A DNA stretch of 64,000 nt from Candidatus Stramentimicrobium fermentans (lineage in GTDB: Bacteria > Atribacterota > Phoenicimicrobiia > Phoenicimicrobiales > Stramentimicrobiaceae), in contig JAAYOB010000002.1 in NCBI GenBank assembly GCA_012520575.1, positions 5,264-69,263 of the forward strand. Reading direction: 5' to 3'. A program made the position numbers and the translations under genes. The notes under the pieces were generated by a model. That model made no database searches, was not told the origin of the DNA, and saw only the letters and a program-made list of their open reading frames with translations. Each line of letters opens with the position of its first letter. Position 1 is the stretch's first letter. Positions 1 to 64,000 of this stretch are shown here, one piece after another.

Positions 1-1
1 T

Positions 2-1453
2 AGCGTGGTTGATGGTGTTCTGGCTGTTTTAAATTATATTCCTATTTTTGCCATCCTGTATACCTTGGTGGCTGTCCTGGAAGATGTTGGCTATATACCT
101 CGAATGACTTTTATTATGGATCGGGTTTTCCGTCATTTTGGACTACATGGGCAGTCATTGTTCCCTCTTGTTTTAGGTGGCGTGTTTGTTGGTGGTTGCG
201 CTATCCCAGGCGTTATGGCTACCAGAGGAATAAAGGACGAGAGAGCTCGTTTGGCAACTATTCTTATCGTTCCGCTTATGAATTGTGCGGCTAAGACCCC
301 CTTGTATCTTCTTCTAATCGGTATATTTTTTGCCCAGTATCAAAGTTTTGTTATATTTTTTATGGCTACAATTACGTTGATTATTGCCCTTAGTGTCAGC
401 AAGTTATTTTCGTTAACAATCCTAAAGAATAAAGAACAAGCACCTTTTGTTTTAGAGATGCCCCCCTATCATTTACCTACCGTTGGCGGTGTTTTAAGAA
501 GATGTATTGAGAGATTATGGATATTTATCAGAAAGATGGTCACCGTAGTTGTGGCAGTCATGATTCTAGTGTTTGTTTTGACAAATTTTCCAGGCATTAA
601 TCAAGAATCGAGAAGTAATTATCAATCACAAATGAATCGGATTGTTGACAAGTTTTACCGTAGTATAGGAGAAGAATCTCCTTATCGTGCTGTACTTTCA
701 GGAGATAATCTGGAAAGCTATATCAACTATAGCAATGATTATAGTTTGGCAAAACGGGGTGCAAATGGCGCAAAAAAGGAAGACATAATTGAGCAAAAGT
801 TTAGGGAAAGAAACAAAGATTTTTACATCATTGCCAATAGAGGAATATATAGAGAAGAGGGTGAGCTTACAAGAGATAAAGATGCCATACAGGTATCTAA
901 GGCGCTTACTCAGTTTGAACGAAGCAGAAAAGAAATAAGAGCCGAGATACACGACAAGACTGTTATTGGCAGTGTGCTTGGTTTTGTTGGCCGTAAATTA
1001 GAGCCAATAACTAAATACGCCGGATTTAATTGGCGGGTCAATATTGCCCTGATCAGTTCTTTTGCTACAAAAGAAAGCAGTGTCGCAACTTTAGGCAGTA
1101 TCTATAAATCAGACGAAGGGGCAAGTTTGGAACAAAAGGTTGCTGAACAGGAAACAGGATGGACCCCACTACATGCACTTGCCATTATGTTGTTTATGGC
1201 CATGTATCCGCCGTGTATTCCTACGCTGTTGGCTGTACGATTGGAAACCGGTAGTACCAAATGGATGCTCTTTGCTACTTTTTATCCTATTATTTTGGGT
1301 TCCATTATTGCAGTGCTTATTTTTAGTGGAGGGAGTTCGTTAGGTCTTACCGGTATACAGGCGGTAATATGGTTTTATGTTTTAGCAATTATTGTAATGA
1401 TCTTAATGGGTCTTATTAAAAATAGAACCGATGAAATTAATGATAATTTGTAA
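2..1453 (+). CDS. feoB: Ferrous iron transporter FeoB, membrane (C-terminal) domain; 5' end truncated by window start
   Basis: ORF is open to the window edge. Polytopic hydrophobic FeoB core segments (LNYIPIFAILY...LEDVGYIPRMTFIMDRVF gate-like region) and a cytoplasmic insertion. Followed by feoA genes. Confidence 0.75.
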   Translation, partial: SVVDGVLAVLNYIPIFAILYTLVAVLEDVGYIPRMTFIMDRVFRHFGLHGQSLFPLVLGGVFVGGCAIPGVMATRGIKDERARLATILIVPLMNCAAKTPLYLLLIGIFFAQYQSFVIFFMATITLIIALSVSKLFSLTILKNKEQAPFVLEMPPYHLPTVGGVLRRCIERLWIFIRKMVTVVVAVMILVFVLTNFPGINQESRSNYQSQMNRIVDKFYRSIGEESPYRAVLSGDNLESYINYSNDYSLAKRGANGAKKEDIIEQKFRERNKDFYIIANRGIYREEGELTRDKDAIQVSKALTQFERSRKEIRAEIHDKTVIGSVLGFVGRKLEPITKYAGFNWRVNIALISSFATKESSVATLGSIYKSDEGASLEQKVAEQETGWTPLHALAIMLFMAMYPPCIPTLLAVRLETGSTKWMLFATFYPIILGSIIAVLIFSGGSSLGLTGIQAVIWFYVLAIIVMILMGLIKNRTDEINDNL

Positions 1454-1507
1454 TCCAATAAAAAATTTATTAACCAGATAAATAACCAGGAAATGGAGAA
1501 TCAGAGA

Positions 1508-1762
1508 ATGGTGTTTAATCAATCTAAAATTATACCACTGGCTCAACTTAAAGCAGGGCAAAAAGGCCGGGTAACTTTAGTCGGGCTTTGTGGAGGAAGA
1601 GATTTTTCTCAACATTTGCATGATATGGGTATTATTGAAGGATCAGAAATTGAAGTGATTACCCCCGGTAGGCCAGGTCCTTTTTTGGTCAACATAAATA
1701 ATACATCTTTGGCTATCGGTCAGGGAGTGGCCGGCAAAATCATGATTGAAGAGAGAAGATAG
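1508..1762 (+). CDS. feoA: FeoA family protein (SH3-like)
   Basis: ~85-aa protein with the FeoA pattern (KAGQKGRVTLVGLCGG...G..IEV). ATG at 1508 has a GGAGAA RBS 8 nt upstream; the track start at 1493 is an in-frame alternative. Confidence 0.7.
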   Translation: MVFNQSKIIPLAQLKAGQKGRVTLVGLCGGRDFSQHLHDMGIIEGSEIEVITPGRPGPFLVNINNTSLAIGQGVAGKIMIEERR

Positions 1763-1778
1763 AGGAGGAAGTTTTTCT

Positions 1779-2021
1779 ATGTCAAAAAACAAAGCATTCT
1801 ATTTGAACCAATTAAAACCCGGTCAAAAATGTAAGTTGGTTGATGTTAATATAGGTGGGGCTACAGGTCAGAGATTAACAGATATGGGCTTTATTCCGGG
1901 TGTTGAGATAGAAGTGTTACGCAATGCTCCCTTAGTTGATCCGGTTGAATTGAAAATAAGGGGTTACAATGTGAGCATTCGTCATTCTGACGCCAAATAT
2001 ATAGAGGTAAATATTTTATGA
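1779..2021 (+). CDS. feoA: FeoA family protein (second copy)
   Basis: LKPGQKCKLVDVNIGGATGQRLTDMGFIPGVEIEV FeoA motif. GAGGAGGAAG RBS precedes ATG 1779. Stop overlaps the next start (ATGA). Confidence 0.7.
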   Translation: MSKNKAFYLNQLKPGQKCKLVDVNIGGATGQRLTDMGFIPGVEIEVLRNAPLVDPVELKIRGYNVSIRHSDAKYIEVNIL

Positions 2022-2701
2022 ATAAGAACAAACAAGAATATATCGTTGCGGTAGCAGGGCAGCCAAATTCCGGTAAATCTACTGTCTTTAATATGTTAAC
2101 CGGAGCCAGGCAATTTGTAGCTAATTATCCCGGCGTTACGGTAGAGAAAAGGATTGGTATTTATTCTTATCAGGGGCAAAAGATCAAATTGGTTGATTTG
2201 CCCGGAACCTATAGCCTGACTTCATACAGTTTAGAAGAAAGAGTTGCCCGCAACTTTTTAATAAACGAAAACCCTGATCTGGTACTGAATATTGCCGATG
2301 CTTCCAATCTGGAACGCCATCTCGTCTTAACTGTCCAGCTTTTAGAGATGGGCATGCCCTTAGTCGTTGCTTTAAATATGATGGATATTTCCAAAGGTAG
2401 AGGATTTGAAATTGATGAAGAGAGCCTTGCTAAAGAACTTGGAGTGCCCGTTGTTCCGACTATTGCCCAAAAAGGAAGAGGGAAAGAAGAATTGCGGCAG
2501 GCTATTTTAAAAGGTTGCCTTGGCAAAGATAAGTACAAGAATAGTCTTGTAGTAGATTATGGTCAAAAAATAGAACAAATTTTAGATGAGTTGACACAGA
2601 ATATTGCTAATGATAATAGGTATTCTAATTATAATCCCCGCTGGCTGGCAATCAAACTATTAGCCGGTGATACGGAAGTAAGGAGTATGTTCCACCAATG
2701 A
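2018..2701 (+). CDS. Stand-alone FeoB N-terminal GTPase + GDI-helical domain protein (no membrane domain)
   Basis: G1 GQPNSGKST and G3 DLPG motifs, NMMD (G4), and a helical region ending ...RWLAIKLLAGD exactly where the membrane domain of full-length FeoB would begin. Stop at 2701. Confidence 0.75.
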   Translation: MNKNKQEYIVAVAGQPNSGKSTVFNMLTGARQFVANYPGVTVEKRIGIYSYQGQKIKLVDLPGTYSLTSYSLEERVARNFLINENPDLVLNIADASNLERHLVLTVQLLEMGMPLVVALNMMDISKGRGFEIDEESLAKELGVPVVPTIAQKGRGKEELRQAILKGCLGKDKYKNSLVVDYGQKIEQILDELTQNIANDNRYSNYNPRWLAIKLLAGDTEVRSMFHQ

Positions 2702-2726
2702 GGAATTAATGAAGGAGAAAATAGTT

Positions 2727-2873
2727 ATGGATAATATCATATTAATCATTGTTGGTCTGATAAGCGGGTACTATATTTATCGAAAATTATTTAAATGTAG
2801 CACCGGTAAAAACTTTTGTAAATCATGCGGGACGTGTAATGTCTGTCAGATATCAAAAACCAAAAAAAGATAG
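2727..2873 (+). CDS. FeoB-associated Cys-rich small membrane protein (48 aa)
   Basis: Not in the ORF track (too short). GAAGGAGAAA RBS, ATG 2727. One TM helix followed by CKSCGTCNVCQ, typical of the small proteins found after feoB in Firmicutes. Confidence 0.5.
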   Translation: MDNIILIIVGLISGYYIYRKLFKCSTGKNFCKSCGTCNVCQISKTKKR

Positions 2874-3104
2874 AGTTTGTTTTATTTTTACTGGATATAT
2901 TCTTTAAAAGTGATGATAGAATTATAATCCGTTCTTTATGGTCTTTTTGTATTATTTTTCCTATGGAATATTTTAATGAATAAAGAAATAAATAATATTG
3001 AAGAGAATTCGGCAATATCTTTTTCATTTATTTTTCACCTTTAAAGACAAGCCGTTCATAAAGTGTAAAAATACTTCTATCCATTTTTTTAGAAAAGAGA
3101 TCAA

Positions 3105-4280
3105 TTATCGGAATATTAATCGAGATAGTTTACTTCTCTTTATTTCAACTGCCTGTTCAGGGCATAATTCCTGACAGCAGAAACAGCGAATGCAACGCGT
3201 AAGGTCTGCCTGGGGTTTACTTGCAATCATCTCAATACATTGGGGCGGACAGTTGCGGGCACATAGACCGCAGTTAATACATTTTTTGTGTATAAAAATA
3301 GGCTTAGGACGTAATAGTTTATAAAAGAAATCGTCCAATTTAGCAGGTAGGGGAATGGGAAGATGTCTGCTTCTGGAGGTAGCAGGTACTTTGAAAGGTA
3401 TCGGTTTGAATTCTTCATCGGCTATTCCTCGAATATCCAGTTCCCGGATATTCTTTGGTATCAGCCCTCTTGCTATAGCCTTCTGCAAGGTAGGTACCTG
3501 CTCAGGGTTAAGTCCAATGATATAACAGCAAGCCAGGTCGAGCCCATGCGGGTTTTCCGATGCGGCTAAAAGGCCTACTGATTTCGGTTCACCGGCAGAA
3601 GGGCCCGGACCCTCCATGGCAATAACGGCATCCATAATGGATAGAGTTGGTTTTACAAATTGAGCGATATCGACCAACATATCAGAAAAATCTCTTACAT
3701 CATCCAGCCTTAAATGGTAATCCGCTTTCAGGAGACCGGGTATAGTGCCGAAAAGATTCTTTACCGCACCGGTATAGATGGTAAAACCATGTGTTTTTAG
3801 TTTAGCCAGAGAAATAACAACATCTGCTTCTTTAACAATTTTTGCCAGGGTAATATGTTTTAAGATTCTACCTTCCGGATAAGAAAATTCCTGCTGCTCA
3901 AAATTCCAATTTAGCTCAGCACCGGTCCGTTTAGCAACTTTTACCATGCCGGTTTCCTGATAGATACCCTTTAACCAGGCTTTGGTAAATGGACCGCCCG
4001 GACTATCAGCTATAATGGTTTTTGCCCCCAGGGCTTGGATTTGATTAACAAGAGCTTCCACTAAAGCCGGATGTGTGGTGACTGCAGCCTCCGGGGGTTT
4101 TTTCATTAAAAGGTTGACCTTCAAGAGTACCTTTTGTCCGGGCTTTATATATTGGGCTAAACCCCCTAATTCAGCGAGTAATTGCTGAACAGCCTGGTTC
4201 ACTTCATTTTGTTGATAGGTCTTACAAGGTATAAAGGCTACCTTTTTATTTAACATAATTACACTTCTCTCAACCTTCAT
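3105..4280 (-). CDS. DUF362-family protein with C-terminal 2x[4Fe-4S] ferredoxin domain
   Basis: C-terminal CINCGLCARNCPPQC and CIRCFCCQELCPEQAV cluster motifs. DUF362-like N-terminal region. Confidence 0.55.
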   Translation of the reverse strand: MKVERSVIMLNKKVAFIPCKTYQQNEVNQAVQQLLAELGGLAQYIKPGQKVLLKVNLLMKKPPEAAVTTHPALVEALVNQIQALGAKTIIADSPGGPFTKAWLKGIYQETGMVKVAKRTGAELNWNFEQQEFSYPEGRILKHITLAKIVKEADVVISLAKLKTHGFTIYTGAVKNLFGTIPGLLKADYHLRLDDVRDFSDMLVDIAQFVKPTLSIMDAVIAMEGPGPSAGEPKSVGLLAASENPHGLDLACCYIIGLNPEQVPTLQKAIARGLIPKNIRELDIRGIADEEFKPIPFKVPATSRSRHLPIPLPAKLDDFFYKLLRPKPIFIHKKCINCGLCARNCPPQCIEMIASKPQADLTRCIRCFCCQELCPEQAVEIKRSKLSRLIFR

Positions 4281-4354
4281 TTTTAATCATCCTATTATAA
4301 CAAAACTTCGTTAGAATAGACAGAAGAATATAGAAGTTTACAAGTTGCCCTTTA

Positions 4355-4405
4355 CAAAAAAATACACTCGTTCTGAGGAAATTTTAATATTCAGAACGAG
4401 TGTAT
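4355..4405 (-). terminator. Rho-independent terminator after the ABC-transporter SBP gene
   Basis: Perfect 15-bp inverted repeat ATACACTCGTTCTGA / TCAGAACGAGTGTAT, followed on the minus strand by TTTTTTT. Confidence 0.5.
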
Positions 4406-4443
4406 TCATTTTTAAAATAAACTGATTTTAATAATTAAATATC

Positions 4444-5316
4444 TTAGTTAGTCATCATGCATTGAGCCAGGTTTTTGGCAAATTCCTCTTCATCCGTTTT
4501 TAACAAGTCAATAACCTGGGGGTAACAATCTGAAATTTTATTTAAATCACCTACAAAATAGGCATTTACCAGATTATTCCAGATAGAGGTCATCTTAATT
4601 TTTGCTATTCCGTCATTAACTAAAGCCAAGATACCCTTCGGGTCGCCTTTTGGGGCGAAACAGACATACTCCTCTTCGGTATTGATGGTGCCTACTATTT
4701 TGATGGGGTTGACTTTGGTAAAGGCTTCCGCTGCGGGAGTATCAGCCACAAATACGTCAATTCGTTTATTTACCAGGTCTATAATCCCCAGATCATTCGT
4801 TTCGTAAAGTTCCAATGATTTAATATTGGCTCCCTCTTGCACCAAGTTATCTTCCAGCCAGTCTGCTTGGGTGGTGCCCCTTTGAGCGCCGACAGTATAT
4901 CCACCGATTAAAGCTGTGGCTATGTTCAGGTCCGAGTCTTCTCGAACCATTACTCCCTGGTTACCGGACCAGTAAGAGCTTGACGCATCTGCTACTGCCA
5001 ACCTCTCTTCCGTAAGAGACATACCGGCAACGAGTAGATCGACTTTACCTGACTGCAGGGCCGGAATAAGAGAATCAAAACCGATATCGAGTATTTCCAG
5101 CTCAAATCCTTGAATTTTAGCAATAATTTTCATTAAATCCATGTCAAATCCCACAAAATTGTTGTTGGCATCTACCCATTCAAAGGGCGGCCAGTCAGCC
5201 GAAGTGCCTACTACAACCTTAGCCGGTGCAGCCGAAGAAATAAGTGCCGCAGACACCATTACCATTGCAAAAATAAATAAGAGACTAACTGTTTTTTTAA
5301 TTACTTTGGTAATCAT
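4444..5316 (-). CDS. Polar amino-acid ABC transporter substrate-binding protein (family 3 SBP)
   Basis: Signal/lipo-type N-terminus. Typical SBP_bac_3 layout. Last gene of a four-gene ABC operon. Confidence 0.75.
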   Translation of the reverse strand: MITKVIKKTVSLLFIFAMVMVSAALISSAAPAKVVVGTSADWPPFEWVDANNNFVGFDMDLMKIIAKIQGFELEILDIGFDSLIPALQSGKVDLLVAGMSLTEERLAVADASSSYWSGNQGVMVREDSDLNIATALIGGYTVGAQRGTTQADWLEDNLVQEGANIKSLELYETNDLGIIDLVNKRIDVFVADTPAAEAFTKVNPIKIVGTINTEEEYVCFAPKGDPKGILALVNDGIAKIKMTSIWNNLVNAYFVGDLNKISDCYPQVIDLLKTDEEEFAKNLAQCMMTN

Positions 5317-5402
5317 ATATTTTATATCCTCCTTAAAATTTATTATAAATTACCCAGTAAATTGTTTAGAAAACGGTAGTTATCTCACCCCCTTCTCGCC
5401 TG

Positions 5403-6059
5403 CTATAAGCCGGGTATGCGAAATTTACTCTCCATCAGGTCTAAAAATTTAGAAAGTATTAAGACTACAACAAGATAAATTACCGTAATAACAATAAAAA
5501 CCTCAAAGGTTCTAAAGTTGCGAGAGGAAATTAATCTGCCCTGGGAAATAATTTCCGGAGCCTGAATCATATAAGCCATAGAGGTATATTTGAGCAGATA
5601 GATGAGCTCATTGGACCAGGAAGGGATTACCAGACGGAGCATTTGAGGCAGGACCACATATCTTATGGCTTGAACCTGTTTCATTCCAAGTGAATAAGCT
5701 GCTATCAACTGCTCTTCTTTAACCGACTGAATGGCTCCTCTAAAATACTCTGCCTGATATGCGGCACTGTTTAGACCCATACCAATCACAGCTGCGGTAA
5801 ACGGTGAAAGCATCACGCCTACACTGGGCAAGCCGAAATAAAGGATAAAGAGCTGGGTCAAAAGGGGGGTACCGCGGAAAATCTCCACAAAAAAAGTACA
5901 AAAAATATAAATTAGCTTAGAGCCATATACCCTGCCAAGGGCAATTGGGATACCCAGTAAAGCTCCCATAGTGATAGCAATAATGGTAAGCTCTAAAGTG
6001 ACTACCATGCCTTCTAACAATTTTGGCAAAATACTCCAGGCTAATTCCGGAAAGCTCAC
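5403..6059 (-). CDS. Amino-acid ABC transporter permease
   Basis: His/Glu/Gln/Arg/opine permease family pattern with an EAA-like loop. Overlaps the ATPase gene by 4 nt. Confidence 0.8.
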
Positions 6060-6862
6060 TCTTTCTTTCCTCCGTAAAGTTCAGTAATTTTATGTAAAAA
6101 CTCTCTGGTCCTGGGGTTTTTGCAATAATTAAACATAGCCTCAGGTGTCCCTTCTTCCACAATTACCCCATTTTCCATAAAGATAATATCATTGGCAACC
6201 GCCCGCGCAAATCCCATTTCATGGGAAACAACTATCATGGTCATGCCACTTTTGGCCAGTTCTATCATTACATTTAACACCTCTCCAATTAATTCCGGGT
6301 CAAGAGCAGAGGTGGGCTCATCAAAAAGAATGAGTTTGGGACTCATAGCCAGAGCCCGGGCAATAGATACCCGCTGCTGCTGTCCACCTGATAGTTCAGC
6401 AGGATAAGAATGCAGTTTATCCTCTAATCCTACTAATTTAAGCTTTTCTATGCCGATTTCAGTTGCCCTTTCCGGCGATATTTTTTTTACCACGGTTAGT
6501 CCTAAGCGAACATTGTCCAGGGCATTCAAATGGGTAAAGAGATTAAAATGCTGAAAGACCATGCCGATAGAAGAACGTACCATATTGAGGTCTGTTTTCG
6601 GATCGGTAATCTCAATGTCTTCTAACCAGATACGGCCCTTATCCGGTGGGGTAATCTGATTGATACAGGTCAGCAGTGTACTCTTTCCGGTACCGGAAGA
6701 GCCGATTATAACCGTAGTCTCCCCTTGTCTTACCTGAAAAGAAATACCCTTCAATACTTCCAGATTACCGTAACTCTTATGTAAGTTTTCAACTTTTAAA
6801 ACAGTCTTTGGCATTTTAGATCCTTTCCAAGACAGATTGATCTCTTCTTTCTTGTATTTCAA
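6056..6862 (-). CDS. Amino-acid ABC transporter ATP-binding protein
   Basis: Walker [13 protein letters not shown] signature [15 protein letters not shown], Walker [12 protein letters not shown]. Confidence 0.85.
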
Positions 6863-7538
6863 ATCCGGGAATCTTATATTTTTTTTCCAGGAATTTTAAC
6901 AATTGATTGCCTGCGAAAACTAAAACAAAATAGATAAGGGCACAGGCCGAGTAAACCAGTAATGCATTACCGAAAGTACGGGCTACAATATAGCGGCCCT
7001 GCCTCAGCAGTTCGGTCACACCTATAGCATAGGCCAATGAGCTGTCCTTAAGTACCACAGCATATTCATTAGCCCAGGAGGGGATAGAGAGCCTTAAAGC
7101 CTGCGGAAGAATCACATATCTAATTGACTGTAAGGTACTCATACCCAAAGAGCGAGCTGCCCTCATCTGATCTTCTCCAATTGATTGTATGGCTCCCCGA
7201 AATATCTGCGATTGATAGGCGGCAGAGCGTAAACCCATAGCCAATACTGCAGCCATAAAAGCACTGATATTGATACGAAAAAAGGAAGAACCGAAAAAAA
7301 ACAGAAACAACAATACCAGTTCGGGAACAGCCCTGAAAAAACGTTCAAAAGGTACAATAAAAAAGATTTTTAAAGGAAAGGGGCCATAGACCTGCCCCAG
7401 GGCAAGTACTATTCCCAGTAAAAAACCGAGTATCAAAAAATAGAAGGTTAGATTTAAGGTAACCAAGGTTCCCGCCAACAGGGAAGGCAAGCCTTGCCAG
7501 ATTATCTGTAATTGATTCATAATGTTAACAGCTCCCAA
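6816..7538 (-). CDS. Amino-acid ABC transporter permease (second TMD)
   Basis: Paralogous permease with the same family pattern. First gene of the operon, directly downstream of the T-box leader. Confidence 0.8.
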
Positions 7539-7544
7539 TTTTGG

Positions 7545-7830
7545 CTTTTAAATATTTGCTGACCAATAGGTAAAAAAAATCTCGCTCCTCTTCTTGTCTC
7601 TATAACCTGCCAAGAAAGAGGGGCGAGATAATATTCCCGTGGTACCACCCTGTTTGGAAAAATGAATTAATTATGCTCACTTTTCCCACTTATGGTCAGT
7701 TTTTAAAGGCGACTAGCCTATTCTTAACCTGTAAATAAGGGCTTCTATTCGGGTAAAAATCAACTAAGGCATTTTCACCTGTATACCTTTCTCTGTATTT
7801 GCAGTTTACCCTACTTTGCCGTTTACTTAA
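7545..7830 (-). promoter_or_regulatory. T-box riboswitch leader controlling the amino-acid ABC transporter operon
   Basis: The minus-strand transcript contains AGAGA (stem I) and the T-box sequence CAAACAGGGTGGTACCACGGGAA (plus 7646-7660). A terminator hairpin follows (CTCGCCCCTCTT...AAGAGGAGCGAG, plus 7570-7619), then U8 immediately before the permease ATG. Confidence 0.6.
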
Positions 7831-7926
7831 TTTTTACAATTGCCAAATTACTATCATTGTAGTTCTAAAACCATACTAAGGAATAAATACTTTTTTGTCA
7901 AGAAGTTAATGAATTGGTTTGGTATT

Positions 7927-8877
7927 TTAAAAGTTTTTAATAAGCTCTTTCAGTTCCTCAATCTTGCTTTGAGTTTCAATCTCACCTTGCCTAATAATGG
8001 CCACCCGGTCCTTCTTTTTTAGAAAATAGGAGACCTCGCCCTGATAATGGGGCTTAAGGACCAGATCGGCACCTAAAAGAGAAAGCTCGGTCAGGTCTTC
8101 TATCATTATGTCCACACTTCTCTCAATGATGGAGATAACATTATTGGGGCTTTTTTGTTCACCGATAATTTCCTGTAAACTTACCGCAATTACGATATCA
8201 GCTCCCATTTCGCGAACCACATCAACCGGTACAGGGTCTTTTAAGGCACCATCAACTAAAACCCTGCCTCCGTATTCGAAGGGGTAGAATACTCCCGGAA
8301 TGGAGATAGAGGCAGCAACGCCATTAGAAACCTTTCCGCTATCCATAATAACTCTCTCACCGGTTATTAAATCTGTAGCAACTGCTTTAAAAGGTATTTT
8401 TAAATCATATTCAAAATGCGACCAATCGGTAAGCTGGTCAAATTTATCCCTGATAGCGGTAGTAGACAAGAGTCCCCTGGGCCAGGTTGCCTCTGCTATC
8501 ATTTTAGGAAGATTTACAAAGATACCCGTTACTTTCTTGTCCTGATACTCTTCAAATTCAAAGGTAATATTCTTAAAAGAGATATATTCGGTAAAGTTTT
8601 CTTTCAAAATGTAATCTTCTATCTTTTTAACATCAAAACCGAGAGCATAGAAGGCTCCCACTAAACTGCCTATACTGGTTCCGGCAATGTAATCGATCTT
8701 AATTCCTTCCCTTTCCAGTACTTTCAATACTCCCAGATGGGCATAGCCTTTGGGTCCCCCGGCACCTAAAGCTAAGCCTATTTTTGGCTCAGTCCGGGCA
8801 ACTGAAAATATAGAGCAGAGCAAGAATATAGAAATAGTAACAATTAGAATTAAGGTTAAGGATTTACTTTTGTCCAT
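7927..8877 (-). CDS. Patatin-like phospholipase
   Basis: N-terminal signal/TM. GxSxG nucleophile motif (IAGTSIGSL), oxyanion GGxK-like GAGGPKG, and a DGA catalytic Asp motif (VDGALKD). Confidence 0.75.
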   Translation of the reverse strand: MDKSKSLTLILIVTISIFLLCSIFSVARTEPKIGLALGAGGPKGYAHLGVLKVLEREGIKIDYIAGTSIGSLVGAFYALGFDVKKIEDYILKENFTEYISFKNITFEFEEYQDKKVTGIFVNLPKMIAEATWPRGLLSTTAIRDKFDQLTDWSHFEYDLKIPFKAVATDLITGERVIMDSGKVSNGVAASISIPGVFYPFEYGGRVLVDGALKDPVPVDVVREMGADIVIAVSLQEIIGEQKSPNNVISIIERSVDIMIEDLTELSLLGADLVLKPHYQGEVSYFLKKKDRVAIIRQGEIETQSKIEELKELIKNF

Positions 8878-9171
8878 AGTCGTTATTATAGTATATTACT
8901 ATTCTCCCTGCAAGCCTAACTTGCTCAGCTCAAAGCCCTACTGGTTACTACTATTAAGAGCATAGATCAAAGAGTATAGTTTTGTGTATTAGATACTACT
9001 AATTTGAGAACAACCGATATATACCAAATTAGAGAGAGAAACAATTGTTTAATTTGTCGGACATTTAGATGAGTTGTTTTTAAGCCTATTCTTTAGACAA
9101 TTAAGAGAAAATATGCTAAAATTTGGGCAATCTATTTATCTTTTTGCTTTTTAAGACAGAGGAGAACGAGT

Positions 9172-10614
9172 ATGAAGGAAACCGGATTTGTAAAAGAGAT
9201 TGCCTCTCAAGAAGAGGCCTTTTCTCAATGGTATATCGATGTAGTAAAAAAAGCCGATTTAGCGGATTACACCTCAGTAAAAGGCTGTATGGTAATTAAA
9301 CCGTACGGATATGGTCTGTGGGAAAATATGCAGCATTGCCTGGACCGGAGAATTAAAGCCACCGGTCATAAGAATGCCTATTTCCCTCTCTTTATCCCGG
9401 AAAGCCTCTTAAAAAAAGAGGCAGAACATGTAGAAGGATTTGCACCTGAGGTAGCTTGGGTCACCCATGGCGGTAGTGAAAAATTGGAAGAGCGATTGGC
9501 AGTCAGGCCAACATCTGAAGCAATCATTGGCAGTCTTTATTCTAAATGGATTAAGTCCTGGCGTGATTTGCCTGTGCTAATCAATCAGTGGGCCAATATC
9601 GTACGTTGGGAAAAGGTAACTCGCCCTTTCCTAAGAACAACGGAATTTTTATGGCAGGAAGGTCATACCGCCCATAAAAACCGGGAAGAGGCCGAGGAGG
9701 AAACTTTAAAAATATTGAACGTATATAAAGATTACATAGAAACTGATCTTGCTATTCCCGTCATTATCGGGCGGAAGAGCGACAATGAGAAATTTGCCGG
9801 CGCCATGCACACCTATACCCTGGAGGCTTTAATGGGTGATGGCAAGATTCTGCAGGCAGGAACCTCTCACAATCTGGGTCAGAATTTTGCTCAAGCCTTT
9901 GATATTCGTTTTCTGGATGAAAATCAACAGGAACAGTATGTCTGGACCACCTCCTGGGGAACCTCCACCAGACTGGTTGGTGCTATAATTATGGTACATG
10001 GAGATGAGAGAGGTTTAAAATTGCCCCCTCAAGTTGCCCCGACCCAAATAGTCCTGGTTCCTATTTTCTTCGATAAATCAAAAAAGGAAGTAATGGAAAA
10101 AACTCGAGAATACAAGAGATTGCTGGAAGAGAAATTTAGAGTGGAATTGGATGACCGCGACAGTTATACACCCGGCTGGAAGTTTAACGAATGGGAGATG
10201 AAGGGGGTTCCGGTGCGGTTAGAAATCGGGCCACGTGACTTAGCTGAGAAACAGGTTACCGCAGTGAGAAGGGATAAGGGGAATAAGATAGCTATACCGG
10301 AAAACGAATTAGTTCCTGCTTTAGAAAAATGGCTGAATGATATTCAAAATAATCTATATATACAAGCCCGGACTCGTTTAGAGGAGAATATTCGGTTTAC
10401 GGAAAACTATGAAGAATTTAAGGAGATAATAAAAGAAAAACTTGGCTTTATAAAGGCATATTGGTGCGGAGATGAGCTATGCGAAAATCAGATTAAAGCA
10501 GAGACCAAAGCCACAATTCGCTGTATTTCCTTAGAAGAACAGCAAGGAAAGGGTAAGTGTATTTTTTGCGGTAAGGAATCTACTACTCAGGTTTATTTCG
10601 GCAGGGCTTATTAG
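9172..10614 (+). CDS. proS: Proline--tRNA ligase, archaeal/eukaryote-like type
   Basis: Class II aaRS motifs. 480 aa. C-terminal Zn-binding tail CIFCGKESTTQVYFGRAY, typical of the archaeal-type ProRS that lacks the bacterial INS editing domain. Confidence 0.85.
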   Translation: MKETGFVKEIASQEEAFSQWYIDVVKKADLADYTSVKGCMVIKPYGYGLWENMQHCLDRRIKATGHKNAYFPLFIPESLLKKEAEHVEGFAPEVAWVTHGGSEKLEERLAVRPTSEAIIGSLYSKWIKSWRDLPVLINQWANIVRWEKVTRPFLRTTEFLWQEGHTAHKNREEAEEETLKILNVYKDYIETDLAIPVIIGRKSDNEKFAGAMHTYTLEALMGDGKILQAGTSHNLGQNFAQAFDIRFLDENQQEQYVWTTSWGTSTRLVGAIIMVHGDERGLKLPPQVAPTQIVLVPIFFDKSKKEVMEKTREYKRLLEEKFRVELDDRDSYTPGWKFNEWEMKGVPVRLEIGPRDLAEKQVTAVRRDKGNKIAIPENELVPALEKWLNDIQNNLYIQARTRLEENIRFTENYEEFKEIIKEKLGFIKAYWCGDELCENQIKAETKATIRCISLEEQQGKGKCIFCGKESTTQVYFGRAY

Positions 10615-10705
10615 TAGAATAAGAAAAGAACTTAATTAACAGGGTAATTCTATTTGTTTTGATAATTTAAATTAAAAAAATCAGTTAGGAAAGGAGGACT
10701 CTGCA

Positions 10706-10963
10706 ATGGAAAAGTTTTTAATTGGTCATGTGGTAAGTTACTTTGCTAAGATTGGTGTAGCGGCAATTGAAATTGAATCAGGAGAAATCAAAGTAGGAGA
10801 CACTCTCTATTTTAGCGGACATACTACTGATTTTGAACAGCAGATTGAATCTATACAGATTGACCGTAATCCTGTGGAATCTGCTCAAGCCGGTGACTCT
10901 GTCGGTATAAAAGTAAAAGATAGAGTTAGAGATGGAGACGAAGTATACAAAGTAACCGACTGA
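10706..10963 (+). CDS. Small beta-barrel protein resembling translation-factor domain 2 (EF-Tu_D2-like)
   Basis: 85 aa. GxxxxG/VGD...G.V pattern of EF-Tu domain-2 barrels. Good RBS AAGGAGG. Confidence 0.35.
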   Translation: MEKFLIGHVVSYFAKIGVAAIEIESGEIKVGDTLYFSGHTTDFEQQIESIQIDRNPVESAQAGDSVGIKVKDRVRDGDEVYKVTD

Positions 10964-11038
10964 GCAAGTGGTACTAAGTTAACATGCTCTTTTATAAAAT
11001 AGCCTTGTTTGAATAAGAATAAAATATAGTGTGAAGAA

Positions 11039-11069
11039 TAATCAGGGGGAAAGTCCCTGATTATTTTAT
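11039..11069 (+). terminator. Rho-independent terminator
   Basis: TAATCAGGG-ggaaagt-CCCTGATTA hairpin followed by TTTTAT. Confidence 0.45.
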
Positions 11070-11284
11070 GTAATAATCAGCTTAAATCAGTTATCTTTAT
11101 ACTTACCTCCCTCTCTGAGAGAGGATAGCAATGCCCCTCTACATCGATTTGTATTGCCCTGTCTGTCATTAATAAATGATATAATAAAAAGATCGGCAGG
11201 GGAACCGTAAATACAATTTAGCCACTCCTACCAGAAAAATTCAACCACAAAAAAGCAATTTATTAAAGCAGGCAAGGACCAAAA

Positions 11285-12397
11285 ATGATTAGTTTGGAGC
11301 TGAGCTACCATGATTTAATCATACCGGGTGATTGGACGCCAATGTTCAGAAAAATCCAGAACCAAAATGGAGTAATAATGGTCTTGGGTAAATCTGATTC
11401 CGGAAAAACTAGCCTAATTAAATTACTTGCCGCATATCTGGTGAGGAGAAATAGGAAAATAGCCCTGATAGATTTAGACATAGGGCAATCTATTTTAGGA
11501 TTACCCGGTACTATGGGAATAGGTATTGTAAACCGGTCAAATTTAAAGAATGGCTTGGTTCAGGTAAATCACAGGTCCTTTTTCGGAGCCACTTCTCCGG
11601 CGAAAGGTATAGATAGATTTCTGGAGAAAGCCTATCGATTATATACCGTTGCTCATAAAGAGAATGCAGATGTATTCTTAATTGATACTACCGGACTGGT
11701 AATGGGTAGTTTGGGAGCATATCTGAAGGGTAATCTAATAAAGCGAATTAATCCGACGGCCTTAATAGCCCTCCAATTCGAGCAGGAATTAGAGCCAATT
11801 CTAACAGAATGTGAAATCCTTCCTGCTCTTAAGATTTACCGTGTAAAACCATATCAAAGAATTATCAGGAAAAATTGGACGGAAAGGAAAACCAGAAGGA
11901 AAAAGCAATTTGAGCTTTATTTTCAAGATGCACAATTGCGGGATCTTGATTTTTCAGCGATACCTATAAGGGATTTTAATTTTGATTTTGATTTCGGCAG
12001 CAAGAGCAGCAGAGCAGCACAAATTTTCCGGCAATTTCAACGGGAGATTATTTCAACAAAGATAGTAGAAAAAAGGACTCTAATGGTTTTATCGCCTGAA
12101 CCGCAGTATAATCCTGACAAGGAATTGCTAAGCAAAATAAAAGATTATTTTAAAGTAGAGCATATAGTTATAATCTTTCCGGAGTGGTTCCAAAATCTGT
12201 TAATATCTCTTACTGACACCGAAGGGCTGAGTAATGGATTAGGAATAATAGGAAATATTGATTTTAAGAAGAAGATAATGACTACTTATTTACCAATATC
12301 TGTTTCGTCAAAAGCCTTAGCTCAAATAGAGTTAGGCATGTTCAGAATTAGACTTGACGGCACGGAGTTGCCCTATCTTGAGCCGGAACAATATTAG
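11285..12397 (+). CDS. Clp1/Grc3/Nol9-family P-loop polynucleotide kinase homologue
   Basis: Walker A GKSDSGKTS. The Clp1-family signature LIDLDIGQS (compare LDLDPGQ in Grc3/Clp1). Walker B-like FLIDTTG. ~370 aa. Confidence 0.5.
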   Translation: MISLELSYHDLIIPGDWTPMFRKIQNQNGVIMVLGKSDSGKTSLIKLLAAYLVRRNRKIALIDLDIGQSILGLPGTMGIGIVNRSNLKNGLVQVNHRSFFGATSPAKGIDRFLEKAYRLYTVAHKENADVFLIDTTGLVMGSLGAYLKGNLIKRINPTALIALQFEQELEPILTECEILPALKIYRVKPYQRIIRKNWTERKTRRKKQFELYFQDAQLRDLDFSAIPIRDFNFDFDFGSKSSRAAQIFRQFQREIISTKIVEKRTLMVLSPEPQYNPDKELLSKIKDYFKVEHIVIIFPEWFQNLLISLTDTEGLSNGLGIIGNIDFKKKIMTTYLPISVSSKALAQIELGMFRIRLDGTELPYLEPEQY

Positions 12398-12437
12398 ATT
12401 ACCGGGAAGGTTAAAAAGGAGAAGAAAAGATAGTGTA

Positions 12438-13337
12438 ATGAATAGAAAAGAGAAAGAAGGGGTGCTGCTGGTAATCCTTTGTGTATTGATGCATGGTGCT
12501 CACCCTATTTTGGGCAAGTATGGTGTCTCTTTAGTGCAACCTCTATTTTTTGCCAGTGTCACCAATCTTATTGCCGCAGTGAGTTTAATTTTGATTATCT
12601 TGTTTAAAAAAGAGTCACTTCTGCTCTTAATAGATAAGAGATACTTTCTTTCCCTTCTGTCTATCGGATTTTTTGGAACCACCCTCTCCAGTATTGTCTT
12701 TTTTTATGGTGTGAGATTAACCAGTGGAATAAATTCGGCAATTTTATTGCAGGCAGAACCGGTCTATTCTCTTGTTATCGGATATCTGCTATTGCAAGAA
12801 AAAGTAACCACCAGACAGATAATTTCTACTATAGTAATTATTATAGGAACCGTACTGGTTATTTATCAGGGAACCTCTCGTCTGAATTGGGGCGATATTT
12901 TAGTTTTATTAACCCCTCTCTGCTACCAAGTGGGACATTATTTTAGCAAAAGATTGCTAAATCAGACCGAAATAAGCCCTCTTTTTATAGCTGCCGGAAG
13001 AACCTTCTATGGCGGGGTGTTCTTATTTATATTAAACCGGTTAGCCGGAACAGGTGACTTTAAGATACTTACTCAACCCAATATTTTTGCTATTTTTATC
13101 TTTTACGGAACTGTAGTATATGCCTTAACCTATTTAACATTCTATGCCGCTATAAAACGCATCAATCTTTCTAAAGCCAGTGCCATTATCTCCATTTATC
13201 CCGCTATATCAATCGTGTTGGCTAATGTAATTTTAAAAGAAGTACCTGATGTTTATCAGTCAAGTGGATTTTTAATTGTATTGGCCGGTGTATTCTATCT
13301 CTCCAATCTCAAAAGCGAATTACGAAAAGATCGTTAA
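12438..13337 (+). CDS. EamA/DMT-family transporter
   Basis: Ten-TM duplicated EamA topology. AAAAGGAGAAG RBS before ATG 12438; the track's upstream extension overlaps the previous gene and was not used. Confidence 0.7.
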   Translation: MNRKEKEGVLLVILCVLMHGAHPILGKYGVSLVQPLFFASVTNLIAAVSLILIILFKKESLLLLIDKRYFLSLLSIGFFGTTLSSIVFFYGVRLTSGINSAILLQAEPVYSLVIGYLLLQEKVTTRQIISTIVIIIGTVLVIYQGTSRLNWGDILVLLTPLCYQVGHYFSKRLLNQTEISPLFIAAGRTFYGGVFLFILNRLAGTGDFKILTQPNIFAIFIFYGTVVYALTYLTFYAAIKRINLSKASAIISIYPAISIVLANVILKEVPDVYQSSGFLIVLAGVFYLSNLKSELRKDR

Positions 13338-13776
13338 CTAAAATTATTTTAATAACATATCTCCCATGTTATATATCTTAAGCAGTTACTAAGAAATTTA
13401 AAAAATCTTGAATGTTGTTCTTTACTTAAAAAGCTATAATTACTTAATTCCGTCAGTGTAAAATTTTAGCAGCCATTTCTCGGATTAAGTTTGTCAGTTA
13501 GTCAACAAAAAAGACAGACTTACCTCTAGCAGTAACCAAAGAAAAAGAAGAGACATTCTTTTTCTAAAGAGAGGTAAATCTACCGAATGAAAGAACTAAA
13601 ACTAATTATTATACTGCCATCTTTTGAGCTTGCTATATCGGAAGATAGGCTCAATACAAAGTATTTATAGTTTTCTTTTTGTATTATTATCTATGGTTAC
13701 ATTATGCTAAATTAAGTATAGCTAGGCAAAAAAGGATGGGTTTTGCACAGTCTGCCGCTCCTATGACAGTTTATCT

Positions 13777-14967
13777 TTATTTGCGGTAGGCTTGCTGGGC
13801 GGCAATGATGCCATGCTGTGCTGCTTTATAACCCTGTTCCTGTAAGATATTCTCCAGTGCCGCAAGAAGCAGCATGACATTGTCACGGGAGCAGGAATAG
13901 CCCATCAGTCCGATACGCCAAGCTTTACCCTTGAACTTACCCAATCCTCCGCCGATTTCAATACCATAATCGCTGAGTAGTGCTTTTCTGACTTTCACAT
14001 CATCAATACCCTCCGGGATATAGACTGAGTTTAACTCCGGTAGCCGATACTCAGGAGCTACCACCATCTCTAACCCCATTGCCTCCAGACCTGCCACCAG
14101 TGCTTTGGAATGGAGCTTGTGTCTTTTGAAACGTTCTTCCAATCCTTCCTCTAAGACTAAGCGCAGGGCTTCATGCAGGGCATAGGACATGCTGATTGGT
14201 GCGGTATGGTGGTAGAATCGCTCTTGACCCCAGTAACTGCCCAGCATCTTCATATCTAAATACCAGCTTTGAATAGGGGTGGTACGCTGAGTCATAACCT
14301 CCCGGGCGGCTTCACTAAAGGAGACCGGTGAAAGTCCAGGTGGGCAACTGATACATTTTTGAGTACCGCTATAGATGGCATCGATCTGCCATTTGTCGGT
14401 CTCTACTGGTATACCGGCGAGTGAGGTTACCGCATCCACTACGAAGAGTGCTCCGGCTTCTTTTACCAGCCGGGATATCTCTTCTAAAGGTTGTCTTACT
14501 CCTGTTGAGGTCTCGGCATGGACTATAGCAAGCAGTTTTACCTTGCCGATATCAGCAAGGACTTTTTTGACTTCATCCGGCTCTACGATGGTGCCCCATT
14601 CGGCATTCAGGATTATCGGTTCTGCCCCACAACGCCTGACAATATCTGCCATACGCTCACCAAAGTAACCGTTGATACAGACAACCGCTTTATCACCCGG
14701 CTCAAGCAGATTAACCAATACTGCCTCCATACCGGCACTACCGGTACCGGAGATGGCGATAGTCAGTTCATTTTTGGTCTGATAGACCTCTCTTAGCATC
14801 TCTCTGGTCTCATTCATTATCTCTAAGAAGTCGGGGTCTAAGTGGCCTACTAAGGGGGTTGCCATGGTCTTTAAGACACGGGGATGGACATCACTGGGAC
14901 CCGGGCCCATTAAAATTCTTTTTCCGGGGTTTAAATCGGTATAATTTTTCATTATAATTACCTCCAA
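13777..14967 (-). CDS. Class V (AGXT/serine-pyruvate/PhnW-like) pyridoxal-phosphate aminotransferase
   Basis: 396 aa. PLP-lysine context SGTQKCIS. AGXT-family N-terminus MGPGPSDVHPRVL. Confidence 0.75.
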   Translation of the reverse strand: MEVIIMKNYTDLNPGKRILMGPGPSDVHPRVLKTMATPLVGHLDPDFLEIMNETREMLREVYQTKNELTIAISGTGSAGMEAVLVNLLEPGDKAVVCINGYFGERMADIVRRCGAEPIILNAEWGTIVEPDEVKKVLADIGKVKLLAIVHAETSTGVRQPLEEISRLVKEAGALFVVDAVTSLAGIPVETDKWQIDAIYSGTQKCISCPPGLSPVSFSEAAREVMTQRTTPIQSWYLDMKMLGSYWGQERFYHHTAPISMSYALHEALRLVLEEGLEERFKRHKLHSKALVAGLEAMGLEMVVAPEYRLPELNSVYIPEGIDDVKVRKALLSDYGIEIGGGLGKFKGKAWRIGLMGYSCSRDNVMLLLAALENILQEQGYKAAQHGIIAAQQAYRK

Positions 14968-15014
14968 TATCTTTCTTTGAATTTATTACTATCTAATATT
15001 TACTATAAATAACT

Positions 15015-15818
15015 TTAAATTAATATCTTACTAAAAGTTGAATAAAATTCTGTTTCTTTCTCTATTACGGTGATATCCTGTTTACGGGCAATTCCCTTCT
15101 GTTCCTCTGTACAATACCCCCAGCCGGCTAAAAAGACCTGCACTCCTAACTCCTTTGATTCCTCCAGATAATTAAGCTGATCATCGATAAAACAGATATT
15201 ATTAAAATCGGTCCGGTACTGTGCTGCTATGGCTCTCATATGGTCGGATTTACTCCGGCCGTAGTTTTTATCGAATATATCCTCTATTGGCAGTACAAAT
15301 CCTAAATAATCCTGATGGAAGGCCGGATGAATAGCAGTACCCAAATTAGAAGTAGCAATGACTACTTTCACTCCCTCTTGTAATAGCCGTTTTATTCCGG
15401 TTGTGACCCCTTTATAGGCAGGGGATAGGGCAAACCATTTCGTAAAATCTTTCTTTTGCCAGATCTCTTTCTCCTGAAAAAATAGTTCGTGAAAGATTTC
15501 GTAGTCTAAATCCAGTTCACTGCGGATTTTTCTAAACTCTTGTTGGTCACGTACCGGTATTTCTTCTTCTATAATCTTAATCATGACCAGAAAATCACAG
15601 GAATACTCCACATAGGCACGCAACCGTTGGTATTTCTCCATCTCCCGGTGGTATTCCTTCTTCTTACGCTCCCAATTGTCAAAGGTGAAAATCTCCCCAC
15701 CAAAATTCTTTTTCACCTCAGAGCCAAAATAACGGCAATAGGCATTGTGGGCGGTGAATAATGATTTTAAAGCACTATCACTGATTACCCCATCATAATC
15801 AACAGCTAATATCTTCAT
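15015..15818 (-). CDS. HAD-superfamily hydrolase (copy 1 of tandem cupin+HAD cassette)
   Basis: DYDGV motif I (LAVDYDGVISDS). Capped HAD architecture. Paralogous to 16297-17118. Confidence 0.65.
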   Translation of the reverse strand: MKILAVDYDGVISDSALKSLFTAHNAYCRYFGSEVKKNFGGEIFTFDNWERKKKEYHREMEKYQRLRAYVEYSCDFLVMIKIIEEEIPVRDQQEFRKIRSELDLDYEIFHELFFQEKEIWQKKDFTKWFALSPAYKGVTTGIKRLLQEGVKVVIATSNLGTAIHPAFHQDYLGFVLPIEDIFDKNYGRSKSDHMRAIAAQYRTDFNNICFIDDQLNYLEESKELGVQVFLAGWGYCTEEQKGIARKQDITVIEKETEFYSTFSKILI

Positions 15819-15909
15819 TGAGACCCTCTGCTATCATAAAATTTATTCTGCTATCTTACCTATAATTTTAATTGATTTGTGAACCATAGTCTAGTTGGCA
15901 GACGAACGA

Positions 15910-16248
15910 TTATTTATAAGGTATCAGGCATAGAAACCTTAACAATTCCTCTCCCGTGTTTTTAAACCCGTGCTCCAGCCCCGGCTCCACAAAGACCACA
16001 CTGTCTTTTTTAATAGGATAGCTTTTGCCCTCTATCTTGACTTCTCCCTCGCCTTCCAGTACGAATACTTCATGTTCCCAATCATGGGCATGGTAGGGAA
16101 TGTGACCCTCGGCGTCAATTTCAAACATCCTCATAGCAAAATTTTCGGCATCATCCTTATCGGAAATAAGCCATCTCACTTTCGCACCTTTGGTATCTTC
16201 CATTGCCATATCTTCTAAAGGCACTTCCTGATAAGCAGCTACTTTCAT
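15910..16248 (-). CDS. Cupin-domain protein (copy 1)
   Basis: Cupin_2 His motifs HAHDWEHEVFVLEGEG...GLEH. 112 aa. Confidence 0.6.
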   Translation of the reverse strand: MKVAAYQEVPLEDMAMEDTKGAKVRWLISDKDDAENFAMRMFEIDAEGHIPYHAHDWEHEVFVLEGEGEVKIEGKSYPIKKDSVVFVEPGLEHGFKNTGEELLRFLCLIPYK

Positions 16249-16296
16249 CCGCTGATTCCTCCTTTTTCACTTCAAATAATTATTCTTTCACACTTA

Positions 16297-17118
16297 TCAC
16301 GCATGATTTTCAGCTTTATTCATATATCTCTTGATAGTTGGATAGAAATCCGCTGTTTTTTCTATAACCGGGATGTTCTGCTTATTTGCCTTTCTCTTTT
16401 GCTGGGAAGTTGCATAGCTCCAACCGGCGAGCAAGACATTGATTCCTAAAGGACGAGTCTGCACCAGATGCGCCAGCTGGTCATCAACAAAGTAAATCTC
16501 TGCAAATTTAGCCCCATAAAAACTGTTCATATACTTAATCTGATTGGATTTATCTTCTCCAAAACTGATATCGAGTATATCCTCTTCTTTGATGGGAATA
16601 TTATAGTATTGCGGAAGAAAAGCCCGGGCAATGGTGTCACGGAGATTAGAGGTAGCTACCGCCACTTTTACCCCTTCTTGCACAAATTTTTTAATCCCCC
16701 CTACTATTTCCGGATAAGCGGGCTCCAGAGCCAACCATTTTTGAAAACTAATCTCCTGTAATCTCTTTCTCTCTCTATAAAATAGTTCGTAAAACTTATC
16801 AAATTCAAATTTAACCGTATTGCGGTATTGGTCAAATTCTACCTGAGTAGAGATATAATTTTTTTCTTCGAGCAGTTTTTGTATCAAGCCATAGTCGGTA
16901 GCCGCTCTGATATAAGGCCTTAGAGAGCGATAATGGGCAATATCTCGGGCATATTTCTTTTGAATATCAGCCCAGTTTTGAAAAGTAAACTTTTCTCCGC
17001 CAAATACTTTGCTATTGTTGTTACCTATCAACTGCAAATAGGCATTATGGCTGACAAAGAGGGCATCCATTTCACTATCTACAATTACCCCGTCATAATC
17101 AAGTGCCAATACTTTCAT
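16297..17118 (-). CDS. HAD-superfamily hydrolase (copy 2)
   Basis: LALDYDGVIVDS motif I. Collinear similarity to 15015-15818 along the whole length. Confidence 0.65.
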   Translation of the reverse strand: MKVLALDYDGVIVDSEMDALFVSHNAYLQLIGNNNSKVFGGEKFTFQNWADIQKKYARDIAHYRSLRPYIRAATDYGLIQKLLEEKNYISTQVEFDQYRNTVKFEFDKFYELFYRERKRLQEISFQKWLALEPAYPEIVGGIKKFVQEGVKVAVATSNLRDTIARAFLPQYYNIPIKEEDILDISFGEDKSNQIKYMNSFYGAKFAEIYFVDDQLAHLVQTRPLGINVLLAGWSYATSQQKRKANKQNIPVIEKTADFYPTIKRYMNKAENHA

Positions 17119-17152
17119 CTAATTTCCCTTTTTACTACTATTGTGCCGCTAA

Positions 17153-17491
17153 TCAGGACAAAAAATCTTCTCTGACGGGATAGAAAATGTCAATTATCTG
17201 AGCACCTTCTACCAGAGCATGTACCTCATGGGTCATATTAGAAGGAATAATAGCCCCTTCGCCTGCTTTTAAGACTTGTTCTTTACAGCCGACAATCATT
17301 TTTACAGAACCTTTGAGGACATAACAGATCTGCTCATGCGGATGTTCATGTTCCGGCATAATAGTATCTTCGGAACCAAAATCAAACAAGCTCATCATGA
17401 CATGGTTATGGGCTACTGCCCTAATCTGGGAGTTTTTTAATACCGGTTTTACCTTTAATTCATCTTTTTTAAAAAATTTTACTTCTTCCAT
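17153..17491 (-). CDS. Cupin-domain protein (copy 2)
   Basis: HEHPHEQICYVLKGS...THEV cupin motifs. 112 aa. Confidence 0.6.
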   Translation of the reverse strand: MEEVKFFKKDELKVKPVLKNSQIRAVAHNHVMMSLFDFGSEDTIMPEHEHPHEQICYVLKGSVKMIVGCKEQVLKAGEGAIIPSNMTHEVHALVEGAQIIDIFYPVREDFLS

Positions 17492-17568
17492 ATTGGTGTT
17501 CTTTACTCCTGATTACCTCTGAAAATAATTTAGTTATGATAAATATTGTATTAATTAGAAAAATATTT

Positions 17569-18090
17569 TTAAGAACAGCCGAAAACTTGCTCTACTGCCT
17601 CCTGCTGAAAGGGGAAGGCCAGGGGAGGCATATCTGCAATATTAAAATATTCAGCCCTTTCTGCATCATCACCGGCACGCAACTCCCCACCAATAATGCC
17701 CGCCTCATAGGTGATAATAATTACATGGCCATATAAATCACTCTCATGGTTAAAAATTTTAATAAAATTGTTTACAATGCCCTTTAAACCGGTCTCCTCC
17801 TCCAATTCTCTCAATGCCGCCTGAATAGCTGATTCTCCATTATTAATAAATCCACCCGGTAAAGACCATTTTCCTTTCCCCGGCTCTGATTTTCTCTTTA
17901 CCAATACTATGCGGTCATTCCCATCACTAACCACCACTGCTACACTGGGGAGGGGATTATCATAATAGGTAGTCTGACAATTTTCGCAATACTTCCGAAC
18001 CTTGCCCTCTTCTTCCATTTGGGTCAACAGGCTGCCGCATTTGGTGCAATACTTTATATTAATCTGTTTCATCCGATTCTCCTCTATCAA
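17569..18090 (-). CDS. NUDIX hydrolase with N-terminal zinc ribbon
   Basis: Nudix box GGFINNGESAIQAALRELEEETGL. N-terminal CTKCGS...CENCQ. Confidence 0.75.
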   Translation of the reverse strand: MIEENRMKQINIKYCTKCGSLLTQMEEEGKVRKYCENCQTTYYDNPLPSVAVVVSDGNDRIVLVKRKSEPGKGKWSLPGGFINNGESAIQAALRELEEETGLKGIVNNFIKIFNHESDLYGHVIIITYEAGIIGGELRAGDDAERAEYFNIADMPPLAFPFQQEAVEQVFGCS

Positions 18091-18125
18091 TATTTTTACT
18101 TTGTGGGCTACTTATTTTTACAATT

Positions 18126-18833
18126 TCAAATCTGCCCCATCTGGGCGAAGCTATAAAAGCATTTTTCTCCTATTATAATATGGTCCAGCACCTTTACCCC
18201 TAACATGGCACAGGACTGACACAATCTTTTAGTCAATTCCAGGTCTTGCGGACTGGGGTTGGGGTCACCACTGGGATGGTTGTGTAAAAAGACAATGGCT
18301 GCGGCTGATTCTTTAATAACCTCTTTCATCACCTCGCGGGGATGGACGGTGGTCTCATTCAGGCTACCCATAGAAATAAGTACATCACGGATAATCTGGT
18401 ATCTAATATCAAGCAGTAAAATATGAAATACCTCTTTTTTCTTGTCTTTCATTTTGCTATAGTAGTAATCAACTATATCCTGGGCTTTTTGTATTCTCGT
18501 TCCCGGTAAGACCTTCTCCCTTGATAATCTGACTGCCACCTCTAAAGCCGCCCTTATCTGGGCATATTTGGCTTGTCCTATACCTTTTATTTCTTTTATT
18601 TCGGCAAAAGAAGCCGTTGCTAAATTCCTGAGGCTGCCGAATTGGGCCAGCAAATCCCGAGCCACTTCCAATGCAGTCTTACCGGAATGGCCCTTGTTAA
18701 TTATAAGAGCTAATAACTCGGCATCAGTCAAAAATTGAGGACCATGCTGCAATAATCTCTCACGAGGACGTTCGTATTCCGGCCAATCCTTGATGGTATA
18801 ATTCTTTTTTCCTTTTCTATATTCTATGGTCAC
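18126..18833 (-). CDS. radC: RadC-like JAB/JAMM domain protein
   Basis: HhH N-terminal region. JAMM motif HNHPSGDPNPSPQD. Confidence 0.8.
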   Translation of the reverse strand: MTIEYRKGKKNYTIKDWPEYERPRERLLQHGPQFLTDAELLALIINKGHSGKTALEVARDLLAQFGSLRNLATASFAEIKEIKGIGQAKYAQIRAALEVAVRLSREKVLPGTRIQKAQDIVDYYYSKMKDKKKEVFHILLLDIRYQIIRDVLISMGSLNETTVHPREVMKEVIKESAAAIVFLHNHPSGDPNPSPQDLELTKRLCQSCAMLGVKVLDHIIIGEKCFYSFAQMGQI

Positions 18834-18848
18834 TTCTTACTCACTTCA

Positions 18849-20141
18849 CTACCCTTCAGAACAAGAAAATCCTTCCCTTTGTTTTTTCCTTTTTATACGG
18901 GCTAAGCGATGATCTAAATCCTTTCGCCACTCTGTTTTCACGCTCCCGGAAATGTTTTCCCGGTTTAACCTATGTAAAGCCTCTTCAACAATACTTTCAG
19001 CCTGACCATAGTCCTTCTTTTGGTGTTCATAATATTTTGCCAATTCTTCATAGGGATAGGGCGAAAAATCTCTACTTAAAGAGATAATATCACGCCAGGC
19101 GGCCTCTGCTTTGTCCCATTTTAATTGCTTCTTATAGGCAAAGGCACACAATCTTAAGGTTTCCACTGCCTCTTCATCAGAGAGGTCGCATTTTAAGGCT
19201 TCCTCATAACATTTGCTGCTATATTGAAAATCCCTATGTCCTTCAAATATTTTACCGATGCTGCATAAGTCTAATGCTGACTTTACCATCTCTAAGGGAT
19301 CTTCTAATACCTGACCAATCCTGGTAGCGAGAAGCACCAGGGAAATAATGTCCTGCTGATTGTGGGCAAATACCGGTTTAAGGGGCCGGGCATCTTTATC
19401 CAGCAGATAGCGAAAATAGACTTGGGGAATAAGATAACCGGGTATATCTCCGTTTCTCCTAATTTTCAAAACTTCCTTCTCAATATTTTGCAGGGTGCAG
19501 TCCTGTAGCCTCCTCTTCCATAGTCTGCGAGTGGGGAAGAGTAAATCAAGATGGTGAGAGGTATTCAAGTGAAAGGGCTGCCGCGTCATAATGTAGCGGG
19601 TCTGCAATAGAGGGAAATCATAACTTTTCCCATTATAAGTAACCAATATCTTAAAGCCCTGACCAAAAAGCTGGTTAACCCCCCATAAGAGGGCTTCCTC
19701 TTCATGGTAGTCCGACATAAAATATTGTCTGATATGGAACTCTTCGCCTCTAAAAAAGCCGAGGCCCAATAAAAAAATATACGTGCCGGAACCTCCCGCC
19801 AATCCGGTCGTTTCGGTATCAAAAAAGAGCATCTCTTCTAATTTGAACTCTTCGCCTCTCCTATTAAATTGCGGCAACCAAAGATGCAATCCGGGGGTAA
19901 AATAGCGTTGTATGTCGGATAAGGAGTTTTCACCAAAAGAGGTATCCGGGGTAATGATTCTTTCCGCATAGAAACAATTGCCATGCGGTGTCTCAATGGT
20001 ATTTCCGGGTACAATTTCCGAGACAGATGACTTATTGTTACTTTTTTTAGAAAAAGTATTTTTCTGATTACGGTTATTGCTGATTTGCTGTACTTTTTTC
20101 TTCAGACTCTCAATCTGCTCCAGTCGGTCACGTAAGTTCAT
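18849..20141 (-). CDS. RNase H-like (DEDD-type) exonuclease with C-terminal TPR region, YprB/MrfB-like
   Basis: FFDTETTGL DEDD motif. TPR-like C-terminus. Sits directly downstream of, and 2 nt from, the YprA-type helicase, as in the B. subtilis yprA-yprB (mrfAB) pair. Confidence 0.55.
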   Translation of the reverse strand: MNLRDRLEQIESLKKKVQQISNNRNQKNTFSKKSNNKSSVSEIVPGNTIETPHGNCFYAERIITPDTSFGENSLSDIQRYFTPGLHLWLPQFNRRGEEFKLEEMLFFDTETTGLAGGSGTYIFLLGLGFFRGEEFHIRQYFMSDYHEEEALLWGVNQLFGQGFKILVTYNGKSYDFPLLQTRYIMTRQPFHLNTSHHLDLLFPTRRLWKRRLQDCTLQNIEKEVLKIRRNGDIPGYLIPQVYFRYLLDKDARPLKPVFAHNQQDIISLVLLATRIGQVLEDPLEMVKSALDLCSIGKIFEGHRDFQYSSKCYEEALKCDLSDEEAVETLRLCAFAYKKQLKWDKAEAAWRDIISLSRDFSPYPYEELAKYYEHQKKDYGQAESIVEEALHRLNRENISGSVKTEWRKDLDHRLARIKRKKQREGFSCSEG

Positions 20142-20143
20142 AA

Positions 20144-22432
20144 TTAACGAATGGCCTCCTTCAGAATGAAGAGTGCACTCTGCTTCCCCTGTTTCCCAAC
20201 CTGATTAATGGGTCCCACACAGGAAGGACATCCTTCATCGCAGCCGCAATTTTCGATCAAATTACGAGCTGCCGCTAAGATTTTAGAGCGTAACTCAAAA
20301 ATTTTCTCACTAAAACCAACCCCTCCCGGGTAATTATCATAGATAAAGAGTGTGGGTAAATCGGTAAAAGGAGAGCGAACTTGGGCCACTGCTTTAATAT
20401 CATTGGGATCACACATTACAAATAAGGGGGCTACATTGACCAGAACATTGGAGAGAGCTAATAAGCCCCCTGCCAGGTCAAAGGCAGCACCGGGGGCAAT
20501 TTTTCCACCCACTAGCTGGGGAAAGGTTTCCGCTAAAATAAGCCAATAGGCAGTAGTATGCATATCCTCTGCCGGTAAATTAATCTTGCCATAACCCAAA
20601 TTTTCATGGGTATAGAATTTTACCTTTTTATACATAGTGGAGAGGGTAGTAATAGCTATCTCACCATGCTGATGGTAAACATTTTCTTCCTCATGCAGAT
20701 TAAAGACATCCATAACTTTAATATCACTCTCTACCTGGGCATCGGTATAATAATTGACCTCCACCTTCTTGGCATAAGCCTTATAATCATCATAATCAAG
20801 TTTGGTAATGGTGTATTGTTCACCCTCATGTATATAGATAGCCCCTTCAAATATGGTAGTGTGGACGCTTTCTCGGTCAACCTCTCCGATAACCTTGTCC
20901 ATTCCCTCCTCTACATCGATAATGGTAAAGTTATCCGGGGAAGCACTGCGCAGACTGATTTCATCAGCCGGATAGGCATCGCTCATCCAGTGCCATTTAT
21001 TTCGTGAGAAATGAAGAATTCCTTTATCCTCTAGGAATTGCAGTATCTCTTCCAGCTCTTCTGTACCAAATTTTTCCTCCGGGATAAAGGGGAGTTCAAA
21101 GGCGGCACATTTGATATGACTGATTAAAATACTCAAATTGTCAGGGTCAATAACGGCACTCTCCGGGGTCTCCTTAAAAAAGTAATCAGGGGAATTGATA
21201 ATATACTGGTCTAAGGGGATACTGGAGGCAACCAATATAGCCACTGAGGAGTGGGAACGCCGACCGGCGCGACCTGCCTGCTGCCAGGTACTGGTAATGG
21301 TACCCGGATAGCCGGCAATGAAGCAGGCATCCAATTGTCCTATATCTACCCCTAATTCTAAGGCATTGGTGCTGACCACACCCTTGATATGGCCCTCTTT
21401 AAGCCCTTTTTCAATCTCACGCCTCAGATTGGGCAGATAACCGCCCCGATACCCTCTTACTAAGTCGCGGTCTTGTCCCAATTTTTCAAAATAATCTTTC
21501 AGATAACTGGTCAAAAGCTCGGTGGCCAGACGGCTGCGGGCAAAAACGATAGTCTGTATATCGTGATTTAGAAATTTACTGACCAGGCGCGATGTTTCTT
21601 TAATCAAGCTTTTCCTTATACCGAGTTCTCTGTTGATTACCGGTGGATTATAAAAGAGAAAATATTTTTCTCCGCTGGGCGCCCCATTGTTATTAATCAG
21701 GGTAAATTTTTCTCCGGTAATTCTTTCCGCCAACTCCTGAGGATTGGCGATAGTGGCTGAACAGCAGATAAACTGCGGCTTAGAACCATAAAATTCACAG
21801 ATTCGTTTTAAACGGCGCAATACATTAGCCATGTGGCTGCCGAACACACCACGATAGATATGTATCTCATCTATGACAATATATTTCAAATTTTGAAACA
21901 ATCTATGCCACTTAGTATGGTGGGGCAATATACCGGTATGCAGCATATCAGGATTAGTGACAATGATGTTCCCCTGATTACGGATAGCCGAACGAGCTGA
22001 TACCGGGGTATCTCCGTCATAGGTGTGGGTACCGATAGATTTATCCAGGGCTTCTACCAACCGATATAGTTCTCTCAGTTGGTCCTGAGCCAGAGCTTTA
22101 GTGGGAAAAAGATAGATTGCCCGGCTCTCCGGCTCTCTGATAACCCTATTCAATACCGGCAAATTATAGCAAAGTGTTTTACCGGAAGCAGTAGGGGTAA
22201 CCACCACCGCATTTTGCCCCTCTTGGATAGCATTTAAGGCACTCACTTGATGTGAATAGAGCCTGGTTATGCCATCCTCTTTTAAACGGTTAATCAGTTC
22301 CGGCTTCAGCCAGCCCGGGTAATCGGCTAACTTGGCTTCCTGTGCCGGCAGATACTCCAGCGCAGTCAGGTATGGACGGATAGTATAATCCTGTTCCAGT
22401 TCCTGAATGATGGATTTAACATCACATTTCAT
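20144..22432 (-). CDS. DEAD/DEAH-box helicase with C-terminal DUF1998 Zn domain, YprA/MrfA-like
   Basis: Walker A TPTASGKT, DEAH box VIDEIH, helicase C motifs QQAGRAGR. C-terminal four-Cys cluster CGCDEGCPSCVGP. Confidence 0.7.
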   Translation of the reverse strand: MKCDVKSIIQELEQDYTIRPYLTALEYLPAQEAKLADYPGWLKPELINRLKEDGITRLYSHQVSALNAIQEGQNAVVVTPTASGKTLCYNLPVLNRVIREPESRAIYLFPTKALAQDQLRELYRLVEALDKSIGTHTYDGDTPVSARSAIRNQGNIIVTNPDMLHTGILPHHTKWHRLFQNLKYIVIDEIHIYRGVFGSHMANVLRRLKRICEFYGSKPQFICCSATIANPQELAERITGEKFTLINNNGAPSGEKYFLFYNPPVINRELGIRKSLIKETSRLVSKFLNHDIQTIVFARSRLATELLTSYLKDYFEKLGQDRDLVRGYRGGYLPNLRREIEKGLKEGHIKGVVSTNALELGVDIGQLDACFIAGYPGTITSTWQQAGRAGRRSHSSVAILVASSIPLDQYIINSPDYFFKETPESAVIDPDNLSILISHIKCAAFELPFIPEEKFGTEELEEILQFLEDKGILHFSRNKWHWMSDAYPADEISLRSASPDNFTIIDVEEGMDKVIGEVDRESVHTTIFEGAIYIHEGEQYTITKLDYDDYKAYAKKVEVNYYTDAQVESDIKVMDVFNLHEEENVYHQHGEIAITTLSTMYKKVKFYTHENLGYGKINLPAEDMHTTAYWLILAETFPQLVGGKIAPGAAFDLAGGLLALSNVLVNVAPLFVMCDPNDIKAVAQVRSPFTDLPTLFIYDNYPGGVGFSEKIFELRSKILAAARNLIENCGCDEGCPSCVGPINQVGKQGKQSALFILKEAIR

Positions 22433-22689
22433 TTTGCTGCTCCCTTATTTCAAGTAAATCATAAATTCTACTATAAATTAATATCGCTACCAGTATACCA
22501 TACCTGATGAAAAAACATGTATGAGCGAAATGCCAAGAGCTGCAAGCTTTTCATCGTTGACTTTAAGTTTTTTATTTATTATTAGGAATAAAGGAATAGG
22601 GTATGTTTGAAGTAGAGAAGACTTTCAATGTAACCCCGGACCGAATGCGAGGAAACAAGTATTCGAATAATTCTATTTTAAAAACAATC

Positions 22690-25422
22690 CTAATAAGTTA
22701 ATTTTAATTTTTTTAAGAGTTCTACAAAAGGAATGGGTGTTAAGGAGATAAAAATAACTACCAGCCATTGGACAGCAGTAAGTGCTGTTACTTGAAAAAC
22801 AGATTGTAAAAAAGGTATCAACATAACACCCAACTGTAAAAAAGCAGAGGCAATGATAGCCAGCACTAAATAACGGTTACTAAAAATACCTAAACTGAAG
22901 ATAGAAAATTTATTGGAGCGAGAGTTGAGGGAGTGAGCCAGTTGACTCAAACTCAAAGCACCAAAAGCCATAGTTTCACCAACCGCTAAAGAATACCGGC
23001 TATAGCCATAATAAAAAGCAATCAGGGTTATTGATCCAATAAAAACCCCTTGAGAGAAAATATTAAAGCCCATCTTGCCTGAAAAGAAACCTTCCTTGGG
23101 ATTACGGGGGTGTTGACTCATCACATCCCGTTCTGCCGGGTCTAGCCCTAAAGCCAAAGCAGCTAAACCATCGGTCACCAGATTGACCCAGAGAATTTGA
23201 ATAGGCAAGAGCGGACGTGGCCAGCCGATCAGGATAGCCACAAATATGGTTAAAATTTCTCCTAAATTGCAAGATAGTAAATAATTAATAAATTTTCTGA
23301 TATTCTGATAAATCTTTCGGCCTTCTTCTATGGCTCGCACGATAGAGTAAAAATTATCATCAGTTAAAACCATATCCGCTGCCTCTTTAGCTACATCGGT
23401 CCCGGTGATGCCCATAGCCACCCCGATATCCGCCTCTTTCAGTGCCGGTGCGTCATTGGCACCATCCCCGGTCATGGCTACCACCTGTCCGTTCTTTTGC
23501 AGAGCTTGAACAATCCTCATCTTGTGACGTGGCGATACCCGGGCAAAAATTGCAGTCTGTCCTACCACCTGTTCCAATTCCTCTTGAGACATCTGTTCTA
23601 ATTCTATGCCGGTAATTATTTTATCCTGGGGATAATATATGCCTATCTTCTCAGCAATCGCCTGGGCGGTTAGGGCAAAATCACCGGTTATGATAACGGG
23701 GCGAATTCCTGCCTGACGGCAAGTCTGCACCGCCTCAACCGCCTCTTTGCGGGGCGGGTCAATCATAGCAGCCAGCCCTAAAAAGGTTAACCCATTTTCC
23801 AACCGGTCAGGATCCAATTTTTTATTCTTATCTATTCCTTCCAACTCTTGAGGGCTTATACGCCGGTAAGCAACCGCCAAAACACGCAATGCCATGGCTG
23901 CTAATTCATTATTCCGTGCTATAATCTTTTCCCTAAAGCCATCAGATACAGTTAGTTCTTGTCCATCATTTCTAAAGGTAACACTGCGCTCTATAATACT
24001 TTCCGAGGCTCCTTTGGTAAACAGCATATAATCCCCTGCCGGTGTGCGGTGAATGGTGGACATTCTCTTCCGTTCAGCATCAAAAAGTACCTCCCTGACG
24101 CGGGGGTATTCTTTTTCCAATCCTTCCTTCTGATAACCTGCTTTGGCAGCAGCTACCACCAATGCTCCTTCAGTGGGATCACCGATAATCTCCCATTGCC
24201 GGTCATCTTCGTTCTTTCTTAAATAGGAATTGTTACAAAGTGCGGCGGCTTTTAATAAGAGAGATAGGGTTTCATAATCACGAGGACTAATAATGTGCAC
24301 ACCTTCCAGAAAATGTCCGGCAGGTTGATATCCTACACCTTCCACCTCAATCTCTCGTTCCGGCAAAACCAGTCTTTGTACTGTCATCTGGTTTTGAGTC
24401 AATGTTCCGGTCTTATCAGAGCAGATTACAGTCGTGGCACCTAAGGTTTCTACTGCCGGCAGACGTCTGATAATGGCATTTTTCTTAATCATCTGTTGTA
24501 CGCCTAAAGCAAGCACTATAGTGACAACCGCCGGTAACCCTTCCGGAACTGCGGCAACCGCCAGGGAAATACCGGTAAGGAACATATCAAAAAAGGGAAT
24601 TCCCCGCCAGTAGCCTAATAAAACAACAACTATTACTATTGCCAGGATAATTATTCCTAAGTTTTTTCCAACCTGGTTCAGCTTTTTTTGCAGAGGCGTT
24701 AACTCTCTTTGTTGTTCCTGCAACATCCCGGCAATTTGGCCGATTTCAGTATTCATACCGGTGCCAACTACTATTCCCTTGCCACGACCGGTTACTATCG
24801 TAGTGCCCGTATAAGCCATATTGAAACGGTCGCCCAACGACACCTCTCCCTGACTGGTCAGCTCCCGATCATTCTTTTCTACCGGTTCTGATTCTCCGGT
24901 CAATACCGCTTCTTGAATACCTAATTCAGTAACTTCAAATAGGCGTAGGTCAGCAGGAATCCGCTCACCTGCCTCTAAAAATACTATATCTCCGGGCACT
25001 AATTGAGTAGATTTTATTTTTTTCTGTCTTCCTCCCCTTAATACCAGGGCTTCCGGAACGGTCATCTTTTTTAAGGCATCGAGGGATTTCTCTGCTTTAA
25101 ACTCCTGTACTACGCTCAAGGTAGCATTTAAAATTACAATGATACCGATAATAATCGCATCAGTCACCTCTCCCAATAACACAGAAATAGCGGCAGAGAC
25201 TAATAAGATTATAATCAAAACATCGCTAAACTGGTCTAAGAACATCTGCCAGATAGTCCTTTTTCTACCCTCTTGCAATTGGTTCGGCCCGATTTTCTCC
25301 AACCGCAGCTCAGCCTCAGCAGGCGTTAGCCCCACCTGTAAAGAGGTTTTTAAATCCTGCTCGACCTCTGGCACTGTCTTTAAATAATATTTAACTGGTA
25401 CTTGCTCTATTTTTTCATTCAT
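22690..25422 (-). CDS. P-type cation-transporting ATPase, Ca2+ (P2A/P2B) type
   Basis: 910 aa. Phosphorylation motif DKTGTLT, TGES, hinge GDGANDAPAL. Ten TM segments. Confidence 0.85.
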   Translation of the reverse strand: MNEKIEQVPVKYYLKTVPEVEQDLKTSLQVGLTPAEAELRLEKIGPNQLQEGRKRTIWQMFLDQFSDVLIIILLVSAAISVLLGEVTDAIIIGIIVILNATLSVVQEFKAEKSLDALKKMTVPEALVLRGGRQKKIKSTQLVPGDIVFLEAGERIPADLRLFEVTELGIQEAVLTGESEPVEKNDRELTSQGEVSLGDRFNMAYTGTTIVTGRGKGIVVGTGMNTEIGQIAGMLQEQQRELTPLQKKLNQVGKNLGIIILAIVIVVVLLGYWRGIPFFDMFLTGISLAVAAVPEGLPAVVTIVLALGVQQMIKKNAIIRRLPAVETLGATTVICSDKTGTLTQNQMTVQRLVLPEREIEVEGVGYQPAGHFLEGVHIISPRDYETLSLLLKAAALCNNSYLRKNEDDRQWEIIGDPTEGALVVAAAKAGYQKEGLEKEYPRVREVLFDAERKRMSTIHRTPAGDYMLFTKGASESIIERSVTFRNDGQELTVSDGFREKIIARNNELAAMALRVLAVAYRRISPQELEGIDKNKKLDPDRLENGLTFLGLAAMIDPPRKEAVEAVQTCRQAGIRPVIITGDFALTAQAIAEKIGIYYPQDKIITGIELEQMSQEELEQVVGQTAIFARVSPRHKMRIVQALQKNGQVVAMTGDGANDAPALKEADIGVAMGITGTDVAKEAADMVLTDDNFYSIVRAIEEGRKIYQNIRKFINYLLSCNLGEILTIFVAILIGWPRPLLPIQILWVNLVTDGLAALALGLDPAERDVMSQHPRNPKEGFFSGKMGFNIFSQGVFIGSITLIAFYYGYSRYSLAVGETMAFGALSLSQLAHSLNSRSNKFSIFSLGIFSNRYLVLAIIASAFLQLGVMLIPFLQSVFQVTALTAVQWLVVIFISLTPIPFVELLKKLKLTY

Positions 25423-25499
25423 CGGTTAAATTTAACACCTCGCCGAACTAACATTATAATTTTACTCAAAATACTTTTTAAGTAGGGGTATATTTTTCA

Positions 25500-26030
25500 G
25501 TTCCTGTATGCATCCACCAAAGCTCTTGCCCTTATCGGATAAGCTTGTTAAAAGGCTGCTGTGTATTTTTAGAGTTTGGCGGCAGTGCTCTCGGTAAAAT
25601 TGTTTACCTTCCCCAGAAAGGGCAACCAGCACCTCCGCCTATCCTGTTGGGCACGGCACCTTTGCAGCAATCCCCGTTTAATCAGGCAGTCTACCATACT
25701 GGTCATAGTATTGGGGACAACTCGAATTAATTGAGAGGGCTTGCCCATAGATACAAATGTTTCTTGCCTAAATATTCGATAATAAAGTGTTTACAAATGC
25801 TTAAAGTTGGACCTTCCTTGCTACAAGAACACCGGGCAACATGTAGCCGGAGCATTTCCATTAATTTAAGAAGGGGCTCTCCATGTTACTGGCGGCCTTT
25901 CCCCCCGGCTTTACTTCCCTGCCCATTCTCATAAGCAAGAAATAGCCCTATCGTACGAATATCGTATATTGTAATTTTTGTTCTATCAATATGGTAGGAA
26001 CCTGCACTCGGAAAGTCAAGATAATGCCAA
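25500..26030. other. GC-rich structured non-coding island between the P-type ATPase start and the creatininase gene; unassigned (possible ncRNA or leader)
   Basis: GC content is clearly above the surrounding AT-rich intergenic DNA. Long imperfect hairpin GGCGGCAGTGCT...AGCACCTCCGCC (25579-25639) enclosing GGTAAAattgTTTACC. Nested palindrome CTTATCgGATAAG. Only short unconvincing ORFs. Confidence 0.3.
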
Positions 26031-26385
26031 CGAAAAAAGATAATACACCTTAAAAATTTGTTCCTGCCAATTTTTCTTAGTTGTTTTAGTTCTCTTCTTA
26101 AAAATCTAAAATAATCTCAGCTAGCTTCAAAGCTGGATCCTATCGGAAAATGCCAGAGATTGATAAACAGGTTGGCCAGAAGGCCTATGCCTGAACCATC
26201 TGTTCTTTTATGCCGCTTTATTTTCGCTATTTACTTTTCAAAGGATTTATCAAGTTAAATTTACTGCTTAGGTTGAATATTTTTTATTGAATTGGCAGAG
26301 TATTTTGGGTGATAAAGAGATTATTGATTTAAAAAAATAGTTGATTTAAATTGTTTTATTTACATTCCTATTTTTGCTTATTAAT

Positions 26386-27162
26386 TTAATTAGCCAGCCC
26401 ATTCGCAATATCATCAAACAAATATGAAAACTCTTGGACCATGATCTGAAAGAGCTCTTTTCCTGTGCTTTTTAAAGCTGCCCTAGGCTCTCCAATAACT
26501 CCAATATCGCTATAATGAGAAAAAGGCCTATACTGGTGTATTCTTTTGTTTGTGAACATGCCGGGCTGAAAATATTTTTTAGCTTCTATTATTCCCCCCA
26601 TTAAATTTTCAGTATCAACAAGGTCGGGAGACAGGTAAAGTTGCAATGAAGTTTCTAGCTCCCCGGCATGCCCCATTCCTCCTTTTTGTGACCTTTGAGC
26701 TTTTTGGATAATTTCTGAAAAATAATTATAGTATGTTACGAGTATAGGGTAAATATTATGACTTGCTCCTAATTCATCAACCACTGTTCTTAAAATTCCG
26801 ACATTCCCCCCATGGCTATTTATAATTAGAATATTCTTTATTTTATGAGCATCTAGACTCACACAAATATCCAAAACGAAGTTGCTAAAAGTTGCCTGTC
26901 TTAAGGTTATGCTGCCGCAAAAATCCATGTGATGAGGCGAATAACCAACCCAAATAGGTGGTAAAATTAACACTTTTTCCTTTGCTAGCAAAGCTGCTTC
27001 CTCTATTAAACGATATCCGATTGTTGTATCTGTTTCCAAGGGCAGATGAAAACCGTGCTGTTCACAAGAGCCTACGGCAATAACAACTACTGTTTTATCG
27101 TCAATATAAGACTTCAGTTCATTAGATTTAAATTTAACCCAATAAATATTTTTGTTTTTCAT
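26386..27162 (-). CDS. Creatininase-family amidohydrolase
   Basis: GSCEQHGFHLPLETD metal-binding motif of the creatinine amidohydrolase / MftE-like family. Confidence 0.75.
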   Translation of the reverse strand: MKNKNIYWVKFKSNELKSYIDDKTVVVIAVGSCEQHGFHLPLETDTTIGYRLIEEAALLAKEKVLILPPIWVGYSPHHMDFCGSITLRQATFSNFVLDICVSLDAHKIKNILIINSHGGNVGILRTVVDELGASHNIYPILVTYYNYFSEIIQKAQRSQKGGMGHAGELETSLQLYLSPDLVDTENLMGGIIEAKKYFQPGMFTNKRIHQYRPFSHYSDIGVIGEPRAALKSTGKELFQIMVQEFSYLFDDIANGLAN

Positions 27163-27420
27163 GATACGATAATTACTCCTTCTTACAGTTTTATTTGTAC
27201 TAATTTTAAATAGTGTCTACGCTTTAGTCTAAACTAATCTAAAAAAATTGGCCATGCATGTTCACTTTCCTATAGAATATTTATAACCGAAAGGATTAGC
27301 ATAGGAGGAGCAGAAGCACACTTGACCAAAATCTAACCGTATTATCATTTTAATTACAGCGTACTTGGACACGGATATAAAAGAATGTAAGCTGCTTAGC
27401 CTATACAGGTCGCCTACTTG

Positions 27421-27744
27421 CTATGGTTTATCAATAAATTTACTTGAATTTATTTTTATAATGATGTTTTCTATTAAATTTTGTCCAATTTCCTGGTTTA
27501 ATATATTGATAATTTCACCTTTTCTAATAACTATTTCGCTTGCCCAGATATGGTTTTTAACCATTAAAAAAAGATTATTATTCTGAATTTTCAGTGGTTT
27601 GGTATTTAGGGCAATTTCAGGAGGAAGAATATCTTCCCAAGAATCAAAAAAATTGTAACCATCGACTCTCTGTGTCCAATTGCGCGATTTAAAAAATGAT
27701 TGGACAATCTCATTGATATGTCTTGGTTCCTTACTCTCCATCAT
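27421..27744 (-). CDS. DUF721-domain protein (DciA/RemB-like) downstream of recF
   Basis: 107 aa. The pattern W..I..P.I...T.P..I.N..L.V.V..S.WA.E......EI...LN matches DUF721. Overlaps the recF stop by 14 nt. Same position as Rv0004/dciA and B. subtilis yaaB. Confidence 0.55.
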   Translation of the reverse strand: MMESKEPRHINEIVQSFFKSRNWTQRVDGYNFFDSWEDILPPEIALNTKPLKIQNNNLFLMVKNHIWASEIVIRKGEIINILNQEIGQNLIENIIIKINSSKFIDKP

Positions 27745-28882
27745 TCTGCATTGTCCCGTCCTTTATTCGGAATATTTTTGAGGAGGAATTAATATTATAT
27801 TGTGTCAAGTCTTCTATATCTATACTGGTAATAAAAGTTTGCAGAGGCCTTTCTTTGATTATTTTCATTAAAAATAATCTTCTTTCTGAATCAAGCTCTG
27901 ATAAGACATCATCTAGCAGCAAGGGGGGGTACTCACGGTCTTTCTCCTTCAATAGTTCCAATTCGGCCATTTTCAGAGCTAACACTGCGGTGCGCTGCTG
28001 CCCCTGGGAACCATAAATACCTAAATCCACTAAATTGTTCATAATAAAGTAATCATCTCGATGGGGACCGACAGTGGTTACTTTAAGTCTTAAATCTTGT
28101 TCTTTGGCCTGGCTGAGTTTCTGTTCAAAAATATTTCCTATCTCCTCATTATCTTCTGAAAAAGATGTTAAAATATTACTGTTATATTTTAGTTTTAAAA
28201 CTTCCTGGTTTTTAGTCATCAATTGATGTATGATTTTAACTTTTTGATTCATTATTTGTAAGGTTTTCACCCTATACCGGATAATCATGCTTCCTATTTC
28301 TACTATTTTCTGGTCCCAGACAGTTAAGTGTTGCTCTAAATTGCTTTTACTTTCTATGCTCTTTAACAACATATTTCTCTGGAATAGTACGCGGCTATAG
28401 TCCCTTAGGTAGCGTTCATAGATAGGATTAAGATTAATAATCACCTCATCCAAAAATTTTCTTCTAACAGAGGGAGAGCTTTTAATGATTTGCAGGTCTT
28501 CTGGTGTAAATATTACCGGGGTGAATCTTTTGGTGAGCCAGGATTTTTGCCGGTATTTTTTATTTACTTTGATAATTTTTTTGGCTTTTTTAGGCAGGGA
28601 ATTTATCCGGTCAATGTCTTGGAGTAGAATATTAATTTGAAATTTTTCTTTATTTTTACTTACTTCCCCTAAAATATAACTTTCTTTTTCAGACCAGTTT
28701 ATTAAATTGGAATCCTCTTTGGCTCGGTAACTATTTCCTCTTAGTAAGGTATAAATCGATTCAATAACATTTGTTTTACCTTGGGCATTATCGCCTATGA
28801 AAATGTTTAAGGAGCTATGAAAATTAAAAGAAGCATCTTTAAAATTTCTAAAATTAATTAATCTAATCTTATCAACATTCAA
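27731..28882 (-). CDS. recF: DNA replication and repair protein RecF
   Basis: N-terminal Walker A GDNAQGKTN. SMC-like signature and Walker B near the C-terminus. dnaA-dnaN-recF synteny. Confidence 0.85.
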   Translation of the reverse strand: MNVDKIRLINFRNFKDASFNFHSSLNIFIGDNAQGKTNVIESIYTLLRGNSYRAKEDSNLINWSEKESYILGEVSKNKEKFQINILLQDIDRINSLPKKAKKIIKVNKKYRQKSWLTKRFTPVIFTPEDLQIIKSSPSVRRKFLDEVIINLNPIYERYLRDYSRVLFQRNMLLKSIESKSNLEQHLTVWDQKIVEIGSMIIRYRVKTLQIMNQKVKIIHQLMTKNQEVLKLKYNSNILTSFSEDNEEIGNIFEQKLSQAKEQDLRLKVTTVGPHRDDYFIMNNLVDLGIYGSQGQQRTAVLALKMAELELLKEKDREYPPLLLDDVLSELDSERRLFLMKIIKERPLQTFITSIDIEDLTQYNINSSSKIFRIKDGTMQNDGE

Positions 28883-28944
28883 ATAATTTTTCCTTCCTGT
28901 ATTATCCTCACCTACGCCCTTATAGGAGTGTTGTCCTCACTGGA

Positions 28945-30117
28945 TTAACTCATTCTTACCGGCATCAAAACATAGCTATATTGTTCTTCTTTAGCAACTG
29001 GATTAATCATAGCAGGATTTAGATTTTCATTTAATTTTATCTCAGTCTGATCTGTTTTAATAATTCTTAAAACATCATTTATATAACGGGAATTGAAGGA
29101 TATCTCAATATATTCCCCATCTATTAAGCAGGGAATCTGTTCACTGGCATCCCCTATATCCGGTGTGTTTACCTTTAAAATTAATTCTCCCCTATTTTCT
29201 CCTACCTGCTGAGAATAAATATGTGTTTCTAATCTGATAGTATTAATATCTTCTGTAACAAATAAACTGATTCTTTCCATTCTTTGTCTAAATTCTTCGG
29301 TATCTATTTTAATAGTAGTTTTAAATTGTTGAGGTATTATTTGGTGGTAATCAGGATATTGGCCATCGATAATGCGGGAAAATAACCTAATTCTATTCTT
29401 TTCCCCTTCCGAATTTAAAGTAAAAATAACCTGTTTTTCACCTAAATCTATTTCCACTATATTGTCATCCTCAAAGCTGAGTAATTTAAATAATTCAGAT
29501 AGTGCTCTCTGGGGAATAATAACTTCAAATTGGCTGTCTGTATCAATCCTATTCTTACCGGTTAATTTAATTTTTTTTAAGGCCAGACGGTGGCTGTCGG
29601 TTGCTACAATCTCTATTCCTTTTTCTACATTTTTAAATAAAATACCATTTAGAAAAGATCTGCTCTCATCCCTAGAAGAAGCAAATACCACCTCTTGTAT
29701 GGTCTCTTTTAATATTTTCTGTGTTAGTTTAATCTTTACTCTGCTTTGAACATCAGGAAATGGTGAAAAATCTTCAGCAGAAAACCCTAATATTTTATAG
29801 TTAGACATATCTTCTTCTTTAATATGAATTATATTATTTTTATCTACCTCAATCTCTATATTACCTTCCGGAAATTTTCTGATTAAATCGCTGAAAATTT
29901 TATTGGGAATAACTACCGCACCATGTTCTATAATCTGTGCGGAAATATAACAATCAATTCCTATTTCTAAATCGGTTGAAAATAAGTGAATTTTATTATC
30001 TTTAGTCACTTCAAAAAGAATACCGTTATATATAGGTAAACCAAGTTTGGTAGAAATGGCCTTCTGTACTATTTGAGTTCCGTTTTCTAAACTTTTTTGA
30101 GAACAGATAACTTTCAT
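28945..30117 (-). CDS. dnaN: DNA polymerase III beta sliding clamp
   Basis: 390 aa with three-domain clamp organisation. Directly downstream of dnaA. Confidence 0.9.
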   Translation of the reverse strand: MKVICSQKSLENGTQIVQKAISTKLGLPIYNGILFEVTKDNKIHLFSTDLEIGIDCYISAQIIEHGAVVIPNKIFSDLIRKFPEGNIEIEVDKNNIIHIKEEDMSNYKILGFSAEDFSPFPDVQSRVKIKLTQKILKETIQEVVFASSRDESRSFLNGILFKNVEKGIEIVATDSHRLALKKIKLTGKNRIDTDSQFEVIIPQRALSELFKLLSFEDDNIVEIDLGEKQVIFTLNSEGEKNRIRLFSRIIDGQYPDYHQIIPQQFKTTIKIDTEEFRQRMERISLFVTEDINTIRLETHIYSQQVGENRGELILKVNTPDIGDASEQIPCLIDGEYIEISFNSRYINDVLRIIKTDQTEIKLNENLNPAMINPVAKEEQYSYVLMPVRMS

Positions 30118-30463
30118 TTTTTTTCTCCCATTCTTTATAGTTTGCTTAATATTTTTGAAATATATTAAATATAAGAATAAGTAGTATTAGTAGTAATAAT
30201 GTTAATAAAGTGAATAAATATTTTAATCTCATCTAATTTAACAGTTAAATATGTGGATATTATTCTTAATAATTATATCTTTTATTAACAATATTCACAT
30301 AACCATATTTATTATTATATTAATTTATTTACTTAAAAAACGAAGAAATTATTAATAAGTGTTATATTATAATATTGAAGGTATATTTCAAATTACAAAT
30401 TATTTTCTTACCCATTAAAAAGATATTAATAATTATTCATTATGAGCAAAATATATTTATTGT
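30118..30463. promoter_or_regulatory. AT-rich dnaA-dnaN intergenic region with DnaA-box-like sites (possible oriC half / DUE)
   Basis: More than 80% AT. Contains TGTGGATAT and ATATTCACA (one mismatch each to TGTGGATAA/TTATCCACA). Confidence 0.4.
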
Positions 30464-31843
30464 TTAAGAACTATTTTTAATCTTATTTATTATTCTATCT
30501 ATATCCAATTTTAGTTTGTTATCTTTTAACAGCTGTTCTCTAATCTTATTGCAGGAGTGAAGAACAGTGGTATGGTCTTTCCCTCCAAAAGAGGCACCAA
30601 TCACAGGGAGGGAGTTATCGGTTAATTCCCGGGACAGATACATGGCAATATGACGGGCAGTTACTATATTTCTAGTTCTTTTTTTGGATAATAATAAACC
30701 CATTTTGATATTAAAAAATTCTGCAGTGTGTCTTTGAATTAAAGGGATGGATATCTCTTTTCTCTCAATAGGAATAAGGTCTTTTAAGATTTGCTGGGCT
30801 TGGGTAAAGTCAACCTCTTTTTGACCTGTTAAATCTAAATATGCCTTCAATTTAATTAAAGCACTTTCCAATTGACGAATATTAGATGGCTTTTCGGCGA
30901 TATGATTTATAATATCATCAGAAACCTCTAATTGATAAAATTCTGACTTCTTTTGTAATATAGCAATCCTGGTTTCAAATTCAGGCATCTGAATATCAGT
31001 GATAAGACCCCATTCAAATCGGGAAACCAAACGGCTCTCTAAATTGGCGATATCTTTAGGTGGTTTATCCGAAGTAATAACAATCTGTTTTCCGGCATTG
31101 TATAGCGTATTAAAGGTATGAAAAAACTCTTCCTGAGTTCTTTCCTTCCCTACTAGGAACTGTATATCATCAATCAATAGGACATCATAATTACGATATT
31201 TTTCTCTAAAGGATACTGTGGCATCTTCTTTAATAGCGTTAATTAATTCATTGGTAAACTTTTCAGAAGAAATAAAAGCAATATTTATAGAATGAAGAGA
31301 ATTTTTGTTAACAATATAGTTTCCAATGGCATGCATAAGGTGTGTTTTACCTAATCCTACCCCACCATAGATAAAGAGGGGATTATAAGATTTTCCGGGA
31401 GATTGAGCTACTGCCAAGCTGGCAGCCTGGGCTAATCGGTTAGAGTCCCCTACCACAAAATCATCAAAAGTATATTTGCTATTTAAACCGGTTTCTCGAT
31501 ATTGTTTCTCCAGGATATCTTTATCCGCCGCCTTGTTCTTCTTCCCCCCGGCAATTAAATTTGTGGACGACTTCGGGCTTTTGATTGTATCTATACTAAA
31601 TTTAATGTTAATATCCCCCTCTAGCCCCAGTTGTTCCATAAAAATATTATTGATGAAATGGATGTGGTTTTTTTCCAGCCATTCTTTACAAAACTTATCG
31701 GGTACCGCAAGATGTAATTCATTATTTTTAAAGTCGATGAGTTGAATTCTGGAAAACCAGGTATTAAATATCTGCAGGCCCACTCTGTCCCGAATAATAT
31801 TTAGAGCTTCCTCCCATTTTTCATCTAATCGGTGATAGTTCAT
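30464..31843 (-). CDS. dnaA: Chromosomal replication initiator protein DnaA
   Basis: AAA+ Walker A GGVGLGKTHL, Walker B LLIDDIQ, domain IV DNA-binding C-terminus. Confidence 0.9.
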   Translation of the reverse strand: MNYHRLDEKWEEALNIIRDRVGLQIFNTWFSRIQLIDFKNNELHLAVPDKFCKEWLEKNHIHFINNIFMEQLGLEGDINIKFSIDTIKSPKSSTNLIAGGKKNKAADKDILEKQYRETGLNSKYTFDDFVVGDSNRLAQAASLAVAQSPGKSYNPLFIYGGVGLGKTHLMHAIGNYIVNKNSLHSINIAFISSEKFTNELINAIKEDATVSFREKYRNYDVLLIDDIQFLVGKERTQEEFFHTFNTLYNAGKQIVITSDKPPKDIANLESRLVSRFEWGLITDIQMPEFETRIAILQKKSEFYQLEVSDDIINHIAEKPSNIRQLESALIKLKAYLDLTGQKEVDFTQAQQILKDLIPIERKEISIPLIQRHTAEFFNIKMGLLLSKKRTRNIVTARHIAMYLSRELTDNSLPVIGASFGGKDHTTVLHSCNKIREQLLKDNKLKLDIDRIINKIKNSS

Positions 31844-32452
31844 AATAACCCTTAAATAGCATATAGTTTAATGGTAATTTAAGCAGCTGTTGAAAAGTTC
31901 AGCCCCAACTATTAAATAATTAAGAATTTAAAAAAGTATTAACAGTATTAACAATAGACTGTGGAAAACAATCTATGGGCTTCTTGATTAGATCAAAAAA
32001 GCCTTTGCCGTAATAAAAGTATTTTTCAAAAAAAATGGCTTTCAAAGGTTTCGGTAATAATAAAAGGTTTTTATCTAATTCACAGTTTATTAACAGTTGT
32101 GGATAAATAAGAAAAACAAAACCCAATTAAAATAAGAGCAAATTTAAAGTTTGTGTTTAAATTATACTCCTAATATCATAGCAAAAATATGGAAACATGC
32201 CAAGAAATTTTTTGAACACTTTCTCCAGCCAGAAGCAATGACAAATTTTAAAACGCTTTTCAGATTTTATAATATCTTGTTATTATAATTGAAATGAGGT
32301 AGACTATTTCAGTATTTGACATATTTATGGAATTATAGTTATAATTTGGAATCATAACTCGCTGGCTCAATATCAGCATGATTGGTTAAGTCTAACCAAG
32401 ACAGGAAAGATATAAAACAATTTCTAAATAGCTAACAGGAGAATAAAAACAA
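31844..32452. promoter_or_regulatory. dnaA-upstream origin region with DnaA boxes
   Basis: Perfect TGTGGATAA (32098-32106). TGTGGAAAA (31960-31968). TAATTCACA (32076-32084). AT-rich flanks. Lies between divergent dnaA and rpmH. Confidence 0.55.
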
Positions 32453-32593
32453 ATGAAGCGTACTTATCAGCCCAGTACCAGAAAGAGACTGAAGACACAC
32501 GGATTTCGTAAACGTATGAGTACTAAAAGCGGAAGACTTATCTTGAAAAGAAGAAGACAAAAAGGAAGGAAGAGATTAACCGTTTCCGGTTAG
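32453..32593 (+). CDS. rpmH: 50S ribosomal protein L34
   Basis: [46 protein letters not shown], 46 aa. Not in the ORF track because of its length. Confidence 0.9.
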
Positions 32594-32595
32594 AT

Positions 32596-32949
32596 GGCAA
32601 CCTAGTTAAGGAGAGTTCCATAAAAACTAGTGAGTTTAGAAGAGTTTTTTCCGGTGGAAATAAGATATTAGGAAAGAATATTGTACTCCATGTCCTATCA
32701 ACTCAGCAGGAGAATAATAAGGTAGGTATTATCGTTAAAAAGAGCATTGGCAATGCTGTACAGCGCAACAAAATTAGGCGAAGATTAAGGGAGATCTGGC
32801 GTCAACAGAATAAGGTGCTAAGTCCGGGCTATGATATGGTTATCGTCGCTCGAAAGGAGATTATCTCAGCTACGTTTGCCGAGATAGAACAAGAAATTAT
32901 AGAATTATTGCAAAGGAATAATATCAAATTGGTAAAGAGAGAAACATAA
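32596..32949 (+). CDS. rnpA: Ribonuclease P protein component
   Basis: SEFRRVFSGGNK...VGIIVKKSIGNAVQRNKIRRRLRE conserved RnpA core. The 5' boundary is uncertain: no in-frame ATG/GTG/TTG near the conserved N-terminus. Confidence 0.7.
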   Translation, partial: GNLVKESSIKTSEFRRVFSGGNKILGKNIVLHVLSTQQENNKVGIIVKKSIGNAVQRNKIRRRLREIWRQQNKVLSPGYDMVIVARKEIISATFAEIEQEIIELLQRNNIKLVKRET

Positions 32950-32973
32950 GAGAATTCTTATGTTAATACTATA

Positions 32974-33198
32974 ATGATGAAAAAAATACTAATTACAGTG
33001 ATTGTCTTTTATCAAAAGCATATTTCCCCTTTAAAACCGGCAACTTGTAGGTTTTACCCTACTTGTTCCGAATACGCTCTACAGGCCATTCGCAAATATG
33101 GCTATTTAAAAGGAACCTGGCTATCTTTAAAGAGGGTGTTGAGATGCCACCCTTATCATCCCGGCGGTTTTGACCCGGTACCGGTACTTGATAAGTAA
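32974..33198 (+). CDS. yidD: Membrane protein insertion efficiency factor YidD
   Basis: [21 protein letters not shown]...HPGG hallmark. Confidence 0.85.
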
Positions 33199-33274
33199 TG
33201 TTAATTAGATAGAAAGCTTAATAGAAATAGATAAATACAGGCGGTATTTTTAAAGAGAAAAGGAGAATAGTGAT

Positions 33275-34168
33275 TTGGGAATTTGGAATACATTGGCAGG
33301 TTGGGTAGAACAATTACTCAGTATATTATATGGAATTACTCATAATTATGGCTTAGCTATAATTATTTTAACCCTCATTATTAGAGCCATCATGTACCCT
33401 CTGATGCAAAAACAGATAGTGGCTATGCGTGACACACAAAAAATTCAGCCCCTTATACAGGAAATACAAAAAAAGTATAGCCATGATAAAGAGCGCATGA
33501 ATCAGGAAGTAATGGCTTTATACAAACAGCATAAGATTAACCCCATGGGAGGGTGCCTCCCCTTACTCATTCAGATGCCTATCCTGATTCTATTTTTTAG
33601 GGTTTTAAGGGAATTCAAGTATTTTATTCCTAACACCGAGATTATAGACAGCGGATTTTTATGGATTAAAAATCTAGCCGCACCTGATGAGTTATTTGGT
33701 GTCATGGGAAATTATAGTATTGGCATTTTGCCATTCTTAGTAGCAGCCTCTATGTATTTTCAACAAAAACTGACCATGTCCGCTATGCCGGCAGCCGGTC
33801 AGAGCAGTGCCTCATCTTCTTCCAACCCGGCTGCTGATACCCAAAAAATTATGGGAACAGTAATGCCGCTGATGATAGGCTTTATCAGCTTTAATCTGCC
33901 CTCGGGATTAAGCCTATACTGGCTTACCTCCACTCTTTTTGATATCGGACAAAGGCTGATAATTAACAAAAAAGACAAAAATACTGAGGCAGAAAAGAAA
34001 CCGGTTGCCGATATCTCTCCGGAGCAAACAGTTCCGGAGCAAACAGCTCTAGAACAGAAACCGGAACAGAAACCTAAAAAGAAAACCCAACCAAAACCTA
34101 AAAAGCCGGATACTTCCTGGATACCGGGATATGAAACACCTTCTGCTAAAAAAACTAAAAAACAATAA
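33275..34168 (+). CDS. yidC: Membrane protein insertase YidC/Oxa1 family (short form)
   Basis: TTG start with AAAGGAGAA RBS. Conserved 5-TM core. Lys/Pro-rich C-terminal tail. Confidence 0.85.
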   Translation: MGIWNTLAGWVEQLLSILYGITHNYGLAIIILTLIIRAIMYPLMQKQIVAMRDTQKIQPLIQEIQKKYSHDKERMNQEVMALYKQHKINPMGGCLPLLIQMPILILFFRVLREFKYFIPNTEIIDSGFLWIKNLAAPDELFGVMGNYSIGILPFLVAASMYFQQKLTMSAMPAAGQSSASSSSNPAADTQKIMGTVMPLMIGFISFNLPSGLSLYWLTSTLFDIGQRLIINKKDKNTEAEKKPVADISPEQTVPEQTALEQKPEQKPKKKTQPKPKKPDTSWIPGYETPSAKKTKKQ

Positions 34169-34236
34169 ACCAAATGATAGTCCTATTAGCTGGAGTTCTT
34201 GGTAGAAATTAGCAAATCGCTGAAAAGAGGTATCTT

Positions 34237-34752
34237 TTGCTACATTTTGAAAATGATGGAATAAGATATAGTGAGCAGGACCAAAAAGCATGGCAGATTG
34301 TTTCTCGAATTGTAGAAAGCATAAGTGCAGGTGCAGAAGTAAAGATTGTCACTGCTGATCAGGGCCATACTCTTTTTGAGATAGTGAAAACAGACCCCGG
34401 AATTATTATTGGGAAACATGGCCATACCCTTGATGCTATTCAATATATAGTGAATTTGATTATGAATAGGAGGAGAGGTTCGGAAAACTATAAGAATTAC
34501 ATAGTCGATATTGATGGATATCGCAAAAGAAGAGAAGAATCCCTAAAACGTTATGCCCGAGAACAGGCAGAATTAGCCAAAAGAAAGGGCTATAACATTT
34601 CACTTTATTATATGAATAGTATGGAAAGAAGATTGGTGCATATGGCTTTGCAGGAAGATTCTGATATTATTACTTTTAGTGAGGGAAGGGAGCCTTATCG
34701 TAGAATTATCATCAAGCCGAGCTCGATTAAAAATGAAGAAGACAGGCTTTAA
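34237..34752 (+). CDS. khpB: KH+R3H RNA-binding protein Jag/KhpB
   Basis: KH segment IIGKHGHTLDAIQYIVNLI. R3H segment RRLVHMALQEDSDIITFSEG. TTG start. Conserved position after yidC. Confidence 0.75.
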   Translation: MLHFENDGIRYSEQDQKAWQIVSRIVESISAGAEVKIVTADQGHTLFEIVKTDPGIIIGKHGHTLDAIQYIVNLIMNRRRGSENYKNYIVDIDGYRKRREESLKRYAREQAELAKRKGYNISLYYMNSMERRLVHMALQEDSDIITFSEGREPYRRIIIKPSSIKNEEDRL

Positions 34753-34905
34753 AAAGCACTTATTAGAGACCGCCAAGGAGTATGCCTTAAAAAGGGCTTA
34801 ATAAAGATTACCGTTAAATAACAGTTAAAGCAAGACTATCTACAATAATAAAAACAAGTTTATAAAAATACATAATTATTTTGTTAATAATTTAAATAAG
34901 AAATT

Positions 34906-34939
34906 GCAGATACCCACGGGCAAACTCGTGGGTATCTGC
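34906..34939. repeat. Perfect 13-bp inverted repeat (GCAGATACCCACG-n8-CGTGGGTATCTGC) in the jag-mnmE spacer
   Basis: Seen directly. No U-tract follows, so not a canonical terminator. Lies ~50 nt upstream of the mnmE ATG. Confidence 0.4.
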
Positions 34940-34987
34940 GCAAAAGAAGATGCCGGTAAGAGACTAATAGATAAAACGCGATGTAAG

Positions 34988-36421
34988 ATGAAAACCAAGC
35001 CATTCTGTAATAAGAATAAAGAAAATGATACCATCGTTGCCATATCTACACCACAAGGTATTGGCGGTATTGGAATTGTTCGTATCAGCGGTCCCCGTGC
35101 CATTGAGATTGCCGGTAAAATATTTCGCTCTAAAGGGAAAATAGAGATGAAACCCGGAGCATTTTACAGTCACCGCATCTATTATGGAACAATTGTTTGC
35201 CCGGTCTCAGATTCTGTAGTAGATGAGGTTTTACTGACCGTGATGCGCAAGCCGAAGACTTATACCAGAGAGGATGTGGTGGAAATCAATTGTCATGGCG
35301 GCTATTTTGCGGTGAATAAAGTGCTGGAAATGGTCCATAAACTGGGAGCTAGGATCGCGGAACCGGGAGAATTTACCAAATTAGCTTTTTTAAGTGGACG
35401 AATAGACTTAAGTCAAGCGGAAGCAGTTATCGATGTCATTAATGCCGGTAATGAAAAAAGTTTGTGTTCTTCCTTAAAACATCTTTCCGGGGGCTTAAAG
35501 AACAAAATAGCCGAGTTAAAGAACCGTATAATCAGTTTAAATGCCGGGATTGAAGCAATGCTCGATTTTCCGGACCAGGGTCTTGGCGATATTGACAAGG
35601 AGAAAATAAAAAAAATACTAAAAATATGTCTCCGAGAAGTAGATAAATTGTTGAATACCGTAAAATACGGAATGCTTATCAAAGAAGGAATCGGCACCAT
35701 TATTTTAGGAAAGACCAATGTGGGAAAATCCAGCCTTTTTAACCTATTATTAAAGAAAAATAAATCAATAGTCACTCCATTACCGGGAACAACAAGAGAC
35801 ATCATTGAGGGAACTATAGACATTAAAGGACTTACTTTTAATTTAATTGATACTGCCGGAATCAAAACTCCCGAAAATATTGTAGAAAAGATAAGCTTAC
35901 AGAAGGTAAACGAGCAAATGGAATTTGCCAGTCTGTTCTTAATAATGTTTGATATTAGTCAACCGCTTGATTCTCACGATCTTAACCTCATTAAAAGAAT
36001 AAAATCTTTCCATAATAGTAATATCATCAAAATATTTATTTTAAATAAGACTGACCTTCCGCCAAAGTTGGACCAATCCAAATTAGTGCATCTGCTTGGA
36101 GGAGATAAATTTGTTAAAATATCCATTAAAAAAGGGATAGGCATCAATGCTTTATTAGAAAATATAGCTCAGCATATTTTATCCGACCTCTATATACCTG
36201 AGGAAGGACTTGTAATAAGCAATAAAAGGCACCAAGAATATTTACTTAAAATACAAAACTCTCTATCCAGTCTTATTCAAAGCTTAAGGGAAGGGATGCC
36301 CATTGATTTGGTAACCCTGGACCTTAGATACATTATCAATCAACTGGCTAATATTACCGGCGAATCTTATGACGATGAAATAATCAAAACTATATTTTCC
36401 CGGTTCTGTATCGGTAAATAA
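34988..36421 (+). CDS. mnmE: tRNA modification GTPase MnmE (TrmE)
   Basis: N-terminal DTIVAISTPQGIGGIGIVRISG, G-domain GKTNVGKSS, C-terminal CIGK. ATG 34988 was chosen over the track's upstream extension. Confidence 0.85.
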   Translation: MKTKPFCNKNKENDTIVAISTPQGIGGIGIVRISGPRAIEIAGKIFRSKGKIEMKPGAFYSHRIYYGTIVCPVSDSVVDEVLLTVMRKPKTYTREDVVEINCHGGYFAVNKVLEMVHKLGARIAEPGEFTKLAFLSGRIDLSQAEAVIDVINAGNEKSLCSSLKHLSGGLKNKIAELKNRIISLNAGIEAMLDFPDQGLGDIDKEKIKKILKICLREVDKLLNTVKYGMLIKEGIGTIILGKTNVGKSSLFNLLLKKNKSIVTPLPGTTRDIIEGTIDIKGLTFNLIDTAGIKTPENIVEKISLQKVNEQMEFASLFLIMFDISQPLDSHDLNLIKRIKSFHNSNIIKIFILNKTDLPPKLDQSKLVHLLGGDKFVKISIKKGIGINALLENIAQHILSDLYIPEEGLVISNKRHQEYLLKIQNSLSSLIQSLREGMPIDLVTLDLRYIINQLANITGESYDDEIIKTIFSRFCIGK

Positions 36422-36674
36422 GAATGCTTTAAAAAATCTAAGTCTATCTTAAAATACCCGTCCCCATATTAGGCTGTCTCAGAACATCATTAAAACCGAA
36501 ACTGCATATCCGGCCTTGCCTCGGCTAAGTTAAGAAAGTTCCCATAATTTTGCAAAATTAGGGATGCATCATATCAGTTAACATAGGTTAAAACTAACAA
36601 AAATAGATAATATTGAACCAATATTATCTTTATAGAAATCTTTCTATGACTTTAAAGAAGTAGAAATAGTTTAA

Positions 36675-36690
36675 TGTTCCACGTGGAACA
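36675..36690. promoter_or_regulatory. parS site 1 (TGTTCCACGTGGAACA) within a 26-bp perfect palindrome
   Basis: 15/16 match to the Firmicutes parS consensus TGTTNCACGTGAAACA. Extended palindrome TTTAATGTTCCACGTGGAACATTAAA (36670-36695). Confidence 0.7.
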
Positions 36691-36998
36691 TTAAACTCAA
36701 ACATAATTCATTATCATATTAAAAACGGAAATTGCTGTTTCGGTCTGCTGTTTGATAAATTATTAATTAGATATAAAGAAAAGCTAATATCTAATTGTTG
36801 CCATATTCTTTATATATTAAGGCAGAATAACAGAATCAGTTTAAGGTAAGATTTACGCTTAAAGGAAACAAAGAAGACTTATTTTTTATATACTGTCCGT
36901 AATTAATGAGAAGCTTTACCGGCAGAAAAGTCCCTTCCTCCAGAATAATAAGAGATAAGGAGAAGTAAAAAACTATAGATTCTAATAAGATTTTATAT

Positions 36999-37250
36999 TT
37001 GTGAATAAGCTGTGGAAAAATACAAAAACACACTTTTGGTTGCACCTAGAGAAAATTAACAAAAAGATAGTTCGAAAATTATTTAGGAGAAATAGAGGAG
37101 AATTTTACGTTGAAAGGCATACTTCTACAGGCCTTTTTATGAAAATAACTAAAAAATAACCCGGAATTCTATTAGCCTAATATACATATATAAATATAAT
37201 AATAAATTGTGGAAAACCTGTGGAAAATGAAAATTGTTAATGTGGAAGAC
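36999..37250. promoter_or_regulatory. Cluster of five same-orientation DnaA-box-like 9-mers plus adjacent AT-rich tract (candidate oriC core / DnaA-box cluster)
   Basis: TGTGAATAA 37000-37008. TGTGGAAAA at 37011, 37208 and 37219. TGTGGAAGA at 37241. AT-only stretch ATATACATATATAAATATAATAATAAA just upstream. Confidence 0.5.
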
Positions 37251-37529
37251 AGAAATTAGAATGTTATGGAAGATGGCGCCCCCCAATCCGGGTAAGGAAT
37301 GTTTGAAAAGACCTTTGTATTTTGGATATTTTTTTGATAATATAAAATTGCTTTGTTTTGTTAAAGTATAAAAAGCATTGACTATTTTACCGGTTTCCAA
37401 AGTATGGAGTAACTTTATGCAATAACTTATTGTTAGATTAGTATTTAATATTTTTATTTTCTACTGTATAATTGGAGAGAAGTTCGAAATTAACCCTTAA
37501 TCTGCCGAGATGTTTTTATGAATTTAATA

Positions 37530-37545
37530 TGTTCCACGTGGAACA
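37530..37545. promoter_or_regulatory. parS site 2 (TGTTCCACGTGGAACA), 29 nt upstream of parA
   Basis: 16-mer identical to site 1. Confidence 0.7.
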
Positions 37546-37573
37546 ATTTTTTAAATAAGAGGACTGGTCGATA

Positions 37574-38335
37574 ATGGGTAAAATAATAGTAATCGGCAAT
37601 CAAAAGGGCGGAGTGGGGAAGACCACTACCGCCATTAATTTGAGTGCTTTCTTAGCCCTGGAGGGAAAGAAGGTATTATTGGTTGATATTGATCCACAGG
37701 GCAATGCCAGCAGTGGTATAGGAGTGGAACGTTCTAAAATTAAGAAGACTATCTACGATAGTTTGATTAATCAAGTTCCTATACAGGAAGTTCTGATTCC
37801 CAGCCAGATTAAAAATCTTGATGTTTTGCCATCCACACTGCAGTTAGCTGGTGCTGAAATTGAATTAGTAAATTATATTTCTCGAGAAAACCGTTTAAAA
37901 CAACTTCTTCGAACCATTAGAGAGGATTACAATTATATTATTATTGACACCCCTCCTTCTCTAGGGCTTCTTACCTTAAACGCCCTGAATGCCGCCGATT
38001 CCGTTATTATTCCGGTGCAATGTGAGTACTACGCTCTGGAAGGTATCGGGCAATTGCTCAATACCATAACGCTGGTAAAAGAAAATTTAAATCCTAATTT
38101 AGCCATAGAGGGGATTTTGTTGACCATGTATGATGTTCGAAATAATCTCTCGAAAGAGGTAGCAGAAGAGATCGAAAAACATTTCCACGGCAGTGTTTTC
38201 CAGTCGGTTATTCCTCGTAATGTGCGTTTAAGTGAGGCGCCCAGCTATGGCCAGCCCATTGTTCTCTATGAGGCAAAGTCCCGGGGTGCGCAAGCCTATC
38301 ACAAGTTAGCCGGGGAGGTAATAGCTAATGGCTAA
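37574..38335 (+). CDS. soj: Chromosome partitioning ATPase ParA/Soj
   Basis: Deviant Walker A GNQKGGVGKTTT. 253 aa. Confidence 0.85.
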   Translation: MGKIIVIGNQKGGVGKTTTAINLSAFLALEGKKVLLVDIDPQGNASSGIGVERSKIKKTIYDSLINQVPIQEVLIPSQIKNLDVLPSTLQLAGAEIELVNYISRENRLKQLLRTIREDYNYIIIDTPPSLGLLTLNALNAADSVIIPVQCEYYALEGIGQLLNTITLVKENLNPNLAIEGILLTMYDVRNNLSKEVAEEIEKHFHGSVFQSVIPRNVRLSEAPSYGQPIVLYEAKSRGAQAYHKLAGEVIANG

Positions 38336-39170
38336 AAAGGGTTTAGGAAAAGGATTGGAATCGATAATACCAATCTCTAGTATACAGGATAGGTCCTACG
38401 TGATGGAGGTGGAGATTGAACAGCTAACCCCCAATTTATATCAACCACGACAGGCTTTTGATCAGGAAAAAATGAATGAACTAAAGGAGTCCATAAGAGC
38501 ACATGGTATTATTCAGCCCATTATTGTTCGAGAATCAGCTCAAGGGTACGAAATAGTAGCCGGTGAAAGGAGATTGAGAGCTGCCCAAGAACTGGGCATG
38601 AAAACCATACCGGTTATTATTCGCCAATTCAATAATCTCAAGACTTTAGAAGTAGCCTTAGTGGAGAACATACAAAGAGAAGACTTGAATCCAATTGAAC
38701 AGGCGTTTGCCTTTAAAAGATTAGTAGAAGAATTTAAACTTACTCATCAAGAATTGGCTGCCATAACCGGGAAGAGCAGATCTTTTATTACCAATACTCT
38801 GCGCTTACTTAATTTAGATGAATGGGTCAGGGAAAAGATAGCTTCTGGTAAGATTACCTCCGGACATGGCAAGGTGCTGTTAGGCATAGAAGAAAAGCAG
38901 ATTCAAAAGGAATTCGGACAAAAAATAATGGAACAGGAGTTATCCGTACGAGATTCGGAAAGATTAGTGGAGCGTTGGCTAAAAATAAAAGATAAAAAAT
39001 TCTCTTACAATAAAAGCAAGATCCAATATTATCCTGAAATAGAGAAAAAGTTGAGAACCAAATTAGGAACCAGAGTAAATGTTAAATTTAGCGGGAAAAA
39101 AGGAAAGATTACTATTGAATTTTATAGCAGTGATGATTTGAACAGAATTTCCGGCTTTATTCTAAATTAA
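38328..39170 (+). CDS. spo0J: Chromosome partitioning protein ParB/Spo0J
   Basis: ParB box GERRLRAA, HTH, C-terminal dimerisation region. Start overlaps parA by 8 nt. Confidence 0.85.
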   Translation: MAKKGLGKGLESIIPISSIQDRSYVMEVEIEQLTPNLYQPRQAFDQEKMNELKESIRAHGIIQPIIVRESAQGYEIVAGERRLRAAQELGMKTIPVIIRQFNNLKTLEVALVENIQREDLNPIEQAFAFKRLVEEFKLTHQELAAITGKSRSFITNTLRLLNLDEWVREKIASGKITSGHGKVLLGIEEKQIQKEFGQKIMEQELSVRDSERLVERWLKIKDKKFSYNKSKIQYYPEIEKKLRTKLGTRVNVKFSGKKGKITIEFYSSDDLNRISGFILN

Positions 39171-39202
39171 TTTTAAGAGGTTATAGAGGCATTGTTTTTT
39201 AT

Positions 39203-39751
39203 ATGAAAGAAAAAGTCTTTAACAGTATAGTGTTTGTTTTTTTTATTGTTATATTGTTGACAGTATCTTTGAAATGTTTTTTAATATCTTTCCATATTAT
39301 TGAGAGAGAGCATTTAATTAATCTCATTGTAGAGAATCTAAATCTGATTTACAGCGATGTGATTTATAAGACAATGCTGGCTTTAGTCGGATTAGTCTTT
39401 TTCTTACTGGCCCTTGGTCTTATATTGGTCAAACAGAGGATGGTGCAGCGGCAGCTCCATGTTAAAGTTATTACTGATTTTGGTGAGATAAAGGTTTCTC
39501 TTTTCTCTTTAGAGCAGGTTATTCTAAATATACTTAAAGAAGTGGGCGGGGTAAAGAGAATAAAACCGGAGATTCAAATACAGAAAGGCGGAGATATTAA
39601 AACAGTTTTAGAACTGGTTGTTGCTAAAGATAGTAATATACCGGATGTTGCAACCACCATTCAGCGTAAATTAAAAGAAGAACTGCCTAAAATCAGCGGA
39701 GCTGTTTTAAGGGAAGTAAAAATTAACGTTAACAAGATTGACTTTGAGTAA
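39203..39751 (+). CDS. Alkaline-shock-protein membrane anchor AmaP-like (DUF2273/DUF4446-like)
   Basis: Two N-terminal TM helices plus a soluble domain. Immediately precedes an Asp23-family gene, as amaP-asp23 does. Confidence 0.45.
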   Translation: MKEKVFNSIVFVFFIVILLTVSLKCFLISFHIIEREHLINLIVENLNLIYSDVIYKTMLALVGLVFFLLALGLILVKQRMVQRQLHVKVITDFGEIKVSLFSLEQVILNILKEVGGVKRIKPEIQIQKGGDIKTVLELVVAKDSNIPDVATTIQRKLKEELPKISGAVLREVKINVNKIDFE

Positions 39752-39787
39752 TATAAAATAAATCCAAAATTAAGGGGGTATTAATTT

Positions 39788-40276
39788 ATGGATATTCTGG
39801 AAAATAAGAATATAGAAAAAAAATCGGCAGAAGAAGAGAAGAATTTAGAATTGGGGAAAATCTCTGTTTCTAAAGATGTTGTTGCTATTATCGTAGCAAT
39901 GGAGGCAATTAAAGTAAAAGGTGTAGTGGGCTTAACAGGCGGCAGAAAAGGTCTTGCCGCACCGATTTTAGATAAGAACAATTTGAACAAAGGTATTGAT
40001 GTGGTGATGGCCCAGAATCAGAAAGAAGTTGCCTTAACTGTATCATTGGTAGCAGACTATAGTGTTGGTATCTATCAGACTGCCCGGGAAGTACAGAAAA
40101 ATATTAAAAAAGCTGTAGAGACCATGGCCGGCTTAATAGTCTCTAAGGTAGATATAAATGTTCTCGATGTTAAATTTAAAGAAGACTTAGAAAAGGAGAA
40201 AAAAGAGGAAGATACTAAAAAAGAGAAGCCTGTTGAGGTAAAAGAAAAAACTCCTGCTAAAAAGGATGATAAATAA
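39788..40276 (+). CDS. Asp23/Gls24-family alkaline shock protein
   Basis: ISVSKDVVAIIVAMEAIKVKGVVGL core. Lys/Glu-rich tail. Confidence 0.75.
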   Translation: MDILENKNIEKKSAEEEKNLELGKISVSKDVVAIIVAMEAIKVKGVVGLTGGRKGLAAPILDKNNLNKGIDVVMAQNQKEVALTVSLVADYSVGIYQTAREVQKNIKKAVETMAGLIVSKVDINVLDVKFKEDLEKEKKEEDTKKEKPVEVKEKTPAKKDDK

Positions 40277-40381
40277 GTATAAAATTAAACCCGGAATATA
40301 AATTTTGAAAAATATTTCTCTAAAATTTTCAAATTCTAGGGAAATATTTTTCATTTTTAATACCGGCAGAAGGAGAGCGTC

Positions 40382-41602
40382 TTGACTGAAAGTATCAAAT
40401 TATTTTCTGTAACAATACTTATAGTCTTTTTGTTGAGAATGAGGTGTGATTTAGGTCTAACCATGTTTCTGGCTTCACTCTCCTTAAGTATTCTATTTAA
40501 GATTGGCTTTAAATCACTATTTTACAATGCTTATCTCACCATCATTGACCCCATCACCCTGCTCTTGGTTGGGGCAGTAGTATTTGTCTATATCTTGAGC
40601 GGGATTTTAAAAAGAACAAAGAACATGGAAGGTATTGTGGGGTCCTTGCAATATCTAATTGCCGACCATCGGCTGATACTATTTTTAATTGCCTCTTTTT
40701 TAGGTTTAATTCCTATGGTATCAGGTGCCATGTTTTCCGCACCTTTAGTAAAGGAGATTGGAGAGAAGAGCCGGGTAAAGTCTGAAGATATGATGCTGTC
40801 CAATTATTGGTTTCGACACGTCTGGGAATTTATCTGGCCCCTGATTCCCGGGGTGGCATTATATGCTTCTATGCTCGGGATTAGCTTATCAGAAATGATG
40901 GTCAGACAATTCCCCTTAACTATTATAGCCTTAGGCATTGGATTTTTCTGGATGTTTCTTAGTATAGAAAAAAGAAATAATCATAATAAGAATCTAAATG
41001 ATTATAAATCACATCTATTAACATTTTTACAGGGTGTTTGGCCTATACTATTGGTGCTCTCTTTAGTGCTTTTTTTAAGAGTTCACCTTCTTACCGCTTT
41101 AAGTGTAAGTGCCATCCTTTTGATTATAGTGCATAAACTATCTCTGAAAACGCTGCTGGAGATTATTAAATACGATATTCCCCTTAAGGTCGTTACCATG
41201 ATTTTCGGAATTATGCTCTTCAAACAAATCTTAAATGCCACTAATTCCTTAGGCTCCGTTTCTCAATTTCTTTCTGATATGGGCATTAATATATGGGCTA
41301 TCTTGTTTGTGATTCCTTTTTTATTAGGGCTATTAACAGGTATTACCGCTGGTTTCGTGGGGGTGAGTTTTCCCATTGTGCTGCCATTGATAACGAAGAA
41401 TGGTTCCCCGAATATATCTATGGCTATGTTTGCTTACTTGGCCGGCCTTTCGGGTATGATGCTATCGCCAATGCATCTCTGTCTTGCTTTAACCGCAGAG
41501 TATTTTAAGGTTGATCTGTCAAAATTATATAAAAAATTATTTTTAAATGTATTTGCCTTAATAATTTTCGGTTCTATCTATATCATCCTATTTGTCCGAT
41601 GA
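40382..41602 (+). CDS. Polytopic integral membrane protein, family unassigned (about 12 TM)
   Basis: Hydrophobic repeats throughout. TTG start with a GAAGGAGAG RBS. Confidence 0.4.
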   Translation: MTESIKLFSVTILIVFLLRMRCDLGLTMFLASLSLSILFKIGFKSLFYNAYLTIIDPITLLLVGAVVFVYILSGILKRTKNMEGIVGSLQYLIADHRLILFLIASFLGLIPMVSGAMFSAPLVKEIGEKSRVKSEDMMLSNYWFRHVWEFIWPLIPGVALYASMLGISLSEMMVRQFPLTIIALGIGFFWMFLSIEKRNNHNKNLNDYKSHLLTFLQGVWPILLVLSLVLFLRVHLLTALSVSAILLIIVHKLSLKTLLEIIKYDIPLKVVTMIFGIMLFKQILNATNSLGSVSQFLSDMGINIWAILFVIPFLLGLLTGITAGFVGVSFPIVLPLITKNGSPNISMAMFAYLAGLSGMMLSPMHLCLALTAEYFKVDLSKLYKKLFLNVFALIIFGSIYIILFVR

Positions 41603-41762
41603 CTGTTAATATTGAATATTTCTGTTCAGTCGGCAATTATCAATTAGGAAAGAATGTTAAATACTGTAAATAATCAAAAATAATAAAATTAAGAGCGATT
41701 TATAGATAATAAATGTTTTTATGAAAATTCTCAGATTTTTATATTGATAAGGAGTAGAAGTA

Positions 41763-42815
41763 ATGTCTGATATGATTTTTAAATGTGATAATTTAATAAG
41801 TTTTTCTCAAGAAATCCTTAAAAAACTAGGCTTGAATGAAAATGATGCAAAAACCGTAAGTAAAATATTAATAGAAGCAGATTTGAGAGGTATTTCTTCA
41901 CATGGAATTGCCAGATTACCGATATATGCGAAAAGGATTGAATACGGCCTAATTAATCCAAAGCCCGCAATTAAAGTATTAGAAGAAAACCAAACCTCGG
42001 CATTGTTAGATGCCGATAATGGTATGGGACATATTGCCTCATACCAGGCAATGGAATTATGCATAAAAAAAGCTAAAATATCCGGTACGGCATCGGTTGC
42101 AGTAAAAAATTCGAATCATTTTGGGATTAATGCTTATTATACAATGATGGCAACAAAGGCAAATCTAATCGGGATGGCATTTACGAATACCTCTCCTTTA
42201 ATGGCACCTTTTGGCGGAAGAGAAAGACTTTTGGGTTCAAATCCTTTAAGTATAGCTATTCCCGCAGGTAATGAGCCGGACGTTGTTATCGATATGGCAA
42301 CAAGCGTGGCGGCAAGGGGAAAGCTTGAGGTAGCGGAAAGGAAGGGGGAAAGCATTCCTAAGGACTGGGCAATAGATGAAAAAGGCGAAGCAACAATTGA
42401 TCCCAGAAAGGGATTAGCCGGAGCATTATTGCCTTTTGGGGGGCCAAAAGGATATGGTCTGGCAATTTTTGTTGATATTGTTTCTGGCATTATTACGGGA
42501 TCGAATTTTGGCCCAAATTGTGGTTCTTTGTTCGAAGACCTTGATCGTCCTCAAAACATTGGACACTTTTTTTTAGCAATAAATATAGAAAATTTTATTG
42601 AAATAAAAGAATTTAAGAAAAAAATGGACATTATGATACAAAATATTAAGACTTCTAAAAAGGCAGTAGGTTTTCAAAGAATTTACATGCCAGGGGAGAT
42701 TGAATACGATAAACATATTGAACTTTTAAAAAATGGCATCAAATTGAGCGAAAATACAATAGAGCAACTCAATAAATTAGCTCAAAATCTTGGAGTACCA
42801 AATCGTTTATCTTGA
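41763..42815 (+). CDS. Ldh_2-family (malate/L-lactate/L-sulfolactate/ureidoglycolate) dehydrogenase
   Basis: EADLRGISSHGIARLPIY and GGPKGYGLA motifs of the Ldh_2 family. 350 aa. Confidence 0.7.
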   Translation: MSDMIFKCDNLISFSQEILKKLGLNENDAKTVSKILIEADLRGISSHGIARLPIYAKRIEYGLINPKPAIKVLEENQTSALLDADNGMGHIASYQAMELCIKKAKISGTASVAVKNSNHFGINAYYTMMATKANLIGMAFTNTSPLMAPFGGRERLLGSNPLSIAIPAGNEPDVVIDMATSVAARGKLEVAERKGESIPKDWAIDEKGEATIDPRKGLAGALLPFGGPKGYGLAIFVDIVSGIITGSNFGPNCGSLFEDLDRPQNIGHFFLAINIENFIEIKEFKKKMDIMIQNIKTSKKAVGFQRIYMPGEIEYDKHIELLKNGIKLSENTIEQLNKLAQNLGVPNRLS

Positions 42816-43229
42816 TATATAGTTCTTTTATATTAATTAATGAGCAAGATCTCATTAGTGTCGCTCAGACTGTGTTATGATAACATCTGTTTATCCATGA
42901 TCGGGAGTTAAGTCAAAAAAATAAATGATAATAGGGATTAAATAATTACAGACTAACCTCCGCCCATTAATAATGTATTCTTGATTAACACCGGTAAATT
43001 ATAAGGGCTAGATTGAAACAGGTGCCAAAATAAAGTAGATTTTTACTATAAATTAAGTAAAATAAGGATATCTCGTGCGTGCGTATTTTAAACTATTTCT
43101 TTTCTAACCGGCAAGGCAGGGGTTACCTGAAATCATTATAATCTGGTAAGAGAAAAAAGTACCTACAAAAATTTGGTACATACACATACTTATATATTCT
43201 ATAAATATATTTTGGAAAGGAGAGGAATT

Positions 43230-44120
43230 ATGTCTAAACCGAAGATTGGTTTTATTGGAATTGGCATCATGGGTTTTCCTATGGCTTGCAATCTGCTCAA
43301 GGCAGATTATCCCCTTATTGCTTATAATACCAGTGAACCATCCTTAAACAAGGTAGTTAAAGAGGGTGCTGAAAGAGGAAAGTCCTGTGCCCAGGTGGCA
43401 AATAGCTGTGATATTATCATTACCATGCTGCCCAATTCTCCTGATGTTCAGAGAGCTGTACTGGGTGAGGGGGGAATTTTAGAGGGAGCCAGTAAGGGCC
43501 AAATCTATATAGATATGAGCTCCATTGCCCCTTTAGTTTCCCGATCCGTCGCCCGGGAATTGGCTAAGAAGAGCATAGATATGCTGGATGCCCCGGTTAG
43601 CGGTGGACAGGAAAAAGCCCAATCAGGAACTTTGGCTATCATGGTGGGAGGGAAAGAAGAGATTTTCAATTATTGTAAACCCGTGTTAGAGGTCTTAGGG
43701 AAACCGGTTTTAGTAGGAGATATAGGTGCCGGGCAGACGGCGAAATTAGTTAATCAGGCCATCGTAGCTGTTAATATTGCCATAGTTGCCGAAGCCTTTC
43801 TGTTGGGCAAAAAAGCGGGAGTTGACCCGGAAAAAATCTTTAATGCCATCAAGGGCGGGTTAGCCGGTAGTCAATGCCTTACCGACAAACTACCCCGCAT
43901 GTTTAACGGAAATTTTGACCCCGGTTTCCGCTTGAGACTACATGCCAAAGACCTGAATAATGTTTTACAGACCAGTCAGGAGCTGCATAATGCCATGCCC
44001 TTAACTGCCCAGGTTATGGAGATGGTGCAGTCCTTGCTTGCTGAAGGTTACGACGAGTTAGACCATGCCGGACTGGCATTATTCTATGAGAATATGAATA
44101 AAATTTCCCTAAAAAAATAA
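43230..44120 (+). CDS. NAD(P)-dependent beta-hydroxyacid dehydrogenase (tartronate semialdehyde / 3-hydroxyisobutyrate dehydrogenase family)
   Basis: N-terminal GFIGIGIMGFPMA Rossmann motif. 6PGDH-like C-terminal helical domain. ATG 43230 with a GGAGAGG RBS. Confidence 0.75.
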   Translation: MSKPKIGFIGIGIMGFPMACNLLKADYPLIAYNTSEPSLNKVVKEGAERGKSCAQVANSCDIIITMLPNSPDVQRAVLGEGGILEGASKGQIYIDMSSIAPLVSRSVARELAKKSIDMLDAPVSGGQEKAQSGTLAIMVGGKEEIFNYCKPVLEVLGKPVLVGDIGAGQTAKLVNQAIVAVNIAIVAEAFLLGKKAGVDPEKIFNAIKGGLAGSQCLTDKLPRMFNGNFDPGFRLRLHAKDLNNVLQTSQELHNAMPLTAQVMEMVQSLLAEGYDELDHAGLALFYENMNKISLKK

Positions 44121-44145
44121 TTTAGGGAAATAGAAGGAGTTAGAC

Positions 44146-44832
44146 ATGAAGGTAGTTCTGGAAGAAAAACGAAAAGAAAATGAAGGCGTATATAGTCTTG
44201 TTTTTCAGACTGAAGAACCGGTCTCCTGGCAAGCCGGCCAGTATATGGTTTTAAATATTCCTCATGCTAATCCTGATGATAGAGGAGAAACTCGCCATTT
44301 TACCATCTCATCAGCACCTTTTCAAAAAAAACCCATGATTACCACCCATTATCTAGCGGAAGAAGGCAGCTCTTTTAAAAGGGCCCTCTTTGCCAAAAAG
44401 CAGGGAGATACGGTGGAAGTCCTGAGAATTGATGGAGAATTTACTTTAAATAAGGAATATAAAAAGTTAGCTTTTATTGCAGGCGGCATCGGAATAACTC
44501 CTTACCACGCCATGCTCTTAGAATTAGCAAAAGAAAAAGATGATAGGGATGTAATATTGATTTATAGCAACAAAGATAAAAATCATATTGCTTTTAAAGA
44601 CACCTTAGAACGCTTAGAAAAAGAGTATAACAGCTTAAAATTAGTAAATATTTTTTCACCCCGGAGAGCCGATACTAACTTAATCAAAGAAGTAGTTCCG
44701 GACATGGTTGAGCGGGCTTTCTATCTCTCCGGTCCCATAAGATTGGTTAAAGCGGTAGAGGAAGTATTACAGCAGCTCAATATCAGCAGAGACCATATAA
44801 GGAAAGATTATTTTCCACGTGTTGATGAGTAA
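44146..44832 (+). CDS. FAD/NAD(P)-binding ferredoxin-reductase-like oxidoreductase
   Basis: RHFTISS (FAD) and GGIGITP (NAD) motifs. 228 aa. Confidence 0.6.
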   Translation: MKVVLEEKRKENEGVYSLVFQTEEPVSWQAGQYMVLNIPHANPDDRGETRHFTISSAPFQKKPMITTHYLAEEGSSFKRALFAKKQGDTVEVLRIDGEFTLNKEYKKLAFIAGGIGITPYHAMLLELAKEKDDRDVILIYSNKDKNHIAFKDTLERLEKEYNSLKLVNIFSPRRADTNLIKEVVPDMVERAFYLSGPIRLVKAVEEVLQQLNISRDHIRKDYFPRVDE

Positions 44833-44931
44833 TTTTTAAACAGTTATAGAATAAATTTTTAAAATTAAAACATTTGTCCATATATAGCATGCGGGCGTAA
44901 TGATTATTATGTTGATAAGGAAAGTAAGCAG

Positions 44932-45903
44932 TTGGCTATAGAATATTCTGAAAAAGAGAGAGAAGGCATAATTGTTATCGGTGGTGCCAATATAGATGTA
45001 AAGGGTAAACCAAAAAATTTCCTGCAATGGATGACCTCCAACCCAGGCAGTATTCAAGTCAGCCATGGCGGAGTGGGAAGAAACATTGCCCATTATTTAG
45101 GACTGCTTAATATCCCTGTTACCTTTTTAAGTGCTGTTGGTGATGATGAAGCGGGCAGAGAGATATTGGAGAAGCTGAGACATGCGCAGGTACAGACCGG
45201 TGAGATTATTCAGTCTAAAAAGGACCCGACCGGAAAATATATAGCTGTTCTCAATGAAAAAGGAGATATGGAGGTCGGGATAAGTGATACGGAAATTATG
45301 AAAAGGGTTACCCCTCGCTATCTTATTGCCAAAGCAGGGATTATCAGGAAAAACCGCATGGTGATTATCGATGCCAATCTCACTACCCGTGCCCTAAACC
45401 ATATTGCCTCTTTCTGCAGTAGTGAAAATATTCCCATACTTGTTGATCCGGTATCTGTAGAAAAAAGCAGAAAACTATTAGGAATCCTGCCTAAAATTGA
45501 TTTTTTAACTCCCAATATGGGAGAACTTAGTTCTCTTTCCGGTACTATAATTAAAGAGATAGGTGATAGCAAAAGAGCAATAGAGCGACTTATGAAAAAA
45601 GGAGTTAATCATATTATCTTAACCGGAGGCACACAGGGGGCTTACCTCTATTCTAAGGAAGTCCCGGAGGGAAAGTTTATCAGAACCAGGAGAAGAAAAA
45701 TGGTAGATAGTACCGGAGCGGGGGATGCCCTGTTGGCCGGTTTTGCTTATGGCTTGTATCATAATTATGAACTTAGTCAAGCGGTTCAGGCGGGTCTTAT
45801 TATGTCGGCTTTAACGGTTACTTCTTCCCAGACGGTATACTCGAAATTAAATGAGATGATGCTAAAGAAAGAGTTTTCCAGAACATTTAGCAGGAGCTTA
45901 TAA
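44932..45903 (+). CDS. psuK: PfkB-family carbohydrate kinase, likely pseudouridine kinase
   Basis: IVIGGANIDV N-terminus, GAGDA anion hole near the C-terminus. Followed 2 nt later by psuG. TTG start, uncertain. Confidence 0.6.
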   Translation: MAIEYSEKEREGIIVIGGANIDVKGKPKNFLQWMTSNPGSIQVSHGGVGRNIAHYLGLLNIPVTFLSAVGDDEAGREILEKLRHAQVQTGEIIQSKKDPTGKYIAVLNEKGDMEVGISDTEIMKRVTPRYLIAKAGIIRKNRMVIIDANLTTRALNHIASFCSSENIPILVDPVSVEKSRKLLGILPKIDFLTPNMGELSSLSGTIIKEIGDSKRAIERLMKKGVNHIILTGGTQGAYLYSKEVPEGKFIRTRRRKMVDSTGAGDALLAGFAYGLYHNYELSQAVQAGLIMSALTVTSSQTVYSKLNEMMLKKEFSRTFSRSL

Positions 45904-45904
45904 T

Positions 45905-46849
45905 ATGGATTACTTTGAAATTTCAAAAGAAATTAAAGAAGCAATTGGCAAGGGCAGAGAAGGTAAGCCCGTAGTGGCACTGGAATCCAATCTTATTACT
46001 CATGGCCTTCCTTTTCCGGAAAATATTAATACTGCTTTTCAGATGGAAAAGAACATTCGCGATGAGGGGGCAATCCCCGCTACTATAGCCATTTTAAATG
46101 GTAAGATAAAAGTTGGCTTGAGTCATGACGAAATTGAAAAACTGGCACAATTCCCAAATACCATTAAAGCCAGTAAGAGAGATTTATCCGCACTGTTAAC
46201 CAAAGAAATGAATGGCGGCACCACGGTTGCCTTAACCATGTGGATTGCCCATCGCTGTCAGATAGTGTTCTTTGCCACAGGAGGTATTGGCGGAGTACAT
46301 AGCGACTTTGGGGGAGAAGATAATATGGATATCTCGGCTGATTTGACCGAACTTTCCCGAACCCCGGTTGCGGTTCTCTGTTCCGGTCCCAAGGCCATTT
46401 TGGATATCCCTCGCACCATGGAATATTTAGAAACCATGGGTGTTCCGGTATTGGGCTATAAGACCAAAGAACTGCCGGATTTTTACAGTCAATCCAGCCA
46501 TGTAAAGGTAGATTTTCCGGTGAAAGATGCGCAGGAAGCAGCGCAAATTGTCTGGACCCATCTGCACTTAAAGATGGGCACCGGTTTGGTAATCGCTAAT
46601 CCGATACCGACAGAATTTGCTCTCAGCAAAAAGAAGGTGGACCATTGGATAGAACAAGCCCAACAGTCCGCCCAAAAGGAGAATATAAAGGGCAAACAAC
46701 TTACCCCGTATCTCTTAAATAAGATTAAGGAATTTAGTGAGGGAAGAAGTTTAAAAGCAAATATAGAACTGTTAAAACATAATGCTACCGTAACAGCCCA
46801 AATTGCACTGGCTTATCAGGAGATTCTTCTTTCCGGCCCCCATAAATGA
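45905..46849 (+). CDS. psuG: Pseudouridine-5'-phosphate glycosidase
   Basis: IndA/PsuG pattern ALESNLITHGLPFPEN, GGIGGVH. Confidence 0.8.
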   Translation: MDYFEISKEIKEAIGKGREGKPVVALESNLITHGLPFPENINTAFQMEKNIRDEGAIPATIAILNGKIKVGLSHDEIEKLAQFPNTIKASKRDLSALLTKEMNGGTTVALTMWIAHRCQIVFFATGGIGGVHSDFGGEDNMDISADLTELSRTPVAVLCSGPKAILDIPRTMEYLETMGVPVLGYKTKELPDFYSQSSHVKVDFPVKDAQEAAQIVWTHLHLKMGTGLVIANPIPTEFALSKKKVDHWIEQAQQSAQKENIKGKQLTPYLLNKIKEFSEGRSLKANIELLKHNATVTAQIALAYQEILLSGPHK

Positions 46850-46914
46850 TTATATTTTATACCAAAGCTGCCCTATTATCGGAAAGCACTCTCAGTTGGC
46901 CGGAAGAAAAGGAA

Positions 46915-47136
46915 CTAAGTTCTTTTCAGTAAGCTGTTTTTAATCTGTTTTAACGCTCTATGCCTTCTATAATTAATGGTTTGTTGGGATTCATTTAACA
47001 ATTCCCCAATCTCGGCATCACGATAACCCCACCAATAATAGAGCAATATAATTTCGCGGTCCTGCCGGCTAAGTTCATCCAAACACCCTTTTAAAGTATT
47101 GCTTTTAAATTTACATTCTATACCATAGTAATCCAT
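46915..47136 (-). CDS. Sigma-70 region 4 (HTH) protein, downstream half of the split sigma factor
   Basis: LSRQDREIILLYYWWGYRDAEIGELLNESQQTINYRRHRALKQIK, a region-4 HTH. Confidence 0.5.
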   Translation of the reverse strand: MDYYGIECKFKSNTLKGCLDELSRQDREIILLYYWWGYRDAEIGELLNESQQTINYRRHRALKQIKNSLLKRT

Positions 47137-47475
47137 TTATTTCTCCCGCCCCTTTTCATACATTTTTCTAAAATATGTCCATAATCCCCATTTGAGTCTT
47201 TTCTTTATATAGCCGGCAAAGGTAACAGGGGGCATAGGCGTATATTGGTAGACTCCGGTAATGAAGTACAAAACAGACTGTTGATAAATATCTTCGTATT
47301 CTGATCCCATTTGATAATAAAAACAGGCCTTCCTCTTAAAAAGTGGACTGAATTGTTCTATTAGTTGCAGCATGGCTTCTTTATCCCCTGTCTTAGCTTT
47401 CTGAATTAATTGGTCAGTCATATCTTTATTTTGATTAAAATTGCTGGGCTCTCTTCTGCCCTCTGAATCAGCCAT
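47137..47475 (-). CDS. Sigma-70 (ECF-like) region 2 protein, upstream half of a split sigma factor
   Basis: 112 aa with region-2-like EDIYQQSVLYFITGVYQY. Ends in TAA, immediately followed in the same frame by the ATG of the region-4 ORF. Confidence 0.45.
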   Translation of the reverse strand: MADSEGRREPSNFNQNKDMTDQLIQKAKTGDKEAMLQLIEQFSPLFKRKACFYYQMGSEYEDIYQQSVLYFITGVYQYTPMPPVTFAGYIKKRLKWGLWTYFRKMYEKGREK

Positions 47476-47901
47476 CCTTAATCAGCTCCTTCTGTTAATA
47501 TATTATTTCTTTCATTCTTCTTGTCTAATAGTAAGCTGTAGAGGGTGTTGTTGTAGTCTGAAACCGGTAAATATAGAGGATATTTTTGATACATTTTTAC
47601 CTGAATATTACTTTAATCTGAAATAACAGTCTAATAGCGATCTGAAAATACTCAGGACTATAGCAGAAAAGAGTGAAAAGCATCTTAACCAGGGAATTAG
47701 AAAGCTAAACGGGATAAGAAGAGGGTGCAAAATCTAATTTTATTAAATATTGCAAGATAATATCTCCTGGCATAGACCAAGAAAAAACACACTTTTTCTA
47801 CTTGTTTTTATCTTAAAAATATGAGGAAAAAATGAGAATATTTAGAAGAATAGCATTACTTGAGATATTAATGACCTTTCCCGTTACCTCATTATTAAGC
47901 A

Positions 47902-49074
47902 CTATTGTTTATTTGTAGAATGGTCGGAATCGTAGGCACGGTTGAAGAGCAGCAAATAATCTTCTTTGGTCATCGGTCTGGGGTTACTGCTATTGGAACC
48001 GTTTTGAAAGGACATTTCTGCCAACATTTCAAAATCACCCGGATTTACCCCTAAAGACCTAATCCCCGGTAAACCAATCTCCTTAACCAATTTTTTAATA
48101 AGTTCAATGCCTCTTGCCGCTGCTCTCCGGTCATTATGCTCCGTAATTCCCATGGCTCTTGCTACCCTGGCATATTTATATTCGGCATAAGGTAAATTAT
48201 ATTCCATAACGTAGGGCAGTAATATGGCATTACACATACCATGAGGTGCGTCGTATACCCCACCCATTGATTCTGCCATACAGTGCACCGAGCCCACATC
48301 AGCATGGCTGAAGGATAGCCCCGCTAAAAGACTGCCCATCATCATCTTATCTCGTGCCTCAAGGTTTTCTCCGTTTTTTACCGCTTCAACTACATTTGAG
48401 GCAATGAATTCTACAGCGTACAATCCCGCGGCCTCCGCTATCGGTTCAGTACAGTTGGCGGTGTAGCCCTCTATGGCATGGGTGAGGGCATCGATTCCGG
48501 TAGCGGCAGTAATCAGAGGAGGAACGGTTACGGTCAGCTCCGGGTCTACAAGAGCGGTTTTCGCCGCTATAGAAGCACTTTTGATGGTAAATTTAAATTT
48601 TTCTTGAGTATCGGTAATAACAGAGGAGAAAGTTATCTCACTTCCGGTACCGGCGGTAGTCGGTATAGTGATAAGGGGCAGACAATCACCCTGCACTTTA
48701 TTTATACCGCGGTAATCTTTTGCCTTACCTTCCTGAATTGCCAAAACGGCAACGGCTTTGGCCGCATCTATTGGACTTCCGCCGCCGAAAGCGATCAGCG
48801 TATCGACTGCCTCTTCTTTTGCTCTCTGGGTACAGGCTTCTACTTCATAGTCTTTTGGGTTTGCTCCAATCTCATCATAGACAGTAAATTCAATTTTTTC
48901 AGCACCTAATAGTCCGGATAATTTGTTAACCATTCCGGTTTTAACCAGACCTTTGTCGGTTATGACCATCACTTTTTTGGCCTTTAATATTTGCAGCTCT
49001 TCTCCCAATACTGTTAACATTCCTGCACCATACCTTATCTTGGTAGGTAAAACAAATTCAAACGGACTGATCAT
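47902..49074 (-). CDS. Iron-containing (group III) alcohol dehydrogenase
   Basis: GGGSPIDAAK NAD motif. His-rich metal site HAIEGY...HCMAESMGGVYDAPHG. Confidence 0.85.
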   Translation of the reverse strand: MISPFEFVLPTKIRYGAGMLTVLGEELQILKAKKVMVITDKGLVKTGMVNKLSGLLGAEKIEFTVYDEIGANPKDYEVEACTQRAKEEAVDTLIAFGGGSPIDAAKAVAVLAIQEGKAKDYRGINKVQGDCLPLITIPTTAGTGSEITFSSVITDTQEKFKFTIKSASIAAKTALVDPELTVTVPPLITAATGIDALTHAIEGYTANCTEPIAEAAGLYAVEFIASNVVEAVKNGENLEARDKMMMGSLLAGLSFSHADVGSVHCMAESMGGVYDAPHGMCNAILLPYVMEYNLPYAEYKYARVARAMGITEHNDRRAAARGIELIKKLVKEIGLPGIRSLGVNPGDFEMLAEMSFQNGSNSSNPRPMTKEDYLLLFNRAYDSDHSTNKQ

Positions 49075-49446
49075 GATTTCCTAACTCCCTCCCCATAACA
49101 AATTGTTAAAGCACGGATAATTATTACCTACTTGTTTTTCATTACAGGTAAACCGTTTTTCAGTTTCCATTTCCCGGTTTTCAGAAAGAAAGACAAAAAA
49201 TAATACACTTCTATAATATACAAGATTTATCTTTGTATAAAAAGAATTTTTCAAATGTTTTTCTTTAATTATAATCTTTCTCTAAAATACTAATACCTAT
49301 CTCGCCAATTTTCCATTATAATGAAATATCATACTTTACATTTTTTACAGATTTGCTTTCAACAAAAACTGATAAGATCTTGAACCGGAATATTTATTTC
49401 AGAAAGTTGAGCTACAGATTAACTTTAATTGGGAGGAGAAAGTAAC

Positions 49447-50172
49447 ATGAATCTGATTATCGTAAAAGACTATCAAGAACTCAGTCAAGCAGCTGCTGAT
49501 TTGGTTGCCCGGGAAATAATTGCCAAGCCCGATACAGTTCTCTGTTTACCGACAGGTGAGACTCCTATCGGTATGTATCGGGAATTGATTCAGAAATATC
49601 AAAGGGGAGAAATAGATTTTTCTGAAGCAGTTGCTTTTAGTTTAGATGAATATTGTAGCTTATCTCCTGAGCATCCTCAAAGCTACTATTATTACATGCA
49701 GCATACCTTCTTCCGGCATATTAATATCAAAGCAGAGAATATCTATCTCTTAAATGGAATTACGCAGGATATTGTAGCTGAATGTGAAAACTATGACAAA
49801 CAAATTCTGGAAAATGGGGGTATAGATCTGCAGATACTGGGCATAGGCAATAACGGTCATCTCGGTTTTAATGAACCGGCTATCAGTTTGAATAGCAAGA
49901 CCCATCTGGTAAACCTGTCAGATGATACTATTCATGCCAATTCCCGATTTTTTAAAAACATCGAGGAAGTTCCTACCAAAGCTCTAACCGTAGGTATGGG
50001 GGCCATTATGAAAGCTACGAAGATTATGCTTTTAGCGAGCGGAGAGAAAAAAACGGCTGCTATAAATAAGACTATCAACGGCTTAATCAGTACCCGGTCA
50101 CCTTCCACTTTCTTGCAGCTGCACCCCGATGTAACCATAATTATTGACAAAGATGCCGCCTCCAAGCTCTGA
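49447..50172 (+). CDS. nagB: Glucosamine-6-phosphate deaminase
   Basis: LPTGETPIGMY and LGIGNNGHLGFNEP motifs. Confidence 0.85.
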   Translation: MNLIIVKDYQELSQAAADLVAREIIAKPDTVLCLPTGETPIGMYRELIQKYQRGEIDFSEAVAFSLDEYCSLSPEHPQSYYYYMQHTFFRHINIKAENIYLLNGITQDIVAECENYDKQILENGGIDLQILGIGNNGHLGFNEPAISLNSKTHLVNLSDDTIHANSRFFKNIEEVPTKALTVGMGAIMKATKIMLLASGEKKTAAINKTINGLISTRSPSTFLQLHPDVTIIIDKDAASKL

Positions 50173-50515
50173 TTTACGCTACAGTATAATTGTAAGAACA
50201 CAAGGTTTTGGTTTTTTAGTTCCCCGTTTTCAGTAAAATGCGAAATAGTTTGCGTCATAAGTAATGTATAGTGTATAATAAAAATATCTAAAGTTCTCTC
50301 TTTATTCCTTGCGGGCATTCCTCTCTTTGTCTTTGTATTTCTTTGCTGCTTTAGCAGCAGACGGTAATCTCATCCTCTATAGCTTGCAATCTTTCTTTTT
50401 TATTTTCCCTGACAACTATTTTGTTCCATTTGAACAAAACCTCATTTTAATATAAAATAAAAATTAAAACTAATCTATAACTAAGCAATAACTAACGAGA
50501 GGAGCACATTACATA

Positions 50516-52339
50516 ATGAAAGGTAATTTTGGAAAATATCTTTATGTTGACTTAAGTGAGAATGAAGTAAAAGATTATCCTATTCCTGAGGAATGGTACC
50601 GTAAGTATTTGGGCGGCAGGGGTATCGCCGCTCGCATATTATTACAAGAACTCGGCCCCAATACAGAACCCCTATCTGCTGACAATATCATGATCATGGC
50701 TGGTGGCCCCTTACAAGGTTTAGGTATTGCCGGTGCAGCTCGTTTTCTGGTCATGGGTAAATCCCCTAAAACCAAAACCATCAATGATTCCTTCTGCGGC
50801 GGCAGCTTTGGTGATATCTTAGGCAAATCCGGTTATGATGGCATCATCATCAAGGGTAAAGCCCAAGCACCGGTTTATCTCTTAGTGGATAATGGTACTG
50901 CCCGGATATTATCGGCAGAAGACCTTTGGGGTTTAGACCCTAAACAGGTAGAGGAGAAGCTTAATCCACTCTATAAAGGCTGCTCTATCGCCTGTATCGG
51001 AAAAGCAGGAGAAAACTTGGGCATGCAATCCTGTATTATTATAGACCGCAACCGTTCCGCTGGCCGCCCTGCCTATGGCGCCCTGATGGGTTCTAAAAAC
51101 TTAAAAGCAATAGTAATTCGTGGCAACCGGAAGAAGGAGATCGCTGACGCCGAAAGATTTAAAAAATTAAGGAAAGAATTTACCCAAAGAATAATAAAAA
51201 CAGGTACATATAATGGACGTCAGAAGTATGGAACCCCCGGAGGAGTGGAAGCCCTAAGTATAAACGGAGTACTTCCCACCAAAAACTTCACAGATGGTCG
51301 GTATGCTGATGCCGGTAAAATCAGTGGGCAGGCTCTGGTCAAGAGCAAGGTTTGGATAGGCAATGATACCTGTCCCGGGTGTCCTATCAGATGTAAAAGA
51401 GTAGTGGAAGGTGTCTATAATGGTGAACCATTTGAAAGAGCATGGGGAGGGCCCGAATATGAGACCATCGCCTCCTTCGGCTCACTTCTCCTAATCAATG
51501 ACTTAGAGGCTATAAGTCTCTTCAATAAGAAGTGCAATCAGTATGGTCTGGATACCATCTCAGTGGGAGTACAGATTGCCTATCTAATGGAGGCAACCGA
51601 GCGGGGGCTCCTCTCTGAAGAAGACCGGATTAGCTGGGGTGACGCCAAAGCAGTTTCATCTCTAATTGATAAGATTGCCCACAGGGAAGGCATAGGTGAT
51701 TGGGTAGCAGGAGGGTGTGATAAAATCTCAGAGAAAGTAGGAGACGGCTCCTTCTTAGTGCAATGTAAAGGACAAGAGATTCCCATGCATGACCCCCGAG
51801 GTAAATATTCCTTGGCAGTCTACTATGCCACCACTCCCAGGGGAGGTAACCATATGGAGGGTACCCATGACCCGACACCGGCCCATCCGGAATTGAATTT
51901 ACCCGACAATCCAGCTCAAACATGGGAAAACAGGGCTCTCATTGTTGGTGAGTATCTGCACTTGCGTTCCTTTGCCAACTCAGCCATTCTCTGTGCCTTT
52001 ACCTCCGGCTTGAATTATCCGGAAAGTGAATACCTCTTCCCTCTAATCCGCGACATAATAGAGGCGGCTACTGGTCAGAAACTCTCTGTTAAGGAAATGC
52101 TTACCATTGGTGAAAGAAATTATGGATTGCTCCGAGTCTTTGCCGAGAAAGCCGGCTATACCCGGGAAGATGATAAGCTCCATCCCAGATTCTTTGAATC
52201 CCAAACTTCAACCGGCTTTGCCATAGATGAGGAGAAACTGAACGCGACTATCGATGAATACTATAAGCTCTATAGTTATGATAAATACGGTCCTGACCGA
52301 AAGAAAGCTGAACAACTTGGTATATCTGCATTGCTTTAA
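50516..52339 (+). CDS. Aldehyde:ferredoxin oxidoreductase (tungstopterin AOR family)
   Basis: 607 aa. AOR_N (GGRGIAARIL) and the AOR catalytic domain with Cys ligands (CPGCPIRC). Confidence 0.85.
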   Translation: MKGNFGKYLYVDLSENEVKDYPIPEEWYRKYLGGRGIAARILLQELGPNTEPLSADNIMIMAGGPLQGLGIAGAARFLVMGKSPKTKTINDSFCGGSFGDILGKSGYDGIIIKGKAQAPVYLLVDNGTARILSAEDLWGLDPKQVEEKLNPLYKGCSIACIGKAGENLGMQSCIIIDRNRSAGRPAYGALMGSKNLKAIVIRGNRKKEIADAERFKKLRKEFTQRIIKTGTYNGRQKYGTPGGVEALSINGVLPTKNFTDGRYADAGKISGQALVKSKVWIGNDTCPGCPIRCKRVVEGVYNGEPFERAWGGPEYETIASFGSLLLINDLEAISLFNKKCNQYGLDTISVGVQIAYLMEATERGLLSEEDRISWGDAKAVSSLIDKIAHREGIGDWVAGGCDKISEKVGDGSFLVQCKGQEIPMHDPRGKYSLAVYYATTPRGGNHMEGTHDPTPAHPELNLPDNPAQTWENRALIVGEYLHLRSFANSAILCAFTSGLNYPESEYLFPLIRDIIEAATGQKLSVKEMLTIGERNYGLLRVFAEKAGYTREDDKLHPRFFESQTSTGFAIDEEKLNATIDEYYKLYSYDKYGPDRKKAEQLGISALL

Positions 52340-52590
52340 TCTATACTAATTTTTGTATAATACAAAGAGAACCTTTAGTCTCCAACTTAAGGATGTATTC
52401 CTACTTTTACTTCACCTTTTTAGACTTTATTGAAATGTTGTTACAACTTTATCTCCTACTACCACAATAATTTCTTCTAAATTATTTATGAATAATGTTG
52501 ACTTTTATTTTAAAATATATATACTATGTTCAATAATATAAAACAGTGTTTCATAGTACAAGACATAGAATATAGAATGTAAATATACTA

Positions 52591-53376
52591 ATGACTTCTA
52601 CAAATAACAAAAAACGGTCAAATTATTATGTTCGTTCAATTAATAGGGCAATCAATATAATTAATCTGTTAGCCAATAAAAAAGAAGAACAAGGAATAAC
52701 AGAATTAAGCTTACAATTAAACCTGCATAAAAGTACTGTCCATCGCCTTTTAGTTACTTTAGAAGATGAAGGATTTATAGTACAGAATACCATTACTCAA
52801 AAATATAGTCTCGGATTAAAATTTCTTGAATTAGGAAATATTGTTCAAGAACGGATAGAAATCAAAAGATTAGCATTTCCAGTAATGCAATCCCTTGCCC
52901 AAAAAACCCAAGAGAGCATAGACCTTAATATTTTAATAGATGATAAAAGAGTTAGTATAGAAAAGATTGATAGTCCTCATGATTTGAGAAGAATAATACA
53001 GTTAGGCAAGAGTCTGCCATTATATTGCGGGGGTTCTGGGAAAGCAATCCTGGCTTTCCAATCAGACACAGAAATCGACAGGATACTTGATAAAGAAGAT
53101 TTAATTTCTTACGGGGTAAATACTATAACAGATAAGGTTAAATTAAAAAAACACTTAGCAGAAGTACGAAAGAATGGCTATGCTATAAGTTTTGAAGAGA
53201 GAACTATTGGTTCAGCCTCTATCGCGGCTCCTATTTTTAACTTTCAGGGGAAAGTTATATATTCCTTGAGTATTTCTGGGCCCATAACTCGCTTTACCAA
53301 GCAAAAAATATACTTGTATATTTCCTTAATAAAGAATGCAGCGAGCGAAATTTCGAAGACTTTAGGCTATCGTTAA
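52591..53376 (+). CDS. IclR-family transcriptional regulator
   Basis: N-terminal HTH (LHKSTVHRLLVTLEDEGF). C-terminal IclR effector domain. Confidence 0.8.
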   Translation: MTSTNNKKRSNYYVRSINRAINIINLLANKKEEQGITELSLQLNLHKSTVHRLLVTLEDEGFIVQNTITQKYSLGLKFLELGNIVQERIEIKRLAFPVMQSLAQKTQESIDLNILIDDKRVSIEKIDSPHDLRRIIQLGKSLPLYCGGSGKAILAFQSDTEIDRILDKEDLISYGVNTITDKVKLKKHLAEVRKNGYAISFEERTIGSASIAAPIFNFQGKVIYSLSISGPITRFTKQKIYLYISLIKNAASEISKTLGYR

Positions 53377-53467
53377 ATTAACAAAAATATTTTTCTATAT
53401 TTTAGACAGGCAACTACTATTAAAAACCTATCTTGAAAAATAAAAATGTAGAAGAGGTGGTAATCGT

Positions 53468-53629
53468 ATGAAAAACAAGGCTATAGACAAAGAAGTAGGC
53501 ATAGAATTACTTGAGAGTGAATCAAAAACAGAAGACTTGATACTGTTTGACAATACCGACAAGCCTTTTTTGGTCTTGTATTTATTCATATTTATCTTTG
53601 GCATTATTTTGACTGTAATAAGTATTTAG
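53468..53629 (+). CDS. Small (53 aa) single-TM protein preceding the symporter gene
   Basis: GAGGTGG RBS. Hydrophobic C-terminal helix. Not in the ORF track. Tentative. Confidence 0.3.
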   Translation: MKNKAIDKEVGIELLESESKTEDLILFDNTDKPFLVLYLFIFIFGIILTVISI

Positions 53630-53645
53630 GTTAGATAATCACACA

Positions 53646-55115
53646 ATGACAATGCCGATACAAATCATTATTTTAATACTATATTTTATCTTAATAATAT
53701 TCCTGGGAATATTAGCTATGAAAAAGGTGAAAGGCTCTGATGACCTTTTAGTAGCTGGTAGGAATTTAGGAATGATGTATGTTTCTGTTTCTATTGCTGC
53801 CGAATACATGGGAGGATTGGGTACAGTGGGAACGGCAGAGGTAGCCTTTAGCCAGGGAATGGGAGTAATCTGGTATCATATAGCCTCAGCCTTTGGATTA
53901 ATACTGTTTGGAGTAGGGTTTGCCCACTATTACCGCAAATACAATGTCATAACAGTACCGGAGTATCTCTACTTTCTCTATGATATAAAGACCTGGAAGG
54001 CATCTTCCTTTTTAAATGTTTTTGCTTATTGGATTTTTACCGTTATTCAGATGACTGCTATGGGCTCGCTAGTTGCTAGCGTAACCGGATTTGATTTAAA
54101 ATGGAGTGCTTTCATCTGCGGAATTGGTATGACTGTCTATCTCCTAGCAGCCGGTATGTGGTCGGTTGCTTTTACCAGTGTAGCTTTTATGATTACCATA
54201 GGTACAGGCATCCCACTCGCTTTTTGGTGGGTCATGAAACATGAGATGCCCCTTCTGGCAACCTCAGGCGGTATTTCCGGTTTTGCCGGTTTGGCCAATG
54301 CACTTTCCGCCGCAGGTCTTGATGCAGCACATCTAATGAATCCTTATAGTTTAGGAGGAATGGCAATACTGGGATATTTCTTAGGCGGAGTGTTAGGGAT
54401 ACCCGCAGCACAAGCAACTATTAATTATTCATTTGGTGCCCGCAACTGGAAAATAGCGAGATTGGCACCGGTGTTAGCAGCTATTCTGATACTGCCGCTA
54501 AGTATCTGGACCGGTTCTATGGGACTTTTTGCCAGAGCAGCAGACTTGACTACCAATCCGAAGTTGGCACTCGGAGCTACCTTGATGCATATCAATCCTA
54601 TAATTGGAGGCATTGGTATTGCCGGCATATTTGCCGCACTGGTTTCTACCGTGGCTGGCATATTATTTGGCTGTGCCTCTATTATGGCAAAAGATATCTG
54701 GCAAAGATGGCTGCACCCTAATACCGATGACAAATACTTAGCCAAGTGGACCAGATTATGGATACTCATTATTGGGGTTACCTCTGCTTTCGGAGCAATG
54801 AGTCTGCCCAAAATACTACACCAAGCCTATTTTGTCTATTCCATCAGAAGTGCTCTCATGATAGTAGTAGCCTTCGGCTTATGGTGGAAGGCAGCCCATC
54901 CTAATGCTGCTTATTGGAGTATGATAGTGGCATTGGTAGGGGGAACCATGTATCAATTCAATATTCCTATTAACTTTCAGTCATATTTTCATTTACATAT
55001 TGCGATCTGGTGTGGACTCCTAAGCTTTATTACTTTCATAATTGTCAGTTTTTTTTCTAAATGGACTTCCCAAACAGCCGGAGAGTTGCCGCCAGCCTAT
55101 GTAAAACAGAGATAA
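53646..55115 (+). CDS. Sodium:solute symporter family (SSF) transporter
   Basis: About 13 TM helices. SSF N-terminal pattern GRNLGMMYVSVSIAAEYMGGLGTVG. Confidence 0.8.
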   Translation: MTMPIQIIILILYFILIIFLGILAMKKVKGSDDLLVAGRNLGMMYVSVSIAAEYMGGLGTVGTAEVAFSQGMGVIWYHIASAFGLILFGVGFAHYYRKYNVITVPEYLYFLYDIKTWKASSFLNVFAYWIFTVIQMTAMGSLVASVTGFDLKWSAFICGIGMTVYLLAAGMWSVAFTSVAFMITIGTGIPLAFWWVMKHEMPLLATSGGISGFAGLANALSAAGLDAAHLMNPYSLGGMAILGYFLGGVLGIPAAQATINYSFGARNWKIARLAPVLAAILILPLSIWTGSMGLFARAADLTTNPKLALGATLMHINPIIGGIGIAGIFAALVSTVAGILFGCASIMAKDIWQRWLHPNTDDKYLAKWTRLWILIIGVTSAFGAMSLPKILHQAYFVYSIRSALMIVVAFGLWWKAAHPNAAYWSMIVALVGGTMYQFNIPINFQSYFHLHIAIWCGLLSFITFIIVSFFSKWTSQTAGELPPAYVKQR

Positions 55116-55124
55116 GGAGAAAAA

Positions 55125-55307
55125 ATGAAAACTTTTCTTTTCCCCGAATTTCTTAAATTAGACTTGATAATCTGGGCAATATTAGTAATTATTTTTGTCC
55201 TATTTACCTGGCATATCCATAGTTTACCCTATGATGCCATCGATAAGGTCAAAGCACAGGCCATTGAAAATAAAAAACGATTAGGAATTAAAATCTATAA
55301 AATATAA
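55125..55307 (+). CDS. Small membrane protein (60 aa) coupled to the symporter
   Basis: AAGGAGA RBS. One TM helix. Confidence 0.3.
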   Translation: MKTFLFPEFLKLDLIIWAILVIIFVLFTWHIHSLPYDAIDKVKAQAIENKKRLGIKIYKI

Positions 55308-55707
55308 TATATTTTTAACATTATTTCTTAAAACCTTACTTTTCCCAAATAGATACAGAAACTGAAATAATTGTCTAGAAGTAAATGGATATTGGAAAGG
55401 GGAACAAAAATTATTGCCGGACTTGCCTTTGGAATAATTCATACGGCTACCATTAGGGAATATATACTAGTGACATTGCTATCAGCTCTGATAGGAAAGG
55501 CATTTTTAATTTCAAATTAGAAAAGAAAAAATAAAAACTTTGCAAAAGCTGATTGAACAAAGTAAACAATAATTGGCTTAGTACATACTTTATATCTACA
55601 AAAGGAGATGAGTCTATTTGGCAAAAACGGAGAAATATTTTAGTATTTAGCTACTTTGTATGATACTTTTAGCTTTTCCCACCTATAATTAAGGAGGAAA
55701 GGAAGCT

Positions 55708-56040
55708 ATGAAAAAAAGTTGTAAAAAGCAATACATTTTAGTAACCCATATTATCAAAAAAGAAAACGAACAATATGTAGCTACTTGCCCAGAATTTGAT
55801 GTATCTTCTTTTGGCGATACTGTGGAAGAAGCTAATAATAGTTTGAGAGAGGCAATTTTGTTATATTTAGAAGGTATAGAAAGCTTAAATATTCTAGATC
55901 AAATTTTCAAAGAAAAAGCCATTGTAACTTATGAAAGAAAACCTAAATCTGTAACCAGTGATTATAGATTTGCAGATGATCTGGATGGCCAGCCTTTTGT
56001 TACTAAAAAGTCTCTAAATGTTGCTTTATGCAATTCTTAA
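55708..56040 (+). CDS. hicB: HicB-family antitoxin
   Basis: N-terminal YVATCPEFDVSSFGDTVEEANNSLREAILLYLEG, matching the HicB/UPF0150 fold. Strong RBS AAGGAGGAAAGG. Confidence 0.6.
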   Translation: MKKSCKKQYILVTHIIKKENEQYVATCPEFDVSSFGDTVEEANNSLREAILLYLEGIESLNILDQIFKEKAIVTYERKPKSVTSDYRFADDLDGQPFVTKKSLNVALCNS

Positions 56041-56050
56041 TAAAATGTAA

Positions 56051-56274
56051 AATTTCCCCATAATAACTGGTGAAGATTTAATAAGTAGACTATGCAAAGC
56101 TGGTTACATAGTATTAAGAACGAAAAGTTCTCACACTTTCTTGACTTTGCAGGCCACCCTGAAGTGTCTACTGTAGTAAAAAATACCTCTAAAGATATTC
56201 CCCAAGGAACATTGGCTTCTATTAGAAAACAATTAAGATTAACTCGAGAAAAATTTATCGAGATTATTTCTTAA
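56051..56274 (+). pseudogene. hicA: hicA toxin remnant (frameshift plus premature stop)
   Basis: HicA N-terminus (GEDLISRLCKAGYIVLRTKSSHTF) is in one frame and the C-terminus (HPEVSTVVKNTSKDIPQGTLASIRKQLRL) in another, joined at CACAC. Only an ATG-TAA precedes the N-terminal part. Confidence 0.5.
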
Positions 56275-56498
56275 TAATGGGTATTGTTAAAAACTAAGAT
56301 GAATATAGAGTAATATACTACTAACTATATAATACATTTTTATTTGATGATTAACTTTATAATCTATGAAAATGATTTCTAAGTATACCTAAATCCGTAC
56401 ATGATGAAACATTAATATCAAAAATTGTTAATACAATAAGAATTCTTCATTCAACGAAATTATTCAAATAAAGGTCTTTATAAATTCAGGAGGGGGAA

Positions 56499-59030
56499 AT
56501 GCAGGCAATAAATAAAAATTTTTTGCAATTTCTAGAGGGAGTGGACAAAAGGTTTTCAATTCCGGTCTTTCAAAGAAATTATGATTGGCAAAGAGAGCAT
56601 TGCGAACAATTGTTTAATGATTTACTGGACATAATAAAATTTAATTTCCGCAGCCACTTTTTAGGGTCACTTGTGTATGTATTTGATGAATCAAAACCAG
56701 GTTTTGAATTGTTAATTATTGATGGGCAACAGAGAATCGCAACCTTATCTATTTTACTTTTAGCGCTGCATAATCTATTAGAAAACAATGAGATTCAATC
56801 TCGCTCTGAATCATTAAGCGAACAGATTAGAGATACTTACTTGATTGACAAATATGCTCAAGAAGGTAAGAAAATAAAGTTCGAACCGGTCAAAGAGGAT
56901 AATGAAGCCTATCTGAAATTGTTTAAAAATAATAGCGAAGAGTTCATTAAAAATTCTAATATTACTATCAATTATCAATATTTTGTTGATAGGATTAAAA
57001 GAAGCAATTTGTTAGCTGATGATTTATTTGAGGCAATTAAGAAACTAACTATAGTAGATATTAGGTTAGATAGTAATCATGATGATCCACAGTTAATATT
57101 CGAAAGTCTGAATTCTACTGGTTTAAATTTAACCCAGTCCGATTTAGTTAGGAATTTTATCCTAATGGGGAAGAATAAGAGCGAACAGAAAAGATTGCAT
57201 GAAGATTATTGGCTCATTATAGAAAAAAATACAGGAGATCAGGTCGATTCCTTCGTAAGGGATTACCTTACTCTCAAAGAAAGAATTATTCCTAACAAAA
57301 ATAAAATCTACATTAGCTTTAAGAAGCATGTAAAAAAAGAATATTCCAATGATGATATCGAAAGTTTACTAAAAGAGTTAAAAAGATATTCCCAATACTA
57401 CCAAAGAATTATTTTCCCATTAGATGATAAATCCAAGATAAATGTTGTCTTAAAAAGAATTAATAAATTAGATATTACTGTATCTTATCCCTTTTTATTG
57501 GAAGTTTTTAGCTATCACGATGACAAGGTTATAGATGATGAAACACTTGTTAATATTTTAGATACCATAGTATCTTTTGCTTTTAGAAGACTAATATGTA
57601 ATGTACCAACCAATGCCCTAAATAAGATGTTTGCTACTATCGGAAGAGATATCCAAAAATATCCTGACTTCAAAGTAAATTATTTTGAAATATTCAAGCA
57701 TATTTTGATTAATAAGAAATACAGTCAAAGATTTCCAACAGATGAAGAGTTTTCAGAAATACTGGTCACTCGGGATATCTATAATCTGCAAAGTAAAAAT
57801 AAATTACATCTATTAGAGAGGTTAGAGAATTATGACAATAAGGAAAGAGTCAAAGTAGAAGAACTGCTGAATGAAGGGGATTTAAATATTGAACACATTA
57901 TGCCCCAAACACTGACTCCGAGTTGGAAGGCTGCCTTGGGAGACAACTGGGATGAAATATATAATAAATATTTGAACACTCTTGGCAATTTGACACTTAC
58001 CGGATACAACACCAAGATGAGCAATAAGCCTTTTTTAGAGAAAAGAGATATGGAAAAAGGGTATGAAGATAGCAGCCTTGCTCTCAATAAATATCTCCGC
58101 ACCCTAGAAAATTGGAATGAGGAGACAATTATTGAAAGGGCAAATCAACTAACAAGCACTGCTTTAAAAATCTGGACATACCCCAAAACGGAATATAAGG
58201 GACAGATAGAAGAATCAAATAAATTTATCTTATCCGATGACCACGATTTTACCGGAGACAAAATAGCGTCCTTTACCCTTTTAGGACAAGACTTTTCAGT
58301 AAACAGTTGGAGGGATTTTTATATCAAACTAGCGCAAAATTTAATCGAAATTAACCCTAATATTTTTGCTGATTTTTTAAAGGATAAGAGGTTTATTGAA
58401 GAGAGAAAAATAATTTCTGCTCAAGCCGAATCTTTGAGCAATCCTTTTGAAATTGCAGAAGGTATTTTTTTAGAAACACATTTGAGTGCCCAGTCTATTG
58501 TTAATAATGCTTTGTTGATTTTAAGTAAATATGAAATTGATGAAGATGGAGTAGCAGTAATCTTGAGTAATAAGAATAGCCAAGAACTAGCAGATTTCCA
58601 AAAGAAAAGAATAAAATTTTGGGGAGGATTATTAGAAATAAATAAAGATAGAATAAAATATTTCAAGAAAAATACAAGTTTTATACATTATGACCTCTAT
58701 AGCGGAACCGGGATAACAAGGTGTTCTTACTTTTATCGTATTAAACAAAAAAGCGGTACGGTGGGATTGTCTATTGATACGTATGACAAAGAGAAAAATG
58801 AGCATATTTACAACAAACTATTAGAAAAGAAAAACGAAATAGAAAACGCCTTTGGAGAAAAACTTGAATGGTTTGACGGTGAAAAGACTCAGTTTAAGTC
58901 TATCTATAAAGAATATAAATATACTGGCCTTAAAAATGAAGACAAATGGCCGGCTTTACAGCAAGACATGGCTGATGGCATGGCAAGATTTACTGAAATA
59001 TTAGATGAATACCTTGCAGAATTTAAATAA
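56499..59030 (+). CDS. GmrSD-like type IV restriction protein (DUF262 ParB-like NTPase + DUF1524 His-Me nuclease) with long C-terminal extension
   Basis: DUF262 hallmarks FSIPVFQRNYDW and DGQQR. DUF1524 hallmarks NIEHIMPQ and LGNLTLTGYNTKMSNK. 843 aa, about 280 aa beyond the nuclease domain. Confidence 0.7.
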   Translation: MQAINKNFLQFLEGVDKRFSIPVFQRNYDWQREHCEQLFNDLLDIIKFNFRSHFLGSLVYVFDESKPGFELLIIDGQQRIATLSILLLALHNLLENNEIQSRSESLSEQIRDTYLIDKYAQEGKKIKFEPVKEDNEAYLKLFKNNSEEFIKNSNITINYQYFVDRIKRSNLLADDLFEAIKKLTIVDIRLDSNHDDPQLIFESLNSTGLNLTQSDLVRNFILMGKNKSEQKRLHEDYWLIIEKNTGDQVDSFVRDYLTLKERIIPNKNKIYISFKKHVKKEYSNDDIESLLKELKRYSQYYQRIIFPLDDKSKINVVLKRINKLDITVSYPFLLEVFSYHDDKVIDDETLVNILDTIVSFAFRRLICNVPTNALNKMFATIGRDIQKYPDFKVNYFEIFKHILINKKYSQRFPTDEEFSEILVTRDIYNLQSKNKLHLLERLENYDNKERVKVEELLNEGDLNIEHIMPQTLTPSWKAALGDNWDEIYNKYLNTLGNLTLTGYNTKMSNKPFLEKRDMEKGYEDSSLALNKYLRTLENWNEETIIERANQLTSTALKIWTYPKTEYKGQIEESNKFILSDDHDFTGDKIASFTLLGQDFSVNSWRDFYIKLAQNLIEINPNIFADFLKDKRFIEERKIISAQAESLSNPFEIAEGIFLETHLSAQSIVNNALLILSKYEIDEDGVAVILSNKNSQELADFQKKRIKFWGGLLEINKDRIKYFKKNTSFIHYDLYSGTGITRCSYFYRIKQKSGTVGLSIDTYDKEKNEHIYNKLLEKKNEIENAFGEKLEWFDGEKTQFKSIYKEYKYTGLKNEDKWPALQQDMADGMARFTEILDEYLAEFK

Positions 59031-59049
59031 ACTATAAAAAATTTTATAA

Positions 59050-59235
59050 ATGGAGGAAACTAAAATGCCAAACAGAATATGCGACTCATGTGGAAAACTA
59101 AAAGATGTGCAGGGTGGTAAAACCTGTGAAAACGGTCACTTCATCTGCAAGGATTGCGTCTATGCCGGTATAGGGTTTATGGGATTTGGAAGTGTCTTGA
59201 CCACCTGTCCTATTTGCAAAAAACCATTGAGATAA
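59050..59235 (+). CDS. Small Zn-ribbon protein (two CxxC pairs)
   Basis: CDSCG...CENGHFICKDC...CPIC. GGAGG RBS. 16 nt downstream of the GmrSD-like gene. Confidence 0.4.
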   Translation: MEETKMPNRICDSCGKLKDVQGGKTCENGHFICKDCVYAGIGFMGFGSVLTTCPICKKPLR

Positions 59236-59584
59236 TTCCAAAATAAACTGCAGTATTATGTGTGAGAGTCAGATTTTGAATTATCAGTTTTGCGATATTT
59301 CAAATCCTGATTCCATAAGAACTTTGTGCAAACCTTGTATATAATAGAAGATTTTTTGTTCTGCAATATAGAGAAGTTTGCCCTGTCCCTATCATGAGAA
59401 TTATTTTGTTCAGATTTTTATCTGAGGCATTAATACTTTTTCATATATATTGTTGATGAAGCGATTCGATTATTTGTCAGGCAGTCAACAAAAATGTATA
59501 CTATCTATTGCAGATACAGCAGAAGTTACTTTTTCTTTATTGTACCAGCAAATAATATTAATAATATTTAAAAAAGGAATTTAT

Positions 59585-60277
59585 ATGAAAAATAACATTG
59601 GTAATGATTTAAAAATTCCACCGATTGGCAGAAAACCCCTGAATGTAAAGGTTTATGAAACCCTTAAAAAATCAATTATTAATGGTACATGTCAACCAAA
59701 TACAAAATTAAGTGAATCTGAATTAGCTAAACAAATGAATGTTAGTCCTACTCCTGTGAGAGAGGCATTTCGCCGATTAGCTGCGGAAGGATTAGTGAAA
59801 ATTATACCATGGAAGGGTGCTGTTGTTAGTAGTTATTCATTAGCAGACATTAAAGATACATATCAATGCAGAGAAGCATTGGAGGTATATATGACTCGTT
59901 TAGCGGTACCCAATATCGATAAAAAAGGTATAAGCAAGCTGCGAATGCTGCTAGAACAATCGAAAGAAGCAAAAAATGAGACAGAATTAGTTGAAATTAA
60001 TTCTAGAATTCACACTACTATTACGGATTATGCAAATAATAGCAAAATGAAAAGCCTTTTGGATTCCCTGAGAGATGTCATTATTCACGATCGTAATCTA
60101 TCTGCATATAGTTCTGATCGTCGGATTAAGATATATGAAGAACATGTAGAATTAATTAATGCAATAGAAGAGAAAAATATACCAAAAGCAGAGGAAACAA
60201 TGAGAAAGCATATCATTAATGGATACAAGTATATTGTTGAAAAAATTAAGTTTTCAAATAATTTAAATAGAAACTAA
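59585..60277 (+). CDS. GntR-family transcriptional regulator (FadR/FCD subfamily)
   Basis: wHTH LSESELAKQMNVSPTPVREAFRRLAAEG plus an FCD domain. ATG 59585 with an AAAAAAGGAA RBS. Confidence 0.8.
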   Translation: MKNNIGNDLKIPPIGRKPLNVKVYETLKKSIINGTCQPNTKLSESELAKQMNVSPTPVREAFRRLAAEGLVKIIPWKGAVVSSYSLADIKDTYQCREALEVYMTRLAVPNIDKKGISKLRMLLEQSKEAKNETELVEINSRIHTTITDYANNSKMKSLLDSLRDVIIHDRNLSAYSSDRRIKIYEEHVELINAIEEKNIPKAEETMRKHIINGYKYIVEKIKFSNNLNRN

Positions 60278-60478
60278 AAAATTTGACAAAAGATACTATA
60301 GAATATAGAATATATTTTAATTAATAAAAACTCAAGCATTTTATTTTTCGAAAAGTACTACTCTTAAATACCTAACTGGTAATTTTATTTATAGAAAAAT
60401 ATATTGAACTTGACATGAACATAAGTAAATAGTGTCCAGCATAAAAAAGTAAACTTAGGAAAAGAGGAATTTTAATTA

Positions 60479-61447
60479 ATGAATAGTATTCTCATGAGTA
60501 AGGGAGCACGGACAATAGTTGAAGTATGCGCTGGTGTTAGACCTAAAGAAATTGTATTGATAGTTACTGAACATAAAATGATAAAGATTGCGGAAAGTGT
60601 AGCATCCGCTGTTTATGCTAACGGAGCAGAACCCATTCTATCCGTTATGGTTCCTAGATTGTTCGATGGTAAAGAGCCGCCTAATTCTATTGCTGCTGCA
60701 ATGAAAAGTAGTGATGTTTTTATTTGTGCAGTTTATAAATCAATAACTCATACTCAGGCAGTAAAGAATGCGATCTTATCAGGCTCAAGAGGAATCATGC
60801 TTACACAATTTGATGAAAATATGTTAATTAAAGGCGGTATTGAAGCAGACTTTAGAAAAATTGCGCCAATGTGTCATAGAATGTCAAAGGAATTAGAAGA
60901 CAAAAATGAGATAGTTCTTACAACACCACATGGGACGAATTTAAGATTTTCATCAAAAGGCAGGAAAGGAAATGCTTTGACTTGTTTGGTCTCAAAGGGA
61001 GAATTTGCTCCGGTACCTACTATTGAGGCAAATGTTTCACCTTTAGAGGGAACAGCTAATGGCACTATAGTTGCAAATGCTAGTATTCCTTATATTAATA
61101 TTGGTGTTTTGCAAGAGCCGGTTTCAGCAGAGGTAATAAATGGTATGATTGTTTCTATTTCCGGTGGTGAGCAGGCAAAAATGCTGGAAAAGAATTTACA
61201 ATCCATGAATGATCCACTTGTATATAATATTGCTGAGCTTGGAATAGGGTTAAATCCCAAATGCACTTTTATAGGTTCGATGCTTGAAGATGAGGGAGTA
61301 TACGGCTCTGTACATATAGGTATTGGCACAAACATTACCCTTGGCGGAAAGACCAAGGCATCCTGTCATTATGATTTAATTATGACAGAACCAACAGTTA
61401 TTGCTGACGGTAAGGCATTGCTTAAGAATGGCGAAATCTGTATTTAA
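60479..61447 (+). CDS. M29-family (AmpS/PepS-like) aminopeptidase homologue
   Basis: Collinear with the thermophilic metalloprotease core: GTNLRFSSKGR...GEFAPVP.E..NGTIV...SIPY...ELGIGLNP. Confidence 0.45.
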   Translation: MNSILMSKGARTIVEVCAGVRPKEIVLIVTEHKMIKIAESVASAVYANGAEPILSVMVPRLFDGKEPPNSIAAAMKSSDVFICAVYKSITHTQAVKNAILSGSRGIMLTQFDENMLIKGGIEADFRKIAPMCHRMSKELEDKNEIVLTTPHGTNLRFSSKGRKGNALTCLVSKGEFAPVPTIEANVSPLEGTANGTIVANASIPYINIGVLQEPVSAEVINGMIVSISGGEQAKMLEKNLQSMNDPLVYNIAELGIGLNPKCTFIGSMLEDEGVYGSVHIGIGTNITLGGKTKASCHYDLIMTEPTVIADGKALLKNGEICI

Positions 61448-61533
61448 TTATTTTCCCCCCAAATACGCAAGGTTTATGAGGAATAATTTACGTTTGGTAT
61501 CTTAAAAAATTTAAGATGTAGGAATCAATATAC

Positions 61534-62475
61534 ATGTTAAATTATGTAATTAAAAGAATTATCTCCATGATTATAACTTTGTTAATCATTGTGACTATAA
61601 CTTTTATATTAATGCATTTAGTGCCAGGCGGCCCTTTTACAGATTCAGAACGAGCATTATCTCCAGCTGTAGAACAGGCATTAATGGAAAAATATAAACT
61701 GAATGATCCAATATGGAAACAGTATTTGGAATATATAAAAGGGATAATTAGATTCGATTTAGGACCTTCATATGCATATACAGGACGAAATGTAACAGAT
61801 TTAATAAAAAATGGTTTTCCGGTAACAGCAAAATTAGCTGTAATTTCTTTTGTGTTAATTTTAATTATTGGAGTTCCTCTCGGTGTCACATCAGCATTGC
61901 AACATAATAAATTTATGGATAGATTAATCATGGTATTTTCTACTTTGGGGGTAACAATACCAAAATTTGTAATAGCAACTTTACTATTATTTTTGTTTGC
62001 ATACAAATTAAAATGGTTTCCAATTTTCGGTGCTGAAAGTTTGAAAAGTTATATTTTGCCTGCTATTGCCAATGCCTTAGCTTCTATTGCTTATATTACA
62101 AGGTTAAATCGCTCAAGTATGCTGGAAGTCTTAGAACAGGATTACATAAGAACAGCTAGAGCAAAAGGGGTTAAAGGATATAAGATTGTTTATAAACATG
62201 CATTAAAAAATGCCACCATACCTACTGTAACTGTTTTGGGTACGCAAATGGTAACACTTTTGTCGGGTTCATTTATAATAGAAAAAATATTTGCTCTACC
62301 TGGGATAGGTAGATATTTCGTACAGAGTGTCAGCAATAGAGACTATCCAACAATTATGGGTGTTACTATATTCTTTTCATTTATGCTTCTCTTAATGACG
62401 TTAATAGTGGATATTGCTTATGGTTATTTAGATCCCAGGGTTAGAATCCAGAAAACAAGTAAAGGTGACAAGTGA
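61534..62475 (+). CDS. Oligopeptide/dipeptide ABC transporter permease (OppB/DppB type)
   Basis: BPD_transp_1 core with EAA loop. N-terminal pattern VPGGPF. Confidence 0.85.
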   Translation: MLNYVIKRIISMIITLLIIVTITFILMHLVPGGPFTDSERALSPAVEQALMEKYKLNDPIWKQYLEYIKGIIRFDLGPSYAYTGRNVTDLIKNGFPVTAKLAVISFVLILIIGVPLGVTSALQHNKFMDRLIMVFSTLGVTIPKFVIATLLLFLFAYKLKWFPIFGAESLKSYILPAIANALASIAYITRLNRSSMLEVLEQDYIRTARAKGVKGYKIVYKHALKNATIPTVTVLGTQMVTLLSGSFIIEKIFALPGIGRYFVQSVSNRDYPTIMGVTIFFSFMLLLMTLIVDIAYGYLDPRVRIQKTSKGDK

Positions 62476-62481
62476 TAAGCT

Positions 62482-63669
62482 ATGTTAAATGATCGTCAAC
62501 TCAACCAAATTGATTTTCCTTCTGATTCATGGGATGAATTGGATAAAGATTTTCAATTTGTCGAAGATGAAGACCTGCCTACTATGACATATTGGCAAGA
62601 TGTATGGAGAAGATTCAAACAGAATAAACTTTCTATAATGGGAGTTATTATTATTTTTCTCATTACTATAATTGCAATTTTCGGTCCCTTAATTTCTCCT
62701 TATACCTACTCACATCAAGATTTAAATTACACAGCCATACCTCCTTTATTAAATTTATGGAAAATAGGTAATGAAGATACATATATCTATATTCACAAGT
62801 CTCTAAGAATATATACATCTACTGTTAAAGGAAGGCTAATAGAGTATATTCCTCTACAAAAAAATGACTTAATTAATAAGAAGGCCATTGTAGTAGTTAA
62901 TGGTGAGGAAATAACCATTGATTATAACTTTAAACCATTCAAGGTATTTACTCATACCGGCAAAGAAATATCTATATTCAAAAAAGTTTATAATAAATCA
63001 TTTATTTTTGGGACAGATGACTTAGGAAGAGATCTTTTAATTCGTGTGATTTATGGGGCGCGAATATCTTTAATTATTGGCTTTGTTTCATCTTTGGTTA
63101 ATCTTACTGTAGGAATTTTGTATGGGGGTATTTCCGGATATTTAGGTGGCAATATTGATAACTTTTTGATGAGAGTTGTTGATATTATGAGATCTATACC
63201 TAGACTTTTGTATGTTATTATTTTCATGGTTATTTTTGGATCAGGTATGAAAACAGTAGCCCTAACAATTGGATTAGTGTATTGGTTAAATATGGCTAGA
63301 ATTGTAAGGGGACAGGTGTTGTCACTTAAGGAACATGAATTCATATTAGCTGCAAAGACTATAGGTGCAGGAACATGGAGAATCTTGATAAGGCACTTAT
63401 TGCCAAATGCAATGGGTCCTATTCTGGTAGTTGCTACAATGCAGATACCTAATGCTATTTTTACAGAGGCTTTCTTAAGTTTTGTGGGATTAGGAGTTTC
63501 GGCTCCCCAGGCTTCATGGGGTACACTCTGCAATGATGCTTTAGCAGGTATTGGGACAAATCCTTATCAGTTGTTTTTTCCGGCAATGGCTATTTCTATC
63601 ACAGTATTAGCGTTTAATTTTTTAGGTGATGGACTAAGAGATTCACTTGATCCAAGACTTCGAAAATAG
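62482..63669 (+). CDS. Oligopeptide/dipeptide ABC transporter permease (OppC/DppC type) with extended N-terminal region
   Basis: OppC-type core (LGTDDLGRD...). About 150-aa N-terminal extension. Confidence 0.85.
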   Translation: MLNDRQLNQIDFPSDSWDELDKDFQFVEDEDLPTMTYWQDVWRRFKQNKLSIMGVIIIFLITIIAIFGPLISPYTYSHQDLNYTAIPPLLNLWKIGNEDTYIYIHKSLRIYTSTVKGRLIEYIPLQKNDLINKKAIVVVNGEEITIDYNFKPFKVFTHTGKEISIFKKVYNKSFIFGTDDLGRDLLIRVIYGARISLIIGFVSSLVNLTVGILYGGISGYLGGNIDNFLMRVVDIMRSIPRLLYVIIFMVIFGSGMKTVALTIGLVYWLNMARIVRGQVLSLKEHEFILAAKTIGAGTWRILIRHLLPNAMGPILVVATMQIPNAIFTEAFLSFVGLGVSAPQASWGTLCNDALAGIGTNPYQLFFPAMAISITVLAFNFLGDGLRDSLDPRLRK

Positions 63670-63684
63670 GTTTGAGGTTTTTTA

Positions 63685-64000
63685 GTGACGAGAGACATAA
63701 TTAAAGTAAAGAATTTAAAGATATCTTTTTTTACTCATCTTGGAGAAGTGCAGGCAGTTCGAGGAATAAACTTTCATATAAAAAATGGAGAAGTTCTTGG
63801 TATCGTAGGGGAATCCGGTAGTGGGAAAAGTGTTACAGCTCTATCAATTTTAAAACTATTACAATACCCAGGTGTAATAAAAAATGGTGAGATAGTTTTC
63901 GGTGGAGAAGATTTAGTAAAAAAATCTGAAAACGAAATGAACAAAAAGATAAGGGGTAACAAAATATCTATGATATTTCAAGATCCCATGACATCTTTAA
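63685..64000 (+). CDS. Oligopeptide ABC transporter ATP-binding protein (OppD/DppD type); 3' end beyond window
   Basis: GTG start. Walker A GESGSGKS. Open to the window end. Confidence 0.8.
   Translation, partial: MTRDIIKVKNLKISFFTHLGEVQAVRGINFHIKNGEVLGIVGESGSGKSVTALSILKLLQYPGVIKNGEIVFGGEDLVKKSENEMNKKIRGNKISMIFQDPMTSL

Follow-up and report, generated by a model that had tools for sequence, protein, structure and literature searches.

Gene content of the variable site

The window, which denotes here the whole stretch of 64,000 nucleotides that was analysed, contains an islet in the chromosome of a Candidatus Atribacteria member, at a distance of about 24 kb from dnaA. Reading of the ORFs in the window showed that its four elements, namely hicB, a hicA remnant, a GmrSD-like enzyme gene, and a gene for a small zinc protein (the mini-gene hereafter), are all present on the + strand (Table 1). 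The positions of these ORFs and of the flanks given in the first-pass annotation were confirmed: an SSF symporter gene and a 60-aa ORF lie on the 5′ side, and a peptide cluster (GntR, NicX/M29 peptidase, and Opp permeases) lies on the 3′ side.

Table 1 Features in and around the variable site (window coordinates)
Feature	Position	Strand	Basis
Left junction of the variable site and hicB upstream region	55352..55707	.	strain comparison
hicB-like antitoxin gene, intact, 110 aa	55708..56040	+	Pfam, PHROG, GenBank
hicA pseudogene	56045..56274	+	three-frame translations and alignment with the L178 allele
2.9-kb block: enzyme gene, 160-nt upstream region, and mini-gene	56337..59254	+	recurs in another context (L182)
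Predicted GmrSD-like type IV restriction enzyme with DUF4268 tail, 843 aa	56499..59030	+	Pfam, PADLOC, GenBank NLL61234.1
DUF262 / GmrSD_N ParB-like NTPase domain, residues 11–221	56529..57161	+	Pfam PF03235, E = 2.4e-34
DUF1524 / GmrSD_C His-Me finger nuclease domain, residues 413–552	57735..58154	+	Pfam PF07510, E = 1.9e-26
Family-typical C-terminal extension, residues 560–703	58176..58607	+	homologue coverage, tblastn
DUF4268, residues 704–839	58608..59015	+	Pfam PF14088, E = 1.5e-20, 74 bits (cut-off 27)
AAAAATTT, IS1595 insertion site in L182, 8-bp target duplication	59037..59044	.	blast block overlap
GGAGG ribosome-binding site of the mini-gene	59053..59057	+	direct sequence reading
RING-like (C3HC4-spaced) zinc mini-protein gene, 56 aa	59065..59235	+	ligand spacing, fold prediction, RBS

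The GC content of 55352–59254 is 0.31, as compared with 0.375 ± 0.036 in same-size windows (5.5th percentile). In this respect, the segment fits its earlier description as an AT-rich insert only moderately; the peptide genes on its 3′ side are no less rich in AT, and the mini-gene has a GC content of 0.42. The usual marks of a classical island (a tRNA, an integrase, or flanking repeats) were not found; it is the strain comparison that shows the segment to be variable DNA. Homology to strain L177 (99.5%) stops at 55351, the left edge of the variable site, and another strain, L178, has an extra 200-bp segment at 55403. A promoter-like site at 55660–55689 matches the consensus at 10 of 12 positions, although such matches are no commoner in this region than in shuffled sequence.

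The claim of a HicB antitoxin was upheld by PHROG 497 ‘HicB-like’ (E = 5.9e-8) and by the GenBank name of the product (NLL61232.1, HicB family antitoxin), while the Pfam match (HicB_lk_antitox, E = 1.7e-4) is under the cut-off and a DNA-binding tail of the RHH/HTH kind could not be recognised. The exact product was found on 45 contigs. The decay of hicA, which had also been claimed, is evident from comparison with L178: codon 2 is TAA (56048–56050) in the window and TCA in L178, and one nucleotide is deleted between 56149 and 56150 relative to the L178 allele. The latter is an intact 77-aa ORF encoding a bona fide HicA (Pfam HicA_toxin, E = 1.2e-13, 51 bits, cut-off 27). The hicA of the window is, thus, a proven pseudogene. 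The adjoining hicB and hicA genes resemble a HicAB type II toxin-antitoxin, with the differences that hicB precedes hicA and that hicA is inactivated.

Domain architecture and relatives of the enzyme

The enzyme ORF is unbroken over its 843 codons, and GmrSD_N, GmrSD_C, and DUF4268 each score above the Pfam cut-off in its product. The motif IIDGQQRI occupies residues 73–80 (DGQQR, residues 75–79, at 56721–56735) and NIEHIMPQ occupies residues 463–470 (E465–H466 at 57891–57896). In the alignment of 13 orthologue sequences, two sets of residues were found to be invariant: D75, G76, Q77, Q78, and R79 in the former domain, and E465, H466, N497, and N504 in the latter; the enzyme keeps all of the invariant columns. 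In PADLOC, Orf5 (6e-151) and HEC-06 (1e-66) matched over the full length, and mREase_IV (1e-29) with partial coverage. Pfam and PADLOC therefore agree on the DUF262–DUF1524 architecture of the GmrSD/SspE/BrxU type that had been proposed.

The approximately 280 additional C-terminal residues had been regarded as non-standard. However, they consist of the segment 560–703, which is typical of the family, and DUF4268. The segment gave no Pfam or PDB match; it is common to a very large GmrSD subfamily of about 680–700 aa without DUF4268, the members of which span 81–83% of the enzyme query, and tblastn matches to it were found at 111 loci. When the C-terminal region was checked by profile and structure prediction, the known domain DUF4268, which is common in GmrSD homologues, emerged: it is also matched by PADLOC PDC-S11 (E = 4e-27), and it was present in all 56 of the diverse family members scanned. 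The AF2 model of the whole protein was poor (pLDDT 53.6), and the DUF4268 part was modelled with pLDDT 64–88 in the layout alpha-beta3-alpha2-beta2-alpha, for which the structure search found no solved homologue.

The three-domain form (DUF262–DUF1524–DUF4268) occurs at 99 independent loci in many phyla, including Clostridia, Akkermansia, Caldisericota, and Flavobacteriia. This architecture was described in 2015 (Machnicka et al., PMC4619093) and corresponds to His-Me finger group 3 of Jablonska et al. 2017 (PMC5714182). The order of DUF262 (DGQQR), helical linker, DUF1524 His-Me finger, and DUF4268 is identical, likewise in one polypeptide without a cognate methyltransferase; no architectural difference exists, and the enzyme of the window is an Atribacteria member. 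Its identity is 60–66% with the closest metagenomic relatives and 34–39% with the members in gut Clostridia. An HsdR-like neighbour was frequently found (36 of the 99 loci), and HsdR adjoins close orthologues of the enzyme. These neighbours match the published ‘embedded in type I R-M’ pattern, in which HEC-06 relatives are tied to type I R-M or Hma systems (bioRxiv 10.1101/2024.01.29.577857).

For HEC-06 itself, residues 15–560 of the enzyme align with positions 18–556 of the 558-position profile. The DGQQR and EH (E471/H472) residues of HEC-06 are essential for defence (Payne et al. 2024, bioRxiv 10.1101/2024.01.29.577857), and both are also found in the enzyme. The models of HEC-06 stop near 560 aa, whereas the enzyme has 284 further residues, including DUF4268. 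HEC-06 is reported to be modification-dependent (for HEC-06_Bact, see bioRxiv 10.1101/2025.02.28.640651).

The enzyme might instead be an effector of the DndI/SspE type, for which host phosphorothioate (PT) marks made by dnd/ssp genes elsewhere, and not modified phage DNA, would be the self/non-self cue. DndI (PDB 9JFL) and SspE (PDB 6JIV) are PT-sensing DUF262–DUF1524 nickases that share both core domains and DGQQR with the enzyme, and no solved structure is closer to it by sequence profile: DndI ranked first in the PDB profile search (E = 2.4e-22, residues 17–561), followed by SspE. Foldseek with the whole-protein model returned SspE only, SspE matches were also found, weakly, in PADLOC, and a cysteine desulfurase encoded at 13777–14967 is weakly similar to DndA/SspA. 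Nevertheless, the desulfurase match (44 bits over about 100 aa) is both partial and generic, and HEC-06 (223 bits) was matched far better than SspE (67 bits). Neither DndI nor SspE has DUF4268. They act with adjacent dnd/ssp modification genes, and the known genes for both adjoin such genes (PMC11662687), but scans of parts of the 64-kb window and of the extended flanks found no dndBCDE or sspBCD. Moreover, DndI is toxic without PT, and the homologues of the enzyme accompany type I R-M genes, not dnd/ssp. An effector of this type is, thus, quite improbable here.

Modules of the site and their linkage

The ORF of the small Cys-rich protein is open from 59050, with ATG 59065 as an alternative start. 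In every homologue, a GGAGG is located 6–9 nt ahead of the equivalent ATG, and ATG 59065 is most likely the start, giving a product of 56 aa. Accordingly, the gene predicted earlier is real, but with this start its distance from the enzyme stop codon is 34 nt and not 16 nt. Two CxxC pairs had been taken as the whole ligand set; the protein has eight conserved ligands with the spacing C-x2-C-x11-C-x3-H-x2-C-x2-C-x16-C-x2-C, which is the C3HC4 consensus. With this spacing and a predicted fold most like the RING/ZZ cross-brace domains, it resembles RING and prokaryotic RING finger domains (Pfam zf-C3HC4, Prok-RING). Distant family members gave weak matches to zf-C3HC4_3, zf-RING_5, and Prok-RING_4. 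The mini-RING family is a minor curiosity in its own right.

The mutual relationship among the genes was clarified by two compared strains. In blastn against L182, 56337–59044 (98.9%) and 59037–59254 (98.2%) matched, nothing else beyond this 2.9-kb block was shared with the window, and the flanks differed on both sides. The matched blocks have 8 bp in common, the junctions carry GGTAAT...ATTACC terminal repeats, and the ORF inserted between them matches Zn_ribbon_IS1595 and DDE_Tnp_IS1595. L178 departs from the window at 56319, so that 56319–56337 is a recombination junction; its hicBA module is 96% identical to that of the window, has an intact hicA, and adjoins a type I R-M system. The variable site consists of three separable modules: hicB–ΨhicA, the GmrSD gene, and the mini-RING gene.

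These data bear on three readings of the islet. According to one, HicB took over the regulation of the nuclease, or became its antitoxin, once HicA had been lost, forming a toxin-antitoxin-like HicB–GmrSD unit. The intactness and exact conservation of hicB despite the dead hicA, and its location about 460 nt upstream of the enzyme gene on the same strand, are in line with this. However, the L178 module lies beside type I R-M and not GmrSD, the recombination junction divides the hicBA and enzyme modules, L182 has the enzyme without hicB, and 165 independent GmrSD loci, among which are orthologues of 61–66% identity, contained no homologue of HicB, HicA, or the mini-protein. Such a recruitment is extremely unlikely. 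The orphaned antitoxin, previously counted as part of a non-standard system, is without a functional tie to the enzyme.

The second reading, in which the enzyme and the zinc protein would function as a pair (the latter being a regulator, an inhibitor/‘immunity’ protein, or a specificity factor), corresponds to the tight coupling claimed earlier. Both genes lie on one strand, no terminator-like site is found in between, and the block holding exactly both recurs in L182 with different flanks; to this extent the pairing is favoured, although IS1595 separates the genes there. The recurrence of both genes as one block in two contexts of the lineage is more than pure accident would require. On the other hand, besides the absence at the 165 loci, no small double-CxxC ORF was found downstream at 94 three-domain loci, and all 16 loci with mini-protein homologues (61–84% identity) are without GmrSD. 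The contexts of these homologues (MerR/VWA, plasmid-like, sigma-factor/CHAT, and IS200-transposase/kinase) are unrelated and often mobile. DNA homology to the other copies of the mini-gene is confined to a 215-bp unit beginning 5 nt past the enzyme stop codon, the GC content changes from 0.31 in the enzyme gene to 0.42 in the mini-gene, and among the 120 representatives of the mini-protein family there is no fusion to a protein of GmrSD size. Co-occurrence thus revealed no conserved linkage of the zinc ORF with DUF262–DUF1524 genes. A two-gene system is unlikely; judging from the loci compared, the mini-RING protein is not a conserved functional partner of the enzyme.

The third reading, decaying cargo without current function, is suggested by the hicA pseudogene and by the enzyme copy in L182, which was called as four fragments with the adjoining IS. 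But L182 comes from an assembly of 2.5x coverage in which unrelated genes are also split (L177), and the fragmentation may be an assembly error. The enzyme ORF of the window is uninterrupted with all family-invariant columns, and its exact sequence was found on 14 contigs from several samples, making general decay distinctly improbable.

Predicted action of the enzyme

The core of the islet is probably an ordinary stand-alone GmrSD-like type IV (modification-dependent) restriction endonuclease, made of a single protein and belonging to the HEC-06-like branch, in a strain-variable defence hotspot. Characterized relatives (GmrSD, BrxU, HEC-06, and MdgA/B) are the basis for inferring that it depends on modification and is controlled by NTP, and also for the role assigned to DUF4268. 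The N-terminal DUF262 ParB-like domain (DGQQR) would bind and hydrolyse NTP and thereby gate the enzyme, and the DUF1524 His-Me finger (E465–H466 and the conserved Asn residues) would cleave DNA, presumably modified phage DNA. The C-terminal extension and DUF4268 may add a further module for recognizing DNA or its modification, by which the kind of modified phage DNA open to attack would be determined. The DUF4268 proteins MdgA and MdgB defend against T4 and not against T4-GT7, its mutant with unmodified cytosine; in purified form, MdgA breaks down the DNA of T4 far better than that of T4-GT7, and the authors proposed DUF4268 as a substrate-recognition module (bioRxiv 10.1101/2025.02.28.640651); MdgA and MdgB share DUF4268 with the enzyme but, by the account of that paper, have different nuclease domains. 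Since DndI, the closest solved relative by sequence profile, senses PT and attacks unmodified DNA, family membership is no guarantee of modification-dependent cleavage.

As for the other two modules, hicB–ΨhicA would be a decaying type II toxin-antitoxin pair beside whichever defence cargo fills the site. The mini-RING gene would be a separate unit of about 215 bp with its own RBS that landed 5 nt past the enzyme stop codon, where it is probably co-transcribed with the enzyme gene. The islet had been described as not a standard system; with a known domain in the enzyme tail and a zinc gene without conserved linkage, the combination is a strain-level mosaic of known parts and not a new defence system.

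Layout and variability of the site

The four described elements were confirmed on the forward strand, where the first-pass annotation had placed them, between a symporter gene and a GntR/FCD regulator gene that is followed by a NicX/M29-like peptidase gene and Opp permease genes (see the table). The organism is a Candidatus Atribacteria MAG, and GenBank already holds NLL61232.1 (HicB family antitoxin), NLL61234.1 (DUF4268 domain-containing protein, the 843-aa enzyme) and NLL61235.1 (hypothetical protein) from this region. The GC content of the segment is 0.31, as compared with 0.375 ± 0.036 in windows of the same size, which corresponds to the 5.5th percentile. The insert is therefore AT-rich, as had been noted, but not strikingly so, because the downstream peptide cluster is similarly AT-rich. 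No tRNA gene was found in the window, no integrase at the segment and no convincing direct or inverted repeats flanking it. Promoter and terminator scans of the region gave background levels, and no Rfam family was found in 55000–59700 at E ≤ 1. Since the window contains dnaA–dnaN–recF and parAB-like genes and covers the region of the chromosomal replication origin, the islet can be placed about 24 kb from the dnaA/origin region.

Features of the window referred to in the text
Feature	Position	Strand	Remark
Helicase gene (762 aa) and RNase_H_2-superfamily gene (430 aa)	18849–22432	−	
recF, dnaN, dnaA, mnmE and parA/parB-like genes	27731–31843 (−), 34904–36421, 37574–39170		
53-aa hydrophobic ORF	53468–53629		
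SSF-family symporter	53646–55115		left flank
60-aa ORF trailing the symporter	55125–55307		
110-aa ORF (hicB-like)	55708–56040	+	
Broken ORF (hicA pseudogene)	56045–56274	+	
843-aa ORF (enzyme)	56499–59030	+	
Small Cys-rich ORF	ends 59235	+	
GntR/FCD regulator	59585–60277		right flank

Two side observations concern the surroundings. One is that the SSF symporter gene has a small hydrophobic ORF on either side (60 and 53 aa); the longer is exactly conserved in 76 index blocks, and hence probably encodes a small membrane peptide associated with the symporter. Another is that a helicase with DEAD, Helicase_C and MrfA zinc-binding domains is directly followed by an RNase_H_2-superfamily protein, and the two look like an MrfAB-type DNA repair pair.

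The 60-aa ORF and the small zinc protein (the mini-protein hereafter) served to find same-species contigs by exact match, and these contigs were aligned to the window. In one of them (L177), the left flank is common up to 55351 and is followed by unrelated transporter genes. In another (L178; GCA_040364315.1, JBEFFD010037055.1, 6279–12183), the flank is 99.6% identical and the interval 55403–56319, which carries hicB and hicA, is found at 96%. This contig has an extra segment of 200 bp and an intact hicB–hicA pair, and then a type I restriction-modification (R-M) system in place of the GmrSD enzyme, in the order HsdR–HsdS–HsdM, with an EcoEI_R_C domain in HsdR. The third (L182; ERZ2647956 NODE_2665) shares with the window only 56337–59044 and 59037–59254, namely the enzyme and the mini-gene, while both flanks differ. 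Because the L178 and L182 alignments end there, the hicB-like gene and the hicA pseudogene are separable from the enzyme, with the junction at 56319–56337. These alignments indicate a defence hotspot whose cargo differs between strains, either GmrSD or a type I R-M system lying beside the same hicBA module; the module belongs to the site and not to the enzyme. An exact look-up of the GntR sequence, made for the right boundary of the site in the type I R-M strain, recovered the window's own arrangement alone.

The two alleles of hicBA can be compared directly. Codon 2 of the hicA copy in the window is TAA instead of the TCA of L178, and 1 nt has been lost from the window copy between 56149 and 56150, whereas the hicA of L178 is an intact 77-aa ORF (Pfam HicA_toxin, E = 1.2e-13; 51.4 bits against a cut-off of 27). 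An intact HicA gene is expected in a HicAB type II toxin-antitoxin system, but the window copy is broken by the stop and the frameshift. The hicB-like gene lies 4 nt upstream of hicA and is named HicB in GenBank. Its product matches the HicB-like PHROG 497 (E = 5.9e-8), while the matches to Pfam HicB_lk_antitox (22.2 bits, below the cut-off of 27) and to HicB proteins in the PDB (E = 0.25–0.45 only) are weak. The assignment as HicB is consistent with these data, with weaker evidence than for HicA. Thus the proposal of an antitoxin orphaned by decay of its toxin gene probably holds, given the two lesions on the hicA side and, on the hicB side, PHROG 497 and the GenBank name.

The enzyme and its C-terminal region

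The enzyme, a single ORF, carries GmrSD_N/DUF262 (PF03235; residues 11–221, E = 2.4e-34, 119.6 bits against a cut-off of 33.2) and GmrSD_C/DUF1524 (PF07510; residues 413–552, E = 1.9e-26, 93 bits against a cut-off of 23) in one polypeptide. The IIDGQQRI sequence at residues 73–80, with DGQQR at 75–79, and E465, H466, N497 and N504 of DUF1524 are invariant in 13 orthologues. The linker of residues 222–412 was predicted by AF2 to be all-helical, at moderate confidence only. With both Pfam domains above the cut-offs and the motifs intact, the identification as a GmrSD-type DUF262–DUF1524 fusion was borne out. Among the PADLOC profiles, HEC-06 (PDLC04157) is matched over its full length (E = 1.2e-66; residues 15–560 against 18–556 of 558), and the residues reported as essential in HEC-06, Q79/R80 and E471/H472 (bioRxiv 10.1101/2024.01.29.577857), correspond to Q78/R79 and E465/H466 of the enzyme. 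The top match is the full-length 'Orf5' family, which outscores HEC-06 (6e-151); the origin of this PADLOC name was not traced in the literature searched. The type IV enzyme model mREase_IV also matches (1e-29).

The remaining 284 C-terminal residues, noted earlier as extra, turn out not to be unusual. Homologues of about 680–700 aa without DUF4268, which form a very large GmrSD subfamily with members in Clostridioides difficile and Clostridium septicum, extend over residues 560–700, and residues 704–839 form a DUF4268 domain (PF14088; E = 1.5e-20, 74.1 bits against a cut-off of 27), which was found in all 56 of the diverse aligned family tails scanned. The tail also matches PADLOC PDC-S11 (4e-27). 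The complete three-domain form has been described since 2015 (Machnicka et al., PMC4619093) and is widespread: it occurs in about 14 clusters at 60–66% identity, and at 34–39% identity in 99 independent loci from Lachnospiraceae, Oscillospiraceae, Faecalibacterium, Akkermansia, Caldisericota, Leeuwenhoekiella and others. For this His-Me finger group, DUF4268 has been listed as a common C-terminal domain and predicted to be DNA-binding (Jablonska et al. 2017, PMC5714182); it is also part of MdgA and MdgB, two defence nucleases that depend on modification, where it is proposed to be a substrate-recognition module (2025 preprint, bioRxiv 10.1101/2025.02.28.640651). Its part of the AF2 model is of moderate quality (pLDDT 64–88), with an alpha-beta3-alpha2-beta2-alpha order. 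A profile of 56 sequences of the C-terminal region gave no credible solved homologue in the PDB (best, an aldehyde dehydrogenase at E = 0.034), PHROGs gave no match for the tail, and a homology search with residues 560–843 returned 2 proteins only, a figure set by a word-index limitation.

The enzyme is, quite probably, a stand-alone type IV-like restriction enzyme. In this scheme, the DUF262 domain would bind and hydrolyse NTP and thereby gate the enzyme, the DUF1524 His-Me nuclease would cut DNA, and the C-terminal extension and DUF4268 may add recognition of DNA or of its modification. We infer the dependence on modification, the control by NTP and the role of DUF4268 by analogy with characterised relatives. 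The genomic context of the family supports a defence role: an HsdR-like neighbour is present in at least 36 of the 99 three-domain loci, the closest orthologues adjoin HsdR, and GmrSD-like genes have been reported to lie often within type I R-M and Hma systems (bioRxiv 10.1101/2024.01.29.577857).

The main mechanistic rival is a phosphorothioate-sensing mode like that of DndI or SspE. By sequence profile, the closest solved relatives are DndI (9JFL; E = 2.4e-22, residues 17–561) and then SspE, and SspE was the sole credible Foldseek match of the whole-protein AF2 model, which was built from 13 sequences and is poor (pLDDT 53.6). Arp2/3 subunits, T3SS chaperones and PprA were also returned by Foldseek, all at E > 0.1, and were treated as noise. 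A class-V aminotransferase/cysteine desulfurase at 13777–14967 (minus strand) shows weak similarity to DndA/SspA (E of about 1e-11 to 1e-12 over about 100 aa), but this similarity is generic and partial, and the protein is probably a housekeeping IscS/NifS-type enzyme. Moreover, the genes for SspE and DndI adjoin sspABCD or dndBCDE, whereas the present gene is flanked by symporter, regulator, peptidase and Opp genes; no Dnd or Ssp cluster was found in the flanks, nor among the large ORFs of the window that were scanned, ten with Pfam and ten with PADLOC. Because dnd and ssp genes are absent from the scanned parts of the window and the extended flanks, and because the homologues of the enzyme associate with type I R-M systems and not with dnd or ssp, the phosphorothioate-sensing mode is disfavoured. 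BrxU also differs in being embedded in a BREX locus: no BREX genes were found in the window flanks or in the same-species contigs, and the BrxU model is not among the PADLOC matches listed (25 of 29).

The small zinc protein and its linkage to the enzyme

The mini-gene is genuine, as its 12 sequences align readily at 61–84% identity. Because GGAGG precedes the ATG equivalent to 59065 by 6–9 nt in all of the aligned homologues, the product is 56 aa and the gap to the enzyme stop is 34 nt, instead of the 16 nt given earlier. The RING C3HC4 consensus is C-x2-C-x(9-39)-C-x(1-3)-H-x(2-3)-C-x2-C-x(4-48)-C-x2-C, and the eight ligands of the mini-protein, C6-x2-C9-x11-C21-x3-H25-x2-C28-x2-C31-x16-C48-x2-C51, fit this spacing. 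C6, C21, H25, C28 and C48 are invariant in the alignment, and the other ligands are nearly so. In two homologues (P0129 and P0130), C9 to D and C31 to H co-occur; these two positions would share a zinc site solely under a cross-brace arrangement. A RING/ZZ-like fold in prokaryotes is predicted for the family. No curated RING profile was matched above its threshold: the mini-protein reaches 18.1 bits with Sina_RING (cut-off 29.3), and distant family members reach 23.8 bits with zf-C3HC4_3 and 17.6 bits with Prok-RING_4 (cut-off 27 for both) and match zf-RING_5 weakly as well. Nor did any model in Pfam-A, NCBIfam, PHROGs or PADLOC match the family above threshold, and genes of a ubiquitin-like system were absent from every homologue neighbourhood examined.

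An exhaustive profile search of 1.84 billion representatives gave 120 relatives only, nearly all of them stand-alone proteins of 45–115 aa, and none was fused to a GmrSD-sized protein. Four of the family (P0247, P0280, P0288 and P0291; 150–300 aa) have the RING-like module at the C-terminus, fused to a DUF4145 or a hemerythrin domain, so that the partner domain is not consistent. Separately, the 90% identity cluster that holds the 56-aa peptide (59065–59232) is represented by an unrelated 371-aa protein, which could mislead automated annotation. The 371- and 379-aa members of this cluster were rejected as a parent protein; since they are glycosyltransferase-like and have no Cys-rich segment, they are a clustering artefact.

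The linkage was examined by tblastn with the mini-protein, HicB and both halves of HicA against 175 loci. Matches were confined to the loci of mini-protein homologues and to L001 and L002, which represent the window's own locus; in the 165 independent GmrSD loci none was found within ±6 kb. Of 94 three-domain loci, none has a small double-CxxC ORF whose start lies 300 nt or less downstream; one of 56 shorter loci has such an ORF, which looks like a spurious high-GC one. Conversely, no GmrSD gene lies beside the mini-protein homologues in the loci examined. Their contexts are MerR/VWA genes (L008), a plasmid- or virus-like cluster (L009), a sigma factor and a CHAT protease (L011), and unannotated genes (L012–L015). 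The closest independent homologue (P0157; 84% identity) is on 24 contigs, 8 places being listed (L186–L193); in every case the gene for an IS200-type Y1 transposase precedes it by about 200 bp, and that for a large Ser/Thr protein kinase follows it. These contexts hint that the mini-gene tends to occupy mobile surroundings. DNA homology to the homologue copies spans 59035–59247 only, a unit of about 215 bp that begins 5 nt after the enzyme stop, and the GC content is 0.42 in the mini-gene against 0.31 in the enzyme. A conserved pairing of the nuclease with the zinc protein, as had been proposed, is therefore not found.

What remains is the L182 copy, from which it follows that the enzyme and the mini-gene have travelled together at least once. 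An IS1595 element (8383–9207; a 252-aa transposase with Zn_ribbon_IS1595 and DDE domains, and GGTAAT/ATTACC ends) is inserted there in the 34-nt spacer between the two genes with an 8-bp duplication, AAAAATTT, and hence the tight spacing is dispensable in this copy. The L182 enzyme is called in fragments, which we do not read as decay because this assembly of 2.5x coverage splits other genes too. A 418-aa gene lies upstream of the enzyme in both L182 and another compared locus (L004), but when every ORF in the L182 flanks was compared by tblastn with the remaining loci, no neighbour proved to be shared.

That the mini-RING is a real functional partner, a lineage-specific portable modulator of the GmrSD–DUF4268 enzyme, is very unlikely. 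Such a modulator might act as an inhibitor, holding the nuclease inactive before infection, or might change its specificity, and this role would explain the single observation in its favour, the movement of both genes as one 2.9-kb cassette between two Atribacteria genomic contexts. On this same unlikely reading, the roughly 120 stand-alone prokaryotic mini-RING proteins, with their tendency towards mobile surroundings, might form a new class of small regulators that bind proteins.

Standing of the locus

Because the tail carries a domain that is widespread among GmrSD homologues and no conserved linkage of the mini-gene was found in the loci examined, the reading of nuclease, zinc protein and orphaned antitoxin as a non-standard system falls. 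The locus is an uncharacterised enzyme of a known kind in a variable defence hotspot, beside a decaying toxin-antitoxin module. As the GmrSD subfamily with a DUF4268 tail is widespread and already described, and as the enzyme, one of its members, is already in GenBank, there is no need to pursue the locus as a novel system of defence, and the practical value of the result is mostly negative. The residual novelty, a small curiosity, lies in the mini-RING family and its single joint move with the enzyme. The site itself provides a clean natural example of a hotspot near oriC, with junctions resolved to about 20 bp. As a compact and intact representative from Atribacteria, the enzyme widens the diversity for probing the proposed modification-reading by DUF4268.
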